Virus record (IMG/VR): IMGVR_UViG_3300037478_000427
Location: 1 to 53,813 of that record
DNA length: 53,813 nt
Strand: one strand, 5' to 3'
Source of the DNA: a virus
Taxonomy: Duplodnaviria; Caudoviricetes
The position numbers were made by a program, and so were the translations under genes. The notes below the pieces were generated by a model that was not told where the DNA came from, made no database searches, and was given only the letters and a program-made list of their open reading frames with translations. Shown piece by piece: positions 1 to 53,813 of this stretch. Within the stretch, counting starts at the first letter, position 1; each line of letters begins with the position of its first letter.

Positions 1-127
1 CTACGGCGGTGGCACCGTGTACGGGTCGGGCTACGTGCAGCGGATGAACACGCCGCGGCGCATCGATCGCCCGTATGCTCGGGCTCTGTACAGCATCAAC
101 ACGTCTCGACCGATCCTGCGCCGCGCA
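1..127. repeat. Terminal direct repeat, copy 1 (circular assembly overlap)
   Basis: Bases 1-127 are identical to 53687-53813. 127 is a common assembler k-mer length and the repeat lies inside a coding sequence. Confidence 0.95.
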
Positions 128-184
128 ACCCTGCGTCGTCAGCGGTTCGCGTCCCAGCGAGGAAGGCTCAACCAGTGGCAGTAG
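2..184 (+). CDS. C-terminal end of the giant protein starting at 40392 (spans the circular join)
   Basis: Same frame as 40392-53813 via the overlap; reads YGGGTVYGSGYVQRMNTPRR...RGRLNQWQ, TAG at 182-184. Confidence 0.9.
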   Translation, partial: YGGGTVYGSGYVQRMNTPRRIDRPYARALYSINTSRPILRRATLRRQRFASQRGRLNQWQ

Positions 185-2142
185 GGATGATGGCTTTCGA
201 GCCGGTGGAGGACTTCGAGAACTGGTATGACTACAGGTCCGAAGACCGAGACGGGTGTCTGAAGTTCTCGGGGATCTCGAAGCGAGGGCAGGAGCTGTTC
301 CAGCGCTTCGAGTTCTACCGCAGTGAGCACCGCAAGCGGGTGGAGCACTACGACAAGTACGAGATGATGGCGGATGCCGAGGTCGTCTCGCGCAAGCCTG
401 ACCTGCCGAATGTGAGCTCGGGTGAGATCGCTGGCATGGTGCGCCGGGTCGCGCGCATCGTGGTGCAGCACACGCCGAACGTCGAGGTGATCTGCGAGTT
501 CGACGACGACCAGCCGAACGGCATCCTCGCGAAGCACATCCTGCGCTCGAAGATCATCGGCGACGAGACGAACTCGAACGAGATGCAGCAGAACCTGTTC
601 GCCTCGGTGATGAGCTCGTTCACCCTGGGCTTCGACGCCGTCGTGCCCGTGCTCAAGCAGGAGGCTGACGGCACCTGGTGCATGGAGTACGACTCGCTGC
701 ACTACCAGGATGTCTTCCCCGAGCCGGGCGTGAAGGATGCACGCAAGGCGCCGGAGATCTTCGTGCGCCGGTATCTGTCGAAGGGCGAGATCATCTCGCT
801 CATCCGCAACCAGCCTGCTGGCTGGGACATCCCGGCGCTGCGCCTGCTGGCGCGCTCGCGGCCGCCGTCGAAGCAGCAGGAGTCGGTGTCGCACGCCGAG
901 AAGCGGGCGCACACGATCCCCGATGGCTACGAGGTCATCACCTGGTACAACTCGTACGGTGACCCGTTCCTCACCTTCGATGCGAAGACCAAGGCCCTGC
1001 TGCGCATCGAGAAGAACAAGGACCCGCTGAAGCGCCATCCGGTGCAGTTCCTGATCCTGGAGAAGGATCCGCAGCAGCCGCTCGGGAAGTCGCAGGTGGC
1101 GCTGGTGTACGGGCGTCAGGAGTTCCAGGACCTGATGCTGAACGGAGCGATGAAGCTCTGGTACAAGAACATCAACCCCACGATCCTCGGCTTCGGCACC
1201 GGACTGAACGGTGTGCCGAACATGAGCCCGGGGAAGTACACGCACATCCCGAACCCGACGGCGAAGATCGAAGCCTTCGAGGTCAACACCCAGACGCTGC
1301 TCCAGTACGGGCAGATCAGCCAGCAGAACCAGGGCAGCATGATCAACCTGGTCGGTGCCGCGGATCAGCAGATGGCCGCCACTGCCGGGAACGGGATGAG
1401 TGCGACGCCTCAGGGTGTCGAGGCGCAGGAAGCTCTCGTCGACATCACGACGAACAACTACCAGAAGGCCGTCGAGAACTTCTTCTCCCGGTACTGCTCG
1501 TACGCGCTGACGGTGTTCTTCGCCGAGATGAAGGGTGTCGACAAGCTGACGCCGACGGCGGATGCACGGCGTGCGCTGGTGGGTGCGGGCCTCGATGAGA
1601 CCCTCTTCGATAGGGAGGGCCACCTCTCGATCAAGCTGTCCGAGATGGCGACGGTCTACAGCGTTCGTGCGGTGCCCGGTTCGCTGGTCGAGATGGAGGA
1701 CGAGAAGCAGCTCCGCATCCTGAACGAGCTGTTCATCCCGCTCTCCCAGTCCATGAACGCCATCGCAGGGTCGGGCGACCCGGCCATGCTGTCGAAGGCG
1801 GCGGCCGCGATGGTGTTCATCATCGACAAGCAGATCCAGCTCTCCGGCTCCGCGCACGCGGACGAGCTCTCGAAGGTGTTCCGGGAGGGTCCGACGCAGG
1901 ACAACGTCATGCAGGGGCAGCAGGTGCAGGCTCTGGAAGACGGAATCAACAACGCCTTCGAGGCTATGAATGAGAGCAATGTTCAGTCTGCTGATGCGCT
2001 GAAGCAGATGCAGGAGCAGATCTCGCTGATCACACAGACTCAGCAGGCTCTGCTCGAACAACTGGGTATCTCAAGTCCAACTAGTGGCGCACCGCGGCCT
2101 GAAACTGCTGTGCCGATTTCGACTCCTGCACCTGTGCAGTAG
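175..2142 (+). CDS. Portal protein (podovirus type)
   Basis: 655 aa, directly upstream of the capsid gene, helical/coiled-coil C-terminus, size and composition typical of P22-like portals. Start could be GTG 175 or ATG 187/190. Confidence 0.75.
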   Translation: MAVGMMAFEPVEDFENWYDYRSEDRDGCLKFSGISKRGQELFQRFEFYRSEHRKRVEHYDKYEMMADAEVVSRKPDLPNVSSGEIAGMVRRVARIVVQHTPNVEVICEFDDDQPNGILAKHILRSKIIGDETNSNEMQQNLFASVMSSFTLGFDAVVPVLKQEADGTWCMEYDSLHYQDVFPEPGVKDARKAPEIFVRRYLSKGEIISLIRNQPAGWDIPALRLLARSRPPSKQQESVSHAEKRAHTIPDGYEVITWYNSYGDPFLTFDAKTKALLRIEKNKDPLKRHPVQFLILEKDPQQPLGKSQVALVYGRQEFQDLMLNGAMKLWYKNINPTILGFGTGLNGVPNMSPGKYTHIPNPTAKIEAFEVNTQTLLQYGQISQQNQGSMINLVGAADQQMAATAGNGMSATPQGVEAQEALVDITTNNYQKAVENFFSRYCSYALTVFFAEMKGVDKLTPTADARRALVGAGLDETLFDREGHLSIKLSEMATVYSVRAVPGSLVEMEDEKQLRILNELFIPLSQSMNAIAGSGDPAMLSKAAAAMVFIIDKQIQLSGSAHADELSKVFREGPTQDNVMQGQQVQALEDGINNAFEAMNESNVQSADALKQMQEQISLITQTQQALLEQLGISSPTSGAPRPETAVPISTPAPVQ

Positions 2143-2210
2143 ATCATGTGTACTGACAACGCCGGGCTGACCGGCAGGCATACCCGCCAAGACAGGAAGG
2201 AGGTGCGCTG

Positions 2211-3791
2211 ATGGTCGCTCCCGTCCAGAAGGACTCTCTCACCGAGTACCAGATGGCTCTTGCCACGATCCTGCGCATCACGTCCCCGGTCGCCGGCATG
2301 TTCACGGGTTCGGAGATCAAGCCCAACCCGAACAAGCGGTCGATCCTGGTACCGGACATCCGTGTCGACGACTACATCGTCGACGCCGACATCTCCCGCA
2401 TCGGTGCGGACCACTACTCCGGTAGCGAGTTCACCTCCGAGTGGAAGAACGGACTGCCCCCGATCGAGTGGCGGCGCTACTCGATGTCGCGTCACCGCAG
2501 CTTCGGCTTCACGGTGTTCGACGAGCAGCTCCAGTACTCGCCGTTCAAGAACCTTCCGCAGGAGTACACCGCGCGGAAGATGCAGACCACGGTCCTGCGT
2601 GACCACGACAAGTACTGCCTCTTCGCGGCGGTCACCGGTCACATGACCGGCAAGCTCGTGCCCCGCACCGCTGCCGACGACCCGACGCCGTTCACCACGG
2701 ACGCCGCGCGCATCTCCCACACGGGTGACGCCCGCGACTACAAGTGGGTCGCGGAGCCCGGCGAGGACTACGACAACGAGATCCAGCCGTCGTTCGCCAC
2801 GATCCAGGGCATGTTCCTGGACAACGCGAACCCGCTCGCCACGGTCGACCAGCTCACGCTGCTCTTCTCGGACAACTGGTTCGACAGCAACTTCGGCAAC
2901 AACGAGCGCTTCCTCCTGGTCACCTCGGCCCTGGAGCTGGCGTTCATCAACTACCTGATCGACCAGGGCGCCGGTACCGAGAGCGCGTTCAAGCTGCTCA
3001 AGGACGGCGACATCTCGGGCGCCAACGCGATGGGCTACCTCGGTACGCTCAAGGGCTCCTGGAAGCTCCAGAAGATCCACCCGGAGTTCCTGCCCCGCGT
3101 CTTCACCGTGGACCCCGGCCTGGTCGTCGACCCGGTCGCCACGACCGACACGGCCGGTCGTACGCTCCGTCAGGTCGTCGGCCTGGCCACGTACGCCAAC
3201 GCCGTGCAGACGTACGAGCACTTCTCCGAGCGTCGCCAGGAAGACGGCGGCACCCGGTTCAAGGGCACCGAGTACGTGCAGGACTTCTCCTACGACTGCT
3301 GGGTCATCGACCAGTTCTCGGAGGGTGTCGTCCCGCTGTTCCTGGAGGGGGCTGCCATCACCGGCGACCAGATCTCCGGCACCAACGCCACCTACGTGGA
3401 CACCGAGGACTCGTTCAACCGCGTCGCCGACATGGTCGCCGCCGCTCGTGCGCAGCTCTCGGTCTCGCCGGAGACGTACCCGCTGTCCGGTGCGGACACG
3501 CTCAAGTCGCGTCCGGGCTGGTTCCACTCGCCGTACAACTCCACCGACCAGCTCGACCCGAGCCTGCCGCTGGAGTCCGGCGACGTCGCCTTCACGAACG
3601 ACGACCCGATCGACATCGAGGCTCACGCCGAGTCGACCGCATACTCGGCGGGCGAGTACGTGTCGCTCGACGGGAAGCTGTTCGAGGTCACCACGGCCGG
3701 TACGACCGACGCCTCGGCGCCGGACGTGTCCGCGGTGGCTGTCGGCCAGACCGTCGACGACGGTACCGCCGTCCTCACCCGGAGGGCCTGA
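2211..3791 (+). CDS. Major capsid protein with C-terminal accessory domain
   Basis: 526 aa, strong RBS (AAGGAGG), highly biased codons, follows the portal; HK97-fold-like core segments and an acidic C-terminal extension. Confidence 0.75.
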   Translation: MVAPVQKDSLTEYQMALATILRITSPVAGMFTGSEIKPNPNKRSILVPDIRVDDYIVDADISRIGADHYSGSEFTSEWKNGLPPIEWRRYSMSRHRSFGFTVFDEQLQYSPFKNLPQEYTARKMQTTVLRDHDKYCLFAAVTGHMTGKLVPRTAADDPTPFTTDAARISHTGDARDYKWVAEPGEDYDNEIQPSFATIQGMFLDNANPLATVDQLTLLFSDNWFDSNFGNNERFLLVTSALELAFINYLIDQGAGTESAFKLLKDGDISGANAMGYLGTLKGSWKLQKIHPEFLPRVFTVDPGLVVDPVATTDTAGRTLRQVVGLATYANAVQTYEHFSERRQEDGGTRFKGTEYVQDFSYDCWVIDQFSEGVVPLFLEGAAITGDQISGTNATYVDTEDSFNRVADMVAAARAQLSVSPETYPLSGADTLKSRPGWFHSPYNSTDQLDPSLPLESGDVAFTNDDPIDIEAHAESTAYSAGEYVSLDGKLFEVTTAGTTDASAPDVSAVAVGQTVDDGTAVLTRRA

Positions 3792-3794
3792 TCC

Positions 3795-3959
3795 ATGGAC
3801 CAGCTCATCGAACTGCTCCAGCAGATCCAGGAGCTCGCCGGTGTCGGCATCGAGGCCCTTCAGGAGGCCACGGCTGGCGGCGGCGAGGGTCCGCCCGAGG
3901 GTGGTCCGCCGCCCGAGGGTGACGGCGGACCGCCTCCCGAGGGTGCTCCGCCGGCCTGA
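3795..3959 (+). CDS. Small Gly/Pro/Glu-rich protein (54 aa)
   Basis: Below the ORF-track cut-off. GGAGG RBS at 3781-3785; MDQLIELLQQIQELAGVGIEALQEATAGGGEGPPEGGPPPEGDGGPPPEGAPPA. Confidence 0.75.
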   Translation: MDQLIELLQQIQELAGVGIEALQEATAGGGEGPPEGGPPPEGDGGPPPEGAPPA

Positions 3960-3979
3960 CGGCCGTATCCTCACCATGT

Positions 3980-4025
3980 AGAAGCCGGGCCAGGGCTTTC
4001 GCTCCTTTCACCTGGCCCGGCTTCT
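3980..4025 (+). terminator. Stem-loop after the capsid unit (probable terminator/attenuator)
   Basis: Perfect 15-bp inverted repeat AGAAGCCGGGCCAGG/CCTGGCCCGGCTTCT with a 16-nt loop; weak U-tract. Confidence 0.65.
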
Positions 4026-4053
4026 GCGTCCGAAACCTGTTGAAGGAGGCCCG

Positions 4054-5415
4054 ATGGCATCGGCCAGCAACACCCCGCGCACCCCGCTCACTCTGGAGCT
4101 GGAGCAGCGCAAGTCCGTGTCGTTCGGAGTCTCCTTCGTGGACACCGCGAACTCTCCGGTCAACATCCTGGAGTCCCAGATCCGCATGGTCGTGCGGCCG
4201 TACAACGACCAGCAGGACGGGGATGTGACCGCGGCCATCGATCTCGAAGGCACGGTCACCGAGGGTGAGCTTGGCTACGCTCGCTTCGACGTGCAGGCGG
4301 CCGACCTCGACCTGACGGCCGGGCAGTACGAGTACGCCATCATCCTCGAGGATGGCACCGGCTACACCTCCGTCGTCGTCAAGGGCGACATGATCCTCCT
4401 GCGCAACACCGAGTTCGACTCGGCGCTCGTCAACGCAGACGGTTCCGGTTACCCGGCGTTCAACATCAAGGTCACGATGGCCGCGCCGGATCCGCTCACC
4501 ACGATCACCGGGGTGCCCTACCCGAATCAGGTGCCCTTCACCGAGGGCGATCGTGCCGAGATCGAGCAGCTCAACAACCGTGTCGATGCGATCGAGAGCG
4601 GCGGGCAGGTGCTCACGGTCGAGGGCATCGGCCCGGACAGCAGTGGCAACATTGACCTCGACGTCCCGTTCGCCGACAACCCGCTGATCGTGCTGGAGAC
4701 CGGCGCACCGCTGCCCGCTCCGACCCTGCCGGGTACGGTGATCGGCCGCATCGCTCCCCTCGTCACCGACCTGGAGGTCGTGGCTGGCAGCGCCGAGGAC
4801 GCCATCGACACGGACACAACCCTCGACATCCCGGTGCCCGCGGACGCCATCTCCGGTGACTACCTCGTGGCCGCCGTCACGTCGCAGAACACCGGAGCGA
4901 CCTGGACCGCGCCGGTCGGCTGGGACACACTGGCCTCATACACCACGGGTGACAACCGGTCGCTGTACGTCTTCGGCTACCCGATCACCGGCTCCGTGCC
5001 TGCTGGACCCGAGACCTTCACCGTGTCCTCCGGCGGTCGCGACGCGGGAGTCATGTTCCGCGTGCTCGGCGTGGATCTCACGGATGCCCTGCTGGTCGCC
5101 GGTACCGGATCGACCGGGCGCACTGCGAACTTCGTGACGATCCCGCAGCTCGCCGGATCGGCTGGCGGCCTGGTGCTGTCGATCCACTGCGGTAACAACG
5201 GCGCCGGCGTGCCGTACCCGATCCCGGCGACCTGGTCGAACGGCATGACCTCGTTCGTCGATGCGATCACCCGCGTGGACAATGCGGCCGCGCTGACCTG
5301 GATCGACGTCGCTGCCACCACCACGGTGATCGACTTCAACGAGCACGTCATCACCTCCGGTGGCGGGTCGGTTACTCAGATGGGTGGCGCCGCCATCGCT
5401 CTGCGAGGTGCGTGA
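4054..5415 (+). CDS. Minor tail/appendage protein (BppU-like N-terminal Ig-like domain)
   Basis: 453 aa, beta-rich and Gly/Thr/Ala-rich; N-terminus resembles virion-anchoring BppU-N domains; structural module context. Confidence 0.6.
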   Translation: MASASNTPRTPLTLELEQRKSVSFGVSFVDTANSPVNILESQIRMVVRPYNDQQDGDVTAAIDLEGTVTEGELGYARFDVQAADLDLTAGQYEYAIILEDGTGYTSVVVKGDMILLRNTEFDSALVNADGSGYPAFNIKVTMAAPDPLTTITGVPYPNQVPFTEGDRAEIEQLNNRVDAIESGGQVLTVEGIGPDSSGNIDLDVPFADNPLIVLETGAPLPAPTLPGTVIGRIAPLVTDLEVVAGSAEDAIDTDTTLDIPVPADAISGDYLVAAVTSQNTGATWTAPVGWDTLASYTTGDNRSLYVFGYPITGSVPAGPETFTVSSGGRDAGVMFRVLGVDLTDALLVAGTGSTGRTANFVTIPQLAGSAGGLVLSIHCGNNGAGVPYPIPATWSNGMTSFVDAITRVDNAAALTWIDVAATTTVIDFNEHVITSGGGSVTQMGGAAIALRGA

Positions 5416-6302
5416 TGTTCGAGGTGGCGGTGAACGACACGGACACCGTGCCGGTGGTCGACTGGGACTACTGGGACGGCTCGCACCTGCGTGGCATGAC
5501 CATGGGGATCATGCCGCACGGGAAGAACCGGATCTACAAGCTCGGGCAGGAGCCCGGCTTTGCGGTCGCTCACCGGAGCGGCTCGGACAACTACGCCGAG
5601 TACAGCCACCGCGGCTACACCGAGTGCGTCGCGCGGGGCGTGATGGCGCTGGAGCTGTCGGTCTCCCGATCGCAGGACGGCGTGTGGTTCGGCTTGCACG
5701 ATCGCACGCTGACGCGCACGAGCAGCGTCACCGGCTACTCGGCCGACCCGTACCTGAACTCCTGGAACTACATCCGCTCGCTGCCGAACAACAACGTCGG
5801 CTCCGATCCGGACCCTGCGTTCCCGGAGCCACAGGAGTACGTCGAGATCCACGAGCTGCTCGCTCCGTACGTCGATTCGCACGTCCTCCTCCTGGACCTG
5901 AAGTTCAAGGCCGGAGAGCCGGAGCGCGAGGAAATCCTCGAGATCCTGGACGAGCTGTACGACGAGCCACGAGAGCAGGTCATCTTCAAGTTCGCCGACG
6001 CACGGGCGACGTCGTACGCCGACTGGATCGCGTCGATCGGTTACACGTCCTGGGGTCACATCTGGACGAATGACTACCTGGCTGACCCCGTGGCGATGAA
6101 CGAAGCCATGGATCACTGGGACTGGCTGGGTGTGGCTGCCGACGCGACGGCGCAGCTCTGGCTGGACGCGCAGGCGCAGGAGAAGCCGATGCTCGGTGCG
6201 ATCGTGAACGACCCGGCGGAGCTCGCTATCGTTCTCGGTGAGGGCTGCATCGGGTACCTGTGCGCTGACCCGATCGAACTGCTCGGCCCGTCGCTGGTGT
6301 GA
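5412..6302 (+). CDS. Glycerophosphodiester phosphodiesterase (GDPD) domain protein, probably virion-associated
   Basis: Motifs AHRSG, LELSV, SQDGVWFGLHDRTLTRT and LLDLK match the GDPD TIM-barrel pattern. Confidence 0.8.
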   Translation: MMFEVAVNDTDTVPVVDWDYWDGSHLRGMTMGIMPHGKNRIYKLGQEPGFAVAHRSGSDNYAEYSHRGYTECVARGVMALELSVSRSQDGVWFGLHDRTLTRTSSVTGYSADPYLNSWNYIRSLPNNNVGSDPDPAFPEPQEYVEIHELLAPYVDSHVLLLDLKFKAGEPEREEILEILDELYDEPREQVIFKFADARATSYADWIASIGYTSWGHIWTNDYLADPVAMNEAMDHWDWLGVAADATAQLWLDAQAQEKPMLGAIVNDPAELAIVLGEGCIGYLCADPIELLGPSLV

Positions 6303-6314
6303 GAGGAGAGAACC

Positions 6315-6833
6315 ATGGTCACTGAATACCCGACGATGATCGTCGGTGTACCCGGCCCGCGCGAGACGATGTTCACGCTGGACGACAAGGCACGTCTGGA
6401 GAGCATCTCCGACTTCGCGCTGCTCCCGGTCGGTGGTGCAGCGGGGAACGTCCTGATCAAGGACTCGGCCACGAACTACGACGTGCGCTGGGCCAACGCT
6501 CAGTCGTTCAACGGCACGCTCTCCGCGCTCGGGCAGCCCGCGGGCTACGCTCCGATCTCGGATGGCCTGGACGGCTGGGACTGGGCGGAGGTGGCGGATC
6601 CGGTAGTCGAGTGGGGCGACATCGACGACAAGCCGACGTTCGGTACAGCGAGCGAGTCGGACGTCGAGGACTTCGCGGCCGCCGTGCACACGCACGATGC
6701 CGACGCCGTCGTCTCCGGTGAGCTCGATCCCGATCGTGTGCCCGTAGTGCTCGATCTGAACGGCATCACCCGCGGTACTGCTGCGCCGGCTGGTGGCGTG
6801 GATGGCGACATCTACCTCCAGTACACCCCGTAG
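6315..6833 (+). CDS. Tail fibre-like protein
   Basis: Fibre motifs GGAAGNVLIKDSATNYDVRW, WGDIDDKP, HTHDA...SGEL...RVP, GGVDGDIYLQY. Confidence 0.65.
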   Translation: MVTEYPTMIVGVPGPRETMFTLDDKARLESISDFALLPVGGAAGNVLIKDSATNYDVRWANAQSFNGTLSALGQPAGYAPISDGLDGWDWAEVADPVVEWGDIDDKPTFGTASESDVEDFAAAVHTHDADAVVSGELDPDRVPVVLDLNGITRGTAAPAGGVDGDIYLQYTP

Positions 6834-6842
6834 GCGGCGCTG

Positions 6843-8267
6843 ATGGCAACGCTATGGGGCGCCTACGCATACGGTGGTAGTCCCAGTCGCGGGCAGCGTG
6901 TCGGCATCGACTTCAATGTGCTGGACGACGTCACAGAGGCAAGCCCGAGCTACGTCGTCGAGTGGCTCCTCAAGCAGCAGACGAACCTCACCGCCACCAC
7001 GGTCGACGGAACTGGCATCTGGGAAGGCCACATCACTGGCTCGAACACGATCGAGCTGCCGCCTGGTGCTGTGCGAGAGTTCGATCAGGTCGAGAAGGAG
7101 TACGTCGCCTCCTGGGATAGCACACAGGAGTTCACGACCGAGCTGTACGGCACGTTCACCTGGGGCTCGGGGACGTCCTTCGTCCAGCGGACGCTGACCG
7201 TTCCACGACGGCCGACGGCTGCTCCGTCTCAGGCTCCGCAGCCTACGACTCAGAGCATCACCTCGACCGGCTTCGAGGTGCACTGGGGCGACTTCGCGCC
7301 AGGGTCTGGCGACTTCTGGCGGGGACCCACTGATGGACGTAGCGTTCGCGTGCAGGTCTCGCAGACCTCGGACTTCTCCCAGATCGTGCACTCCGACACC
7401 TACGATCACAGCGATGATTTCGTCGCCATCGCTGGCCTGTCGCGAGCCAAGACGTACTACATCCGCACCAGGTTCTTCGGGGTGTGGTGGGACGGCACCA
7501 AGACTGGAGCGTTCTCCACCACGCGGACAGTCACTACGCTTCCCGAGGTGCCGTCTGCTCCGCACAGCTACACCGCGCAGGAGATCACGCGGAACAGCGC
7601 GTCCGGCATGGGCACGAAGATCGCCGACAACGGTGGCCAGGCGCCCGACGACATCCGGGTGCAGTGGAACACCTCGGCCACGGAGGTCGGCGCAGAGCTG
7701 CGAACCATGGGCTCGTGGGTGAAGACCCGGATGACCGACCTGACGTCGGGTACCGAGTACTTCTTCCGGCACGCCGCACACAACTCGGCTGGCTGGTCGG
7801 ACTGGGGCGCCTGGGTCAGCTTCACGACGATCATCATCGCTCCGGACGATCCCGCGCCCGTGACGTTCGGTACCGTCACCGACACCACCATCGAGTTCGA
7901 CTGGGTCGAGCCGGCGCTGAACGGTGCCACGCTCGACGGCTATCGGCTGAGGATCGCGACGGACTCGGCGATGGCCAACCTCGTGCGGGATCACGTACAA
8001 CCTCCGAGCGTCGTCGGCGTCGGGTACGGCGGTTTCATCCCGGGCACCACGTACTGGGCGGACATACAAGCGCTCGCATCTCCCGACAACTCAGGTGCAT
8101 CGGTGCCAGCATCGGTCTCGACGACGGGCAGTGTTGCCACGCTGTTTCCGCACCTCAACGTGGGTGGCGTGTGGTATCCGGTCGTGGTGTGGCTGAACGT
8201 CGCCGGAGTGTGGGAGCAGGTCAATCTCGGACTGAACGTCGCCGGGGTGTGGAAGGAGTCGACGTGA
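6843..8267 (+). CDS. Fibronectin type III repeat tail/receptor-binding protein
   Basis: Three Fn3-like units (GLSRAKTYYIR, DLTSGTEYFFRHAAHNSAGWSDW, GFIPGTTYWADIQA); C-terminal NVxGVW triple repeat. Confidence 0.75.
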   Translation: MATLWGAYAYGGSPSRGQRVGIDFNVLDDVTEASPSYVVEWLLKQQTNLTATTVDGTGIWEGHITGSNTIELPPGAVREFDQVEKEYVASWDSTQEFTTELYGTFTWGSGTSFVQRTLTVPRRPTAAPSQAPQPTTQSITSTGFEVHWGDFAPGSGDFWRGPTDGRSVRVQVSQTSDFSQIVHSDTYDHSDDFVAIAGLSRAKTYYIRTRFFGVWWDGTKTGAFSTTRTVTTLPEVPSAPHSYTAQEITRNSASGMGTKIADNGGQAPDDIRVQWNTSATEVGAELRTMGSWVKTRMTDLTSGTEYFFRHAAHNSAGWSDWGAWVSFTTIIIAPDDPAPVTFGTVTDTTIEFDWVEPALNGATLDGYRLRIATDSAMANLVRDHVQPPSVVGVGYGGFIPGTTYWADIQALASPDNSGASVPASVSTTGSVATLFPHLNVGGVWYPVVVWLNVAGVWEQVNLGLNVAGVWKEST

Positions 8268-8611
8268 TCATGGAGTACCTGCGGGAGGCAGACCCTCTGG
8301 TCTTGGTGGCGATCATCGGACTACTTGGTACCGTACTCACGACAGTAGGCGTCGTCGTGGTGGCATTCATGCAGCATGGGACGCGGAAAGCTATCCGCAC
8401 CAACCACGGCTCGAAGAACCTCGGTGACGCCACCGACAAGAACACCGAACGCCTCATCGACATCGGGAACAACTTGGCCTCGTTGCAGGCCATGTTCATC
8501 AAGCACGTCTCCGACTCCGACAAGTACGTGAAGGAGAACCGGGACGTGCTGGCATGGGCCGAAGCCCGGCGTCGTGAGAACATTGCTGGTGAAGGAAAGG
8601 ACCCGTCATGA
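8264..8611 (+). CDS. Membrane protein of the lysis cassette (single N-terminal TM plus coiled coil)
   Basis: AAGGAG RBS then GTG 8264 or ATG 8270; TM LVLVAIIGLLGTVLTTVGVVVVAF; 3' part of track ORF 7484..8611. Confidence 0.75.
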   Translation: MIMEYLREADPLVLVAIIGLLGTVLTTVGVVVVAFMQHGTRKAIRTNHGSKNLGDATDKNTERLIDIGNNLASLQAMFIKHVSDSDKYVKENRDVLAWAEARRRENIAGEGKDPS

Positions 8612-8823
8612 CATCCATCAACGAACTGATCGAGCAGCTCCTGCCACCCAAGGCGCGCCTCGTGGTGTACCTCATCGTGGACCTCGTCGCGCTGATCTTC
8701 GGCGCCTGGCAGATCGCCGAGGGCAACTGGGTCGAGGCGCTGTTCGGCGTGCTCGTCGCGTTGCAGACCTCGCTCTCGGCGAGCAAGACGCCGATCGCCC
8801 CGAAGGAGTACGAGTCGTGGTGA
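8608..8823 (+). CDS. Holin (putative)
   Basis: 71 aa, two hydrophobic segments, immediately upstream of the endolysin, overlapping start/stop codons. Confidence 0.7.
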   Translation: MTSINELIEQLLPPKARLVVYLIVDLVALIFGAWQIAEGNWVEALFGVLVALQTSLSASKTPIAPKEYESW

Positions 8824-9755
8824 AGACCATCACGCGGATCAAGGACCGCACCCTGGTCGAGCGCCAGAGCACCGACCTCATCGTGGCGCACACGATGGAG
8901 GCGCCCGAGCGCCCACAGGTCGCGCTCGACGTGGCGAAGTACTTCGACAACGTGCTCGCCGACTCGCAGTGGTGCGTCGACTCCGACACCCGCGTGCAGG
9001 TGATCCCGGACTCGAAGATCTCCTGGACCACGCCGGGCGTCAATCACCGCTCGTACAACATCGAGATGGCCGGGTACGCCCGGCAGAGCGAGCACGAGTG
9101 GGCGGACAAGTACTCCCTCTCCACGCTGGACAACTCGGCGCTGTGCGCGGCTGAGGCGGTGTTCAAGTACAACATCCCGATCCGGAAGCTCACGCAGTTC
9201 GGGCTGCGGGCTGGGCTCAAGGGTTTCATCGGCCACGTGGATGCGACGTACGTCTACCGCAAGTCGACGCACACCGACCCGGGCAAGCACTTCCCCTGGA
9301 AGTACTACCTGTCGCTGGTGCGCAGCCACCACTCCGTGCTCATCGGCGGGACGCCGCGGCCGATCGCGAAGCCGCCGAAGAAGAAGCGCGGCAAGATCGA
9401 TGTGGACGGGCGGTGGGGTCGCGAGACCACCAACCGTCTCCAGCAGGTGCTGCGCACCACTCGCGACGGCGTCGTCTCCAACCAGCAGGCTGTCTGGAAG
9501 AACGGCAACTCCGGTCTCACGGTCGGCTGGGACTGGACGGGCGTCGCCGGTGACGGCGGGTCCGCGGTCATCCTGGCGCACCAGCGCGTCCTCGCGAAGC
9601 GCCGGCGCTACCACGGCAAGCTGGATGGCAAGGTCGGGCCGAAGTACTTCCTCGCGCTCCAGCGCGACCTCGGCACCGTGGCGGACGGAGAGATCTGGAA
9701 TCCGTCGCGTGCCGTGGTGGTGCTTCAGCGACGGCTGAACAAGGGCAAGGTGTGA
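8820..9755 (+). CDS. Endolysin: N-acetylmuramoyl-L-alanine amidase (Amidase_2) plus C-terminal peptidoglycan-binding repeats
   Basis: Zn-amidase motifs IVAHTME, NIEMAG, GHVD, HTDPG.FPW; C-terminal VDGRWG/LDGKVG...LQR.L repeats. Start GTG 8817 or 8820 after AAGGAG. Confidence 0.88.
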   Translation: MKTITRIKDRTLVERQSTDLIVAHTMEAPERPQVALDVAKYFDNVLADSQWCVDSDTRVQVIPDSKISWTTPGVNHRSYNIEMAGYARQSEHEWADKYSLSTLDNSALCAAEAVFKYNIPIRKLTQFGLRAGLKGFIGHVDATYVYRKSTHTDPGKHFPWKYYLSLVRSHHSVLIGGTPRPIAKPPKKKRGKIDVDGRWGRETTNRLQQVLRTTRDGVVSNQQAVWKNGNSGLTVGWDWTGVAGDGGSAVILAHQRVLAKRRRYHGKLDGKVGPKYFLALQRDLGTVADGEIWNPSRAVVVLQRRLNKGKV

Positions 9756-9758
9756 TCG

Positions 9759-10826
9759 ATGGCAGGCTTCTGGGACAACCTGGTCAATGCGGCACGTGAC
9801 CTCACGGACGGCGGCTCCTTCAACTGGGGCCGCGGGGCCGGGGCGTCCCGGGAGCCTGCCCAATCGTCACGCCCCGGCTTCTCGGCGCCACAGTCCAGCC
9901 GCCCTGGCTTCCAGGACGCTGCACCGGCTCAGCGGCAGTGGACCCCGCCTCCGGTGCCCTCGGCCCGTCAGCAGCCGTCAGCGCCCCGGCCAGACCCCGC
10001 CATGCTGCTCCGGCGCCCCAGCCCGTTCGAGCCGCCGGAGCTGGTCGAGCGGACCATCACGCCGCTGTCCGAGCAGGCGCCGGAACTCATGGAGGGGCGG
10101 CAGCGTGCGCGTACCGCCGAGGCCGATGAGGCGCGCGCGCGGCGCTCCGAGTACTTCGACCGCATCGTCGGCTCCGGACGCACCGAGCGTGCCAGTGAGC
10201 TCACGACGGAGCAGTACTCGGCGCTGACTCCGATGCAGCGTGCGGCGGTGGATTTCAACACCGAGCTCCTGGCGACACGAGACGCGCCGTCGGGCGAGCG
10301 CCGCGGCCTGGACGACCGGCGAGACCGGGTCACCGAGCTGCTGCGCACCCGCGACATGAACACCGACCAGCTCGACGAGTACCTCCAGCTCGACCGTGCG
10401 ATCGGGCAGGCACTCCTCGACAAGATGTCCAGCACAGCGCTGACGAGCACGGCGACCGACGCACGCGGCAGCACCTTCGGTGAAGCCGTGGCGGATGCTC
10501 GAACCCAGGCGACCCAGACGGTCAACCAGGCGTCGATGGCTCAGGCGGCTGGCGGTGCTGAGCAGCAGGTGCTCGGTGCCGTGTTCGACGAGATGGTGTC
10601 GGCGGGCAACCGCTACACCACTCAGGACGTCGTGCAGGGCCTGGCTCAGCTCAATCAGGCCAGCGGCACGGGCGTCACACCTGCGCAGGTGTGGGAGTTC
10701 GCGGGTCAGCGCCTGCGTGCTGCCGACCAGGCGCAGGTGGCCGAAGTAGACTTCGACCTACCGGCGGCAACCGCTGGTATGGAGACGCTCGACGTGGCCG
10801 AGATCCGCAAGCGCTACGGCCTGTAA
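9759..10826 (+). CDS. Hypothetical virion protein (possible internal/ejection protein)
   Basis: 355 aa, Pro/Gln/Ala-rich disordered N-terminus then helical; structural module context. Confidence 0.6.
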   Translation: MAGFWDNLVNAARDLTDGGSFNWGRGAGASREPAQSSRPGFSAPQSSRPGFQDAAPAQRQWTPPPVPSARQQPSAPRPDPAMLLRRPSPFEPPELVERTITPLSEQAPELMEGRQRARTAEADEARARRSEYFDRIVGSGRTERASELTTEQYSALTPMQRAAVDFNTELLATRDAPSGERRGLDDRRDRVTELLRTRDMNTDQLDEYLQLDRAIGQALLDKMSSTALTSTATDARGSTFGEAVADARTQATQTVNQASMAQAAGGAEQQVLGAVFDEMVSAGNRYTTQDVVQGLAQLNQASGTGVTPAQVWEFAGQRLRAADQAQVAEVDFDLPAATAGMETLDVAEIRKRYGL

Positions 10827-10839
10827 GGAGGAGGCACCC

Positions 10840-12036
10840 ATGGCTGAGATCGTTGATGACGCAGGCACCATCGTCTACATCCCGCAGACGCGGACGGTGG
10901 TGGACAAGAAGTCCGGACAGACACGGAAGATCCCGAAGTCCGCATCGGTCCCCACATACACCCCGCCGGCGCCGCCGTCCGGTACCGGCGGTGGCGGTGG
11001 CTCCACGCCGTCCGGTCCGTCACCGGCCGAGCGGGCTGCGGCGGCCGCACGTTCGGCTGCGGCTGCGGCTGCGAACAAGGCTCGGCAGCAGGCGAACAAG
11101 GCGGCCACGAACACCTCGCGTCGTGACATCCGCCAGTTCTCCTCGCAGCTCGACGACACGCAGCGGCAGATCAACGTCAACCGTCGCCAGATGCGGGCGC
11201 TCAAGGGTCTGGTGCAGGGTGATCTGAAGGGTGCACGGGACACGCTGTTGCAGGGTGTCTCACGAAGCCTCCAGACCAAGATGGGGCAGATCAAGCAGAC
11301 GTACAAGTCGTCGCTGGGAGACTTCCAGGAGGCGCTCTCAAGCAACGACGCCTCTGAGTCGGACTCGTCGTTCTCCAACCTGATCAACATGACGCGAGAG
11401 CGCGGGGACGCGGTGGCGCAGGCGCTGAGCCAGGGCGCCGGCGAGAGCGACGTGCTCCGCTCCCAGCTCGGTGCGCTGCGGAACTTCTCGGCCAACCAGT
11501 CGGAGATCAACCGGTCCTACTACGACACCCGCTCCTCCGTCGAGTCCGGGCTCACCGACCTCGCGAACGCGACCCGGACCTCCCGGATCAACGAGGAGCT
11601 CCAGGCGAATGCCGACCGTGGTGCGATCTTCGACGACTACTACGGCTCGATGGCGGACACGTTCTCCCAGCTCGCGAACATCGACTCGCAGCAGTACCTG
11701 CTCCGAGGAGAGCGCGGGACGCTCCAGTCGCGCATCGGTGCCGAGAGGAGCCTGATCGACTGGGTCGCAGGCGGACGGGACGCCGCGGACTTCGTGTCGC
11801 CGGACATCGAGCGCCAGCGGACCAAGGAGTACACCTCGGACTACGCACGCCGGGCCGCGGACTTCACCGGCCGTGTCTGGGACGACCCGGGTGTCTCTCA
11901 GGGCACCCGTGACTGGAAGGGCTGGGAGGCGCAGGCCACCAGCCTCGGGTCGTCACGCAGGCCGGAGAATCAGGGTGTGGCTGCCGCACCCAGCATTCGG
12001 AAGCGCCCCGAGGGCGCGACCCTTCGGACGTGGTGA
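10840..12036 (+). CDS. Hypothetical virion protein (Ala/Gln/Ser-rich coiled coil, possible ejection protein)
   Basis: 398 aa, strong RBS AAGGAGGAGG, long predicted helices. Confidence 0.6.
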   Translation: MAEIVDDAGTIVYIPQTRTVVDKKSGQTRKIPKSASVPTYTPPAPPSGTGGGGGSTPSGPSPAERAAAAARSAAAAAANKARQQANKAATNTSRRDIRQFSSQLDDTQRQINVNRRQMRALKGLVQGDLKGARDTLLQGVSRSLQTKMGQIKQTYKSSLGDFQEALSSNDASESDSSFSNLINMTRERGDAVAQALSQGAGESDVLRSQLGALRNFSANQSEINRSYYDTRSSVESGLTDLANATRTSRINEELQANADRGAIFDDYYGSMADTFSQLANIDSQQYLLRGERGTLQSRIGAERSLIDWVAGGRDAADFVSPDIERQRTKEYTSDYARRAADFTGRVWDDPGVSQGTRDWKGWEAQATSLGSSRRPENQGVAAAPSIRKRPEGATLRTW

Positions 12037-12038
12037 TC

Positions 12039-12827
12039 ATGCCCAACTACAACGTCGCGATGACCCTGGACCAGTGCGTCCGGGAGGTCATGAACATGCT
12101 GCACGGCCTGGACCTCCAGTACCAGCCGGAGCTCGACCGGTATCGCAGCGTCACCATGTTCATCAACCGAGCGCTGCGTGCGAACGCCCTGGAGCGGGAG
12201 TGGTCGTACTACTCGTCCACCCAGGAGTTCGGGCAGGCGACCGAGGGGATGCAGAGCTTCGACATCCCCGGGTCGCTGCGACCGCGGATCATCGGTGGCG
12301 ATGCCGTGCGCCTGCGTGACGAGAATGACGTCACCCGGACCTGGGCGTACTTCCTGCCTCGTGACGAGCTGGAGAAGTACCCCGGCCGCTCCGGACTGTG
12401 GGCGGCGATCACCCGGCAGACGATCAAGTTCTCCCGGCCGATCAGCTCCCACGAGGCGGGCTGGACTATCGTGGTCCCGATGATGCGGGAGCCGATCATG
12501 TTCGAGCTCCCCGAGGATCCGACGGACGACGAGGGCGATCTGGTCACCGTCCCGGACGCCGTGCGTCAGCAGCTCATCGACTTCGACTACCCGGACGTCG
12601 TGCTGCTGCGTGCGGCATTCCTGTTCTGCATGACGGACCCGGTGATGCAGCCGCGAGCGCAGACTCTCGAAGGCATGTGGAAGGACCTGTACTACCAGCT
12701 CAACGAGCGTGACGATCGCAACACCGACCACCCGTACATGAACGAGTGGACCGTGCCGATCCAGTCGGACATCTTCGGCGTCAGCAACTGGGATCAGCTT
12801 CACCCGCACGCCGACGAGCGGAGGTAG
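12039..12827 (+). CDS. Head-tail adaptor/gatekeeper-like protein
   Basis: About 262 aa, helical N-terminus (FINRALR...EREW) typical of podovirus adaptors; precedes the nozzle-sized gene. Alternative GTG starts at 12030/12033. Confidence 0.55.
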   Translation: MPNYNVAMTLDQCVREVMNMLHGLDLQYQPELDRYRSVTMFINRALRANALEREWSYYSSTQEFGQATEGMQSFDIPGSLRPRIIGGDAVRLRDENDVTRTWAYFLPRDELEKYPGRSGLWAAITRQTIKFSRPISSHEAGWTIVVPMMREPIMFELPEDPTDDEGDLVTVPDAVRQQLIDFDYPDVVLLRAAFLFCMTDPVMQPRAQTLEGMWKDLYYQLNERDDRNTDHPYMNEWTVPIQSDIFGVSNWDQLHPHADERR

Positions 12828-12830
12828 CAC

Positions 12831-15269
12831 GTGCCTCCGAAGCCGAAGACTCCGCCGCCGATCGACCGGCCGCTGTCTCGTGCGTACCTGCGCGAGTTCA
12901 CCGGCTGGTCGACGGCGTACTCTCCCGGACTGGCAGACCCGACCAGCCTGCGCATCATGGAGAACTGCTGGCTGACGCGCGAGGGTGCACTGGCCGTGCG
13001 TCCTGCGCTCCGGTCGGTGTTCCCCGAGGGTGACTGGCTGACCACGAACTTCAACACGAAGGGCCTCATCGGCTCGGTCGAGACGTTCTTCCTGGACGAC
13101 GGCACCAAGGCGTTGCTCTTCGCCGTGCGGGAGCAGTCGAACGAGATCACGTTCAAGGTGGCGAGGTACAACTCCGGCACCAACCTCTACGACGTGATCG
13201 AGCTCGACGAGGCAGGGTTCTCCGGCAGCGCCTCGGAGATGACGTTCACCGAGGACACGCGCTACGTGCGCTACCTCCAGATCGACAACAAGATCCTCGC
13301 GCTGCCGGACAGCCCGAACGCGCTGGACACCGTGCGGATCTTCTTCGTCGGCGAGGACAAGATGCTGGTCGCCCCGAACGAGATCAGCATCCCCGAGTGG
13401 GGCGTCAGCAACGGGCCGGGAATCCGTCTGCCCGAGGCGGCCTGGATCAACGGAGACCAGTCCCCGCTCCCGTCGGAGGAAACCCCGACAGCGGGCAGTG
13501 CCGGACAGCCCCTCACTGGAACGCTGATCGACTCCGATTCCACGGACAACGTCTACAACTTCGGCTACTTCTACACGTTCTACAACGACCTCGGCGAGAC
13601 CATGGCCTCGCAGATGTCCACGGTCAAGGTGAAGCGTCCGTGGTCCCAGTGGCAATGGGAGACAGCCGATGCCGCCGGTGGACCATCCGGCACCGCGACG
13701 ACGGATCCCGATCGCTGCTGCGATCAGCTCGTGATATTCGTCGCGGACGCCGCCAGGGTGCAGGCGTTCGCCGAGGGCGCCACAGGCATCAACTTCTACA
13801 TGGTCGCCTGGTCGGATCAGGGCGCCGTGCCGACCGACGCGCAGATGATCGGAACGATCGACTGGCGCGAGGTCGACCCGCTCTCGGCTCGCGGCCGGTT
13901 CATCCAGCACACCCCGGTGTCCGAGTTCTCCGACGTGCTCAGGACGCTGCCGGTCGAAGGTGAGACCAACTACACCCGCCCGAGCTCTGCTGCGCAGGGC
14001 GCCGTGGCGGGCGACCGGGTGATCCTGGTGAACGACCGGCAGAACCCGGCGCGGATCATCTGGTCGAGCAATCAGCTCGGGGAGTACACGAACTTCTCGG
14101 CGACGCGCGGCGGCGGCTTCAAGACGCTGACGGCGGGCAACCTGCTCATCCCGGCAGCTGTGAAGCTGTGGCAGAACCCGCAGTCCGTCGACACGCTCGT
14201 GGTGATGTGCATGGGTGTGGACGGCTACTCGACGTCGTACTACATGGCGCCGGCCGAGGTGACCGGACTGGACTCCTCGACGCTCATCATGGGCTTCGAG
14301 GAGACGACGGCGACCCCGGGCACCGTGTCTCCGTGGGGCACCGAGGTGGTGGATCAGGCGCTGTACCACCCGCTCGACGAGCAGCTCATGAAGTCGACCG
14401 CGGCGAACTACCGGATCAGCCACAACACGCAGACCGACCCGATCAGCAACAAATGGCTGGAGCTGATCAACAAGCGCAACATCGTCTCCAGTCACCTCGA
14501 CGGACGGATCTACTACGTCGTGCACAACCCCGACGGCGAAGCGCTGGAGTCGGGGTGCATGGGCAACGAGATCTGGGTGATGGACTCGGAGCTCGAGTCC
14601 TCCTGGTCGCGCTGGCTGGTGCAGGCGAACAGCCTGCACACGCTGGAGATCGGCGGGAAGATCTACATGGCGATCACCCGGCCGGATGCCATCTTCGTCT
14701 TCGACACGCAGGAGACCCTGGACGAGTACTCCGACTCCGGCGAGACCTCATACCGCGCCATCCCGTGGCAGATCGAGACGAACACGCAGGGCGCGAACCG
14801 GGCGCATGATGCCTGGTGTCGCCTCGACCAGGCGAACGTGATGCTCGGCAGCTTCCTCGGCCGGATGCGCTATGGCATCCGAGGCTGGGATCGGCACGGT
14901 CGCCGGGTGGACACGAGCAAGATCGTGAAGTCTCAGATCGCGACGATCGATGACGATCCTGTGAACGGGGTGGACCTGCACGCTCGGCCGCTGCCGTGGG
15001 ATGTCGAGGACTTCCTGAAGGTCGGCCGCGATCTGAAGGAGTGGGTGTTCTACGCCGAGTCGGTTCAGGATGACGTGGGCGACACGCTCATGTCGTACGG
15101 GCACATCAGCCTGGTGCAGTACCGGTACGCTCCGATCTCGGTCAACATCGGGTACGGCTTCGGGGAGGTCGAGACGTTCCAGTACGGGCGGGCGTCGGCG
15201 CCGTCGGATCCGTCCACGCACTACCCGAATGGCGTGCCGGCGCCCTTCATCGAGCCTGGCGAGGTGTAG
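12831..15269 (+). CDS. Tail nozzle/hub protein (tail tubular protein B-like)
   Basis: 812 aa, beta-rich; begins FTGW...MENCWL...GALAVRP and contains DRVILV and IIWS, as in podovirus nozzle proteins. Confidence 0.65.
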   Translation: MPPKPKTPPPIDRPLSRAYLREFTGWSTAYSPGLADPTSLRIMENCWLTREGALAVRPALRSVFPEGDWLTTNFNTKGLIGSVETFFLDDGTKALLFAVREQSNEITFKVARYNSGTNLYDVIELDEAGFSGSASEMTFTEDTRYVRYLQIDNKILALPDSPNALDTVRIFFVGEDKMLVAPNEISIPEWGVSNGPGIRLPEAAWINGDQSPLPSEETPTAGSAGQPLTGTLIDSDSTDNVYNFGYFYTFYNDLGETMASQMSTVKVKRPWSQWQWETADAAGGPSGTATTDPDRCCDQLVIFVADAARVQAFAEGATGINFYMVAWSDQGAVPTDAQMIGTIDWREVDPLSARGRFIQHTPVSEFSDVLRTLPVEGETNYTRPSSAAQGAVAGDRVILVNDRQNPARIIWSSNQLGEYTNFSATRGGGFKTLTAGNLLIPAAVKLWQNPQSVDTLVVMCMGVDGYSTSYYMAPAEVTGLDSSTLIMGFEETTATPGTVSPWGTEVVDQALYHPLDEQLMKSTAANYRISHNTQTDPISNKWLELINKRNIVSSHLDGRIYYVVHNPDGEALESGCMGNEIWVMDSELESSWSRWLVQANSLHTLEIGGKIYMAITRPDAIFVFDTQETLDEYSDSGETSYRAIPWQIETNTQGANRAHDAWCRLDQANVMLGSFLGRMRYGIRGWDRHGRRVDTSKIVKSQIATIDDDPVNGVDLHARPLPWDVEDFLKVGRDLKEWVFYAESVQDDVGDTLMSYGHISLVQYRYAPISVNIGYGFGEVETFQYGRASAPSDPSTHYPNGVPAPFIEPGEV

Positions 15270-15281
15270 CAGTCGGGGCCG

Positions 15282-15309
15282 TTTGACCGGCCTGTGGGTC
15301 AGGTACACT
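15282..15309 (+). promoter_or_regulatory. Possible rightward promoter
   Basis: TTGACC (15283-15288) and TACACT (15304-15309) in an intergenic gap; the 15-16 bp spacing is short. Confidence 0.35.
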
Positions 15310-15345
15310 CTCGGATATGAGAGCTAACCCACCCAGGAGTACCTG

Positions 15346-16206
15346 ATGGCACAGCAGGACAAGGCCGCGTACTGGCGTGCACTCAAGGAGCAGGACGCGC
15401 TGCCCGAAGGCCACTTTCGCAACTTCACCACGCAGCGGCTCCGGGACATCTACCAGCAGCTCGCCGAGGACCGGGGGCTGCCCTCGATCGAGGAGCCGTC
15501 CGCCGTCGCCGCTCGGGAGGAGTTCCCGCCCAAGCCGGACGAGCTCGCCGCGATGCGGGCCGCCATCGGCGATCTGACCAAGACGGTCGCGCAGCTCGCA
15601 CAGCTCCAGGTGCGGCAAGTCACCGAGCCGGCGCCGATGCCCGTCGAGCCTGCTCCGGAGCCGCGACAGCCGGTGGCGCAGGACCACGCCACGCCCGCGC
15701 TCAACATGGACGAGCACGCCGGTGTCACCCAGAACACGCACGGTCCCAACGATCCGGTGCGTACGGACGAGCACGGCAACGTCTGGTTCCGCACCGAGGT
15801 GCGCAAGCCCGCCCACACCAAGGCGCGCGGTCGTCGCGTGCAGCGCTACATCAGCGCCGCGGTGAAGCAGCAGACGATCAAGGGATCCGACGGCTACACC
15901 GAGACCTTCGAGGTCGAGGGCGACCGCAGCGGGGCGCCGGTCACCACCGAGGTGAAGGTCACTCTGCCGTCGTTCCAGACCGGCATCTACAAGGCGCCGC
16001 ACCTCCCGTTCAAGATCCACACCTACGGTGGTGTGACCGGGTTCGACCTGGCGGACGTGCAGCGCTACTACGGCAGCCGGGAACTGGTGCCGAAGGAGAT
16101 CAAGAAGACGTACGTGGCGAACGACCTGTGCTACGACATCCAGACCGTCATCGAAGCCGTCAAGCAGGAGTACCGCGAGCGCGTGCTCAGGAAGGACCGA
16201 CTGTGA
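15346..16206 (+). CDS. Hypothetical protein
   Basis: 286 aa, AGGAG RBS, phage-typical codon use. Confidence 0.8.
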   Translation: MAQQDKAAYWRALKEQDALPEGHFRNFTTQRLRDIYQQLAEDRGLPSIEEPSAVAAREEFPPKPDELAAMRAAIGDLTKTVAQLAQLQVRQVTEPAPMPVEPAPEPRQPVAQDHATPALNMDEHAGVTQNTHGPNDPVRTDEHGNVWFRTEVRKPAHTKARGRRVQRYISAAVKQQTIKGSDGYTETFEVEGDRSGAPVTTEVKVTLPSFQTGIYKAPHLPFKIHTYGGVTGFDLADVQRYYGSRELVPKEIKKTYVANDLCYDIQTVIEAVKQEYRERVLRKDRL

Positions 16207-16790
16207 ACGAGAACCCCGAGGCCATGCCCGAGGACGCGATCCCCATGACGGCCAAGGACCGGGAGGATCTGGCGTCCATCGGCGTCGCGGCGGAAGAGCC
16301 GACGCACTCCGTGCTCAAGAGCTGGGTCGAGGTGCTGTCCAACGCCGAGAAGTTCCTCGGCAAGCCGGTCTCCCTGGAGGACTGCATCAAGGTCGTCCGC
16401 AACTGGACGAACATCCGGATGCAAGAGGTGCAGGAATACTCCGACCAGTACCACCGTGTCCTCATGGACGCGCACAAGCTCGTCGTCGAGATCGTCAGGG
16501 AGAACCCCGAGGCGCTCGCGTTCGTCGGCGAGGAGGACATGCGGGAGAACTTCCCGCTCTACAAGGCGCTCATCGTCGGGTGGAACCTCCAGCTCAACAA
16601 GCGCAACTCCGAGTGGGTCTCGACGGCGAAGAACTCGCACGTGCAGGCGGCGGCGCTGATCGACGCTCGCGGCTACCTCTTCGCCAACGGCATGGGCCTG
16701 ACCGCCCACCTGGACGCGCTCGGCTTCGAGTTCTCCCCCGAGGAGTTCTCGAAGGCGTACGCCGAGGCGAAGGAGGAGGCCGGTGTCTGA
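16203..16790 (+). CDS. Hypothetical protein (195 aa)
   Basis: GTG start overlapping the upstream TGA, GGAAGGA RBS; 3' part of track ORF 16128..16790. Confidence 0.8.
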   Translation: MNENPEAMPEDAIPMTAKDREDLASIGVAAEEPTHSVLKSWVEVLSNAEKFLGKPVSLEDCIKVVRNWTNIRMQEVQEYSDQYHRVLMDAHKLVVEIVRENPEALAFVGEEDMRENFPLYKALIVGWNLQLNKRNSEWVSTAKNSHVQAAALIDARGYLFANGMGLTAHLDALGFEFSPEEFSKAYAEAKEEAGV

Positions 16791-17901
16791 TGCCACGACG
16801 GATCCAGCACAGGAGGAAGCCCTCGATATCGGGCCTGGCGCTGCGTCTTCGATGGCAGCGATCCTGGGCTTCCTGGCGCCTGAAGCGGACACGGCGACGG
16901 CGGGTGACGGAAGCCCGGCGGACGGTGCTCCTGCTGGAGACAGTGGATCGGCAGCACCTGCTGGAGAAGGAGCTGGGGCAGCGCGAGGCGATGCTGGCGC
17001 ACCGGCTGGCGGAGCTGGAGGAGAGCAGGGAGTTCCGCCGAACGCCGTCGGTGGTGGAGGCGGCGACGCCGCTGCTGCCTCCAGCGCGGGAGAAGCTGGA
17101 TCAGCTCCTGCGAACGCAGCGGGCGCAGCATCTGGCGAACCCGACGGCGGAGATCACGGTGACGCAGCCGCCACAGGGCCCGATGCCACTTCCCTGACGG
17201 ACGACTGGGCGAAGGTCTCCACCGGGTTCGAGGAGGCGCAGACCACCTACCTCAAGGAGGCTGCTCTCACCGAGGCGCGCACGCAGCACGCCAAGTACTA
17301 CGAGGCGATCGACAAGCACCCGCGGCTGCTGGTCGGGCAGAAGGTCCCGCGTGCCGACGGTCAGGAAGGCGAGGAGGTGCTGCGGGACTCCACCGACGCC
17401 AAGGAGTGGCAGGAGGTGGTGAAGCAGCAGCTCGCCGCTGAGGTCGAGGCTCGTGTCGACGCCGGGAAGCAGGAGCTCTCGGGCGTCTTCGACACGGTGC
17501 ACGCCTCGATCGACCTGTTCCGGAACAACGTCGACCTGGTGCCCGGCACCCGGCAGTTCGATCGGGAGCTGGCCGACGAGTTCGCCACCTTCGCCAAGCC
17601 GTACGAGCTGCGATCGGACGGGAAGCTCATGGGCTACTCGGTGCCGGTGCAGCCGATGATCAACCAGATCCGAACGCAGGTCGCTGCACGCCGGGCGAAG
17701 GCCGCACCAGCCACCACTCCTCCGGCCGCTGCTCCCGCACAGGCGCACCACTCCGCCGGGCAGGCGCGCACGCCGGCGGGTCAGTTCGACGGGCCGCAGG
17801 CTGGGCTCCAGTCGAAGGCCGGGTCCGGTGGCGACGGCTCGGACAACGTCGGCGGCCAGGTGCTGGACGCCTTCCTGCGACAGAACGGGGTGTCGATCTG
17901 A
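16783..17901 (+). CDS. Scaffolding-like protein (putative)
   Basis: 372 aa; acidic Gly/Ala-rich disordered N-terminus, helical core, short C-terminal helix; RBS AGGAGGAGG. Confidence 0.55.
   Translation: MSDATTDPAQEEALDIGPGAASSMAAILGFLAPEADTATAGDGSPADGAPAGDSGSAAPAGEGAGAARGDAGAPAGGAGGEQGVPPNAVGGGGGDAAAASSAGEAGSAPANAAGAASGEPDGGDHGDAAATGPDATSLTDDWAKVSTGFEEAQTTYLKEAALTEARTQHAKYYEAIDKHPRLLVGQKVPRADGQEGEEVLRDSTDAKEWQEVVKQQLAAEVEARVDAGKQELSGVFDTVHASIDLFRNNVDLVPGTRQFDRELADEFATFAKPYELRSDGKLMGYSVPVQPMINQIRTQVAARRAKAAPATTPPAAAPAQAHHSAGQARTPAGQFDGPQAGLQSKAGSGGDGSDNVGGQVLDAFLRQNGVSI
16790..17197 (+). CDS. Candidate overprinted protein (135 aa, +1 frame inside the scaffold-like gene)
   Basis: ATG overlaps the upstream TGA (TGATG) and shares the RBS; Leu/Glu-rich helix; the host frame has atypical A/T third positions here. 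Confidence 0.4.
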   Translation: MPRRIQHRRKPSISGLALRLRWQRSWASWRLKRTRRRRVTEARRTVLLLETVDRQHLLEKELGQREAMLAHRLAELEESREFRRTPSVVEAATPLLPPAREKLDQLLRTQRAQHLANPTAEITVTQPPQGPMPLP

Positions 17902-18176
17902 TGACCGACGTCGACTACATGCTCAAGATCGCCAAGATTCTGGCGGCTGACGACGAGACGCAGCGCCAGCGGAAGGCCGATCCCACGGACTGGCGAACGC
18001 AGACCGGCGACGACTTCTACGTGGTCTGGTTCGCCAAGGTGCTCGGCAACTGGAAGGCGCTGGTCTCGACCGATGTCGTCGACAACTACTACTGGGAGGT
18101 CACCTTCAACGGCGCGACCGGCGAGCACTATGTCGACCGGTACGTGAAGGAGTCCAATCGCGCGGTGAAGCTGTGA
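17901..18176 (+). CDS. DUF6275-like protein
   Basis: YVVWFAKVLGNWKALVST...YWEVTFNG...YVDRY matches this small phage family as I recall it. Confidence 0.7.
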   Translation: MTDVDYMLKIAKILAADDETQRQRKADPTDWRTQTGDDFYVVWFAKVLGNWKALVSTDVVDNYYWEVTFNGATGEHYVDRYVKESNRAVKL

Positions 18177-18283
18177 GGCGCGCCCTCAACGTCACCGCCG
18201 TCGGCATCGTGGCACTCCTGGTGCTGGCCGCGGCGTTGGCGTTCGCGGACTGGGTGCTGTTCGGGCAGGTGCGTCCGTTCTGA
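18173..18283 (+). CDS. Small membrane protein (36 aa)
   Basis: Exactly fills the gap, with GTGA and TGATG overlaps; MRRALNVTAVGIVALLVLAAALAFADWVLFGQVRPF. Confidence 0.7.
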   Translation: MRRALNVTAVGIVALLVLAAALAFADWVLFGQVRPF

Positions 18284-19737
18284 TGGCACAGACCTTCCCT
18301 CGCTTCTACCGGCCCCGGCCGTACCAGGCGCCGCTGCACAAGATGTGGCGGACGAAGCGGTACGGCGTGGTCGTGCTGCCCCGGCAGTCGGGGAAGGACG
18401 TGTCCATGTCGATGGAGATGTGCGAGGCCCGGCTCCGGACACCGAAGACCACGGGCACGTACGTCTCCCTCGACATCCCCATGATCCGCGAGATCCTCTG
18501 GACCAAGACGTACAACGATCCCGAGTCGGGCGAGTTCGTGCGGATGCTCCAGGACAACGTGCCCTCCGACCAGGCGGTGTGGCGCGACACCGCGCTGGAG
18601 GGCCGGTTCAACAACGACTCGAGGATGAAGCTCCAGGGCTACTTTCAGTCCGGGCGGGACAAGAACGGTGTCGGCACGTCGTTCCAGGACTACGCCTTCA
18701 CCGAGCTGGCGCTGTTCACTCGTGAGGATCCGATCCCGCGGCTCATGCCGATCCTCACCTCGACGCCGGACAAGCGGCTCATGGTCGCCTCGACGCCTCG
18801 TGGGAAGCGGCGGAATCCGCTGTGGCAACTCATGCAGTCGATGCGCGGATCGCCGGACTACGGCGAGATCATCTGGGGGATCAACGATCTCAACGAGATG
18901 ATGCGTCGTGAGGGCCTGGAGCCTGTGCGCTCCGAGGCCCAGTTGGAGATCGATCGCGATGCGTACAAGCGCCGCTTCGGCAACGACCGCATGTTCAACC
19001 AGGAGTACCACGTTGACTTCGGGGAGATGGACGCGGCGGCCGTGTATGGCGAGGCGTACCTCGCGATGCGGCAGCAGCAGCAGATCACCGACTTCAACCT
19101 CTACCCGAACCGTCCGGTGTATGTGGTCTTCGACATCGGCGCCTCGGGGCAGCAGTCCGATGCCACGAGCTGGATCGCGTTCCAGTGGTTCAACGAGCGG
19201 CTGTTCTTGTACGACTGCGGTGAGGGCCACGGCAAGGCGCTGCCGGAGTACGTGGACGTTCTGAGGGAGAAGTCCTGGTTTCCTCGGGTCGCTCAGATCA
19301 TCCTGCCGTGGGACGGCGAGCACCACGAGAAGGCGATCAACGCCACGCCGGCGGACATGATGCGGGAGAAGTTCCCGAACGTGGCCGTGCTGAAGAAGAG
19401 CTCGACCGTATGGAAGATCCCGAACGCCCGCTCGAAGTGGGGCGACGAGATCACCGACATCCAGGCGACACGGCTCCAGCTCTACAACACGATCGTGCAC
19501 GAGACGAACTGCGACTGGGTCCTGGAGTGCTTCGAGAACTTCAAGTACGAGTACAACGCCAAGCTCCAGGAGTGGACCGAGAAGCCGCTGCACGACAAGT
19601 ATTCGCACATGATGGACGCCTTGCGGTATGCCGTGCAGGCCACACGGGAGCTGAACTTCTTCGGGCAACTGGAGCAGCTCCACCCGACAGCGATGTCGGA
19701 CTCGTACCAAGAGGACTGGGAGGGCATCTGGTCATGA
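18283..19737 (+). CDS. terL: Terminase large subunit
   Basis: PRPYQ adenine-binding motif, Walker A PRQSGKD, Walker B-like YAFTE, coupling motif ASTPRG, nuclease VFDIG and HMMDALRY. Confidence 0.93.
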   Translation: MAQTFPRFYRPRPYQAPLHKMWRTKRYGVVVLPRQSGKDVSMSMEMCEARLRTPKTTGTYVSLDIPMIREILWTKTYNDPESGEFVRMLQDNVPSDQAVWRDTALEGRFNNDSRMKLQGYFQSGRDKNGVGTSFQDYAFTELALFTREDPIPRLMPILTSTPDKRLMVASTPRGKRRNPLWQLMQSMRGSPDYGEIIWGINDLNEMMRREGLEPVRSEAQLEIDRDAYKRRFGNDRMFNQEYHVDFGEMDAAAVYGEAYLAMRQQQQITDFNLYPNRPVYVVFDIGASGQQSDATSWIAFQWFNERLFLYDCGEGHGKALPEYVDVLREKSWFPRVAQIILPWDGEHHEKAINATPADMMREKFPNVAVLKKSSTVWKIPNARSKWGDEITDIQATRLQLYNTIVHETNCDWVLECFENFKYEYNAKLQEWTEKPLHDKYSHMMDALRYAVQATRELNFFGQLEQLHPTAMSDSYQEDWEGIWS

Positions 19738-20036
19738 AGATGAAGACAGTGCGCGAGGCGCTCCAGTACACCGCGGACAACCCGGTGCCGACGACCGACC
19801 CGATCGACACGCCGATGTGGTACCTCGTGTGCTCCGAGCTCTTCCACGTGGCGAACACGCCGTCGGTCAAGGTGAAGGGCTCGATGCGCCGGGCGACAGC
19901 GGCCCAGCGGCTCATCCTGAACCGGCTGGTCGGCCTGCGCCGGTCGGGCTCCTCCCCCGCCGTGTCCACGCAGAACCAGGTGCAGTTCGTCGACCTGACG
20001 GCTGGGCTCCTGGAAGCCGAGGAGGATGCCTCGTGA
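19734..20036 (+). CDS. Hypothetical protein (100 aa)
   Basis: ATGA overlap with the terL stop; 3' part of track ORF 19308..20036. Confidence 0.75.
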   Translation: MKMKTVREALQYTADNPVPTTDPIDTPMWYLVCSELFHVANTPSVKVKGSMRRATAAQRLILNRLVGLRRSGSSPAVSTQNQVQFVDLTAGLLEAEEDAS

Positions 20037-20317
20037 CCGGCGGAGACCTCGAGCGCCGGTTTCGCAACGAGATCCCGGCCGAGCACCGCGCCAGTCTGGA
20101 CACCAGGATCCAGTGGCTGTGGATGCAGCGGTTCGGCACCGGGCAGTCGATCTGGGCGAACAGCCCGGACATGCTCGACAAGACCGCGGCAACGATCTTC
20201 CTCCAGGCCATCATGGGTGCGGACCTGAACTCCATCACCACGCTGTTTCAGCGCCTGGAGGGCGGCCCTCAGGCGGACACACAGGTCCGGGACCGCGCCT
20301 CCGAGCTCAAGATCTGA
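20033..20317 (+). CDS. Hypothetical protein (94 aa), last rightward gene
   Basis: GGAGGA RBS, GTGA overlap; 3' part of track ORF 19817..20317. Confidence 0.75.
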   Translation: MTGGDLERRFRNEIPAEHRASLDTRIQWLWMQRFGTGQSIWANSPDMLDKTAATIFLQAIMGADLNSITTLFQRLEGGPQADTQVRDRASELKI

Positions 20318-20516
20318 TCCGGTGCGCCCGACGTAGCTTGCGCTTCAGTTCGGCGGGCATCGGCTCGCACACAGCGCATCCGCAGCCTGCCTGGTGGCTG
20401 GCACACGCTACGTCGGGGAAGGTCCGCGGCATCACACGCCTCTCGTCGGGCGCCAGTTCGAGCGCTGGTTGCCACCGGTGGTTGTGCCAGTCACCGGGTG
20501 CGCCGTCCCGCTTCAC
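20307..20516 (-). CDS. Small Cys/His-rich protein (69 aa)
   Basis: GTGA overlap with the upstream stop; CASHQAGCGCAVC metal-binding-like motif. Confidence 0.6.
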   Translation of the reverse strand: MKRDGAPGDWHNHRWQPALELAPDERRVMPRTFPDVACASHQAGCGCAVCEPMPAELKRKLRRAHRIRS

Positions 20517-21079
20517 AGCTTCGCTCCGCCCTGCCACTCGGAGTACAGCACCAGGGTCTTCGGCCGGTGCCGGTAGATGTAGTACCCCTTGCGCACCGTG
20601 TACGCCCGGGGCACCTTCTGCCCCATGATGTGGGTCATCTTCGGCTTCCCGAAGTACTCCCGCAGCAGCTTGTTCAGCTTGCGCAGGTCGGAGCGCCAGG
20701 TCGACTTGCCACGCAGGTCCACCCCGGCGGCGCGCTGCTCCTCCTCCTCGGCGTGCAGATCCTTGATGTTGAGGTTGGTCGCCCACTCGTACACCAGGGA
20801 CGCTGTGATGCGGTGTTCGTGCAGCGGGCTGAGGTTCCGCAGGAACTTCCGCAGCTCCCGCTCCCACGCCACCAGGTTCGGGTCCTCCCGGATGAGGTAG
20901 TCGTCCTTGGTGAACGGCATTCGATTCCGCTCATTATCCGGTACTACGAGGGAGTCGACCCGAGACGCCCCGTCAGGGGCCTTGGCCTCGGGTGGAAGTG
21001 CACGCCCTTTTGGTACCTTGAACTGCTCCTTTACTCTCTTCTCAACTTCTGTGATGGCTGTGTTCCTGGCTCTCGGCAT
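20513..21079 (-). CDS. Hypothetical basic protein (possible DNA-binding regulator)
   Basis: 188 aa, Lys/Arg-rich; has its own apparent leaderless promoter. Confidence 0.75.
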   Translation of the reverse strand: MPRARNTAITEVEKRVKEQFKVPKGRALPPEAKAPDGASRVDSLVVPDNERNRMPFTKDDYLIREDPNLVAWERELRKFLRNLSPLHEHRITASLVYEWATNLNIKDLHAEEEEQRAAGVDLRGKSTWRSDLRKLNKLLREYFGKPKMTHIMGQKVPRAYTVRKGYYIYRHRPKTLVLYSEWQGGAKL

Positions 21080-21085
21080 GAGGCC

Positions 21086-21091
21086 AGTGTA
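21086..21091 (-). promoter_or_regulatory. -10 box of a leaderless promoter
   Basis: TACACT on the minus strand 6 nt upstream of the ATG at 21079; no SD sequence. Confidence 0.55.
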
Positions 21092-21137
21092 GAAGAAAAA
21101 AAGAGAGCGGCGAGACCCGTGTGGGCCTCGCCGCTCT
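21092..21137 (-). terminator. Rho-independent terminator ending the main leftward operon
   Basis: Stem AGAGCGGCGAG/CTCGCCGCTCT (extends through a G-U pair) followed on the minus strand by CTTTTTTTCTTC. Confidence 0.85.
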
Positions 21138-21174
21138 TTCCTCGAACTTCCCGGTGAAGGAAGCCGCCAGCCTC

Positions 21175-22008
21175 CTACGGCTGGTACGTGCCGATGTTGC
21201 TGATGATCTTGTCGACCTCGGTGGAGTCCAGACCGATCTGGAGCCCTCGGTCCGTGATGAGGGACTCCCAGTCCGGGACCCCGGCGTTCATCATCTTGGA
21301 TCCGATGGCGAACAGGGAGTTGTTCCTCTTCCCGTGCGGGATCGGCTTGGCGAGCTCCTGGGTCAGGGTGTCGTGCATGATGACTGCTTCCTCACTGTCG
21401 ATGCCTGCCGCCTTGATGGCGAGCAGTTGTTTGCTGTCCCGGACACGCCGGGTCTTGTGCTGTGCCAGCATGGACTCGATGTGCGGCGGTAGTGGCGCGA
21501 TCGCGAAGGGCGCCCATCGCTGGGTCTCGTAGTGGTAGACGCAGCCGGTAGCGCGTACGTCCACGCCGGGTCGCAGGCTGATGATGTCGTCGAACGCTCC
21601 GAACCCGGTGTCGGGATCCCACGGTGTGTAGGTGGAGTAGAACAGGTGCCGGCCCTTGCCGGACCTGCTGGTCTCGGACAGTGTGGGCGACAGGTGCAGA
21701 CCTCGAGCCACCTCCAGCCCGTTCGGCCCACCGTCGTCGTGGTGATCGATGTCGATCGCCACAAGGGCCAGGGACCTCATCACGAAGGCGAACGGTGCGC
21801 CCGAACGGTCGAACGTGTTCGCCCGGTGTTCGGCCCGGAACCGGTTGGTGTTGTAGTTCGGCATGAACATCCGGCCCCACCCGGGTGTGGTCTTGCCGTC
21901 GGCGTACACATCCACCAGGGCGATCCCGTGAGGTCCTGAATAGGACTTCATCGTGTGCGGATACGCCCTCCGATCGGTGTACTGTGTTGGATCTTCGTAC
22001 CAGTCCAC
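21175..22008 (-). CDS. Bifunctional DNA primase/polymerase (AEP Prim-Pol plus PriCT-1)
   Basis: AIDID, TSRSGKGRHLFY, GVDVRA catalytic motifs; GKRNNSLF PriCT motif. Start GTG 22008 after AAGGGAG. Confidence 0.88.
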   Translation of the reverse strand: MDWYEDPTQYTDRRAYPHTMKSYSGPHGIALVDVYADGKTTPGWGRMFMPNYNTNRFRAEHRANTFDRSGAPFAFVMRSLALVAIDIDHHDDGGPNGLEVARGLHLSPTLSETSRSGKGRHLFYSTYTPWDPDTGFGAFDDIISLRPGVDVRATGCVYHYETQRWAPFAIAPLPPHIESMLAQHKTRRVRDSKQLLAIKAAGIDSEEAVIMHDTLTQELAKPIPHGKRNNSLFAIGSKMMNAGVPDWESLITDRGLQIGLDSTEVDKIISNIGTYQP

Positions 22009-22047
22009 CTGGTACTCCCTTCTTGCGTTTGTGCTGGTCAGGAGTGT

Positions 22048-22139
22048 GTGACACAGGTGGTTGCAAGGCTGGCACCAATTTGCTCTAGCGCCTTCTCGTG
22101 TAGGAACTTGTGGCAAGACCTGTTGTCACCTGTAGTCAC
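22048..22139. repeat. ~92-bp quasi-palindromic element, copy 1 (candidate origin/operator)
   Basis: Imperfect direct repeat of 39036-39126; bounded by GTGAC...GTCAC, shares GGCTGGCACCA. Confidence 0.75.
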
Positions 22140-22149
22140 TAGTACAACT

Positions 22150-22198
22150 CGAACGGCTGTACGAGTACTCCACGTGGTTGCACTCGTACAGCCGTTCG
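22150..22198 (-). terminator. Long intergenic stem-loop
   Basis: Perfect 17-bp inverted repeat CGAACGGCTGTACGAGT/ACTCGTACAGCCGTTCG; no clear U-tract. Confidence 0.55.
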
Positions 22199-22200
22199 GA

Positions 22201-22371
22201 TCACTGCCCCCGGGTGTCAGCAGCCGGAGGTCGTGCGCCGGCACCCAGCTCGGCCAGCGCACGAGCCTTCAGCAGCGCGAGATCGACCGCCTCGGCGCTG
22301 CCAGCGAGCTGGATCTCCCGCCGTACCCCGGCCAGTTGATCGTCCACGTACGGGCCATCTGCGGCGTCCAT
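22201..22371 (-). CDS. Hypothetical protein (56 aa)
   Basis: GGAGGTG RBS 6 nt before ATG 22371. Confidence 0.6.
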   Translation of the reverse strand: MDAADGPYVDDQLAGVRREIQLAGSAEAVDLALLKARALAELGAGARPPAADTRGQ

Positions 22372-22433
22372 CAGCCTCACCTCCATCGAGCGCACCTGCG
22401 GAGTGCACGGTGCCCCACCCCCATGGTGCTCGA

Positions 22434-23642
22434 TCAGTAGGCGAGCCGATAGAACTGCTTCCGGCTGACGTCCGTGTCACCCCCTCGGGGGAGTATGCGA
22501 CCCATCAGCTGCTGCCGTTTCGCGTCGTCGTCGGTGTCGTCCACGATGATCATCGTGTCGCACACCTTGTCGAGGCCGTCGAAGCCCGTGGCCATGGTGG
22601 CCGTACCGACCAGGACGTTCACGCTCCTGTTGGCGACGAATGCAGTCATCCGGTCGTCACGATCTTTCGGCGAGACAGAGCCGGTCACGAGGATGGCAGC
22701 CCACCTTGTGCTGGACAGAAGTGCACCCTGCACAGCGAGTGCGATGACTGCTGACTCCGAGTAGACCACCACCTTCCCGTCGGCCTGAGCGATCAGCTCG
22801 TCGAGCTTCGTCAGTACGTCAGGTTGCAGCTCGCCTTCATCGTCGAGGAGCTTCATCCGCTTCTCGACGTGTCGGGCTTCCATCTGGGACGCCATCAACC
22901 GATGGTTGCGGTGGTCGTACCCGAAGCCGTAGAAGTCAGTCGGAACGTCCAGGAGTAGTGGCACCTCCTGCACACTGACCTGCTTCATCACCACGTCCTC
23001 GACGTAGTGCACGTACGGGAGGTCGGCGAGGAACTCCTCGGCGTTCTTGTAGTCCTGGAAGCCGGTGACGTTCGGCACCGCACCGAACGGGTTGTTCTCC
23101 GTGGTGCAGTGCTTGTGCAGGAACGAGATGAACCCACCCTTGTTGCCCTCCGGATCCATCACATGCGCCACGCAGTACACCCGCTCGGCGTCGTTGTACG
23201 ACGGCGTCGCCGAACAGATGATCAGCGGAGCGTTCAGACCTCTCGCCGCACGATCCATCTTCTTCCAGCCCTTGCCGGTCTGACCACCGAGCAGGTGGAA
23301 CTCATCCACGATGAGCGGCATGTTGCGGTCGAGCTGATACCCGTCTTGCCGGAACTTCGCGTGCGAGATCACCTCGACGTTCACACCGAGGATGGAGCCG
23401 AGCGCCACCCATGCCGGACGGGTGACCGGTGGCGCGATCACCAGGGCGACGCTGTATCCGGCGACCGCCACAGCAGCGAGCGCCGTCCTCGACTTGCCCG
23501 CTCCTGTGGCGTGGTACAGACACAGTCGCAGTCGCGCGGTGTCGGTCATCGTCCACACCTGCCGGAGAGCGTTGAGCTGGTGCGTGAAGAACTGCTCGCC
23601 GAGCTTCTTCTCGATCAGGTCGACGATCGCAGGCGCACTCAT
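22434..23642 (-). CDS. Superfamily 2 (DExH) DNA helicase
   Basis: Motifs ATGAGKS, IVDEFH, SATP, TGFDGL, QLMGRILPRG. Start ATG 23642 overlaps the upstream stop. Confidence 0.9.
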   Translation of the reverse strand: MSAPAIVDLIEKKLGEQFFTHQLNALRQVWTMTDTARLRLCLYHATGAGKSRTALAAVAVAGYSVALVIAPPVTRPAWVALGSILGVNVEVISHAKFRQDGYQLDRNMPLIVDEFHLLGGQTGKGWKKMDRAARGLNAPLIICSATPSYNDAERVYCVAHVMDPEGNKGGFISFLHKHCTTENNPFGAVPNVTGFQDYKNAEEFLADLPYVHYVEDVVMKQVSVQEVPLLLDVPTDFYGFGYDHRNHRLMASQMEARHVEKRMKLLDDEGELQPDVLTKLDELIAQADGKVVVYSESAVIALAVQGALLSSTRWAAILVTGSVSPKDRDDRMTAFVANRSVNVLVGTATMATGFDGLDKVCDTMIIVDDTDDDAKRQQLMGRILPRGGDTDVSRKQFYRLAY

Positions 23643-24313
23643 CTGCCATCCTCGCCGGTGCTGAGGATGAATCCGTTCGGGTCTGTGCTCGGATCGGCCG
23701 CCCAGAACTCGGGGTCCGGAGCGTGCATCTTCGGCCGCGGCGGGACGATGACCGGTGACTTTCCCTGTCTGTGACGTTGCGGCGCCGAGGGGAAACCTGC
23801 GGCGTTCTGCTTCACACTGCCGGTCATCGGGATCGCCTTGATCAGGCGATCGAGTGCGACCGCCGGGGTGTGACCGTCCCACTCCGGTGCCCGCGCCACC
23901 TCGGGGCACTCGAACTTGCCCCAGTGGTTGGCCCGATAGTGGTTGGTCACCTGCCCTGTTGGGAGGTTGGCCGACACGACGAACAGGTTGTCGAGCCTCA
24001 GGTCTTCGCCGTCGTGGTGACGCCAGGACTTCACGACTCGGAAGTTGTTGTCCTGCCAGGACTTCACCGCGTAGGCGTGGTACGCCATGCGGTAGTCGTA
24101 CAGCTCGTCCAGCGAGTGCCAGTTGTCACCCTCGCCGGCGAGCTGTCCGTCTGCCTCCAGGATCTCGAGTGCCTCCATGAGGTAGCGACGGAGGTTCAGC
24201 TTCAGCTTGTTCGGCGTGATATTGCCGGAGGTCGCCAGATCCTCGACGGCCTTGAGGTTCGGGTGGCTACGGCTCGCCCTTCTGAGCAGGCGTTCCACGT
24301 TGGCAGAGCTCAC
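23639..24313 (-). CDS. WDGH-domain protein
   Basis: HSLDELYDYR, KSWRHHDGE, LPTGQVTNHY, APEWDGHT match the phage WDGH family. Confidence 0.7.
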   Translation of the reverse strand: MSSANVERLLRRASRSHPNLKAVEDLATSGNITPNKLKLNLRRYLMEALEILEADGQLAGEGDNWHSLDELYDYRMAYHAYAVKSWQDNNFRVVKSWRHHDGEDLRLDNLFVVSANLPTGQVTNHYRANHWGKFECPEVARAPEWDGHTPAVALDRLIKAIPMTGSVKQNAAGFPSAPQRHRQGKSPVIVPPRPKMHAPDPEFWAADPSTDPNGFILSTGEDGR

Positions 24314-24621
24314 GTCGTCTCCTTCATGGTCGCCGTGATCTTGAAGAGTCGGCCGCTGTCGCCGTAGCAGCGGATGTCCGCGTTCACGATCTCGGGACCG
24401 ATGATCGTGGCGAGCTTTGCGATGTTCTCGATGATCGCCTTGGAGTTCATCTGCTGCGACGACTCGATCGTGTGCGTACTCGTGGTCACGGCAGCAGGCT
24501 CGTTGTCTCCCCGCGCCCGGTCGAGGTAGTAGTTCGCATCCTCGACCGTGAGGTTGTCCCAGTGCTTGCCGCCGTCAGCGAAGTACAGGCTCTTGGCCTT
24601 GGCTTCGAGTGCTGTGGTCAC
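24310..24621 (-). CDS. Hypothetical protein
   Basis: 103 aa, 4-bp overlaps on both sides. Confidence 0.7.
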   Translation of the reverse strand: MTTALEAKAKSLYFADGGKHWDNLTVEDANYYLDRARGDNEPAAVTTSTHTIESSQQMNSKAIIENIAKLATIIGPEIVNADIRCYGDSGRLFKITATMKETT

Positions 24622-24806
24622 TTCGGTTTTCCTCTCGATCCTGGGCAGGTACGCGGACCGCCTTCACCACGGCGAGTGGCGAGCGGGCGATGTACTGCGA
24701 GCTTGCCCTCTTTCAACAGCATGATTTTCTGTCCGCACACAGGGCAGACACCCTGTCTTTTTGCAACCGAGGGTTTGGGATTTCTCGGCTGGTCTCTCCT
24801 TCTCAT
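24618..24806 (-). CDS. Small zinc-ribbon protein
   Basis: 62 aa, CPVC...H...CPGS, basic. Confidence 0.7.
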   Translation of the reverse strand: MRRRDQPRNPKPSVAKRQGVCPVCGQKIMLLKEGKLAVHRPLATRRGEGGPRTCPGSRGKPK

Positions 24807-25312
24807 GTCACCACCTTCCAGTGGTAGCCGTAGATGCTGTCCTCCACGATGTTGGACAGCAGCTCGTTGAGCTTGTCGTCCTTCAGCATCCCGTACACCA
24901 TGATGTTCGCCGCGGCCTCAAGGTCGCGGTGATGCGTGGTTGGGAAATTGAACAGGCCGAGCGTCTCTTTCAGTGGGCGTTTCACCACTTTCTTCACGCC
25001 GGTGTTGTCGATCAGCTCGTTCTTGTAGAGCTCCTTGTGCATCTTGCTCACGAGGACACGCATCTTGTCGTCCTGTGAGTAGTTGTTTCCTCGTTCGCGA
25101 AATTTTTCCACGAAGATACGACAGCGCTTCTTCCTTGCCACGTTGTCGAGCTTGTCGTTGATGAACCAGTGCACACTACGCACATGGTCGACAGCGCCGA
25201 CGATCGCTTCGTGGTGTACTTGCAGTTCTCTTGCCGTCGTATCGACAGCGAGATGCACCACACCAGTGGTGTGAAGCCCAGGGTCCACGCCGAAGAAATC
25301 AAGCATCGGCAT
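24803..25312 (-). CDS. RuvC-like Holliday junction resolvase
   Basis: GVDPG, IFVE, HRDLEAA RNase H-fold acidic motifs; AAGGAG RBS before ATG 25312. Confidence 0.8.
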   Translation of the reverse strand: MPMLDFFGVDPGLHTTGVVHLAVDTTARELQVHHEAIVGAVDHVRSVHWFINDKLDNVARKKRCRIFVEKFRERGNNYSQDDKMRVLVSKMHKELYKNELIDNTGVKKVVKRPLKETLGLFNFPTTHHRDLEAAANIMVYGMLKDDKLNELLSNIVEDSIYGYHWKVVT

Positions 25313-25332
25313 ATCCACTCCTTTCATGGTGA

Positions 25333-25370
25333 AGCTCGGCGGCAGCAGCTATAGCTACTGCCGCCGAGCT
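25333..25370 (-). terminator. Intergenic near-perfect 38-bp palindrome/stem-loop
   Basis: AGCTCGGCGGCAG...CTGCCGCCGAGCT with an inner AGCTATAGCT; the one mismatch is G-U on the minus strand. Confidence 0.55.
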
Positions 25371-25374
25371 CGGA

Positions 25375-27516
25375 CTACTTGATGTACCGGTAGGCGTGAG
25401 CGACCGTCGCATCGATCGGCAGCCCCGGTAGGGGCTCGCCGATCATCTCGGTCTCGATGATCGCCATGGTCTGCGTCAGCGTGAGGTGATCGTTCGGCAG
25501 CCACTCGACCACGAGCTCGTCGTGGAACTGACCCATCAGGTTCACGTCAGGATAGGCTTTCAGCTCTCCATGGATCTCCTTGCACGCATCCATGAAGATC
25601 TCACGAGCCAGCGACTGTGTGAGAATGCCAGCGATCTTCCCGCCATACAGCTTGTAGTACCCGGACTTGCCGTCCTTGTACCACTTCTGCTTCCACTCCG
25701 GACCAGACTTCGTCTCGCTCGGCTTGACGTAGCACATGTCACGACCGACCATGTGCACGCCCTGGAAGACCCGCGACAGGAGCACGTTGCCTGTACCGAC
25801 GTACGTCAGCACCATCTTGATCGTCCGAGCTTGCGGAAGGATCCTCCCGAGAGACGTCGGACGATCGATGACCTGGAACACCACCTCGACTGCGTCACCG
25901 TTGCGTCCTGGACGCAGCAGAGCGCTTGTCCTTGTGATCGAGTTGTCGGTGACAAGCTCACGGAGGCGAGAGTCCAGCGTGTCCCAGAGCTTGACGATGT
26001 GATCGTTTACCGCCCGCCAGTCGTTCACCGTCTTGACGGATTGATCGTCGGTGAACGTGACGCCCATCTTGCGGGCGAACTTCTGCACCGCACCTGGGCC
26101 GGCGCCGTACCCGCACGAGAGCTCACCGACCTTGCCGGTCGTACGCTCCGGTCCCTTCGGGGCGATGCGGTCGTACGTGGTGTGGTACATCTCCGCGGCC
26201 ATGACCCGGTACAGATCCTTGCCGTCGGCGAATGCGTCCAGCTTCCACTGCTGGTCAGCCAGCCACGCCAGGACCCGAGCCTCGACCGCCTTGAAGTCGG
26301 CGACGATGAGCTCGCCGTCCCACTTACCGGCCGTGAAGACCTGACGCAGGTTGCTTGCGAGCTTGTCGTTCGACCACCATGGGCCGCCGTCGACCAGTTC
26401 GCTCACGTCGTTCGGCTCGCCGTTCAGACGCTTCACGTTCTGGAGTTGAGCTCCGCGTCCGGAGGTACGGTGGGACTGGCCGGCGCCGCAGTGCATGTAC
26501 TGATTGTGCAGCCGTCTGTCCGGGCCTACGAGATCCAGGATTGTGCTCAGCTTCTTCAGCGAACTGCCCGCCATCTCGAACTTGGTGGACAGCATCGCCT
26601 GCACGGCACGCAGATTCTCGAGCTTGCCCTGCTGTGCGGATGTACGCCCGCGAATCGGGATCTTATTGAGCCGGTCAGTTTCGCTCGTCACCTGATTCAG
26701 GATCTTCGGCAGGTGCTCCTTGTCGAGAGACTTCACACGTACGCCACGCTCTCTGCACCAGCGAGCGAGCTGCTGTGGGGAGTTGAAGTTGAGGTCACCG
26801 GTAGGGTCGAACCTTATCTGGAACTTCTCCAGTAGATCCTCGACGTTCGCGTCGTACCGGCGCTTCATCTCCTTGACCAGCTCGATGTCGATCTTCCAAC
26901 CGACCTGGTTCATCGACTGAGTCAGCCTCTCGAAGCGATGCTCCTTTGCCTGAACCAGATGGTTCCATCGCATCCAGAGATTGATACCGAGAGCGGCGTC
27001 CGTCATGCAGTATTCGATGAAGGTGGTCCAGTCTTGCTGCATGTGAGGTAGCCATTGGCTGGGAGTGTCGACGTATGCGAACGTCGAACCGTCCTTGCGC
27101 TTCTGCGGCACACTGAACTGCTGGATCAGCGCCTTGCCCTCGGGCATCTTGACACCGTGAGGCAAGAGCTGAGGAGCTGCGAACTCCAGCGACGACGACG
27201 CACCGAGACACCGAGCGAGCACAGCGCTGTCGAGAATCTGGTCGTCGATGAAGATGCCCAGCCTCCGCAGTACCGCTCGCTCGAACCCTGCGTTGTGCGC
27301 GACGAACAGCTTCAGGCCGTCGCTCATGAACTTCTTGAAGTGATCGAGAGTCCAGGGCATCGGACCGTGAACGAAGTCCCAGGTCTTGTCACTGCTGCCG
27401 TTCTGCCCCTTGACGCAGGCGACCAGGACCCGGAAGTTCGGGCTCGCGATATAGCGATCGAGTCCGTGCTCCTTCAGGTCCACGTCCGAGTACGTCTCGA
27501 AGTCGAGGCCCCACAT
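25375..27516 (-). CDS. DNA polymerase, family A (3'-5' exonuclease plus polymerase)
   Basis: Exo LDFETY, AHNAGFER, YCMTD; Pol motif A DFKAVEAR, motif B RTTGKVGELSCGYG, motif C QFHDE. The frame is open to GTG 27669, so the start is uncertain. Confidence 0.93.
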   Translation of the reverse strand: MWGLDFETYSDVDLKEHGLDRYIASPNFRVLVACVKGQNGSSDKTWDFVHGPMPWTLDHFKKFMSDGLKLFVAHNAGFERAVLRRLGIFIDDQILDSAVLARCLGASSSLEFAAPQLLPHGVKMPEGKALIQQFSVPQKRKDGSTFAYVDTPSQWLPHMQQDWTTFIEYCMTDAALGINLWMRWNHLVQAKEHRFERLTQSMNQVGWKIDIELVKEMKRRYDANVEDLLEKFQIRFDPTGDLNFNSPQQLARWCRERGVRVKSLDKEHLPKILNQVTSETDRLNKIPIRGRTSAQQGKLENLRAVQAMLSTKFEMAGSSLKKLSTILDLVGPDRRLHNQYMHCGAGQSHRTSGRGAQLQNVKRLNGEPNDVSELVDGGPWWSNDKLASNLRQVFTAGKWDGELIVADFKAVEARVLAWLADQQWKLDAFADGKDLYRVMAAEMYHTTYDRIAPKGPERTTGKVGELSCGYGAGPGAVQKFARKMGVTFTDDQSVKTVNDWRAVNDHIVKLWDTLDSRLRELVTDNSITRTSALLRPGRNGDAVEVVFQVIDRPTSLGRILPQARTIKMVLTYVGTGNVLLSRVFQGVHMVGRDMCYVKPSETKSGPEWKQKWYKDGKSGYYKLYGGKIAGILTQSLAREIFMDACKEIHGELKAYPDVNLMGQFHDELVVEWLPNDHLTLTQTMAIIETEMIGEPLPGLPIDATVAHAYRYIK

Positions 27517-27661
27517 CTGATCTGCACCTCCTCCTGGCATAGCGGGTGTCCCTCCTGTTGATGCGTGGATGATGAGGTTCGGTGGGCTGCCAGCTTGTAC
27601 CGACGGCTTCATGTCATCGAGGTCGGAGTTGTACTCGAGCCACTTCTCGTTGAAGATCTTG

Positions 27662-28384
27662 TTATTCACCGAGAGCATCCATGATGTCGTCGTCCGTCAG
27701 CCGGTGCGGGTGATACAGCTTCAGGATTTCCGGGCAGACCTTGTTGCCCCGAGCGCCTCGGCTAGCCGAGTTCGCCGGACAGAACGTGCAGTGATCACCC
27801 GGCGTGAACGTGATGTCTCTCGCCAGGATCTTCTCCTCCGCCTTGCGGGTGTCGACCATGAACTGCTCCAGCTTCTCGCGCGAGAAGAACGCCGAGCTGA
27901 TGCCTGCCTTCACGAGCGGCTGCACCACGTGGAACGTGGCACCGGTCGCCTTCGGTGCGAGTGGAAGGTACGCCGCCGAGTAGTACATGCCCTGCACGTT
28001 CTCGTCCGCGGACACCGGGATGCGACCGAACTTGTAGTCGATCACGTGGATTTCATCTTGCACGTGCAGTACCACGTCCGCTCTGGTGTTCGGCTTCTGC
28101 TGAAGCCACCACCCTGTCGTCGCCTCTTCCAGCAGCGTCTTGAATCTCCGCTGCTGTCGTAGCTTGGCTACGTACGCCATCGCTTCGGCGATCCCCTCCA
28201 TCTCCTTCGGGGCGTACGAGCCGGCGAGCTCCAGGATGTGGTGCATCGCCTCACCCTTCTCACTCGCTGCCGTGCTGCCCTGATTGGGCGGAGGCACCCA
28301 GCCTGGGATCGCGAGCTCCAGGTTGGCACTGGCGTGGCAGGCCAGGTGCTTGCTCGCCACGCTTGCGCTGAATCTTTCGATCAT
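27662..28384 (-). CDS. Cas4-like PD-(D/E)XK exonuclease (DUF2800-like)
   Basis: SAS...C, GEAMH, RAD...IDYKFG, QGMYY, C-terminal CTFC...C. Confidence 0.85.
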   Translation of the reverse strand: MIERFSASVASKHLACHASANLELAIPGWVPPPNQGSTAASEKGEAMHHILELAGSYAPKEMEGIAEAMAYVAKLRQQRRFKTLLEEATTGWWLQQKPNTRADVVLHVQDEIHVIDYKFGRIPVSADENVQGMYYSAAYLPLAPKATGATFHVVQPLVKAGISSAFFSREKLEQFMVDTRKAEEKILARDITFTPGDHCTFCPANSASRGARGNKVCPEILKLYHPHRLTDDDIMDALGE

Positions 28385-28596
28385 GCTTCCCTCCGTACGA
28401 ACGTGCTGGCGATGCGGTTGGTGGCCTGCTTGTCCACGAGGTCGCTCGCCTCGAAGACGACCTTGCCGTTCTTGAGCAGTACGGCCAGCCGAGGAACCGT
28501 GTAGTACATCACGGTTCCTTCGGCTTTCACTGGACTGCCCAAGCCTTTCAGCGCCCGCATCTCTCGGTACCACCACTCGGTGTGCGACTCAGGCAC
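28381..28596 (-). CDS. Hypothetical protein (71 aa)
   Basis: Fills the gap with overlaps; 3' part of track ORF 28381..28929. Confidence 0.65.
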   Translation of the reverse strand: MPESHTEWWYREMRALKGLGSPVKAEGTVMYYTVPRLAVLLKNGKVVFEASDLVDKQATNRIASTFVRREA

Positions 28597-29065
28597 TGTG
28601 CAGTCCTCGCCTCTCCACCCGGTAGATGGTGAAGCCACGATCGGAGACGATGCTCCAGTGCTGCGGGTTGTCCGCCGGCTCATCGGTGTCTGGCGCCAGC
28701 TCTTCACGGATGCAGCCCTCGTCCACCAGGATGTCCTTCGCCACCTCCAAGGTGGTCGCGACTCCGAGCAGGGTGAACTCCTCGATGAAGTCGTCCTGCT
28801 TGGTGACGACGTACACCTCGTGTGTGCCTTCGACCTCGATCTCCTGGATCTCGTACGACATCCACTGCCAGAACTCCGGTACGTAGTCGTCGAGGTGGAT
28901 GAACACGGGCACGGTGTCCGGGCCGGCACCCGGGTTCTGGTCTTCGGCGGCCGCCATCTTGGCGCCGTCGAACGTGACGAACGATCGCACCCACTCGATG
29001 TCGTAGTCGTCGGACTCCTTGTTCGACGTGTCCATGTTGTACTTCGCCAGCTCGTAGATCTTCAT
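28589..29065 (-). CDS. Hypothetical acidic protein (158 aa)
   Basis: GAGGAG RBS, ATG 29065 (or GTG 29068). Confidence 0.75.
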   Translation of the reverse strand: MKIYELAKYNMDTSNKESDDYDIEWVRSFVTFDGAKMAAAEDQNPGAGPDTVPVFIHLDDYVPEFWQWMSYEIQEIEVEGTHEVYVVTKQDDFIEEFTLLGVATTLEVAKDILVDEGCIREELAPDTDEPADNPQHWSIVSDRGFTIYRVERRGLHSA

Positions 29066-29097
29066 CACTGTCTCCTCATTGCCTCGTCTGGAATGGG

Positions 29098-29130
29098 GGA
29101 GCCCCGCCGCCACAGTGGCGGCGGGGCTCC
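29098..29130 (-). terminator. Stem-loop downstream of the SSB gene
   Basis: Perfect 16-bp inverted repeat GGAGCCCCGCCGCCAC-A-GTGGCGGCGGGGCTCC. Confidence 0.6.
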
Positions 29131-29149
29131 AGGTGTCACGACGTGGAAC

Positions 29150-29857
29150 TCAGTCCTCGTCGATGGACATGAACAGCTCGTCCTCGTCGATCTCCCCGCC
29201 GCCGCCGAAGCGCTCGGCGTTGCTGTTCACGAGGATGCACGTCGGACCCGACGCCGTGATCGACGGCGTGCTGCCGGTGACGTACGCGTACAGGTTGATC
29301 GGCGCCGCGCACACCGCCCCGGGGTACAGCTCCAGGTTGGTGTCCCCCACCGGCAGCGGCAGACCACGAGCCGGGATCGGCGGAACGTCGACCTGGTTGA
29401 CCAGCTCGGACACGTCGTGCACAATCGCACGGCGCGTGACGTCCTGCCCCTTCATGCCGTTGACCTTCACCGTGGCCACGGCTTCCGGCGCGAGCTCGGC
29501 GGTCTTCTTCGAGACCGGCTTGATGAACCCGACGATCGGGTCCACCTCCCAGTCCTGCGCCTCGATCATGCGCTTGAGCTTCGTGAGCATGGGCTTCTCC
29601 AGCCCACCCTTCTCGTTGCCCTTCTCCTTGCCGACGGCTTCGACGTACGGCAGGAACTCCGAGGTCACGTAGGCGAGCAGCTTGTTGAGCTGCGCCTCCG
29701 TGACCAGCAGGTTGTAGTGCGTCTTGACCTTGTCCGCCGTCTTCTTGTACTCCTTCTTGCCGTTCTCGTTGAGAGCCAGTGCCTCCGGCATGGTGAACGC
29801 CGGGTAGCTGAGGCGGCCGGACAGGACGTAGTCGTTCGGACGCTGTGCGTCAGCCAT
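29150..29857 (-). CDS. Single-stranded DNA-binding protein (T7 gp2.5/DUF2815-like)
   Basis: GRLSYP N-terminal motif, LYPG, RFGGG and acidic tail EIDEDELFMSIDED; next to the Cas4-like and Pol A genes. Confidence 0.78.
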   Translation of the reverse strand: MADAQRPNDYVLSGRLSYPAFTMPEALALNENGKKEYKKTADKVKTHYNLLVTEAQLNKLLAYVTSEFLPYVEAVGKEKGNEKGGLEKPMLTKLKRMIEAQDWEVDPIVGFIKPVSKKTAELAPEAVATVKVNGMKGQDVTRRAIVHDVSELVNQVDVPPIPARGLPLPVGDTNLELYPGAVCAAPINLYAYVTGSTPSITASGPTCILVNSNAERFGGGGEIDEDELFMSIDED

Positions 29858-29880
29858 AGGGGGTACCCCTTTCTCACGGA

Positions 29881-29973
29881 TGCGATGCAGTTGTCGCATC
29901 GCAACCTGCCGGAAAATTTTTCCGGCTAACTCGTACCCGAGCAGGGAGTTCCTGACTCCCCACTCGGGTACGA
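29881..29973 (-). promoter_or_regulatory. Three tandem inverted repeats in the SSB leader
   Basis: 29881-29903, 29908-29926 and 29931-29973; the last has two mismatches that are G-U on the minus strand. Confidence 0.55.
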
Positions 29974-29974
29974 A

Positions 29975-30217
29975 TCAGGCAGGCAGCCCGAGGATCGAGC
30001 AGATCTCGGCCACGCCGCTCTCGTCACGGATGCGCTTGTGAACCAGGCGTGATGCCTGGCTCAGCTCGTCATCCGTCGACGGAGGGATGTAGCCGAGGAG
30101 CTGCTGCTCCAGTCCACGAGTCCGGTCGTCCATCGACGACTTGATCCGCGGGCTGGATCCGCTGCACCACATGGCACGACGCACTGCCTGGACAGTGGGC
30201 TGTCTTGCTCCGCTCAC
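29975..30217 (-). CDS. Hypothetical protein
   Basis: 80 aa, GTGA overlap; alternative ATG at 30133. Confidence 0.6.
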   Translation of the reverse strand: MSGARQPTVQAVRRAMWCSGSSPRIKSSMDDRTRGLEQQLLGYIPPSTDDELSQASRLVHKRIRDESGVAEICSILGLPA

Positions 30218-31167
30218 CAGCCGGCCCTTCCTCCGAGCACGTGGCGCGACGAGCCGATCATCAGCGGCTTCACCTCAGCAGCGAGCTGACCGACGCACTC
30301 ACCCAGGTAGGTGGGCCGGTTGACCAGGCTGATGTCCAGCAGCTTGCCGATCCGGCCAGGCTGCGATGCGATGCACGCCCTTGCGTCCACCGCGGAGTCG
30401 TAGTCCGCGATCGTGACGACCGTCCCGTAGTTCCTGTCGAACAGTGGGGCCAGCGTCTCGTACCGAGTACCCCCGAACTCCGCTGCGTTCAGCACGGAAT
30501 CGACCGTGGCCTCACCAGCCTTCCAGTGGAAGGTGGTGTTGCTGACGATGGCGAGCTCGGCGTCCGCCTTGATCGCCAGGCCGACGACCTCGCTCGCGAT
30601 CTTGCGGATCGTCTCGGCGGTCATCGACCCCGACACGTCCAGGATCACCAGGTTGGAGGCCGACGTCTTGTGCTTGAAGCCCATCTTGAACGAGGCTCCG
30701 AGCTGGTTCCGCTGGACGTTCAGCTCCCGCAGGTGCTTGAAGATCGTCTCGCCCTGCGTACCCGGCATGGCGTGCAGTACGCCTTCGAGCTTCGTCGCCA
30801 CGTCCTGAATGGACTTCGCGACCTCGACCTCGGCTGCCTCCCACAGCTCACCGAGCAGCACCGTGTCCGGCACCTTCTCGACCTTGCCGAAAGTTGCTTT
30901 GGCCTGGTGAATGACCTCCGGCACGGTGTCGATGAGGTACTCCTGCAACTCGTTGGAGTGCAGGTGACCCTCGCTGGTGAACGCCTCGATCAGATCCATG
31001 CGGAACAGGCGTGCGATCAGCGTGGTGAGGTTCTCCGCCTCCAGCTTGTAGACCTTGGCGAAGAACAGCGCGGTCTGGATGTCCGGCAGCAGGCGCTTCA
31101 GCACCTGGAGCGGCATCTTCTTGGTGGGCGTGAGCGTGATCAGCTCGAACCCTGTGTCAGTCGTCAT
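30214..31167 (-). CDS. von Willebrand factor A (vWA) domain protein
   Basis: MIDAS motif ILDVSGSM, GGT, TIAD. Confidence 0.85.
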   Translation of the reverse strand: MTTDTGFELITLTPTKKMPLQVLKRLLPDIQTALFFAKVYKLEAENLTTLIARLFRMDLIEAFTSEGHLHSNELQEYLIDTVPEVIHQAKATFGKVEKVPDTVLLGELWEAAEVEVAKSIQDVATKLEGVLHAMPGTQGETIFKHLRELNVQRNQLGASFKMGFKHKTSASNLVILDVSGSMTAETIRKIASEVVGLAIKADAELAIVSNTTFHWKAGEATVDSVLNAAEFGGTRYETLAPLFDRNYGTVVTIADYDSAVDARACIASQPGRIGKLLDISLVNRPTYLGECVGQLAAEVKPLMIGSSRHVLGGRAGW

Positions 31168-32110
31168 CGGACTGGGCAGCTCCTTCTCGTTCTTCCTTCT
31201 CGACGTTCGCAGCTCGGATCATGGCGATGTTCAGTGCCATGTTCTTCTGCTGGATCTCGGTCAGCCCCTTCGGCAGGCTCTTCTCGAACCCCTCGACACG
31301 GGACCAGTAGTTGCGAGGCGGACGTCCAGGATTCAGCACGATGACGTACTGAACCTTGCCGTCGTTCATCGCAAGATTGTTGGACTCCTCGATCAGATCG
31401 ATGAGCGCAGGTTCCTGAACCATGCGCAACTGGATCTGACCGATCAGCTTACGCAGCGATGCACCCTTGGTGTCGGTCGCCGTGAGCGTACGACTCGCCC
31501 GGCCGTTGAAGCTGTCGAGGATCTTGTACGGCGGCACCACGACGTCATCCATCAACGACGCCATGGCCGTTGTACCCAGTACGTTCGGGTGCAGGCCGGC
31601 GCCATCGATCAGGCGCCTCGCCATCTCGGACCAGGTACCCCGTGAACTGCGAGGGTCGGCGACCTCGATGTGCAGGAGCCGGTCCTCCAGTGCCGGGTCG
31701 TACGTCGTCACCGAGTTCGACGCACCAGCCATGAACACACGAGGCAGCTCGTGATCCCCCACCTTCCGGCTGGTGGTGATGTCGAGCAGCCCGTTGAATA
31801 CCTCGGGGTAGGCACGGAGCATCTCGTCGAACAGCAGGATGTCGCCATCCTTCAGTCCGTCCCAGTAGGTGGCGAGCAGAAGCTCAAGCTTCTTGTCCTT
31901 GCCCTCACCCGCAGGCATCTGCACGCCCTCGAGATCCAGCGGGCTGACTCGTGCCAGGTTGACGACTCGGAGCTTCACGTCCAGCAGCTTGGCAAGCTCC
32001 TGGAACGACGTCGACTTGCCGGAACCCGGCGGCCCCACAAAGTGCGGGAGCGGCGACGTCGGCCCCATGATGTCGAACGCCGTGTAGAGCTGGAGCAGGC
32101 GTTGCAGCAT
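31157..32110 (-). CDS. MoxR-like AAA+ ATPase
   Basis: Walker A GPPGSGKS, Walker B LLFDE, sensor ASN, DPALEDR arginine finger; coupled to the vWA gene. Confidence 0.88.
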   Translation of the reverse strand: MLQRLLQLYTAFDIMGPTSPLPHFVGPPGSGKSTSFQELAKLLDVKLRVVNLARVSPLDLEGVQMPAGEGKDKKLELLLATYWDGLKDGDILLFDEMLRAYPEVFNGLLDITTSRKVGDHELPRVFMAGASNSVTTYDPALEDRLLHIEVADPRSSRGTWSEMARRLIDGAGLHPNVLGTTAMASLMDDVVVPPYKILDSFNGRASRTLTATDTKGASLRKLIGQIQLRMVQEPALIDLIEESNNLAMNDGKVQYVIVLNPGRPPRNYWSRVEGFEKSLPKGLTEIQQKNMALNIAMIRAANVEKEEREGAAQSDDD

Positions 32111-32160
32111 GTGTATCCTTTCCAGTGCACTGTCTGTGTGTCGTGCTGGTGTGAGATGGG

Positions 32161-32203
32161 GCGAGGCCCCGGAGCGGTTGTCCTTCCTGCTCCGGGGCCT
32201 CGC
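32161..32203 (-). terminator. Intergenic stem-loop
   Basis: 15-bp inverted repeat GCGAGGCCCCGGAGC/GCTCCGGGGCCTCGC. Confidence 0.55.
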
Positions 32204-32209
32204 GTCTTG

Positions 32210-32845
32210 TCAGCCCTCGCGGGGCTCGGTGTCCTCGACCGGCGACTCGACCGGCACGGTCTCGACCTTGCTCTCCGCGGCGTAGTCCTCCTCCGCGGGG
32301 AGCGTGATGTCGAGCGTGCCGCCGTCGGCGTGCGTGTCCACGTTCACGGTGGCACCCTTCGCCTCGGCCTCACGGATGATGCCCTCGATGAAGTCGGGCA
32401 GCGCCGACGGCGGGGGCGTCGTGGTCGTGGTCTTCCACGCGTCCGCCTTGATGATGGCGAGCTTGTCGGCACCGACCCAGCGCACCCGGTCGACCGACGC
32501 GGCGCCACGCAGCAGTGCACGCAGCACCATCGTGTCGTGCGTCAGGCTGATCCGCTCGGCGGGACGAGCCTCGGTGGCCTCGGTCTCCCGGCTGATCTCG
32601 TAGTAGCTCAGCGGGTCCTCGTCCGCCTCGTGCTTGGCCGTCAGGCGGTCGGCCGCGTCGGTCAGCGGAGCGAAGAACCGCTCGACCGCCCGGTCGAAGT
32701 CCTCGTGCGCGGCACCGTGCTCCTCGTGCAGGGCGATCTCGTCGAACTGCGTGCCGTCGAGGATGGTGGAACCCTCGCGCTCACCCGAGTCCTTGCCCTC
32801 GACGAGGTACTGGTGGGCGACGAGAGCGGTGGTGATCAGGGTCAT
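32210..32845 (-). CDS. Hypothetical acidic protein
   Basis: 211 aa, AAAGGA RBS, biased codons. Confidence 0.8.
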   Translation of the reverse strand: MTLITTALVAHQYLVEGKDSGEREGSTILDGTQFDEIALHEEHGAAHEDFDRAVERFFAPLTDAADRLTAKHEADEDPLSYYEISRETEATEARPAERISLTHDTMVLRALLRGAASVDRVRWVGADKLAIIKADAWKTTTTTPPPSALPDFIEGIIREAEAKGATVNVDTHADGGTLDITLPAEEDYAAESKVETVPVESPVEDTEPREG

Positions 32846-32856
32846 ATCAGGTCCTT

Positions 32857-33057
32857 TCAGAACCGTGCTTGCATGGCGGTGTACTCATCGCTGGGACGGA
32901 TTGCTCCCGAGCGAATGGCCTTGCGTGTGAGCTCGGCCAAGTCACGGCGTGCAGCCGTGCGAACCAACGCCTCGTCGACCTCGTCGGCCGAGTCGGGCTG
33001 GTTGTCATCGTAGCCGGACTGACTGACACTGTCCGGCTGGTTCTTGGGGTCGCTCAT
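32857..33057 (-). CDS. Hypothetical protein
   Basis: 66 aa, GGAG RBS, fills the gap. Confidence 0.7.
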   Translation of the reverse strand: MSDPKNQPDSVSQSGYDDNQPDSADEVDEALVRTAARRDLAELTRKAIRSGAIRPSDEYTAMQARF

Positions 33058-33060
33058 GGG

Positions 33061-33879
33061 CTACTCCAGACTTGCGAGGATGGCGTCGAGGCCATCCATC
33101 GTGGGCAGCGTCCGCTGGAACTCGAGGAGCTCGACGAACTTGTCGTCCCGGATGTACTCAGCCAGCGCCGCCGCCAGCTCACCGAGCAGGAGATCCTCCG
33201 GCTTGGTCCGGTTCGCCTTGTAGCTGGCGTACTGGAAGTAGCCCTGCACCAGCACCGGCTTCACCAGGCTGAGGTCGTACTCGTAGGCGTAGGCGTACCG
33301 TGCGTACCTCCCCGGTGTCCGCTGCATGATGTGCTCGGACATCAGCCCCTTCTCGAACGCCGTCTTCCGGTAGTCGATCAGCGGAAGCGGTGTGGTCGGA
33401 CCGATGGTCCCGATGTCCGGGAACATGTACCCGCGCATGTCCTTGAACGCGCCGTCCTTCGTGTCGTAGCCCATGGAGAGCAGACCGAAGTCGAACGACT
33501 CGAGCACCTGGCTGAGCTTGGTGGTCGGATGCCCGTCCACCTGCTTGTAGATCACGTTGATCTCGACCGGCTCGACGGCAGCACTGAGGCTCAGACTCTT
33601 CGTGAGCTTCAGGCTGTTCGTGTGCCAGTTCTTGAACCCGATCTCCAGGTGCCGGCGAAGCATCTTCTCGTTGCGCTCATCGAGCTCCCACCCCCGGTTG
33701 AGAAGACGCTCGGCGAACGCGGCGTACATCAGCGGATTGGGGACGAACACGTCCACATCCGAATACGCCTCGGGCTTGTCGTACCAGACGGCCGCGGCCG
33801 AGCTCCCGGCGAGAAAACCCAGGAGCCCGGCCGTGTCGTCCAGCACCTGCGCGACTGCGCTCTGTGCTGGTATGCGCAT
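33061..33879 (-). CDS. Nucleotidyltransferase (Pol-beta superfamily)
   Basis: hAGS (FLAGSSA), DxD (SDVDVF), EINVI, and FDF as in CCA/poly(A) polymerase head domains. Confidence 0.72.
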   Translation of the reverse strand: MRIPAQSAVAQVLDDTAGLLGFLAGSSAAAVWYDKPEAYSDVDVFVPNPLMYAAFAERLLNRGWELDERNEKMLRRHLEIGFKNWHTNSLKLTKSLSLSAAVEPVEINVIYKQVDGHPTTKLSQVLESFDFGLLSMGYDTKDGAFKDMRGYMFPDIGTIGPTTPLPLIDYRKTAFEKGLMSEHIMQRTPGRYARYAYAYEYDLSLVKPVLVQGYFQYASYKANRTKPEDLLLGELAAALAEYIRDDKFVELLEFQRTLPTMDGLDAILASLE

Positions 33880-33880
33880 G

Positions 33881-34276
33881 TCAGACGTCGCCGCTCTTGC
33901 TGCTGTCGTCCGAGCCGTCGCCCTTCACCTCGGACTCGCCCGGCGTGCTGGTGTCCGCCGGCTCCGACGAGGACGCGTCCGCACCCGGCACCTGGGTGAC
34001 CCAGGCGCCGGACTCGGTGAGCTCGAACTTGAGCTCACCGTCGGAGAAGTGCGGCGCCTGCCCGAGGGCGACACGCTGCGCGTCGATCTTGCGCATCGTG
34101 ACGGCGACGGCAGCGAGCTCCCGGGCGTACCGCGTGTTCAGCTTCTCGAGCTGGCTCGCGCCCTTCGCCTGGAGATCGGCGATCTGCTCGGTGAGGGTGC
34201 GGGGCCGGCGCTTGGTCGTGACCTTCTCGGTGACCTCGGTGGCCTGACCCTTGGTCAGACGCTTCGTCTCGGTCAT
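33881..34276 (-). CDS. Hypothetical protein (131 aa; basic N-terminus, acidic tail)
   Basis: GGAAGGA RBS before ATG 34276. Confidence 0.75.
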   Translation of the reverse strand: MTETKRLTKGQATEVTEKVTTKRRPRTLTEQIADLQAKGASQLEKLNTRYARELAAVAVTMRKIDAQRVALGQAPHFSDGELKFELTESGAWVTQVPGADASSSEPADTSTPGESEVKGDGSDDSSKSGDV

Positions 34277-34345
34277 GTGTTCAGTTCCTTCCCATGGGAT
34301 GTGTCTTGACGCACTGATGCCACGAGCGTGACAACAGCACGACGT

Positions 34346-34382
34346 GTGTCCGGTCAAGCAGACAGTCAGCTTGACCGGACAC
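34346..34382 (-). terminator. Intergenic stem-loop
   Basis: 14-bp inverted repeat GTGTCCGGTCAAGC/GCTTGACCGGACAC. Confidence 0.5.
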
Positions 34383-34461
34383 TCATCGTACTGTGGTCAA
34401 GCTGACCGATCTTGGTCAACGTGACCGTCAGCCTGACTGTCAGCCTGACCGTCAAGCTGAC
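34365..34461. repeat. Array of six GTCA-N3-TGAC palindromes
   Basis: Starts at 34365, 34396, 34415, 34427, 34439, 34451; the last four have a 12-bp period. Confidence 0.85.
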
Positions 34462-34729
34462 CGAGCCGGAGAGCTTGACGCCACCTTGACAGGCGCTTCG
34501 CGCACGCCTCGTTGCACGTGGCTGCGCCGCGTGTCCGTCTGTGGTCATGGTTGACAGACAGCAGCTCGCCGCACCACGGTGCGTCGCAGCGTGACGGGTC
34601 AGCCATGAACTGCTTGTTGACCAGGATGACTTCCTTGACACGCGGGTCGAGGTCAATGTCGACCTGATGTCCGACGAGCCCACGGTCTGGGTCATGCGAC
34701 CCGGACGCCACTGCTGTACGGGTGGTCAT
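34397..34729 (-). CDS. Putative zinc-finger DNA-binding protein
   Basis: 110 aa; CDAPWC...CNEACAKRLSRWR; GAGGAG RBS, ATGA overlap. Confidence 0.6.
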   Translation of the reverse strand: MTTRTAVASGSHDPDRGLVGHQVDIDLDPRVKEVILVNKQFMADPSRCDAPWCGELLSVNHDHRRTRGAATCNEACAKRLSRWRQALRLGQLDGQADSQADGHVDQDRSA

Positions 34730-35052
34730 CGTGTCATCTCCTCGATGAGTCCGATCAGGCGCCTGTTGTAGTTGCCTTGTCCTAGGCGTGCACGAAGCTC
34801 CGCTCGGATGGCACTGTGCAACCGAGCAGGTGGCTGCGTCAGGATGTGCTCGACGAGCACGTCGAAGTTGTCCTTCGACAGATCCTCGACAAGCTGCCGC
34901 CCTCTCGGCCAGGCACCTCTGCCTGAGCTGTGCCTGATCAAGTCGCGATACAGCGCCCCTGGATTCATCAAGCGCTGTTCAGGTGCGCGTACGCAGTAGC
35001 CGAGCTGGTACGCCAGGCGTACCAGCTCGGGCAGGTCTCGACGCATGGTCAC
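34726..35052 (-). CDS. Hypothetical protein
   Basis: 108 aa, overlaps on both sides; alternative ATG at 35046. Confidence 0.7.
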   Translation of the reverse strand: MTMRRDLPELVRLAYQLGYCVRAPEQRLMNPGALYRDLIRHSSGRGAWPRGRQLVEDLSKDNFDVLVEHILTQPPARLHSAIRAELRARLGQGNYNRRLIGLIEEMTR

Positions 35053-35492
35053 TCGTCGTCACCCGGCAGGCCATAGTCCTTCATCTCCCAGCACCGGGCG
35101 TGGTTGGTGGCCACGAGGATGGCGAAGGTGACTTTCTCGTCGTCCTCCTCGATGTCCTGCCTGGCCGCCTCGTCCACGATGGACGTGGCGATGCGGGACC
35201 GGCAGTCCTGCGGGGACATGGCCCACTTGGTCATCTGGTCGACCGCCTGCTCCATGATCTGGAGTTCGTCCTGTTCGATCTCGTCGATCTCCAGGTAGTA
35301 GTCGATCCAGAGCTGGACCTGACGGTCGTCCTTCGGGTCGACGTCGTCGAGGCCGATGGTCGGCGGCGCCGGTTCGTTGATCGAAGCGGGCGCACAGCCG
35401 GTGAACAGCACGAGTGCGATGGCGGCGAGCAGGATCACGACGATCGTGACGGCCCGGTGCTTGATGCTTCGGTACGAAAGGGTGTTGCTCAT
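35049..35492 (-). CDS. Lipoprotein (putative)
   Basis: Basic n-region, hydrophobic h-region, lipobox-like LFTG-C; acidic body; GGAGG RBS. Confidence 0.7.
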   Translation of the reverse strand: MSNTLSYRSIKHRAVTIVVILLAAIALVLFTGCAPASINEPAPPTIGLDDVDPKDDRQVQLWIDYYLEIDEIEQDELQIMEQAVDQMTKWAMSPQDCRSRIATSIVDEAARQDIEEDDEKVTFAILVATNHARCWEMKDYGLPGDDE

Positions 35493-35546
35493 GGTGCATT
35501 ACCTCCAGTTGATGCTGAATGATGGTGCATGTCAGAGCTCACGTGT

Positions 35547-35638
35547 GGCCCATGAAGGGCCTATGAGGGCAGGCAGGTCTGGTTGGACCTGCCTGCCCTC
35601 ACGGGCTGCGGAGGGTGGCACGATGTGCGCCTCCGCAG
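35547..35638 (-). terminator. Cluster of three intergenic stem-loops
   Basis: 35547-35561, a 16-bp stem at 35564-35601, a 9-bp stem at 35606-35638. Confidence 0.55.
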
Positions 35639-35654
35639 GGTGAACGGGGCTGCT

Positions 35655-35990
35655 CTACCCGTCAGATCCGGCGGTCGAATCCGACCCGGCATCGGAGTCA
35701 CGAGAACGGGCGTCCTCGTTCGTCCACTGCTGGTTCTCCCGGAGCAACACAGTGACGACCCACCAAGCAGTGGCTCGCTCGTTCACCACGACTGCCAGCT
35801 TGCCACGCTGGTACACCGCACGACCAGGGGTAGGCCGACCCTTCCAGTGGTCGACCGACCACCGGTTCTCGTAGTCGCGCAGGACCTCCAGCACCTCGCC
35901 GAACTCGATGGCACGGTTCGCCATCACGTCACGGGCGTGATCGGAGAGCCGGATGTCCGGGATGCCGTCGACCTCCGGAGCACCGGTCAT
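35655..35990 (-). CDS. DUF4258-like (RelE/BECR-fold) protein
   Basis: LSDHARDVMANRAI...VLEVL and C-terminal LAVVV...VVTV pattern. Confidence 0.6.
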   Translation of the reverse strand: MTGAPEVDGIPDIRLSDHARDVMANRAIEFGEVLEVLRDYENRWSVDHWKGRPTPGRAVYQRGKLAVVVNERATAWWVVTVLLRENQQWTNEDARSRDSDAGSDSTAGSDG

Positions 35991-36457
35991 GGCTGGCGCT
36001 CCTCGATGAACTCGGGGACGTACGGCTCCACGAGGTGCTTGTCCTGAACAGGTACGTGGCCGGTAGCCGGGCGCTTGTCGAGGAGTGCGCCGCGGCTTGC
36101 AGCGGCCAGCTCCTCCGGCGTAGGCACCCGGGTCGGTGCGGTGTCCGGGCGCTGCTCGTCGAGCAGTGGCGCCGGCTCGTCGATGGTGTCGTCATCCGTG
36201 AGCTCGACCAGCGCCTCGGCGATGGCGTGCTCGTGATGCGGCTGACGAGTCGGATCCTTCTCCGGGTCGTACTGCTCCCCGGCCAAGGTGTGATCAGCGA
36301 TGAACTGGTGCGCCTGCTCCAGCTCGTGCTCGATTTGTCGCAGCTCGGTGATGAGCTGCCTCTGCTGGTGCTGCCAGCGGAACAACTGGTGCCGTTGCCA
36401 GACCAGCAGACACAGCAGCGCGGCGATGGTGAACACCAGCCAGGCAGTGAGGGTCAT
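35987..36457 (-). CDS. Membrane-anchored coiled-coil protein
   Basis: 156 aa, N-terminal TM, Gln-rich helix; AAGGAG RBS. Confidence 0.75.
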   Translation of the reverse strand: MTLTAWLVFTIAALLCLLVWQRHQLFRWQHQQRQLITELRQIEHELEQAHQFIADHTLAGEQYDPEKDPTRQPHHEHAIAEALVELTDDDTIDEPAPLLDEQRPDTAPTRVPTPEELAAASRGALLDKRPATGHVPVQDKHLVEPYVPEFIEERQP

Positions 36458-36582
36458 CGATCGTTCTCCTTCTGTTCGTCCGCGAGCCGGCGTGACTCAC
36501 GGTCCATGATGAGCTGAGCCTGCTCGTCCCTCGGGAGTGCTGCACCCGGGTCACGGCGAGGCAGCTCGTTCTTGTCGGACAT
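36454..36582 (-). CDS. Small soluble protein (42 aa)
   Basis: AAAGGAG RBS; MSDKNELPRRDPGAALPRDEQAQLIMDRESRRLADEQKENDR. Confidence 0.7.
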   Translation of the reverse strand: MSDKNELPRRDPGAALPRDEQAQLIMDRESRRLADEQKENDR

Positions 36583-36601
36583 GGTCGGACTCCTTTACTG
36601 C

Positions 36602-36736
36602 TCAGTCGTCACCCTCGCTGCTGGTCAGGAGGATCAGAGCGATGGCGACGAGGGCGATGGTGATCGGGATGGCGTACGGACTGGACTCCTCGTTGAAGGC
36701 GCCCGGTCCGATGGACGCCAGGATCATGAAGATCAT
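36602..36736 (-). CDS. Small membrane protein (44 aa)
   Basis: ATGA overlap; MIFMILASIGPGAFNEESSPYAIPITIALVAIALILLTSSEGDD. Confidence 0.65.
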   Translation of the reverse strand: MIFMILASIGPGAFNEESSPYAIPITIALVAIALILLTSSEGDD

Positions 36737-36906
36737 GGCTGACGTTGGAGACGGATCAGCTTGCGACGCCTGCGCTCACGCCGGTCACGCACAGCGATAC
36801 CGACGATCATGAACAGGATGTTCGTGGCACACAGGGTGGCGATCGCACCGATGGTGAGTATCACCCAGACCAGGACAGTGAGTGCGAACTGGAGCTCAGG
36901 GCTCAT
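36733..36906 (-). CDS. Small membrane protein (57 aa, Arg-rich tail)
   Basis: ATGA overlap; MSPELQFALTVLVWVILTIGAIATLCATNILFMIVGIAVRDRRERRRRKLIRLQRQP. Confidence 0.7.
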   Translation of the reverse strand: MSPELQFALTVLVWVILTIGAIATLCATNILFMIVGIAVRDRRERRRRKLIRLQRQP

Positions 36907-37070
36907 CGCTTCTGTCCCTTCCGCTTGTCACGCTCGGACTGCCGGCGCTTCTCGTCCTCGTCGAGCTGGTCGAGCTTGAAGGCGTCGTCGATCTTGTCGT
37001 TCGGCGTGAGGATCAGGCCGATGCCGATGAGCCCGACCACCACGATCAGGATGCCGAGTGCTGCCTCCAT
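36903..37070 (-). CDS. Small membrane protein (55 aa)
   Basis: GGAGGTG RBS, TGATG overlap; MEAALGILIVVVGLIGIGLILTPNDKIDDAFKLDQLDEDEKRRQSERDKRKGQKR. Confidence 0.75.
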   Translation of the reverse strand: MEAALGILIVVVGLIGIGLILTPNDKIDDAFKLDQLDEDEKRRQSERDKRKGQKR

Positions 37071-37159
37071 CAGAGGTCACCTCCGATGCTCTTGAGGATC
37101 AGCCAGAGACCGATGAGCCAGCCACCCACGATGATGGCTGCGATGATGACGTCGGTCAT
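37070..37159 (-). CDS. Small membrane protein (29 aa)
   Basis: AAGGAG RBS, TGATG overlaps; MTDVIIAAIIVGGWLIGLWLILKSIGGDL. Confidence 0.7.
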   Translation of the reverse strand: MTDVIIAAIIVGGWLIGLWLILKSIGGDL

Positions 37160-37332
37160 CAGGGCTTCTCCTTCCTGTTGGTCTTGCCGGACAGCTTGTC
37201 GAGGTCACGCTTGCGCTCACCTGCGGCGGCGAACGTGTAGATCAGGAAGATCACCACGCCCATGGCGATGAGGAACGCGCCGGGTCCGTCGACCGAGAGG
37301 TCGCTGCCCGTGCTGGCTGCTGTGATGTGCAT
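37159..37332 (-). CDS. Small membrane protein (57 aa)
   Basis: GGAAGGA RBS; MHITAASTGSDLSVDGPGAFLIAMGVVIFLIYTFAAAGERKRDLDKLSGKTNRKEKP. Confidence 0.72.
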   Translation of the reverse strand: MHITAASTGSDLSVDGPGAFLIAMGVVIFLIYTFAAAGERKRDLDKLSGKTNRKEKP

Positions 37333-37333
37333 G

Positions 37334-37522
37334 TCAGTGCTTCCTTCCGTAGTTGCGGTACGGTCCTCGCCGGTGGTCTCGGTAGTTGCGGCGCATGATG
37401 CGACGCTCACGCCAGATCCGGAACCTGTGCCGGATGGTGCGCAGGTCCGGTCCGTACATGCCGAGAGTGAAGGCGAGCCCACCCACCAGGATGGAGAGTA
37501 TTGCCAGTGCTGAATCAGGCAT
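37334..37522 (-). CDS. Small membrane protein (62 aa, Arg-rich tail)
   Basis: AGGAG RBS; MPDSALAILSILVGGLAFTLGMYGPDLRTIRHRFRIWRERRIMRRNYRDHRRGPYRNYGRKH. Confidence 0.72.
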   Translation of the reverse strand: MPDSALAILSILVGGLAFTLGMYGPDLRTIRHRFRIWRERRIMRRNYRDHRRGPYRNYGRKH

Positions 37523-37523
37523 G

Positions 37524-38981
37524 TCACTCCTGTTCGATCGAGTCGATGATGGTGTCGTCCGTGTCGATCTGGGCATCGTCGGGCAGGATCTTGATGCCGT
37601 AGTACGAACGGGCCTGCTTGCCGTCGATGCGTGGCATGGCGGCACGGCAGCCACGCAGCTCGAGCGCCTTGTACAGGTCGCTCTGCTTGCCGATCGTCGC
37701 GCTCTCGTCCTTCGCCCACGTCTGCCAGGCCGTCCAGATCTCTGAACGGGTGGCGAGGTTGTTGGGGCTGAGCTCTGCACGAGCGTGCAGAAACTTGGAC
37801 ACGTCGTCGCTGTCGTCCCGGTAGCGAGACGTGGCGAGCTCCACCTGCGGTGGTGTGTTCATGCGGTAGCCGTTGCGGAGGTACTGCTGGAAGCCCTCGA
37901 CAGCCCACGTCAGGATGCCGTCGGCCTCCAGCCTGAGCTTGTCGCCCAGTGTGGGGTCACGGTCCTCCAGTGGTACGACCACGTCGAACGGGATCACCCG
38001 GATGCGACGCCAGGCTGCGTCGTCAGATGCACTGACGTCCGGCAGGTAGTTGGTCACGATCAGGATGGTCCACGTCGGCTCGAACGTGACGGACGAGGAG
38101 TACAGATCACGGGTGGTGATCTTGTCCCCGCCGGTGACGTTCTTCATCACCGCGGTGTTCAGCTCGACACCCTCCTTGGTCTCGGAGGTGACGACGAAGC
38201 GTGTGCCACGCAATGCGAACAGCGCAGGGTTGGCACGCCCGCTCTCCCGGCGTGTGCCCAGGAGGAGCTCCTGCTCAGCGGTGTGCGAGTAGTCGCCCAG
38301 TGCGAAGCCGAGCGCCTCCACCATGGTGGACTTGCCGTTCGCACCGGTGCCGGTGGCGATGCCGAGGATGTGCTCACGCACAGTGCCGAGCAGGGAGATA
38401 CCCACGTATTGCTGGAGGTACTTCTGCACTGCCTTGTCGGGCAGCACCTGGTCGAGGAATGCGGACCAGCGTGGCGTGGTGGCAGTGGAATCGAAGGCTG
38501 CCTCGGACACCAGGGTGACGTCGTCGTCCGGTGTGGTGGGCCTGAGTTGACCTGTCATCAGGTCGACCATCCCGGACCGGGTGTTCAGCTGCCACGGATC
38601 GATATCCATTTCGGACATCGATCGTGCGATCTCTGGTGAATGCTGTGCGATGGACAGGATGCCGGCCTGGGACTTCGCCGACATCATGGAGGTGAGCTCC
38701 TTCATGTCGGACTGCTGATCCTTCTTCGCTGCGACAGTGAGCAGGGATATCAGGAGTTGCTTCAGACTTTCGCGTGCTTCGTCTTTCAAGCACTCCACCC
38801 AGCGGTATCCGTCCCACATGTGCCAGCCGCTGCTTCCGTAGATGTAGCGGAACTTGTTCTTGCGCAGACGGACGAACGCCTCGGCGTACTTCGTCTGGCC
38901 CTTGACCAGTCGGTCGGCGCCCTGGTCGGACGCCTCGGTGCTGGTGTCACCGGGGCTCAACGGGGTGCTGTGGTCGTTCAC
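37524..38981 (-). CDS. D5/P4-family SF3 replicative helicase (no fused primase domain)
   Basis: D5_N (WHMWDGYRW, LNTRSGMVDL), Walker A GTGANGKST, Walker B VVTSE, motif C IVTNYLP, AAWRRI, C-terminal winged helix. Confidence 0.9.
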   Translation of the reverse strand: MNDHSTPLSPGDTSTEASDQGADRLVKGQTKYAEAFVRLRKNKFRYIYGSSGWHMWDGYRWVECLKDEARESLKQLLISLLTVAAKKDQQSDMKELTSMMSAKSQAGILSIAQHSPEIARSMSEMDIDPWQLNTRSGMVDLMTGQLRPTTPDDDVTLVSEAAFDSTATTPRWSAFLDQVLPDKAVQKYLQQYVGISLLGTVREHILGIATGTGANGKSTMVEALGFALGDYSHTAEQELLLGTRRESGRANPALFALRGTRFVVTSETKEGVELNTAVMKNVTGGDKITTRDLYSSSVTFEPTWTILIVTNYLPDVSASDDAAWRRIRVIPFDVVVPLEDRDPTLGDKLRLEADGILTWAVEGFQQYLRNGYRMNTPPQVELATSRYRDDSDDVSKFLHARAELSPNNLATRSEIWTAWQTWAKDESATIGKQSDLYKALELRGCRAAMPRIDGKQARSYYGIKILPDDAQIDTDDTIIDSIEQE

Positions 38982-39035
38982 TTGGTGCTCCTGACACAGA
39001 TGGGGCGCAAGTCTCTGACCTGCGCAAATGCCTAA

Positions 39036-39126
39036 GTGACTACAGGTGATTACAGGGCTGGCACCACTTTGGGCTGTCGCTTTCTCATGTACTACTTGGT
39101 GCCAGGGTTGTCACTGCCTGTGTCAC
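39036..39126. repeat. ~91-bp quasi-palindromic element, copy 2 (candidate origin/operator)
   Basis: Imperfect direct repeat of 22048-22139. Confidence 0.75.
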
Positions 39127-39298
39127 TCTACCTCCAGTCGGTTCGTTTTCCTCCCCCGGGTGGAGGCGAGGCAGCGGACAAATCGGACAGTGTCGAACAG
39201 GTGTACGTAGTAGCTACGAGAGCATAGCTCTCACCTCCTTTCTCCTTTATATATTAATTCTCTTCTCTTCTCTTCTCTCAAAAAGAAATACATTCTTC

Positions 39299-39365
39299 AG
39301 CAGCACAGCCGTGCTGCTTGACAGCCGTCAAAGTGTACGGCCGTACGAAGCGTGCAGTCGCACGC
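39299..39365. promoter_or_regulatory. Four tandem hairpins with conserved C-RGYC-G loops
   Basis: AGCAGCAC-AGCC-GTGCTGCT, TTGAC-AGCC-GTCAA, GTAC-GGCC-GTAC, GCGTGC-AGTC-GCACGC. Confidence 0.7.
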
Positions 39366-39407
39366 AATATAAGACAACATGAATGAAGTAATGAATGGTT
39401 AAGTGTA

Positions 39408-39436
39408 AATGTATAGGCCCTATTCAAATAAGACAA
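39408..39436 (-). promoter_or_regulatory. Sigma70/SigA-like leftward promoter
   Basis: TTGTCT-N17-TACATT on the minus strand, upstream of the early operon. Confidence 0.5.
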
Positions 39437-39556
39437 TCATCCCTGTACGTACTCGTCACGTGATGCCGGTCGCTCGGTCGCCCGAGCGCAAGCGTCACGA
39501 GACTAGGGGTAATGATTCTGCTGTGTTGTGTTGAGTCGTCGTCGTACAGGAGATGA
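39437..39556 (-). ncRNA. Candidate structured non-coding RNA
   Basis: Closing stem TCATC.CCTGTACG/CGTACAGG.GATGA enclosing a hairpin with a minus-strand GCGA (GNRA) tetraloop; no credible ORF. Confidence 0.3.
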
Positions 39557-39576
39557 ATAAAAAAGAATAGGACAAT

Positions 39577-39618
39577 AGAAAAAGAAAGGAAGAGCCCACT
39601 CATTGAGTGGACTCTTCC
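39577..39618 (-). terminator. Rho-independent terminator after the first leftward gene
   Basis: Minus-strand stem GGAAGAGTCCACTCA/TGAGTGGGCTCTTCC (one G-U) followed by TTTCTTTTTCT. Confidence 0.8.
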
Positions 39619-39628
39619 AGGATTGGTA

Positions 39629-39895
39629 TTACTTGCTGAGTGCGATGAGCTGCTCCTTGAGCGCCTGGTACACGGCGACGTCGACCGGGTCGTTCGGGTC
39701 GAGTGCGAGCTCCTTGATGGCTCCGCGGATCTTGATGATCTGCTGAGCACGGGACGCGGTGCGTGCGTCCTGGGACTTGGAGAGGTAGTCGTCGATGAGC
39801 CGCTGGGAGACCTGGCGTTCGGCCTGGATCTCCGGGTTGAGGCTGCTGGCTACGCCTGAAAGGAGAGCCTCGTTGAAGCTGGACATGAGGGACAT
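39629..39895 (-). CDS. Hypothetical protein, first leftward (probably immediate-early) gene
   Basis: 88 aa, GGAGG RBS, GC-rich coding island inside the AT-rich region, own terminator. Confidence 0.8.
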   Translation of the reverse strand: MSLMSSFNEALLSGVASSLNPEIQAERQVSQRLIDDYLSKSQDARTASRAQQIIKIRGAIKELALDPNDPVDVAVYQALKEQLIALSK

Positions 39896-39952
39896 GTGGA
39901 CCTCCGTGTGTCGGTGTGATGCGGAAGGAGATGAGTGACGAGAGGTGTTGCT

Positions 39953-39991
39953 GTGGTACAGGTGCAGAAAGTGGTACAGGTGGTACAGGTG
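39953..39991. repeat. GTGGTACAGGTG direct repeats (3 copies)
   Basis: At 39953, 39971 and 39980 (last two overlapping); adjacent to the AT-rich tract. Confidence 0.75.
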
Positions 39992-39999
39992 GTGTTGTG

Positions 40000-40145
40000 T
40001 GTTGCAAGAAAAGTGACATAATGTAACGATAGGATCAAATGAACCTATCTATTTAATGTAACTGGAAATGGCTTATATAATATACATATATACATATGTA
40101 TAGGGGGTATGTGTTGTCTTATTTGTATTATATTATATTTTAGGA
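40000..40145. other. Very AT-rich tract at the divergence point (promoter/unwinding region)
   Basis: Runs such as TATATAATATACATATATACATATGTATA in an otherwise GC-rich genome. Confidence 0.8.
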
Positions 40146-40391
40146 AGTGCGCAGAAAACTTTTCGCACCGCCACACATGTCCGGCCATGTATCTCCTGCT
40201 AGCCGTCGGTGAGGCTGCCGCAGGCAGTAGCAACCTCAACCTCGCTTGAGGTTCAACCCAGCCAGCCAGAGTCGTCTCTGTCACATCCGTGGGGCCTGTA
40301 CGGTCATGACACGGGTAACTCCGCGTGCGGAGACAGCCGAAGGAGCATCGGCAGGTACGATTGCCTCTGACGACGAGCGGAAGGTGCCCAG

Positions 40392-43300
40392 GTGGCAAGC
40401 GGAGATGAGTTCGCGGCGGGAGCCGGCGCCAGGATCGCGGGTCCGGCTGGGCTGAACCAGCAGGTGGAGGATCAGGCGCAGGCGAACGCCGAGGCGACCG
40501 GGCAGCCCCTCCAGAGTGCGTTCGCCCAGGCCGCCTCGAATCGCCTCGCAGGCCCGGTCACCGAAGCCCCGGGTGCCCCGCGCTGGTCGACGGGTGGTCA
40601 GACGGGCGACACCGCGAACGCCTTCGACAACGAGTTCTACGACACGTTCTTCAGCCAGCAGCGGGAACAGGTCGACAAGGGTGCGCTCGGCGAGCTGTAC
40701 CAGCGCAAGGACTTCACGGGCGTGGTGACGTACGACGGCAGCCAGGACGCGACCGGCAAGGCTGCCACGTTCGGTGACGTGTACGAGGACGGCCGCAAGG
40801 TCGGAAACCTGTACGAGTCGTACGACCGGGCGACGGCGGACAGTCTCCTGGCGGATCTGACGCTCGACCCGGAGACGCGGCGGCAGGCGTACGCCCGCTT
40901 CGACACCGACCCCGAGGCATTGAGCCGGGAGGTGCAGCGGGTCCGGGATGCCACCACCAGTGACAACCAGAAGTTCCTGGGGCAGCAGGAGTACGCCTCG
41001 GCGGTCGATGAGGTGTCCAACCGGTTCGAGCAGTCGGACGGCGTGGACGAGGTGCTCACGGTGCTCGGCGGTGCCGCGGGTGGTGCGGCCGTTGGGGCGG
41101 GTGCCGGCGCGCTGTTCGGCGGGTTCGGTGCGATCCCGGGCGCCATCATCGGCGGTGTGGTCGGCGGGGTGGGTGCGGCGCTGAACCAGGACGAGATCCT
41201 GGATGCGGCGGCCCGCGCGAAGGTGCAGACGGACATGGCGTCCGAGCAGTTCGGTCCGGCGGGGGCTGTCTCCACGGGCGTGCTCGGCTGGAGCCAGGTC
41301 GCAGGCAAGCTGGTGAACCCCCTGGGGAATGTGACCCGCGGGGCGTACGACGCCATCGAGGGCGATCTGAACGACGGCGAGCTGGCGTACTACAGCACCG
41401 ACGAGAACGGTGAGGCCACTCGGCCGCTGTGGATGACGGGGCTGAATCTGGCGGCGACGCTGGGTGATGCGGCGTTCACGTTCGCGACTCCGATCGGTGC
41501 TGCGGCGTATCTCACGCCGATGACGGGTGCGATCCTGGGTGAGGTCGGGCAGCTCGCCTTCCAGGGCGGTAGCACCTTCTCGGATCAGCGTGGCGACTTC
41601 GACTCGATCTTCACCGACGACCAGGGTGACTTCGATCCGGGCAGTGCGGCGGCCGGGATCGGGAAGATCGCGATCGACGCGGTGCAGGTGGCCACTCCGG
41701 TGGGCCTGATGCGGATGTTCCGCGGCAACGAGCAGGCGGTCGCAGCGGGGCTCTCCGGGCGCCGCGTCACTGCGGGCGGGTTCAGCTACCGGCTCGATGA
41801 CGCGGGACGGGCGATCGACGGCACGCGTCGGGTGAGCGCGTCGCTGCTCGCCCCGTCGGAACAGCTCACTGCGATCTCCGCACGGGTGCTGGCGAGGCGG
41901 GATGCGGCCCTCAGAACTGGTGCTTCCCGGAACACGGTGGTGCTCACGGCGGACGACTACTACCGGGCGGCGACGAAGCTCTCGGATGGCACGGGGCGCT
42001 GGTCGAGCGCCCTGGTGACCGCGGTGGGCGAGGGCTACGAGGAGTTCGTGCAGGCGATCCTGGAGCCGGTCAGCCACGACGACCGGATCGACTGGCGTGA
42101 GGCGTACGACGCGGCGCTCCAGGGCGCTGCGATGGGCGCTGGCATGTACCTCGGTGCCTCCGCGGCCCGGCGCGGCCCTGCGTCGGCGGACGAGCGGCTG
42201 TACGCGAAGGCGGTGCTCGCCCGGCGAGACCTGACGGGTGACACGGACTCCTCGCCGGAGCAACTCTTCCCGCGCTCCGAGTGGACCGCGATGCGCGACG
42301 TAGAGCGGCGGCAGGCGGCAGCGCTCTCGCCGATGCAGACGGAGCAGGCGCGTGTCGCGCTCCAGAAGCTCCAGGGATCCATGCAGGCCGATCAGGTCGC
42401 GGGGATCTGGGGCGTGGAGAAGGTGCGCGACGCCGTCGTCAAGCAGGCGAACACCGAGGCGAATCGTGCCGGCCGGCGCTCTGACGGCTCGTACGTGATC
42501 ACGATCCTCGAGGATGCGGACTGGCCGGGGCACACGATCGGCAGCTCGCTCGACCAGACGATCAGCCTGATGGTGGATCACGGCCGGGGTCTGGAGGAGC
42601 AGGTCGAGTTCCTCACCCGCACCGACCTGAACTCCCAGGACGCTCAGGTGCAGAGCAGTGCTCGTGCGACGATCGACGAGACTCAGCAGGTGATCCAGCG
42701 GGTCAACGAGTACCTGACTCAGCTCCGGGCGTTCAAGGACGTGGCGGACCGGGAGCGGGTGGCGGGTGACCGTGTCCGTCACGACGAGGTGGTGCGCCTG
42801 GCGAACTCCCGGCTGCGGGCGTGGTTCAGCGACCAGGACTCCATCGGCCAGAGGGCCGGGACGCTGCTGTTCGTGCGCAATCCGACCGACCAGACCGGCT
42901 CGTACCAGGCGTTCATGCCGCAGGTGGTGCCGGGGCTGTCGTGGGATCAGGCGGACAACGCTCTCCAGACGTCGACTGCTGTGCTCCAGGGGCTCGGCGG
43001 CGACTACGACGGCGACAAGATCGTGTACCAGGGCAAGCTCCTGGTGGACGGCGAGACCTTCCAGAACCTTCGGACCGGAAGGAATCTCATCGGGACCATG
43101 GGTCCGACGGCGGAGGCGGTGAACATCGGCACGCGTGAGTTCGAGGAGCGCGAGGTGCAGGTGCTCGCCGGTGCCCTCGCGGCGAACAACGTGCCGGTGG
43201 CCACCGGTGCGCAGGCCACGATCGCGGACATCGCACGCTGGTTCGCGACCCGCTACGACGGCTACATCCCGAGGGACCGGATCGATCGCATCAACCGGCG

Positions 43301-46300
43301 CCTGGCGCACGACCTGCGCTCGGGTGACACGAGGGCGCGCGACCACATGCTCACCGCGCTGGCGCGTGAGGAGGGCTTCTGGAAGCGGGCACGGGAGTTC
43401 AACTCGAACGAGCCGATCGCCGCGGACGGGCAGGTGCAGCTCGAACTCCAGAGGTTCCAGCGCTACCAGGCGGTGCAGAAGGCGACGGACAACCCGGTCG
43501 CGAACACTGATGCCATCGCGCCGACGGTGCAGAACTCCCGGGCGTGGGCGATCAAGCAGGTTCGTGCGGCCACGGAGGGGCAGGATCTGGGGCTCCGGGC
43601 GGAAGGGCACAGCCTCTTCCGGATGTTCCAGAAGCTGCACTACTCGGTCTTCAACGCCCAGGTGATCGGCAGTGATCCGGCGAACCTGGCGGCCGCCACT
43701 GCTGATCTGACGACGGCGTACGAGGCCCTGTCCCAGGGCGCCACGCAGGAGCAGGGTACGCAGGCGACAGACCGGGACAACATCGCGGCGAAGGTGCTCG
43801 GCTACCTTCAGGCGCTCGCGGCAGGCTCCGATGCCCCCACCAGGGATCTGGTGATGATCGGGTCGATCTCGGTCGGCAATGCGGAGTTCGGCGAGAGCGG
43901 CGACTTCCGGATCAACAACGAGCCGATCTCGATGCTCCAGCTTCTGCTGCGGCAGGCGATCGGTGAGGACCGCCGGGACAAGGCCGCGGTCATCACGCCT
44001 GAGCTGGAGAGCAAGTGGGCCAGGCTGGAGCAGCTCACCCGTCCGGGTAACTCGGGCGAGGCGATGGTGGAGATGCTGGGCGGTCGGACGCTCTGGTCTC
44101 TGCTGGGTGAGCAGGCTGCGGCACTGGGTCCGCAGCTCACGCTGGAGCAGTTCGTGCGGGTGTACGTCGGCCAGAGCAAGAACGCCCGGCGCACCGCGTC
44201 GCAGCGGATGAAGCTGGAGCCGGCGTACCTCGGGCGCAAGGAGCGCAAGGATGCGCCGTACGACTGGCGCGAGATCACCGACCCGGCGTCCGGGCTGACG
44301 GCGTACCGCACCCTGGTGGACGCGGTGCTGGAGACCGGCAACAACCGGGTGTACCTGCGGGACGACTTCTCGGTCGGCGGCAGCTACGGGCAGCGGAGCG
44401 ACCGGTACCAGGGTGCGCTCGTCGAGGCGTTCAGCAACATCGGACAGGCGTTCAAGCAGCGCGGAAGCGGCAGGAACGCTGCTGAGGTCCGAGCGCTGCT
44501 GGACGCCTACCCGGACTTCGCGCGCGACGTGATGAATCTGATCCCGGACGGCGACGTGAACGCCGTGTTCGAGTACCGGGACGGCAAGCTGTACATCAGC
44601 AACTGGGTGTACGAGATGCTGGCGATGGAGCCGGCGCAGGCTGCCACGCACTACTGGCGGAATCTGATCCTGTCGCAGTGGCACGCGAAGGGTGCGCGGC
44701 ACGACGACGAGGACGGCGACAAGGCGCGCACGTACAACCGGCTGGACAACCGGTGGCACCAGCTCATGTTCCGGCTCGCCAACCAGGGTGACGGCGGGTA
44801 CGCACTGGCGGACTTCACTCGCCGGATGCAGCAGGCGACCGACCTGAGCGAGTTCACCAAGTACGTGAACCAGTCGATTCGCTCCACGACGGAGGCGCCG
44901 TTCACGGCCTGGATGGCTGACACGGCGGACTACGATCCGGACAAGGCGAGTGGTGGCTGGTCGGGTGGTGGCGGTGCCGCGACCGTGCGAGAGGCAATCC
45001 TGGCGCTGCGTGATCGCAGCTCACGGCTGACGCAGGAGGTCGCCGAGGAGCAGATCGCAGCACAGGCGGACGACGTGCTGATGTCCAGCCTTCTGACAGC
45101 AGACCAGGCTGGAGATGAGGCGGCCAACGGTGACAAGACGCTGCTGGCGAACCTCGATCGCGCGATCGAGCTCGCTGGGCAGCAGCTCACCGCGATGGGT
45201 CCGGCGGCGATGCGGTACCAGATCGTCGGCAGCCAGCGCACGTTCTACCCGCAGGCGACCGACAAGGGCCGGGCGCCGGACGTGTACCAGGTGCACGGCT
45301 CGTTCCAGGCGCTCGCGGACACGATCGGCTATGCGACGCAGTATGAGCGGCTGCGGGACATGCTGATCTCGGTGGACGCCGAAGACCTCGGGGCGAACCC
45401 GCAGGTGCTCGCGCGTGACGACCTCGACGTGTCCGACGGCGACGGGTCGACGTTCTCCTGGGAGGGCGTGGACCGGTCTCGCATCCTCCAGCTCTGGGCG
45501 GACGAGCCGGCCAGCCGTCCGCTGATCCGGGCGATGCTGTTCCCGAGCGTGTACGAGCGCACGGCCAACGGCCGCCTGTCCCAGCAGTTCCTCACCGGCA
45601 AGTCGATGAAGGAGCTGCTGGAGCGCAACCTGTACCCGCGGATGATCACGGACTCCTCGGCCGAGTCGAAGTTCACGTACCTGTCGATGCTCGAGTCCCA
45701 GGCGAAGCGGGACGAGGCGCAGTTCGTCGTGCAGCGTGCGGTGAACGACATCCTGTTCGCGCATTCAGCTTCTGCAACTACTCCTCTGTCGACGAGCGAG
45801 CAGGAGCAGCGCACCGACGAGATGATGCTGACGGTCGCGGACATCATGCGGCAGGTCGGCGATCTGGTCGCGACGTCGGGTGAGGGCGCCAAGCCGCTGC
45901 TCGACGGTATGCGGGAGCGGCTGACGCAGATGCTGGAGCAGCGTCGCGGTGGCGCTGCGCTCGGGCTGACCGGCACTGACGCGGAGTACGCGCACACGAT
46001 GATCGAGGCCGCGGTCGATGACCGGCTCGCCGAGCTTCAGGAGCGGCAGACCGCTGCGCTGACCACCGGTGACCTCGATCGGGCTGAGTCGATCGGGCGA
46101 CTGATCCAGCAGCTTCGCCCGCGGATGCAGGCGGCGCTGGATTCGAGGGCGTTCAAGCAGTACCGCGAGAACCTCGCGATCGACTGGAACGACCCGACGC
46201 AGGCCGAGATGAAGAAGGCGGAGATCCGGGACGCGGTCACGGCACCGGGACGGGGCACCACGCTCAAGACGAAGGCGCCCTGGGCGTCCGACGCCGTCGA

Positions 46301-49300
46301 CCGGGTGCTGGCGTACGACCTTCAGGACAACAACGACTCGAACCCGATCCTCTTCGTGAACGAGCAGGACGACCGTGAAGGCTGGGACTCCCTGGTGGAC
46401 GCGCTCACGGCCGCCTACTTCGAGGACGCCACTTCGATCCAGGCCGAGGGCGTGGCGGTGCCGCAGCTCAGATGGGGCAAGGACTACATCCGGCGCTACT
46501 GGGACCCGACCTACAGCTACCTGCTGGACCACATGCTCGACGTCGAGTCTCCGCTCGTGCAGGCTGCCGCTCGCACGCACCTGCTGGCGTTCGACTCGAA
46601 CACCAGCATGGCTGACGCGGCGGCGCTGGAGCGGCGCATCGCGGCCAGCGTGCTCGACGAGTTCCGGCTGGCGCAGTGGAGTGTGGACATCCCGCGCGTC
46701 AGTGTCGAGGCGAACCAGCGCATGGACGCCAGTGCGGCCGCGGATGCCGTGGCGATGGGCGGGATCAGCCCGCGTCGTCAGTTCGTCACGAACGTGGCCA
46801 CCGAGCGGCAGTACACCCAGCCGCTGCCGGATTCCGTCTCGACGGCGAGCATTCCGCTGGTGCGGCTGCTCACGGGGTCCGGTGAGTTCCCGACGACGCT
46901 GCGTGTGCCAGGTGCGCAGGATCAGGACGTCTCCACGCCGGTGATGCTGATGAACGGGCGGTTCGCCCGGAGCGTCACGGTCGACATCGACGGCCAGCAG
47001 TACCCGATCCCGATGGACCGGGTCGGGCATCAGCACTTCGAGAACGCCTCGATCGTGCAGTCGGGCCTGCGTGCCATCACGGTGCGCCGGCTCCAGCGTG
47101 CCGTCGAGGCGATGCCGGAACTGCGGGGCGCCGACCGGGATCGCGTGGTCGTACACGTGGAGTACCTGCACCCGGACAGTCAGCCCGCGACGCCCGAGCA
47201 CTACAACAGCATCTTCTACGGCGGCGTCACCGGCGAGCTCGAATCGGACAGCCAGCGCTCGGTGAACGCGAGCCTGTGGTTCGGCGCCGGCGGGCAGTCG
47301 CCGGACGTGCAGGCGTCGGCTCTCGGCGCCAACAAGAAGGGGAAGCTCGCCTACGTCCTGAAGGCGAACAACGAGCAGTTCACCGGCCGGGCTCGCCGCG
47401 AGGCCGAGCTGGGCTGGGAGACCGACCTGTCGCAGGTGATCCAGCGCAAGACGATGGCGCTGATGACCAACGACCTCGGCAACGGCGTGCTGGAGCAGAC
47501 GAACTTCAACGCGGTGTTCGCCGACGCACGACGGCGCCACTTCGTGCGCGGGTCGATCGACGGCGAGCGCGTGCTGTGGGATGCGGAGAAGGTCATCGCG
47601 TGGCAGCGGGCCAACCCGGGCCGCTCGATCGCCGAGGTCATCGAGGCGCCGGAGCTGTGGAAGCCGGGCGCTCGCACCCTGCGCACGATGCTGGGCGAGA
47701 CCGGTGACCAGGGCGCTGCCGGTCGGATGCTGCTGGAGGTCGACTTCGACCCGCAGGCAATCCCGCGCTACCGGGGCGTCGACAACACGCCGGGGATCCT
47801 GGACAGGGTGCCGGGCTGGAGCAGGACGACCGATCTGTTCGCGACCCCTGCGGCCGGGCGCACGTTCCAGTCACGGCTGCGGATCCGGCCTGCGCTGGAC
47901 GAGCGGACGCGGCTCGCGTACGAGCGTGGCGTGCAGTACCGCGGTGCGCTCAAGGCGCAGGTGCACGAGGCGCGGGACGCGAACTGGGGTGACGGCCGGG
48001 CAGGGAAGCAGGCCGGTGACGCGGTCTCGTCGGCGACGGATGCCGTGCGGTCGGAGACGCCTGGCCTGGACTTCGTGACGGCGGGCTTCGGGTTCATCGG
48101 CCAGCCGGCCAGTTCCGATCAGCTCATCTCCGAGGTGGTGCTGCGCGGCTACCGTGAGTCGATGCAGCTTCGCGGCCGGGAGACCGGCTGGATCTACCGG
48201 GAGCAGGTGTCCGGGCGGCTGCCGTCGGATCCTGCCGCGGGTGTCATCACGCAGACGCAGATCGACCCGAACCAGAAGGGCTTCCCGTCACGGTTCGAGA
48301 ACCAGATCGCGCCGGATGACCTGGTCGCCGTCGAGGTCGACTCGTTCCTCGCGGTGTCTCAGGACCCGGCCAAGCGCCGCAGTGAGGCGATGAAGCGCCT
48401 GGACCTGCTGGCGCAGCGGTGGCCGGTGATCGCGCTGACCGAGGGGGATGGCGGCCGCGACCTGCGGGCCGAGCTCGGCCAGTACCTGACCGACTCCCTG
48501 GGCTACGAGCGTGTGGCGGGCACCAGCCACCTGTACCGCCCGGCAGTGCGTGACAGCCGCTATCAGACGCAGCAGGCTCGTGTGTCGACGCTGGCGGAGA
48601 CGCACACCGAGTCGGCGGAGAACTACTACTCCGTGTTCCTCGCGGGGCCGGAGAGCCCGCTGCCGGTCACCGAGAACGCTGCGCTCCTGCTGAACAGGAG
48701 CTCGGCCCGTCAGGTCGCCGTCGGTGTCGGACTCGTGCCGGTGAATGCCTTCGGCTCCTTCGGGATGCCGCAGGACCCCACTACGATCGAGTCGACCCGG
48801 AGCGCTGTCGAGCGGATGCTCCGGCCCGAGCAGTTCGAGCACCTGCTCAAGCTGTCGGCGATCGAAGACCCGATGTCGCAGGAGGCTGGCGATCTGCGTC
48901 TGGCGCTGGAGCGCTACGTGCAGAACGTGGACGACTCCGGGCGTCCGGCGCGGGGCACGGAGTTCGGTCTGGGTGACATCCTGCCGCTGGTCGATCGTCG
49001 CGGCCGCATCCTGCTGTACCGGCACGGGCACAAGGCTCCGACGCACGTCGAGCAGCAGCTCGCCTCAGAGCTCATCCCGGGTGCCGGCGGGTTCGGCGTC
49101 GCGGTGTACACCGCTGTGCCGCAGCCGACGGCGACGGTGAACACCGGCAAGATCGTGAAGTTCGAGACGGACACCCAGTATGGGCTGACTGTGCAGATGC
49201 GCATTCCGCTCCAGCGTCTGGCCGACAAGCTCCAGGTCGAGGGTAACGCGATGAAGTACGTCGTCGCCTCGGCCGACAAGGTGTACACGCCGCGGCACGA

Positions 49301-52300
49301 CCTGTTCGCCAACGGCGAGCGCATCGACCTGGGCAGCGACCTCGACTCCGCGCTGGCGAAGGAGTCGACTGGTGGCCTGATCAACAACTTCCGGAACGCC
49401 TTCGCGTTCTTCGGCATCGACTTCATGCCGGACCTCGTGCGCTACTTCTACGGCGGCGACTACGCCCAGATGAGCTCCAGTGAGCGCGAGGCCGCCGCGA
49501 CCGCGGTACGTCAGCTTCTGCTGGCGGTGCACGACCAGTCGCAGCCGCTGCCCGTCGAGGTGGTGCAGCAGCTCATGTCGGCTCCGTACGTCGATGCCGA
49601 GGTGACTGAGCTCCTGCGTAGCGTGGCTGGTCCGTCGGTCGGCAACTCGAACTGGCGTGAGCAGATCATGGACCCAACGGCGGATGCTCCGCACCAGCGG
49701 ATCGCCCGCGCCGTCGTGCTGTACATGCTGATGCCGCAGGCTCGGTCGGAGCACGTGCTCAGTGCTGGCGGCATGAACAACTCGGACATCCGGACCCGCG
49801 GGTTCATCAACCACATGCCGCGGATCTTCACCGAGGTGTTCGACAGGACCGGACTGAACGACGAGCTGCGGACAGAGCTGATCCGGCGGCTCAATGCGCA
49901 GATCGACAACGCTCCGGCTCTCTCGGCGCAGTCGGCCGAGCGGTACTGGATCAGCCCAGACTTCGGCTTCCACATGCACGTGGAGCAGGAGCCCGGCCAG
50001 ATCAGCCAGCTCGACGGCTATCTCCAGTTCTCTTCGGTGTTCTCGGCCGGAGACAACCCGGTGCTGAACGGGCAGGCGTACGACCGCAGTGACCGGCAGA
50101 ACTGGAGCCGCCACTCCCTCGACATGGCGTACGAGACTATCGGCGCACGCACGGCGGCAGAGCGTGGGCTCGACAAGACCGCACGCTTCGCCCAGCTCCG
50201 CACCGGCCTGAGCCGCGGCTCGCTGTGGCAGATCCTCAACGACGTCACGCCCGAGCAGGGCGACCCGGTGTTCCTCCGCGAGCGCCCGGGTGAGATCGCA
50301 CGACGCCAGCTCGCGTACGAGGCGGTCGGGGAGTTCCGTTCGGCACTCGATCCGGCGCGCTGGGACGACGGCCAGTACGACCGCTACCTCGCGAAGCGCG
50401 TCGAGACCGCGCAGGCGTACGGGCTGCGGGAGGACCAGGCTGGCACCGTGGACTTCTGGGTGCGACAGATGTCCGGCCGCCCGCTGAACGAGACGGGTGG
50501 TGCCATCGGGTACCGCGAGGCGATGCAGGACCTGGACGAGATCCAGTGGAATGCCAGCCGTGGGCTGCTGCCGGTCGCTGGTGCCGAGGTGCCGCAGATC
50601 CACCTGCACGACCTGACCATGATGTTCAACGCCGGGGGCTCGAGGTTCCGGCTGGTCGAGGGCGCCGGCTCGGCGACGCCGGTCACGAGCTGGGAGGGCT
50701 GGGTGCAGGTCGCGCTCGGTACCGGGCAGGTCGAGCACAAGCTGTTCGACCCGATGTACCTGCTCGCGACGGACGGAATGATGCACTCGTTCCAGGACGC
50801 CATGGATTCTACGGTCAGCCTGCCGGTGAGCCGGGACATGATGGTCGCGGCGAACATGCTGGACGAGCAGACCGACCGCATCATCCAGTCACTCAACCAG
50901 GATGAGGAGCCCGTCCGCGTCCGAACCGACCGCCTCATCCAGTCGATCAATCCGGATGAGGACGTGCTGCTCCAGGACCCCATCGTGCTGGAGGCGGCCC
51001 GCCAGTCGTTCTCCGACCTGATGGGGGCGGAGCGCGTGGGCGCCTCGTTCCAGGGGTACCAGGCGCCGGACTCGGTGCTCGCCAAGCGGCGTGCCGCACG
51101 CCTGCGCTGGCGCAAGGAGCACGACGTGCCGACGCCGATGGACGTCACGCAGCAGAACTTCCGCGAGGGTGGCGTGAAGTTCATCGACGAGTCGACCAAG
51201 ACGAACACGCTGATGCGCGTGATGACCAACCTGCGAGTCGGCAACGCGCTGCTCAACCCGCTCCTGTGGGTGGGTGCTGGCCCTGAGATGTGGCTGCGTG
51301 GCGCGATGGACGAGGCGGGCAACCTGCTCCAGGGCACCTCGACGGCAGCGACCGGTCGGGTCGCCGCGGCCGTCGGGCTGTCCGCGAACTACACCCCGCA
51401 GCAGATCGACATGCTGCACGGTCTGTACAAGTCGCTCGGTCGCCGATCGGACTTCAAGGGCATGGTCTACCGCGAGCTGTCGTTCCAGCAGCCCCGGCTG
51501 AACAACGCCGGACGGATCGAGCGGTGGACTCACAACTACGCCCAGTTCGCCAGCCGGTGGCAGGACCCGACGTACGGGATGCCTGCGAACGCGGTAGCGC
51601 GCCGGTATGTCGAGAAGGCGCTGGACGAGCTCCAGTACACCGACCTGGGTGTCACGCCGGAGCAGCTCTCGGCGCAGCTCAACCAGGACCCGACGTGGCT
51701 CCAGAAGCACGCACCGGACGTGCACCAGGCCGCGGTGAACAGCATCGCGCAGATCCGCTCGCTCCGGCCGACTCCGCTCAGTCTGACGCTGCGCGGGATC
51801 TACGAGCCGATGAGCGAGTCGGCGCACATGCCGGTGAACCTGATGGGGCACCTGGTGAAGCTGCCGCTGCTGTTCTCGGGCTACCTCACGAACACCGTGA
51901 CGACGCTGACCGGTATGCAGGGCTTCAGCAACATGGCCGCCATGTTCCTCGAAGGCCGGAACAAGGGCCTCATCGGTCGGATCCAGGCCGCGATCAAGGG
52001 CGAGGAGTTCAGCCAGGAGAGCAACTACGTGGACATGTCCACGGCGCTCGACGGCGTGAACCTGGCGAAGATGTTCGTGCAGGGTGGCCTGACGCACACC
52101 GGGCTGTTCGCACTGGGTCTGGCAGCACAGGGGCTCGGGCTCACCGGCGAGGACGAGGAGGAGCGTCGTCGCCGGCGCGCGGCGCTCGTGCAGGGCGGGC
52201 AGTTCCTGTACGACCCGCGCCGTCTTCAGAACGACTTCCGCAACCAGGAGGCCGTGTTCCTGGACTGGCTGCCGCCGTTCTTCTCCCAGTGGTTCGATGT

Positions 52301-53813
52301 GAGCGGTGAAGGCACCACCTCGATGGCGAACATGCCGTGGATCGTGGAGCAGTTCATCTCGCCGATCATCGGTATGGAGCGCTTCTTCGACACCGGCGAC
52401 CCTCGACAGATCCTCTGGGGATTCCAGCACGGCCTCGGAGCGAGCCCGCTGTTCAACGCCTCCTCGTTCGATGACGCCAGCCAGATGTTCGCCGAGCTCA
52501 TGGCGAACGCCGACGACGCCGCCAAGCGCGGCACGCCGGACGACCTGGCGGAGAGCTACGGCTTCATGGTCTCCGCGGTCGGCACGCTGGAGCGGATGAT
52601 GTTCGAGAACGCCTTCGTGAACAGCATCTACGTCGGGATCGACAAGTACGACCGCGACCAGTGGAAGCTGCCCATGACGGACAGCGACGGCGAGCAGCAG
52701 GTGGACATCTTCGGGACTCCTCGGCAGACCGAGGCGCTGACGAACTTCGTGGACCCGGAGACCGGGGAGATCCGGTCGGGCTACGTGAACCGGGACTGGG
52801 TGTCGGCGACGGCACGGCAGCTCTCGGAGAACCGGCTCGGCGTGGCTCTGATCGGTGCTCTCACGTCCGGCAAGGGCTTCGAGTCCGACTTCTTCCGGCA
52901 GAACATGGTGGTGAAGCAGCGCAAGCTGCGCAAGCCTGAGCTCTCGCCGGAGGAGACCGAGGGTCTGCTGCTGTCCGTCTGGGACTCCGAGACCTACGGT
53001 GACGGGCACGAGCTCCTGACCGAGGGTGGCGCTCGTGCCGTGTTCCAGGGGATCTACGGCGGCACCGTGCAGTTCGGGGCTCCGGCCCTGGACGGCGTGT
53101 TCGTCCCGCTGGACATGCGGCAGACGATCCAGGACAAATGGATGGCTGACATCATGGCCGACGGCATCAAGTCCGGGCTGAGCGAGAAGGATTCCACCAG
53201 CCGTATGTGGGACATCTGGCTGGGCTCGAGTGACTCGCCGTACGGGGTCGGGCTGAAGGACATCCTGTGGTCGAAGGAGATCCCGTACACCGAGACCGTC
53301 CGATACAACCAGCTCAACACCACGTACGTCATCGGGCCGGACGGCTGGCCGTGGGCGACGGGCGTGAGCCGGGACAACCTGACGAACCTGTTCGGCATGG
53401 CGCCGGCTCGCTACCAGGTCGACCCGGGCAACCTGGCGTCCGATGAGCGGCTGAATACGATCGACGACGCCGTGCGCCTCAACACCGGGATGCGCGCCCT
53501 GGAGCGGATCGACGACACCTGGGCCATCCCGACGGACGAGGAGATCGGTGAGCGGATCCAGGAGTCGCTGGAGAAGCTCGGCGACAACCTCACCGAGGCG
53601 CTCAAGGGCGACGGTAACGGCTGGGTGAACTACCCACGCCGGTCGGGCAGCTACGGCCGGGGCAGCTACGGCTCCGGCGGTGGCTTCTACGGCGGTGGCA
53701 CCGTGTACGGGTCGGGCTACGTGCAGCGGATGAACACGCCGCGGCGCATCGATCGCCCGTATGCTCGGGCTCTGTACAGCATCAACACGTCTCGACCGAT
53801 CCTGCGCCGCGCA
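40392..53813 (+). CDS. Giant ~4,492-aa virion protein containing a two-barrel DNA-dependent RNA polymerase (continues across the join to 184)
   Basis: GGAAGG RBS then GTG 40392 after an in-frame stop at 40368. No terminated ORF in this frame appears in the track. VRNP (42873-42884) and GGDYDGD (DYDGD at 43002-43016) are beta'-like; ADK-x8-K...NGERIDL (49221-49331) is beta-like. Confidence 0.88.
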   Translation, partial: MASGDEFAAGAGARIAGPAGLNQQVEDQAQANAEATGQPLQSAFAQAASNRLAGPVTEAPGAPRWSTGGQTGDTANAFDNEFYDTFFSQQREQVDKGALGELYQRKDFTGVVTYDGSQDATGKAATFGDVYEDGRKVGNLYESYDRATADSLLADLTLDPETRRQAYARFDTDPEALSREVQRVRDATTSDNQKFLGQQEYASAVDEVSNRFEQSDGVDEVLTVLGGAAGGAAVGAGAGALFGGFGAIPGAIIGGVVGGVGAALNQDEILDAAARAKVQTDMASEQFGPAGAVSTGVLGWSQVAGKLVNPLGNVTRGAYDAIEGDLNDGELAYYSTDENGEATRPLWMTGLNLAATLGDAAFTFATPIGAAAYLTPMTGAILGEVGQLAFQGGSTFSDQRGDFDSIFTDDQGDFDPGSAAAGIGKIAIDAVQVATPVGLMRMFRGNEQAVAAGLSGRRVTAGGFSYRLDDAGRAIDGTRRVSASLLAPSEQLTAISARVLARRDAALRTGASRNTVVLTADDYYRAATKLSDGTGRWSSALVTAVGEGYEEFVQAILEPVSHDDRIDWREAYDAALQGAAMGAGMYLGASAARRGPASADERLYAKAVLARRDLTGDTDSSPEQLFPRSEWTAMRDVERRQAAALSPMQTEQARVALQKLQGSMQADQVAGIWGVEKVRDAVVKQANTEANRAGRRSDGSYVITILEDADWPGHTIGSSLDQTISLMVDHGRGLEEQVEFLTRTDLNSQDAQVQSSARATIDETQQVIQRVNEYLTQLRAFKDVADRERVAGDRVRHDEVVRLANSRLRAWFSDQDSIGQRAGTLLFVRNPTDQTGSYQAFMPQVVPGLSWDQADNALQTSTAVLQGLGGDYDGDKIVYQGKLLVDGETFQNLRTGRNLIGTMGPTAEAVNIGTREFEEREVQVLAGALAANNVPVATGAQATIADIARWFATRYDGYIPRDRIDRINRRLAHDLRSGDTRARDHMLTALAREEGFWKRAREFNSNEPIAADGQVQLELQRFQRYQAVQKATDNPVANTDAIAPTVQNSRAWAIKQVRAATEGQDLGLRAEGHSLFRMFQKLHYSVFNAQVIGSDPANLAAATADLTTAYEALSQGATQEQGTQATDRDNIAAKVLGYLQALAAGSDAPTRDLVMIGSISVGNAEFGESGDFRINNEPISMLQLLLRQAIGEDRRDKAAVITPELESKWARLEQLTRPGNSGEAMVEMLGGRTLWSLLGEQAAALGPQLTLEQFVRVYVGQSKNARRTASQRMKLEPAYLGRKERKDAPYDWREITDPASGLTAYRTLVDAVLETGNNRVYLRDDFSVGGSYGQRSDRYQGALVEAFSNIGQAFKQRGSGRNAAEVRALLDAYPDFARDVMNLIPDGDVNAVFEYRDGKLYISNWVYEMLAMEPAQAATHYWRNLILSQWHAKGARHDDEDGDKARTYNRLDNRWHQLMFRLANQGDGGYALADFTRRMQQATDLSEFTKYVNQSIRSTTEAPFTAWMADTADYDPDKASGGWSGGGGAATVREAILALRDRSSRLTQEVAEEQIAAQADDVLMSSLLTADQAGDEAANGDKTLLANLDRAIELAGQQLTAMGPAAMRYQIVGSQRTFYPQATDKGRAPDVYQVHGSFQALADTIGYATQYERLRDMLISVDAEDLGANPQVLARDDLDVSDGDGSTFSWEGVDRSRILQLWADEPASRPLIRAMLFPSVYERTANGRLSQQFLTGKSMKELLERNLYPRMITDSSAESKFTYLSMLESQAKRDEAQFVVQRAVNDILFAHSASATTPLSTSEQEQRTDEMMLTVADIMRQVGDLVATSGEGAKPLLDGMRERLTQMLEQRRGGAALGLTGTDAEYAHTMIEAAVDDRLAELQERQTAALTTGDLDRAESIGRLIQQLRPRMQAALDSRAFKQYRENLAIDWNDPTQAEMKKAEIRDAVTAPGRGTTLKTKAPWASDAVDRVLAYDLQDNNDSNPILFVNEQDDREGWDSLVDALTAAYFEDATSIQAEGVAVPQLRWGKDYIRRYWDPTYSYLLDHMLDVESPLVQAAARTHLLAFDSNTSMADAAALERRIAASVLDEFRLAQWSVDIPRVSVEANQRMDASAAADAVAMGGISPRRQFVTNVATERQYTQPLPDSVSTASIPLVRLLTGSGEFPTTLRVPGAQDQDVSTPVMLMNGRFARSVTVDIDGQQYPIPMDRVGHQHFENASIVQSGLRAITVRRLQRAVEAMPELRGADRDRVVVHVEYLHPDSQPATPEHYNSIFYGGVTGELESDSQRSVNASLWFGAGGQSPDVQASALGANKKGKLAYVLKANNEQFTGRARREAELGWETDLSQVIQRKTMALMTNDLGNGVLEQTNFNAVFADARRRHFVRGSIDGERVLWDAEKVIAWQRANPGRSIAEVIEAPELWKPGARTLRTMLGETGDQGAAGRMLLEVDFDPQAIPRYRGVDNTPGILDRVPGWSRTTDLFATPAAGRTFQSRLRIRPALDERTRLAYERGVQYRGALKAQVHEARDANWGDGRAGKQAGDAVSSATDAVRSETPGLDFVTAGFGFIGQPASSDQLISEVVLRGYRESMQLRGRETGWIYREQVSGRLPSDPAAGVITQTQIDPNQKGFPSRFENQIAPDDLVAVEVDSFLAVSQDPAKRRSEAMKRLDLLAQRWPVIALTEGDGGRDLRAELGQYLTDSLGYERVAGTSHLYRPAVRDSRYQTQQARVSTLAETHTESAENYYSVFLAGPESPLPVTENAALLLNRSSARQVAVGVGLVPVNAFGSFGMPQDPTTIESTRSAVERMLRPEQFEHLLKLSAIEDPMSQEAGDLRLALERYVQNVDDSGRPARGTEFGLGDILPLVDRRGRILLYRHGHKAPTHVEQQLASELIPGAGGFGVAVYTAVPQPTATVNTGKIVKFETDTQYGLTVQMRIPLQRLADKLQVEGNAMKYVVASADKVYTPRHDLFANGERIDLGSDLDSALAKESTGGLINNFRNAFAFFGIDFMPDLVRYFYGGDYAQMSSSEREAAATAVRQLLLAVHDQSQPLPVEVVQQLMSAPYVDAEVTELLRSVAGPSVGNSNWREQIMDPTADAPHQRIARAVVLYMLMPQARSEHVLSAGGMNNSDIRTRGFINHMPRIFTEVFDRTGLNDELRTELIRRLNAQIDNAPALSAQSAERYWISPDFGFHMHVEQEPGQISQLDGYLQFSSVFSAGDNPVLNGQAYDRSDRQNWSRHSLDMAYETIGARTAAERGLDKTARFAQLRTGLSRGSLWQILNDVTPEQGDPVFLRERPGEIARRQLAYEAVGEFRSALDPARWDDGQYDRYLAKRVETAQAYGLREDQAGTVDFWVRQMSGRPLNETGGAIGYREAMQDLDEIQWNASRGLLPVAGAEVPQIHLHDLTMMFNAGGSRFRLVEGAGSATPVTSWEGWVQVALGTGQVEHKLFDPMYLLATDGMMHSFQDAMDSTVSLPVSRDMMVAANMLDEQTDRIIQSLNQDEEPVRVRTDRLIQSINPDEDVLLQDPIVLEAARQSFSDLMGAERVGASFQGYQAPDSVLAKRRAARLRWRKEHDVPTPMDVTQQNFREGGVKFIDESTKTNTLMRVMTNLRVGNALLNPLLWVGAGPEMWLRGAMDEAGNLLQGTSTAATGRVAAAVGLSANYTPQQIDMLHGLYKSLGRRSDFKGMVYRELSFQQPRLNNAGRIERWTHNYAQFASRWQDPTYGMPANAVARRYVEKALDELQYTDLGVTPEQLSAQLNQDPTWLQKHAPDVHQAAVNSIAQIRSLRPTPLSLTLRGIYEPMSESAHMPVNLMGHLVKLPLLFSGYLTNTVTTLTGMQGFSNMAAMFLEGRNKGLIGRIQAAIKGEEFSQESNYVDMSTALDGVNLAKMFVQGGLTHTGLFALGLAAQGLGLTGEDEEERRRRRAALVQGGQFLYDPRRLQNDFRNQEAVFLDWLPPFFSQWFDVSGEGTTSMANMPWIVEQFISPIIGMERFFDTGDPRQILWGFQHGLGASPLFNASSFDDASQMFAELMANADDAAKRGTPDDLAESYGFMVSAVGTLERMMFENAFVNSIYVGIDKYDRDQWKLPMTDSDGEQQVDIFGTPRQTEALTNFVDPETGEIRSGYVNRDWVSATARQLSENRLGVALIGALTSGKGFESDFFRQNMVVKQRKLRKPELSPEETEGLLLSVWDSETYGDGHELLTEGGARAVFQGIYGGTVQFGAPALDGVFVPLDMRQTIQDKWMADIMADGIKSGLSEKDSTSRMWDIWLGSSDSPYGVGLKDILWSKEIPYTETVRYNQLNTTYVIGPDGWPWATGVSRDNLTNLFGMAPARYQVDPGNLASDERLNTIDDAVRLNTGMRALERIDDTWAIPTDEEIGERIQESLEKLGDNLTEALKGDGNGWVNYPRRSGSYGRGSYGSGGGFYGGGTVYGSGYVQRMNTPRRIDRPYARALYSINTSRPILRRA
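53687..53813. repeat. Terminal direct repeat, copy 2 (circular assembly overlap)
   Basis: Identical to 1-127. Confidence 0.95.

Follow-up and report, generated by a model that had tools for sequence, protein, structure and literature searches.

Sequence comparison showed that selection maintains a tandem array of short DNA hairpins that heads the leftward operon of a phage genome. What is preserved is intrastrand pairing, a loop of the asymmetric AGC type, a spacing of 17 nt and a constant register with the leader of the operon, in a single copy per genome. The array was investigated in the window, the whole 53,813-nt stretch of viral DNA that was analyzed, and in the relatives of that genome. 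It is a real conserved cis-element that has apparently not been described before. A search of the literature on Burro-type phages and two-barrel virion polymerases found nothing on either the polymerase motif or the array, and hairpins or stem-loops are not mentioned in the consulted parts of the article on phage Burro (PMC7302621).

The window genome and its hairpin array

The first 127 bases of the window are repeated at its end, giving a closed assembly of 53,686 unique bases with 65% GC. The window is a whole genome of ∼53.7 kb from a distant relative of the Microbacterium phages Burro and Araxxi and of cluster EK. The first 1000 residues of its giant protein matched 48 phage records (47 of Microbacterium and 1 of Arthrobacter) with 24-34% identity, among them Burro, Araxxi, Arete, DoTi, MissAmericana and cluster EK phages such as Akoni. 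The gene order is also that of the Burro/Araxxi/EK relatives, with a leftward non-structural block and a rightward block headed by the giant gene, as described for Burro-type phages in the consulted parts of PMC7302621. Microbacterium phages of this kind have been reported to be circularly permuted (PMC8281081). The leftward block, which extends from 38981 down to ∼20513, encodes replication functions: a D5_N/DUF5906 helicase, an AAA ATPase, a PD-(D/E)XK exonuclease, a family A DNA polymerase, an SF2 helicase and a protein with a weak Prim-Pol match. The placement of the array upstream of the whole early operon, as stated in the original prediction, was thereby confirmed, and Prim-Pol, helicases and polymerase A were found in the operon behind the array in all genomes compared.

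The first real gene of the leftward operon (37524..38981, minus strand) has D5_N and DUF5906 domain matches and is of the SF3 primase-helicase type. Between this gene and the array, the minus strand carries a vestige of the operon's original first gene (39214..39238), which consists of a Shine-Dalgarno-like GGAGG, 8 nt, an ATG, two codons and a stop. That first gene is still present in the relatives and, judged from the sequence, seems to have been lost in the window. As the array was kept in the window although the first gene behind it was lost, the array serves the operon and not its first gene. The D5-type helicase gene begins 240 nt past the vestigial start, a place where the relatives have no such gene.

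The array itself consists of four back-to-back hairpins on the plus strand, together spanning 39299 to 39365. Unit 1 (39299..39318) has a perfect 8-bp stem and the loop AGCC centered at 39308.5. Unit 2 (39318..39331), which has one base in common with unit 1, has a 5-bp stem and the loop AGCC (center 39324.5), unit 3 (39335..39346) a 4-bp stem and the loop GGCC (center 39340.5), and unit 4 (39350..39365) a 6-bp stem and the loop AGTC (center 39357.5). All four stems are perfectly Watson-Crick paired and every loop is closed by a C-G pair. The sequence itself and an independent hairpin scan gave the same result, in agreement with the stems of 8, 5, 4 and 6 bp and the C-G-closed loops that had been predicted. 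The earlier description of the array as a GC island in AT-rich DNA was also correct: its GC content is 0.63, as opposed to 0.27 in 39240-39298 and 0.28 in 39366-39437, with 0.65 for the genome. The leftward sigma70-like promoter that had been proposed just upstream of the array was not recovered; a consensus scan of 38800-40600 returned 0 promoter-like sites, and a leftward sigma-70 promoter was likewise absent by consensus scan in three relatives.

The chain of four adjacent hairpins with 4-nt loops (23 bp) is the maximum of the window genome. It was matched by 0 of 200 first-order Markov genomes, 5 of which had a chain of four with fewer pairs. When a laxer definition was applied (at least three adjacent hairpins, stems of at least 4 bp and loops of 3-4 nt), 17 clusters were found in the window. 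Adjacent hairpins alone are therefore not rare in this GC-rich DNA, and the case for the array rests on the shared loop, on the periodicity and, above all, on conservation. Folding of the array as plus-strand DNA yielded -21.9 kcal/mol (z -4.25), with 1 of 200 shuffles equally good. The corresponding values were -37.2 for minus-strand RNA (z -4.0, 0 of 200 shuffles) and -32.7 for plus-strand RNA (z -3.2, 1 of 200 shuffles). In the energy minimum of the array, hairpins 2 and 3 were paired with each other and not as separate units.

Rfam covariance models had no match in 39200-39440, and the two weak, unrelated matches elsewhere were below the gathering score. A scan for intrinsic terminators found none at the array and reported only that of the neighboring small gene. 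No RNA run was found that contains 38900-40500. Contigs of four DNA runs differed from 39000-39650 at two positions only (39055 and 39418) and were identical over the array. A role of the array as a pac site or genome end was rejected, as it lies mid-map and far from the terminase in records with assigned ends. A hairpin pair with TGCT loops (AGCA on the minus strand) is present at 810-853, inside a portal-like gene. It was considered as a second array and taken as chance; Burro has no counterpart of it.

Conservation of the array across relatives

The gap that holds the array was compared in 11 isolates (Burro, Araxxi, DoTi, Arete, MissAmericana, Akoni, Fede, Morrill, Astartes, Dashyla and DumpQuist) and in eight metagenomic records (L011, L013, L014, L015, L018, L019, L032 and L034), which together with the window made 20 genomes. 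Conservation in relatives had been set beforehand as a test of the prediction, and an array of 3-5 hairpins was found at the same place in 20 of 20 genomes containing the region. This place is the left end of a 600-950-nt gap that separates the small leftward gene and the giant gene from the rest of the leftward operon. The array was looser in L034, with spacings of 19, 18 and 23, and the large frame of this record has just 2027 residues. The gap signature was absent from record G003, which is 71% complete. No array was found in the jumbo-phage loci L020 and L021; together with L022, these loci match the DxDGD stretch of the giant protein only.

For the loop count, DoTi, DumpQuist and L014 were left out as near-copies of Araxxi, Dashyla and Astartes. 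Loops of 4 nt were found in 57 of the 61 counted units, with the core A-G-C and on stems of 2-8 bp. Among these 57 four-base loops, position 1 was A in 44, position 2 was G in 53 and position 3 was C in 55, while position 4 was C in 35 and A in 19 (16 non-redundant genomes). The loop motif is asymmetric and always lies on the sense strand of the giant gene, which is the template strand of the leftward operon.

Counted from the loop, pairs 1 to 6 were Watson-Crick in 61, 61, 59, 47, 44 and 41 of the 61 units, pairs 1 and 2 being partly paired by construction as units were chosen with at least two pairs. Beyond this, pairs 7 and 8 were Watson-Crick in 15 and 9 units. When the partners were slid by 1-2 columns, pairing was seen in 4-25 of the 61 units. 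All four pair types were found at each stem position, and the stems differ in every lineage. The four GC hairpins of Burro, Araxxi, DoTi and Arete were 100% paired, compared with 33-42% in slid controls; in these four genomes, both partners had been replaced in 11 of 22 pairs, single-sided changes were absent, and 0 of 500 shuffles attained any of the five measures. Across 16 diverse genomes, 78.8% of the cells were paired versus 27.6-43.8% when slid, a figure lowered by some rows of the alignment being one gap out of register, and the covariation score was 0.786 versus 0.09-0.20. The compensatory stem changes, above both slid and shuffled controls, and the conserved loops support the earlier proposal that selection acts on the structure together with the loop.

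The interval from loop to loop was exactly 17 nt in 34 of 53 cases and 16-18 nt in 48 of 53, whatever the stem length (2-8 bp), in a chain search that allowed intervals of 15-19.5. The units of L018 were mis-chosen by this search; the true spacing in that record is 17, 17. Six pairs, four loop bases, another six pairs and one spacer base add up to 17, which fits the drop in pairing past pair 6. Stems of 2-3 bp were found in 18 of 71 units, and the loop motif was kept there.

A second ruler connects the array with the operon leader. In 18 of 19 genomes, 29.5 nt (28.5-30.5) separate the center of the first AGC-type loop from the boundary between a pyrimidine tract and an A-run; L015 is without the motif. 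This motif occupies 39260..39285 on the plus strand of the window, where the pyrimidine tract (39260-39279) ends in C and is followed by the A-run (39280-39284), again at 29.5 nt from the first loop center. On the conserved A-run sits an AT-rich hairpin, termed unit 0, with a 5-bp stem and a 5-nt loop (39283..39297, plus strand), and an AT-rich hairpin is found on the A-run between the boundary and the first GC hairpin in most genomes. On the minus strand, the order is thus hairpins, U-run, GG, purine-rich leader, ribosome site and start codon.

A pattern scan of the whole window and the whole Burro genome returned one array of at least three units per genome. A covariance-model search, which had been suggested as a check of the prediction, gave a concordant result: the model built from 16 genomes had a single match in the window, a single match in Burro and none elsewhere at E ≤ 1. 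It also found the held-out record L032 at 63.6 bits, plus near-copies of training rows.

The stem failures were used to ask which strand folds. At pairs 1-5 they comprised 5 wobbles on the plus strand (G-T), 2 wobbles on the minus strand (A-C) and 26 other mismatches, a ratio as expected by chance, so that there is no RNA-type G-U enrichment on either strand. At the stem ends (n = 54), 11 G-T, 15 A-C and 28 other combinations were counted, and the wobble test did not name the folding strand. Predicted G-U pairs amounted to 18 of 368 in the arrays on the plus strand and 43 of 406 on the minus strand, compared with 16 of 185 in terminators of the same genomes; the folding program skews these counts, and they did not enter the decision on the strand.

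The control region and the giant virion protein

Upstream of the array lies a promoter-like box, which was identified by motif match in three copies. Leftward copy B (39367..39379, minus strand) abuts hairpin unit 4, leftward copy A (39426..39438, minus strand) has 2 mismatches, and a rightward copy (40112..40124, plus strand) is located 278 nt before the giant gene in a block of 26% GC. Three matches in the window genome compare with 0.13 expected, and 0 of 100 shuffles had three. In Burro, the whole-genome occurrence of the corresponding 15-mer is limited to the two corresponding sites. A stretch of 9-16 nt is common to both divergent sites in 10 of 13 genomes, a count given without a computed null; the shared box of Arete was seen separately. 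The copies of the box resemble each other within a genome and vary from clade to clade, as would be expected of a site recognized by a phage protein that co-evolves with it, and the boxes are candidate phage-specific divergent promoters. The distance from box to array varies from 0 to ∼450 nt, and no terminator was found between them in three relatives. The 26% GC block (40040-40150), between the small gene and the giant gene, contains an alternating TA/CA run, a G-run and a TATA-like hexamer. It is kept in all relatives examined.

The stretch that separates the box from the terminator of the small leftward gene contains a conserved structured element of ∼80 nt (39440..39506, plus strand), which was revealed by comparison and is composed of a covarying hairpin, an invariant GCAAGCG, 8 nt and CTAG. 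It was the sole part of the gap found by BLAST in Burro. The element occurs once in every relative (19 of the 30 loci compared) and, with one mismatch, in two further records, and it is a candidate small RNA or protein site. RNAalifold returned just 3 pairs for it, owing to an alignment out of register. The terminator is an intrinsic one with 14 pairs and a U-run (39588..39618, minus strand). The small conserved gene it follows (39629..39895, minus strand) encodes 88 aa, and its product had no Pfam, PHROG or Atlas match.

In relatives, dense iterons in both orientations surround AT-rich DNA between the box and the array. The iteron repeat differs by clade and is of the GGTAAC type in Burro and of another type in record G001. 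In L001 (5545-5800) and L034 (1120-1240), iterons are accompanied by repeated palindromes of ∼20 nt between box and array. This region of the relatives is origin-like or operator-like. No iterons were found beside the array in the window.

The giant gene (40392..53813, plus strand) encodes 4492 aa once the 127-bp end repeat is closed, with a DxDGD motif at residue 871 (43002-43016). The motif and an upstream R, P, G, S and P are invariant in all 13 proteins compared, which share 24-39% identity over the stretch. When a profile of 110 positions was compared with 177,635 PDB sequences, the top three matches were beta-prime of phage AR9 (E 0.0065 and 0.0071) and of phiKZ (E 0.054). The AR9 match is to beta-prime of the non-virion polymerase, and the alignment runs from the RxP..GS segment to DxDGD. 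A profile of five sequences matched phiKZ beta-prime at E 0.0032, and longer profiles of the giant protein were weaker (E 0.24-0.5 versus PDB). Pfam gave no polymerase match of any kind in the giant protein. In the consulted parts of PMC7302621, the Burro protein gp27 is described as virion-associated, with a role called unknown and no similarity to the N4 vRNAP. The virion two-barrel RNA polymerase assumed in the original prediction thus found partial support: a beta-prime-like catalytic motif is present in the giant gene, and the profile matches to it are weak. From these sequence features, the giant protein is probably a two-barrel-type RNA polymerase.

Possible functions of the array

We tentatively read the array as a template-strand DNA-hairpin platform at which a phage polymerase, probably the virion enzyme, would start RNA synthesis into the early operon, a reading that we consider possible rather than probable. 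The GC-rich repeats would extrude from the AT-rich DNA as hairpins under negative superhelical stress or upon DNA opening, and the template-strand hairpins with their AGC loops would be bound by a phage-encoded polymerase. This polymerase would most likely be the two-barrel-type domain of the giant protein of the virion, which would enter the cell along with the DNA. Leftward RNA synthesis would then begin at or near the C after the A-run and enter the purine-rich operon leader. The more specific claim that the array is the promoter of the two-barrel virion RNA polymerase, with AGC-type tetraloops presented on extruded template-strand hairpins and a start at the C after the A-run, appears doubtful. 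According to the consulted parts of a report on a crAss-like virion polymerase (bioRxiv 10.1101/2020.03.07.982082), single-stranded or denatured DNA was transcribed well by this enzyme and double-stranded DNA poorly.

The lean toward a DNA-level device comes from the lack of wobble enrichment, the linear rulers and the GC-in-AT setting. Several points count against a start platform. With the conserved box situated upstream, the array may be no more than part of the transcript. Stems of 2-3 bp are too weak for extrusion alone, the permuted genomes mean that the array is not at a fixed entering end, and tandem units 17 nt apart are unlike the N4 promoter arrangement.

The start platform would follow the logic of the coliphage N4 early promoters, reached independently with another enzyme, a 4-nt loop and a tandem array. 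The N4 promoters P1-P3 have a template-strand hairpin, a run of four A that serves as a ruler, and a C at +1 (PMC4496689, as consulted in part). Like the units of the array, whose loop motif lies on the template strand of the leftward operon, they are small hairpins with variable stems and a conserved loop that precede the early genes of a phage with a giant virion protein, and on the template strand an A-run and then a C follow downstream of the hairpin, here at a fixed 29.5 nt. In the N4 material consulted, the loop has 3 nt, contains a purine and is centered at -11 on a stem of 5-7 bp, whereas the array has 4-nt loops on stems of 2-8 bp and its first GC hairpin lies 29.5 nt from the boundary. 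The same material describes three separate promoters with one hairpin each and a T7-like single-subunit enzyme acting at a fixed entering genome end, in contrast to one tandem array per genome with a 17-nt period, a protein with a beta-prime-like motif and permuted genomes. The analogy to N4 drawn in the original prediction thus fails as a claim of membership. The array is not a member of the N4 promoter family, from which it departs in three defining features, namely loop size, tandem arrangement and enzyme type. By analogy, it would nevertheless work most like the N4 early promoters.

The position of the array downstream of a promoter-like box leans toward an element of the leader RNA, which we also regard as possible, although on the doubtful side. 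Transcription would start from the upstream box, and hairpins with GGCU or UGCU loops in the 5' leader RNA would act in cis, either by binding a protein or polymerase for processive antitermination over the ∼19-kb operon or by stabilizing or processing the message in a nut/put-like manner. The array does lie between the box and the ribosome-binding region, at a variable distance from the former and a fixed distance from the leader, and the stretch from box to array is without a terminator in three relatives. Minus-strand RNA folding far above shuffles (z -4.0) also fits. Hairpin arrays with a common loop and set spacing are typical of RNA-protein recognition, and the lambda nut boxB and HK022 put hairpins likewise stand in the leader of a long early operon. 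Lambda, however, has one boxB with a 5-nt loop and HK022 put two larger stem-loops, whereas the array has 3-5 units with a 17-nt period, and neither a boxA-like element in the control region nor an N-like protein was identified here. An RNA device is further at odds with the lack of G-U enrichment on the minus strand (2 A-C cells on the plus strand versus 26 other mismatches at pairs 1-5), set against the 16 G-U in 185 predicted pairs of the terminators, a weak, prediction-based comparison. In addition, copy B of the window box abuts unit 4, so a transcript from it would not contain the whole of this unit, stems of 2-3 bp would not fold alone, and no Rfam family matched. The box is a putative promoter, and neither the window nor three relatives yielded a leftward sigma-70 match.

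Iterons and replication genes lean toward an origin, and a role of the array in origin-linked priming seems unlikely but deserves weight. The gap would be the replication origin and the plus-strand hairpins single-strand initiation signals for the leftward leading strand, primed by the phage Prim-Pol, by the D5-type primase-helicase or by an RNA polymerase acting as primase, as in G4, f1 or RSF1010 ssiA/ssiB. Next to the array, relatives have iterons in both orientations that flank AT-rich DNA; the operon behind the array encodes Prim-Pol, helicases and polymerase A, with the D5-type gene directly behind in the window. Phage primases use trinucleotide sites, which the invariant loop core, G-C (or G-T) followed by C or A, resembles. 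Like the array, the G4 complementary-strand origin, the f1 minus-strand origin and RSF1010 ssiA/ssiB are made up of hairpins standing next to each other, in their case in single-stranded DNA close to an origin, where RNA is initiated by a primase or RNA polymerase. RSF1010 RepB' primes on hairpin repeats within oriV (PMC8567376, consulted in part). Such signals are not known to share a loop motif or a fixed period, however, and RSF1010 has one per strand, whereas the hairpins of the array all lie on one strand and in register with the mRNA leader. Origin priming leaves this fixed register without a reason, independent priming sites do not need an exact 17-nt spacing, and the array was kept in the window without iterons alongside. 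The start platform and origin priming share their geometry, namely leftward RNA synthesis on the plus strand, and both could be true together.

A reader of the duplex would be an even less probable explanation. The units would be 17-bp sites for an oligomeric phage protein, or the palindromes would form a supercoil-sensitive block that replaces the -35 of a host-polymerase promoter, with the -10 in the T-rich motif that is conserved immediately to the left of the array. The two rulers are linear in sequence (17 nt and 29.5 nt), units with 2-3-bp stems keep the loop motif, and a TAnnnT hexamer can be read in the T-rich motif in ∼9 of 14 genomes, by eye and unscored. Covarying arms without sequence conservation are not explained by such a reader, 17 bp is not a whole number of helical turns, and the -10-like hexamer fails key positions in the window and four other genomes, the consensus scan finding no promoter. 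Perfect palindromes can persist by templated repair, and the array might have no function at all, its palindromes persisting by DNA-level copying or being due to chance. We consider this highly improbable: place, strand, loop, period and register are constant over 20 genomes with giant proteins 18-39% identical, and the window chain was attained by 0 of 200 simulated genomes.

The giant virion proteins phi14:2 gp66 and P23-45 gp96 also have a catalytic motif of the two-barrel type and transcribe the first genes of their phages. The consulted parts of the reports describe the phi14:2 early transcripts and promoters as without a common upstream motif (bioRxiv 10.1101/2020.03.07.982082), and the virion polymerase of the Thermus phage P23-45 as using an AT-rich sequence motif (PMC10770324). 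In the sources compared, as far as consulted, no hairpin array is described for either phage. The 13-kb gene of Burro, Araxxi and cluster EK has been described as puzzling since 2020, and these phages can be cultivated on harmless Microbacterium hosts. The array and the neighboring giant protein with its polymerase motif form a concrete candidate pair of signal and enzyme. If the array is indeed the promoter of a two-barrel virion RNA polymerase, it would give single-chain, crAss/QDE-1-like virion polymerases their first defined type of promoter, and these enzymes and the T7-like N4 polymerase would have converged; leftward replication could be primed from this start as well. Whichever reader acts on it, be it a polymerase, a primase or an RNA-binding protein, a 17-nt array with a fixed loop and drifting stems amounts to an unusually clean natural mutagenesis of a structure-specific site.

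Other inverted repeats were seen in the leftward operon of the window. Two longer, imperfect ones lie at 39042-39121 and 39131-39166, between the vestigial start and the helicase gene. At least five palindromes of the type GGTCA-N3-TGACC stand in a row at 34360-34480, inside a gap of the operon. They are likely an operator or iteron array for a DNA-binding protein and may replace the iterons that the relatives have beside the hairpin array.

Follow-up and report, generated by a model that had tools for sequence, protein, structure and literature searches.

The giant gene and its relatives

The window is the whole stretch of DNA analysed (53,813 nucleotides). It is a complete IMG/VR record with a direct terminal repeat of 127 bp at its ends. 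It contains a giant ORF from an actinobacterial short-tailed phage, which runs over the repeat and ends near the start of the window.

40392..53813, + strand: giant ORF, aa 1–4474 in the window; reading on across the 127-bp repeat, it ends at window position 184 (4,492 aa in total)
1..184, + strand: final part of the giant ORF past the wrap, made of the repeat copy (1–127) followed by 18 closing codons and the stop
175..2142, + strand: gene after the giant ORF, in the same place as the portal gene of Araxxi, Akoni, Fede and MissAmericana
41040..41177, + strand: Gly/Ala-rich hydrophobic stretch resembling a membrane segment (aa 217–262), called from the sequence, with weak DUF6861 and phrog matches
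52092..52178, + strand: hydrophobic helix with EDEEERRRRR (aa 3901–3929), in the block where conservation along the protein is highest (mean consensus share per column 0.75 at aa 3901–3950)

A Pfam scan of the 175..2142 product gave no family, so the portal assignment is by position only.

Relatives of the giant protein were found in the Microbacterium phages Burro and Araxxi and in cluster EK. The homologues comprise 4,400–4,900 aa, and the portal gene comes next. The family comprised 175 representatives at E≤0.001, with ≤50% identity among representatives. A length of at least 4,300 aa was found in 128 of 161 sequences (150 listed representatives and other homologues). According to PMC7302621, the 13-kb gene of these phages is virion-associated and its role was unexplained as of 2020; the phages are podoviruses, and the virion-associated protein of Burro (gp27) has two reported N-terminal TM segments.

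A first-pass annotation had placed a second, beta-like barrel at 49180–49365. The region is right (aa 2930–2991 of the giant ORF), but the start is one base off: the frame 1 translation of exactly this span contains stops, and the true frame begins at 49179 or 49182. The peptide quoted there corresponds to aa 2934–2990 of the ORF starting at 40392, and the numbering of K2946 and D871-Y-D-G-D875 is exact on this translation.

Modules recognised in the giant protein

The following features were assigned within the giant ORF.

42474..43517, + strand: beta-prime-like active-site domain (aa 695–1042; model 2), with the catalytic double-psi barrel (barrel A) at aa ~697–882
42876..42884, + strand: R829-x-P831, counterpart of the invariant Rpb1 R446/P448 pair (134 of 134 homologues)
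43002..43016, + strand: D871-Y-D-G-D875, metal-binding triad; D, D, G and D each in 134 of 134 homologues
43518..46718, + strand: stretch between the two beta-prime-like parts (aa 1043–2109, about 1,060 aa); aa 1043–1529 are helical in the model
46719..47768, + strand: beta-prime C-terminal module (aa 2110–2459; model 1), matching the beta-prime part with bridge helix and trigger loop
48024..48548, + strand: alpha/beta (Rossmann-like) domain (aa 2545–2719) between the beta-prime-like and beta-like modules, assigned at fold level only
48579..50057, + strand: beta/Rpb2-like hybrid-binding module (aa 2730–3222) with the second double-psi barrel (barrel B), from Foldseek, VIA and the wide search
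48672..48674, + strand: E2761, candidate acidic residue of barrel B, placed where beta has its 'ED' pair (of 152 rows, 136 have E and 6 have D)
48708..49208, + strand: flap-like insert inside barrel B (aa 2773–2939), with weak matches to the beta flap
49212..49364, + strand: lysine-bearing stretch, LQRLADK(2946)LQVEGNAMK(2955)YVV...ALAK(2990)E (aa 2941–2991), from conservation, predicted strands and hhalign pairing

Two template-free AlphaFold2 models were used, each made from a 42-row alignment; model 1 covers aa 2030–3229. Their mean pLDDT values (80.8 and 76.9) are rated confident. At the level of the best matches, the models matched only RNA polymerase (RNAP) large subunits. In Foldseek, every match listed for model 1 was a multisubunit-RNAP entry (best E 3.7e-4), and every match listed for model 2 was an RNAP entry (best E 1.4e-5; 49 matches at E≤0.001). 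In BFVD, after the family itself, ranks 4–8 and 10–15 were DNA-directed RNAP subunits of large DNA viruses; rank 9 was nameless.

The active-site domain matched ASFV RPB1 319–648 in VIA (Z 12.4, rmsd 3.6, 226 residues aligned) and also E. coli beta-prime 347–650. When model 2 was searched against 48,161 chains (the wide search), all eight chains with Z≥8 were largest RNAP subunits. Barrel A aligned with the designed double-psi barrel (DPBB) 7dww_A over 85 of 86 residues (Z 6.9). The earlier assignment of the DYDGD region to the beta-prime catalytic barrel thus agrees with structure matches to the beta-prime active-site domain. The R/P motif was defined after PMC2919709. By sequence the barrel is weak: the profile aligned to phiKZ gp55 and AR9 beta-prime at DFDGD/DYDGD with E 0.13–0.46, and phrog_2987 was matched at 2.5e-4.

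The C-terminal module (aa 2110–2459) matched beta-prime chains at ranks 1–38 in VIA (Mtb 861–1252: Z 9.3, rmsd 4.7, 237 aligned). In the wide search, ranks 1–3 were beta-prime/beta-double-prime, and the beta-prime-C chains of phiKZ and AR9 scored Z 6.1 and 5.3. The beta-prime part is therefore split, the bridge-helix/trigger-loop half lying ~1,060 aa after the active-site domain; this half was absent from the first-pass annotation. No atlas match was found for aa 1043–2109, of which aa 1801–2000 are poorly conserved (mean consensus share per column 0.34–0.38). The alpha/beta domain showed weak matches to SAM methyltransferase folds (Z 5.7–4.5).

For the beta-like module, VIA returned Rpb2 801–1097 and Mtb beta 628–1036 (Z 7.0–6.3). 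Its matches had Z values of 6–7 with 147–183 residues aligned, and in structure searches a Z under 8 may reflect a common arrangement. Among the 17 best rows listed for model 1 (Z≥5.3; 48,161 chains), five were of beta-prime type and seven were second-largest subunits. Barrel B aligned with 7dww_A over 84 of 86 residues (Z 4.7), and double-psi barrels of Cdc48/p97 N domains were likewise among the barrel matches of the two modules. Matches to designed and Cdc48-type barrels and to second-largest RNAP subunits support the proposal that this segment is a double-psi barrel. The recognised part of beta is the C-terminal half only; beta N-terminal lobes were not recognised in the models, which leave out aa 1530–2029 and aa 3230–4492.

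Barrel B appears to be broken by a flap-like insert, like real beta, a feature missing from the first-pass annotation. The insert weakly matched the E. coli beta flap 830–1057 (3tbi_B; Z 4.7, 91 aligned) and the Tth flap (3woe_A; Z 4.7, 89 aligned).

The lysines named at the outset are near-invariant in ~155 divergent homologues. Counted over the non-gap rows of 165 aligned family rows, K2946 was kept in 148 of 154, K2955 in 153 of 154 and K2990 in 157 of 159. Each is followed by a strand in the template-free model. Weaker positions of the motif drawn by eye were P2967 (P in 115 of 154 rows) and D2979 (D in 62 of 156 rows). When the family was compared with a beta-subunit alignment, hhalign gave a single match (E 0.64, probability 0.08). 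Out of ~1,040 template columns, it fell on GDK..RHGNKG..PSRMN and paired K2946 with E. coli K1065, K2955 with K1073 and K2990 with the R of PSRMN. Hence the residue pairing of the by-eye alignment was reproduced identically, but taken alone this match is not significant. Support for the beta-like reading of the stretch is its conservation and predicted fold.

Putative residue equivalences to beta were drawn from hhalign, secondary structure and match ranges. E2761 lies in a loop between two strands, as in beta ...NFEDS..., and its suggested equivalence follows the pattern, without superposition; its neighbour was N, G or S in 94, 27 and 19 of 152 rows. No clear counterpart of the invariant Asp of barrel B (Rpb2 D837) was found in the family alignment, in which D2862 was D in only 119 of 156 rows.

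By sequence, neither the beta-like nor the beta-prime C-terminal part of the giant protein was detected. Pfam found nothing in them, and a six-frame search with PF00562 and PF00623 gave no match. Family profiles found nothing among PDB sequences for aa 2840–3060 or aa 2100–2470. No other RNA polymerase family was found by Pfam in the 41 ORFs scanned (of 51 listed), and none of these was recognised as an alpha or omega subunit gene.

Module order compared with known RNA polymerases

The folds, the residue conservation and the module order were established. Along the protein, the order is beta-prime active-site domain, ~1,060 aa, beta-prime C-terminal module, small alpha/beta domain and beta-like module. 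As the fold matches of aa 695–1042, 2110–2459 and 2730–3222 place beta-prime before beta, the beta-prime-then-beta architecture proposed earlier is borne out at fold level in the models, with RNAP large subunits as best matches. The architecture is stable: barrel-to-barrel spacing was 2,076–2,314 aa in 102 homologues.

Large subunits of multisubunit RNAPs (bacterial beta-prime and beta; the split phiKZ and AR9 enzymes) were the best structure matches for all three recognised modules. Like them, the giant protein has R-x-P...DxDGD on one barrel and the Lys pair on the other, and in the models a flap-like insert in the beta barrel and a bridge-helix/trigger-loop-type beta-prime module. Unlike them, it is one chain of 4,492 aa with beta-prime before beta, carries about 1,060 aa inside beta-prime and has neither recognised beta N-terminal lobes nor Pfam-level sequence similarity.

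Both barrels also lie in one polypeptide in QDE-1, crAss-like gp66, P23-45 gp64/gp96 and YonO. These enzymes matched more weakly than the multisubunit ones, and with barrel A only (gp96 Z 5.8, RDR2 Z 6.0); single-chain two-barrel RNAPs were absent among the matches listed for the beta-like module. That the Lys barrel precedes the Asp barrel in such enzymes, as the first-pass annotation stated, holds for QDE-1, where D709/R738/K743 precede R962/P964/D1007–1011 (PMC2919709), and, according to PMC10770324, for P23-45 gp64 and gp66, the connector running from DPBB-B to DPBB-A in all three. The same paper describes gp66 and gp96 as virion-delivered phage enzymes within very large proteins. In QDE-1-type enzymes the Lys barrel comes first by a few hundred residues (K743 vs D1007), whereas in the giant protein it comes later by ~2,075.

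Fusions of both large-subunit cores in one gene are known from NCgl1702 of C. glutamicum (beta::beta-prime) and yeast killer-plasmid Orf6 (Rpb2::Rpb1); NCgl1702 is an actinobacterial protein of 2,169 aa thought to be phage- or mobile-element-derived (PMC2919709). Compared by description, both have beta first and then beta-prime, the reverse of the giant protein. Helicobacter RpoBC is another beta::beta-prime fusion with beta first. The modelled barrel order thus looks reversed with respect to every fused form described in the literature compared, QDE-1, NCgl1702 and Orf6 among them.

The virion RNA polymerase of phage N4, a ~3,500-aa protein packed in a podovirus virion, is a functional analogue. 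It is a T7-like single-subunit enzyme, unlike the predicted two-barrel fold of the giant protein. For the Burro-type protein, the N4 comparison was raised by Jacobs-Sera et al., who found no similarity to N4 vRNAP (PMC7302621).

Alternative explanations and proposed function

We consider it about 75% probable that this stretch forms the half with the lysines in a second, beta-like double-psi barrel, and that the protein is a two-barrel RNA polymerase in a single chain. A polyprotein whose beta-prime-like and beta-like parts are cleaved apart and come together again as a multisubunit enzyme, resembling the split jumbo-phage RNAPs, is a serious contender that we nevertheless do not favour. Gene order would then be of little weight for the mature enzyme. 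PMC7302621 gives a Burro virion band of ~250 kDa, about half of the predicted ~480 kDa and compatible with cleavage, and its authors call the protein likely processed. Among phage structures, the split subunits of phiKZ and AR9 come closest, and the poorly conserved aa 1801–2000 could serve as a linker. However, a cut at aa ~1900 would fall inside beta-prime, between its active site and its bridge-helix half, rather than between beta-prime and beta. No protease family was found by Pfam in the 41 ORFs scanned, among the 175 representatives there was no case of the gene being divided at a constant position, and short family entries were contig fragments of varied lengths.

An RNAP-derived fold may instead have been kept for another role, as an ejection or internal-core protein or another nucleotidyl transferase (PolD-like DNA polymerase, primase, QDE-1-like RNA-dependent polymerase) rather than a DNA-dependent transcriptase. 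Two-barrel cores occur in PolD and RNA-dependent RNAPs in the part of the literature consulted, ZmRDR2 and P23-45 gp96 were among the barrel A matches (Z 6.0 and 5.8), about two-thirds of the protein lacks a recognised fold, and two homologues carry the RefSeq label 'tape measure protein'. We regard this as unlikely, as DNA-dependent multisubunit RNAPs were the best matches by a clear margin, the bridge-helix/trigger-loop module included, and a family A DNA polymerase and primase-type genes are already encoded by the phage. Across deeply diverged homologues the catalytic residues do not vary, which would not be expected of a purely structural protein. Still less probable is an artefact, in which Lys-x8-Lys occurs in some other, unrelated beta-rich fold and barrel A has its real partner elsewhere or on another protein. 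The hhalign E value, the lack of a Pfam or PDB sequence match and the low Z values (6–7 for beta, 4.7 for DPBB and flap) fit such a case. Against it, the seven second-largest subunits among the 17 best rows all fell on model range 704–1198, and these seven are from bacteria, plastids, Pol I, Pol III, Pol IV, vaccinia and ASFV. Foldseek independently found the same family, as did BFVD, the sole hhalign match hit the beta lysine motif, and lysine conservation equals that of the Asp triad. No barrel match was found upstream of DYDGD within aa 330–695, which are mostly helical in model 2.

The giant protein is thus most likely an architectural variant of two-barrel RNA polymerase and a probable virion enzyme, which offers a probable role for a giant phage gene unexplained in 2020. 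We infer the following for barrel packing, catalysis, template type, delivery and timing. The chain would fold back so that the two barrels come face to face. The three Asp and the candidate E2761 would hold two Mg ions. As in cellular RNA polymerases, R829 and the two Lys would bind the RNA 3' end together with the incoming NTP. The protein may be packed in the capsid of the short-tailed phage, enter the host with the DNA and transcribe the leftward early genes there. The N- and C-terminal regions with hydrophobic segments could serve ejection.

Predicted folds of the giant protein

The window spans a complete virus record; it has a direct terminal repeat of 127 bp and a G+C content of ~65%. 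The giant open reading frame (ORF) starting at 40392 leaves the window end, crosses the terminal repeat and closes at 4,492 aa. The following parts of it are referred to below:

43518–46718, + strand: aa 1043–2109, ~1,060 residues between the beta-prime-like active-site domain and the bridge-helix half
48024–48548, + strand: aa 2545–2719, an alpha/beta domain that separates the beta-prime-like from the beta-like module
50079–53813 and 1–184, + strand: aa 3230–4492, the C-terminal 1,260 aa

Two pieces of 1,200 aa were modelled by template-free AlphaFold2, and each model used 42 aligned rows (window, IMG/VR-locus and database homologues). The mean pLDDT was 76.9 for model 2 (aa 330–1529; pTM 0.43) and 80.8 for model 1 (aa 2030–3229; pTM 0.52). 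The unbiased structure search covered 48,161 chains.

For model 2, Foldseek gave 49 matches with E≤0.001 (best 1.4e-5), and every listed row was an RNA polymerase entry. The matching part, aa 695–1042, corresponded to E. coli beta-prime 347–650, Tth 622–960 and ASFV RPB1 319–648 (Z 12.4–11.4). All eight chains with Z≥8 in the unbiased search were largest RNA polymerase subunits. A designed double-psi beta-barrel (DPBB) was placed on aa 697–882 with 85 of 86 residues aligned (Z 6.9). No barrel match was found on aa 330–695, a mostly helical region of model 2; such regions outside the main match are hardly probed by this search. The Asp barrel (barrel A), with the R-x-P motif and the DxDxD metal triad as in two-barrel polymerases, is present.

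For model 1, Foldseek found two PDB matches with E≤0.001 (best 3.7e-4), and all rows listed were multisubunit RNA polymerase entries with chains of 950–1,312 residues. In BFVD, the first three hits were the family itself ('Uncharacterized protein') and rank 9 had no name; ranks 4–8 and 10–15 were DNA-directed RNA polymerase subunits of large DNA viruses. The range-resolved search separated two matches, aa 2110–2459 (ranks 1–38) and aa 2730–3222 (ranks 39–50). In the unbiased search, 17 chains reached Z≥5. Five belong to the beta-prime type, among them the beta-prime-C subunits of phiKZ and AR9. Seven, from ASFV, plastid, Xanthomonas, Pol IV, vaccinia, Pol I and Pol III, are second-largest subunits, and the remaining five are other alpha/beta chains.

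The first part, aa 2110–2459, matched the C-terminal halves of beta-prime: Mtb 861–1252 (Z 9.3, rmsd 4.7, 237 aligned), Tth 1077–1467 and E. coli 766/780–1351. The segment 780–1351 (E. coli numbering), which contains the bridge helix and the trigger loop, was matched with Z 7.1–9.3. By eye, we presume that GGISPRRQFV (aa ~2123–2132) resembles the bridge-helix end SGYLTRRLV and that LWFGAGG (aa ~2295–2301) resembles the trigger-loop start TFHIGG.

The second part, aa 2730–3222, matched second-largest subunits, e.g. Rpb2 801–1097 (Z 6.7–7.0) and Mtb beta 628–1036, with an overall Z of 7.0–6.3, 149–183 aligned residues and an rmsd of 3.5–4.8 in most rows. The designed DPBB 7dww_A matched model 1 over 84 of 86 residues (Z 4.7, rmsd 3.2), and p97/Cdc48 N domains gave Z 4.6–4.7 (model range 704/711/713–1190/1193). 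The E. coli and T. thermophilus beta flaps matched aa 2773–2939 (Z 4.6–4.7). According to sequence and model secondary structure, the Lys barrel (barrel B) starts with the strand YYSVFLA, the loop GPESPLPVTEN and the strand AALL, which resembles VAFMP-WNGYNFED-SILVSE of beta. A helical, flap-like insert follows AALL and extends to aa ~2939. Then come LADK (K2946), the strand LQV, a turn and K2955, which leads to the strand YVVAS; this is followed by a loop with P2967, a short strand, a helix and K2990. Co-folding of aa 695–1042 with aa 2730–3222 scored 0.00, 0.75 and 0.00 in the three runs and gave no answer, neither for nor against.

The five other alpha/beta chains lay on aa 2545–2719 and comprised four SAM methyltransferases and one peptide arginase. 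The matches of this domain to SAM-dependent methyltransferase folds (aTrm4, NSUN5 and RlmO) were weak (Z 5.7–4.5). A domain of this kind is not known at the corresponding place in cellular beta or beta-prime. The first part of aa 1043–2109 is helical in model 2, and aa 1801–2000 are poorly conserved. The corresponding gap in E. coli beta-prime is ~130 residues. An ESM Atlas search with aa 1043–2105 gave no usable match.

Conserved residues and sequence searches

The first-pass annotation had pointed out a peptide with a beta-like Lys motif. This peptide is confirmed at aa 2934–2990 of the giant protein; the coordinates given for it were off the reading frame by one base. We checked the conservation of the lysines, as had been proposed there, in a 165-row alignment. 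Among non-gap rows, Lys was found at position 2946 in 148 of 154, at 2955 in 153 of 154 and at 2990 in 157 of 159, which bears out the expectation. Of the motif that had been aligned by eye, these lysines were well kept; its NG and its 'hD' were less so (D2979 is Asp in 62 of 156 rows). The barrel A residues R829, P831, D871, D873, G874 and D875 were each identical in 134 of 134 rows.

In two-barrel polymerases, barrel B has two conserved basic residues (Rpb2 K979/K987; QDE-1 R738/K743), and K2946 and K2955 provide such a pair here. In the set of eight residues, seven had clear counterparts. For the eighth, the barrel B Asp (reference: Rpb2 D837, which helps to hold the second Mg), E2761 is a candidate only, by pattern. 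Of 152 rows, 136 have E at this position and 6 have D; N, G or S comes next, and E2761 lies in a strand-loop-strand like that of NFEDS in beta. D2862 was D in 119 of 156 rows. The sequence LLYRHGHKAP (aa 2874–2883) was considered as the counterpart of RHGNKG in beta and dropped, as its H and K are not conserved (H2878 in 87 of 156 rows).

The Asp and Lys motifs were both found by short HMMs in 102 sequences, at a distance of 2,076–2,314 aa (median 2,148). In another 32 sequences the short HMMs found the first motif only, and a longer profile also found the Lys region there. In the cluster EK2 homologues of phages Akoni and Fede, D-N-D-G-D replaces D-[YFH]-D-G-D, and GAKFIGSMTGKK stands at the Lys motif. 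Although their BLAST similarity to the window ends at aa ~2315, they align at the Lys pair and at K2990.

Matches of the giant protein to Pfam and PHROGs were all weak. One was phrog_2987 ('RNA polymerase beta subunit') on aa 822–893 (2.5e-4); the beta and beta-prime families were absent from the Pfam result. In six frames of the window, PF00562 (RNA_pol_Rpb2_6) and PF00623 (RNA_pol_Rpb1_2) had no match at E≤10, and 14 of 14 control genomes were matched. A whole-family profile against PDB sequences hit only phiKZ gp55 and AR9 beta-prime, on the R.P...DFDGD stretch (E 0.13–0.46), and family profiles of aa 2840–3060 and aa 2100–2470 found nothing relevant there.

The pairing with beta that had been made by eye was reproduced by hhalign, though short of significance. 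A 35-row alignment of aa 2730–3229 was compared with an 11-row beta alignment (E. coli, a Staphylococcus-type rpoB, six phage betas, Mollyvirus RPB2 and two RpoB close to that of E. coli). Phage and giant-virus betas were used because a search with E. coli RpoB returned only relatives of at least 86% identity, which were too close for a broad profile. The single match (E 0.64, probability 0.08, not significant) paired LADK-LQVEGNAMK-YVV...ALAK with PGDK-MAGRHGNK-GVI...PSR, the expected beta motif, and thus K2946/K2955 with E. coli K1065/K1073. The resemblance to RNA polymerase beta and beta-prime is one of fold only, not of sequence family.

Module order and function

In enzymes of the QDE-1, crAss gp66 and YonO type, the Lys barrel comes first in the chain and the Asp barrel follows a few hundred residues later. 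In QDE-1, D709/R738/K743 precede R962/P964/D1007–1011 (PMC2919709), and the part of PMC10770324 on P23-45 gp64, QDE-1 and gp66 describes a connector from DPBB-B to DPBB-A. NCgl1702 is a beta::beta-prime fusion and Orf6 of a yeast plasmid an Rpb2::Rpb1 fusion (PMC2919709). The giant protein has the reverse order, beta-prime-like first. In the 102 sequences with both motifs the Lys barrel lies C-terminal to the Asp barrel by 2,076–2,314 aa, which is not the QDE-1 arrangement, and the closest folds are multisubunit enzymes rather than the QDE-1 group. The earlier reading as a beta-prime-then-beta fusion is supported at the level of fold, with invariant residues of catalytic type.

The portion of Jacobs-Sera et al. 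(2020, PMC7302621) on the Burro and cluster EK phages describes these relatives as podoviruses whose gene (>13 kbp, >4,400 residues) takes up almost one quarter of the genome and was counted in 2020 among the largest viral genes. There, the product is virion-associated, with a band of ~250 kDa, a role unknown in 2020 and no similarity to the N4 virion polymerase. A search of freely accessible article texts found no published assignment of a polymerase function to this gene.

Two homologues, Araxxi gp27 (RefSeq) and MissAmericana gp30, are named 'tail length tape measure protein' or 'tape measure protein'; the Araxxi copy in GenBank has 'hypothetical protein'. A tape measure determines the length of a long tail. 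As the phages are podoviruses (PMC7302621, in the portion cited), the name is probably wrong in these at least two database records, and the folds found in the protein are polymerase modules. We infer a virion RNA polymerase function, which is the most likely explanation.

We give a probability of about one half to the proposal that this is a third way to build a two-barrel RNA polymerase. The core would belong to the multisubunit rather than the QDE-1 type and be fused from beta-prime to beta, with beta-prime split by the insert of ~1,060 aa and beta represented by its C-terminal half. The fusion would be independent of all beta::beta-prime fusions. As the core would lie inside a 4,500-aa protein that is packed in the head of a short-tailed phage and threaded into the cell, a single chain would act as ejection device as well as early transcriptase.

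If this is true, either pair of termini can serve to link the two barrels. A fusion with beta-prime first and a multisubunit-type core would be a new topology in a very old enzyme family and would offer a natural permutation with which to study how two barrels find each other. The polymerase reading gives the 13-kb gene of the Burro and cluster EK phages a testable function. It predicts that these phages begin infection with their own transcription, independent of the host RNA polymerase.

Relatives and gene neighbourhood

A tblastn search of 50,697 phage records, with the first 3,000 aa as query, yielded 33 matching records, 32 from Microbacterium phages and one from an Arthrobacter phage. 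None reached 60% identity, and query coverage was at least 80% in 11. They comprised Burro and Araxxi (Burrovirus), cluster EK (Akoni, Fede and others) and MissAmericana. A profile of aa 2700–3300 against 1.84 billion proteins found 175 representatives (50%-identity clusters) with E≤0.001. A length of at least 4,300 aa was seen in 128 of 161 sequences (150 listed representatives plus earlier homologues). Among 135 homologues listed together with source names, only 4 carried one, and three of these names were 'hypothetical protein' or a bare 'RNA polymerase subunit beta' (close RpoB relatives outside the giant-protein family). None of 15 giant-protein homologues had an informative name.

The C-terminal region (aa 3230–4492) is the most conserved part of the giant protein, with a mean consensus share per column of up to 0.75 at aa 3901–3950. 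It has a hydrophobic helix followed by EDEEERRRRR, motifs like YDPR..NDFRN and QLNTTYV.GPDG.PWATG, and a Gly/Tyr-rich tail.

Genes run rightward from ~40.4 kb, across the terminal repeat, to ~20 kb and leftward between 20 and 40 kb. The features mentioned below are:

175–2142: next ORF after the giant gene, at the same position as the portal gene in relatives
40045–40398, − strand: 117-aa leftward ORF overlapping the first codons of the giant gene
34353–34461: four copies of a partly palindromic GTCAGCCTGAC-like unit, three of them 12 nt apart (motif-search family D5)
22053–22115 and 39042–39104: 63-nt direct repeat of 75% identity

Of the 51 ORFs listed, 41 were scanned, and none matched an RNA polymerase family. 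The leftward block encodes a family A DNA polymerase, a helicase, a PrimPol-like and a D5-type primase-helicase, a nuclease and an AAA ATPase; the rightward block has an amidase and fn3/GDPD-type proteins. No convincing family of repeated promoter-like motifs was found in the leftward block.

The leftward ORF of 117 aa may be shorter or not real, since the homologues' N-terminal consensus (A.P.GL.QQ, aa 16–24) agrees with the giant gene's start at 40392. The GTCAGCCTGAC-like copies are found close to where two leftward ORFs meet and could be a binding-site array or an origin. The PrimPol-like ORF has one copy of the 63-nt repeat at its start, and the second copy lies a short way upstream of the D5-type primase-helicase ORF; the repeat may be a shared N-terminal coding segment, e.g. 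a zinc-binding motif.
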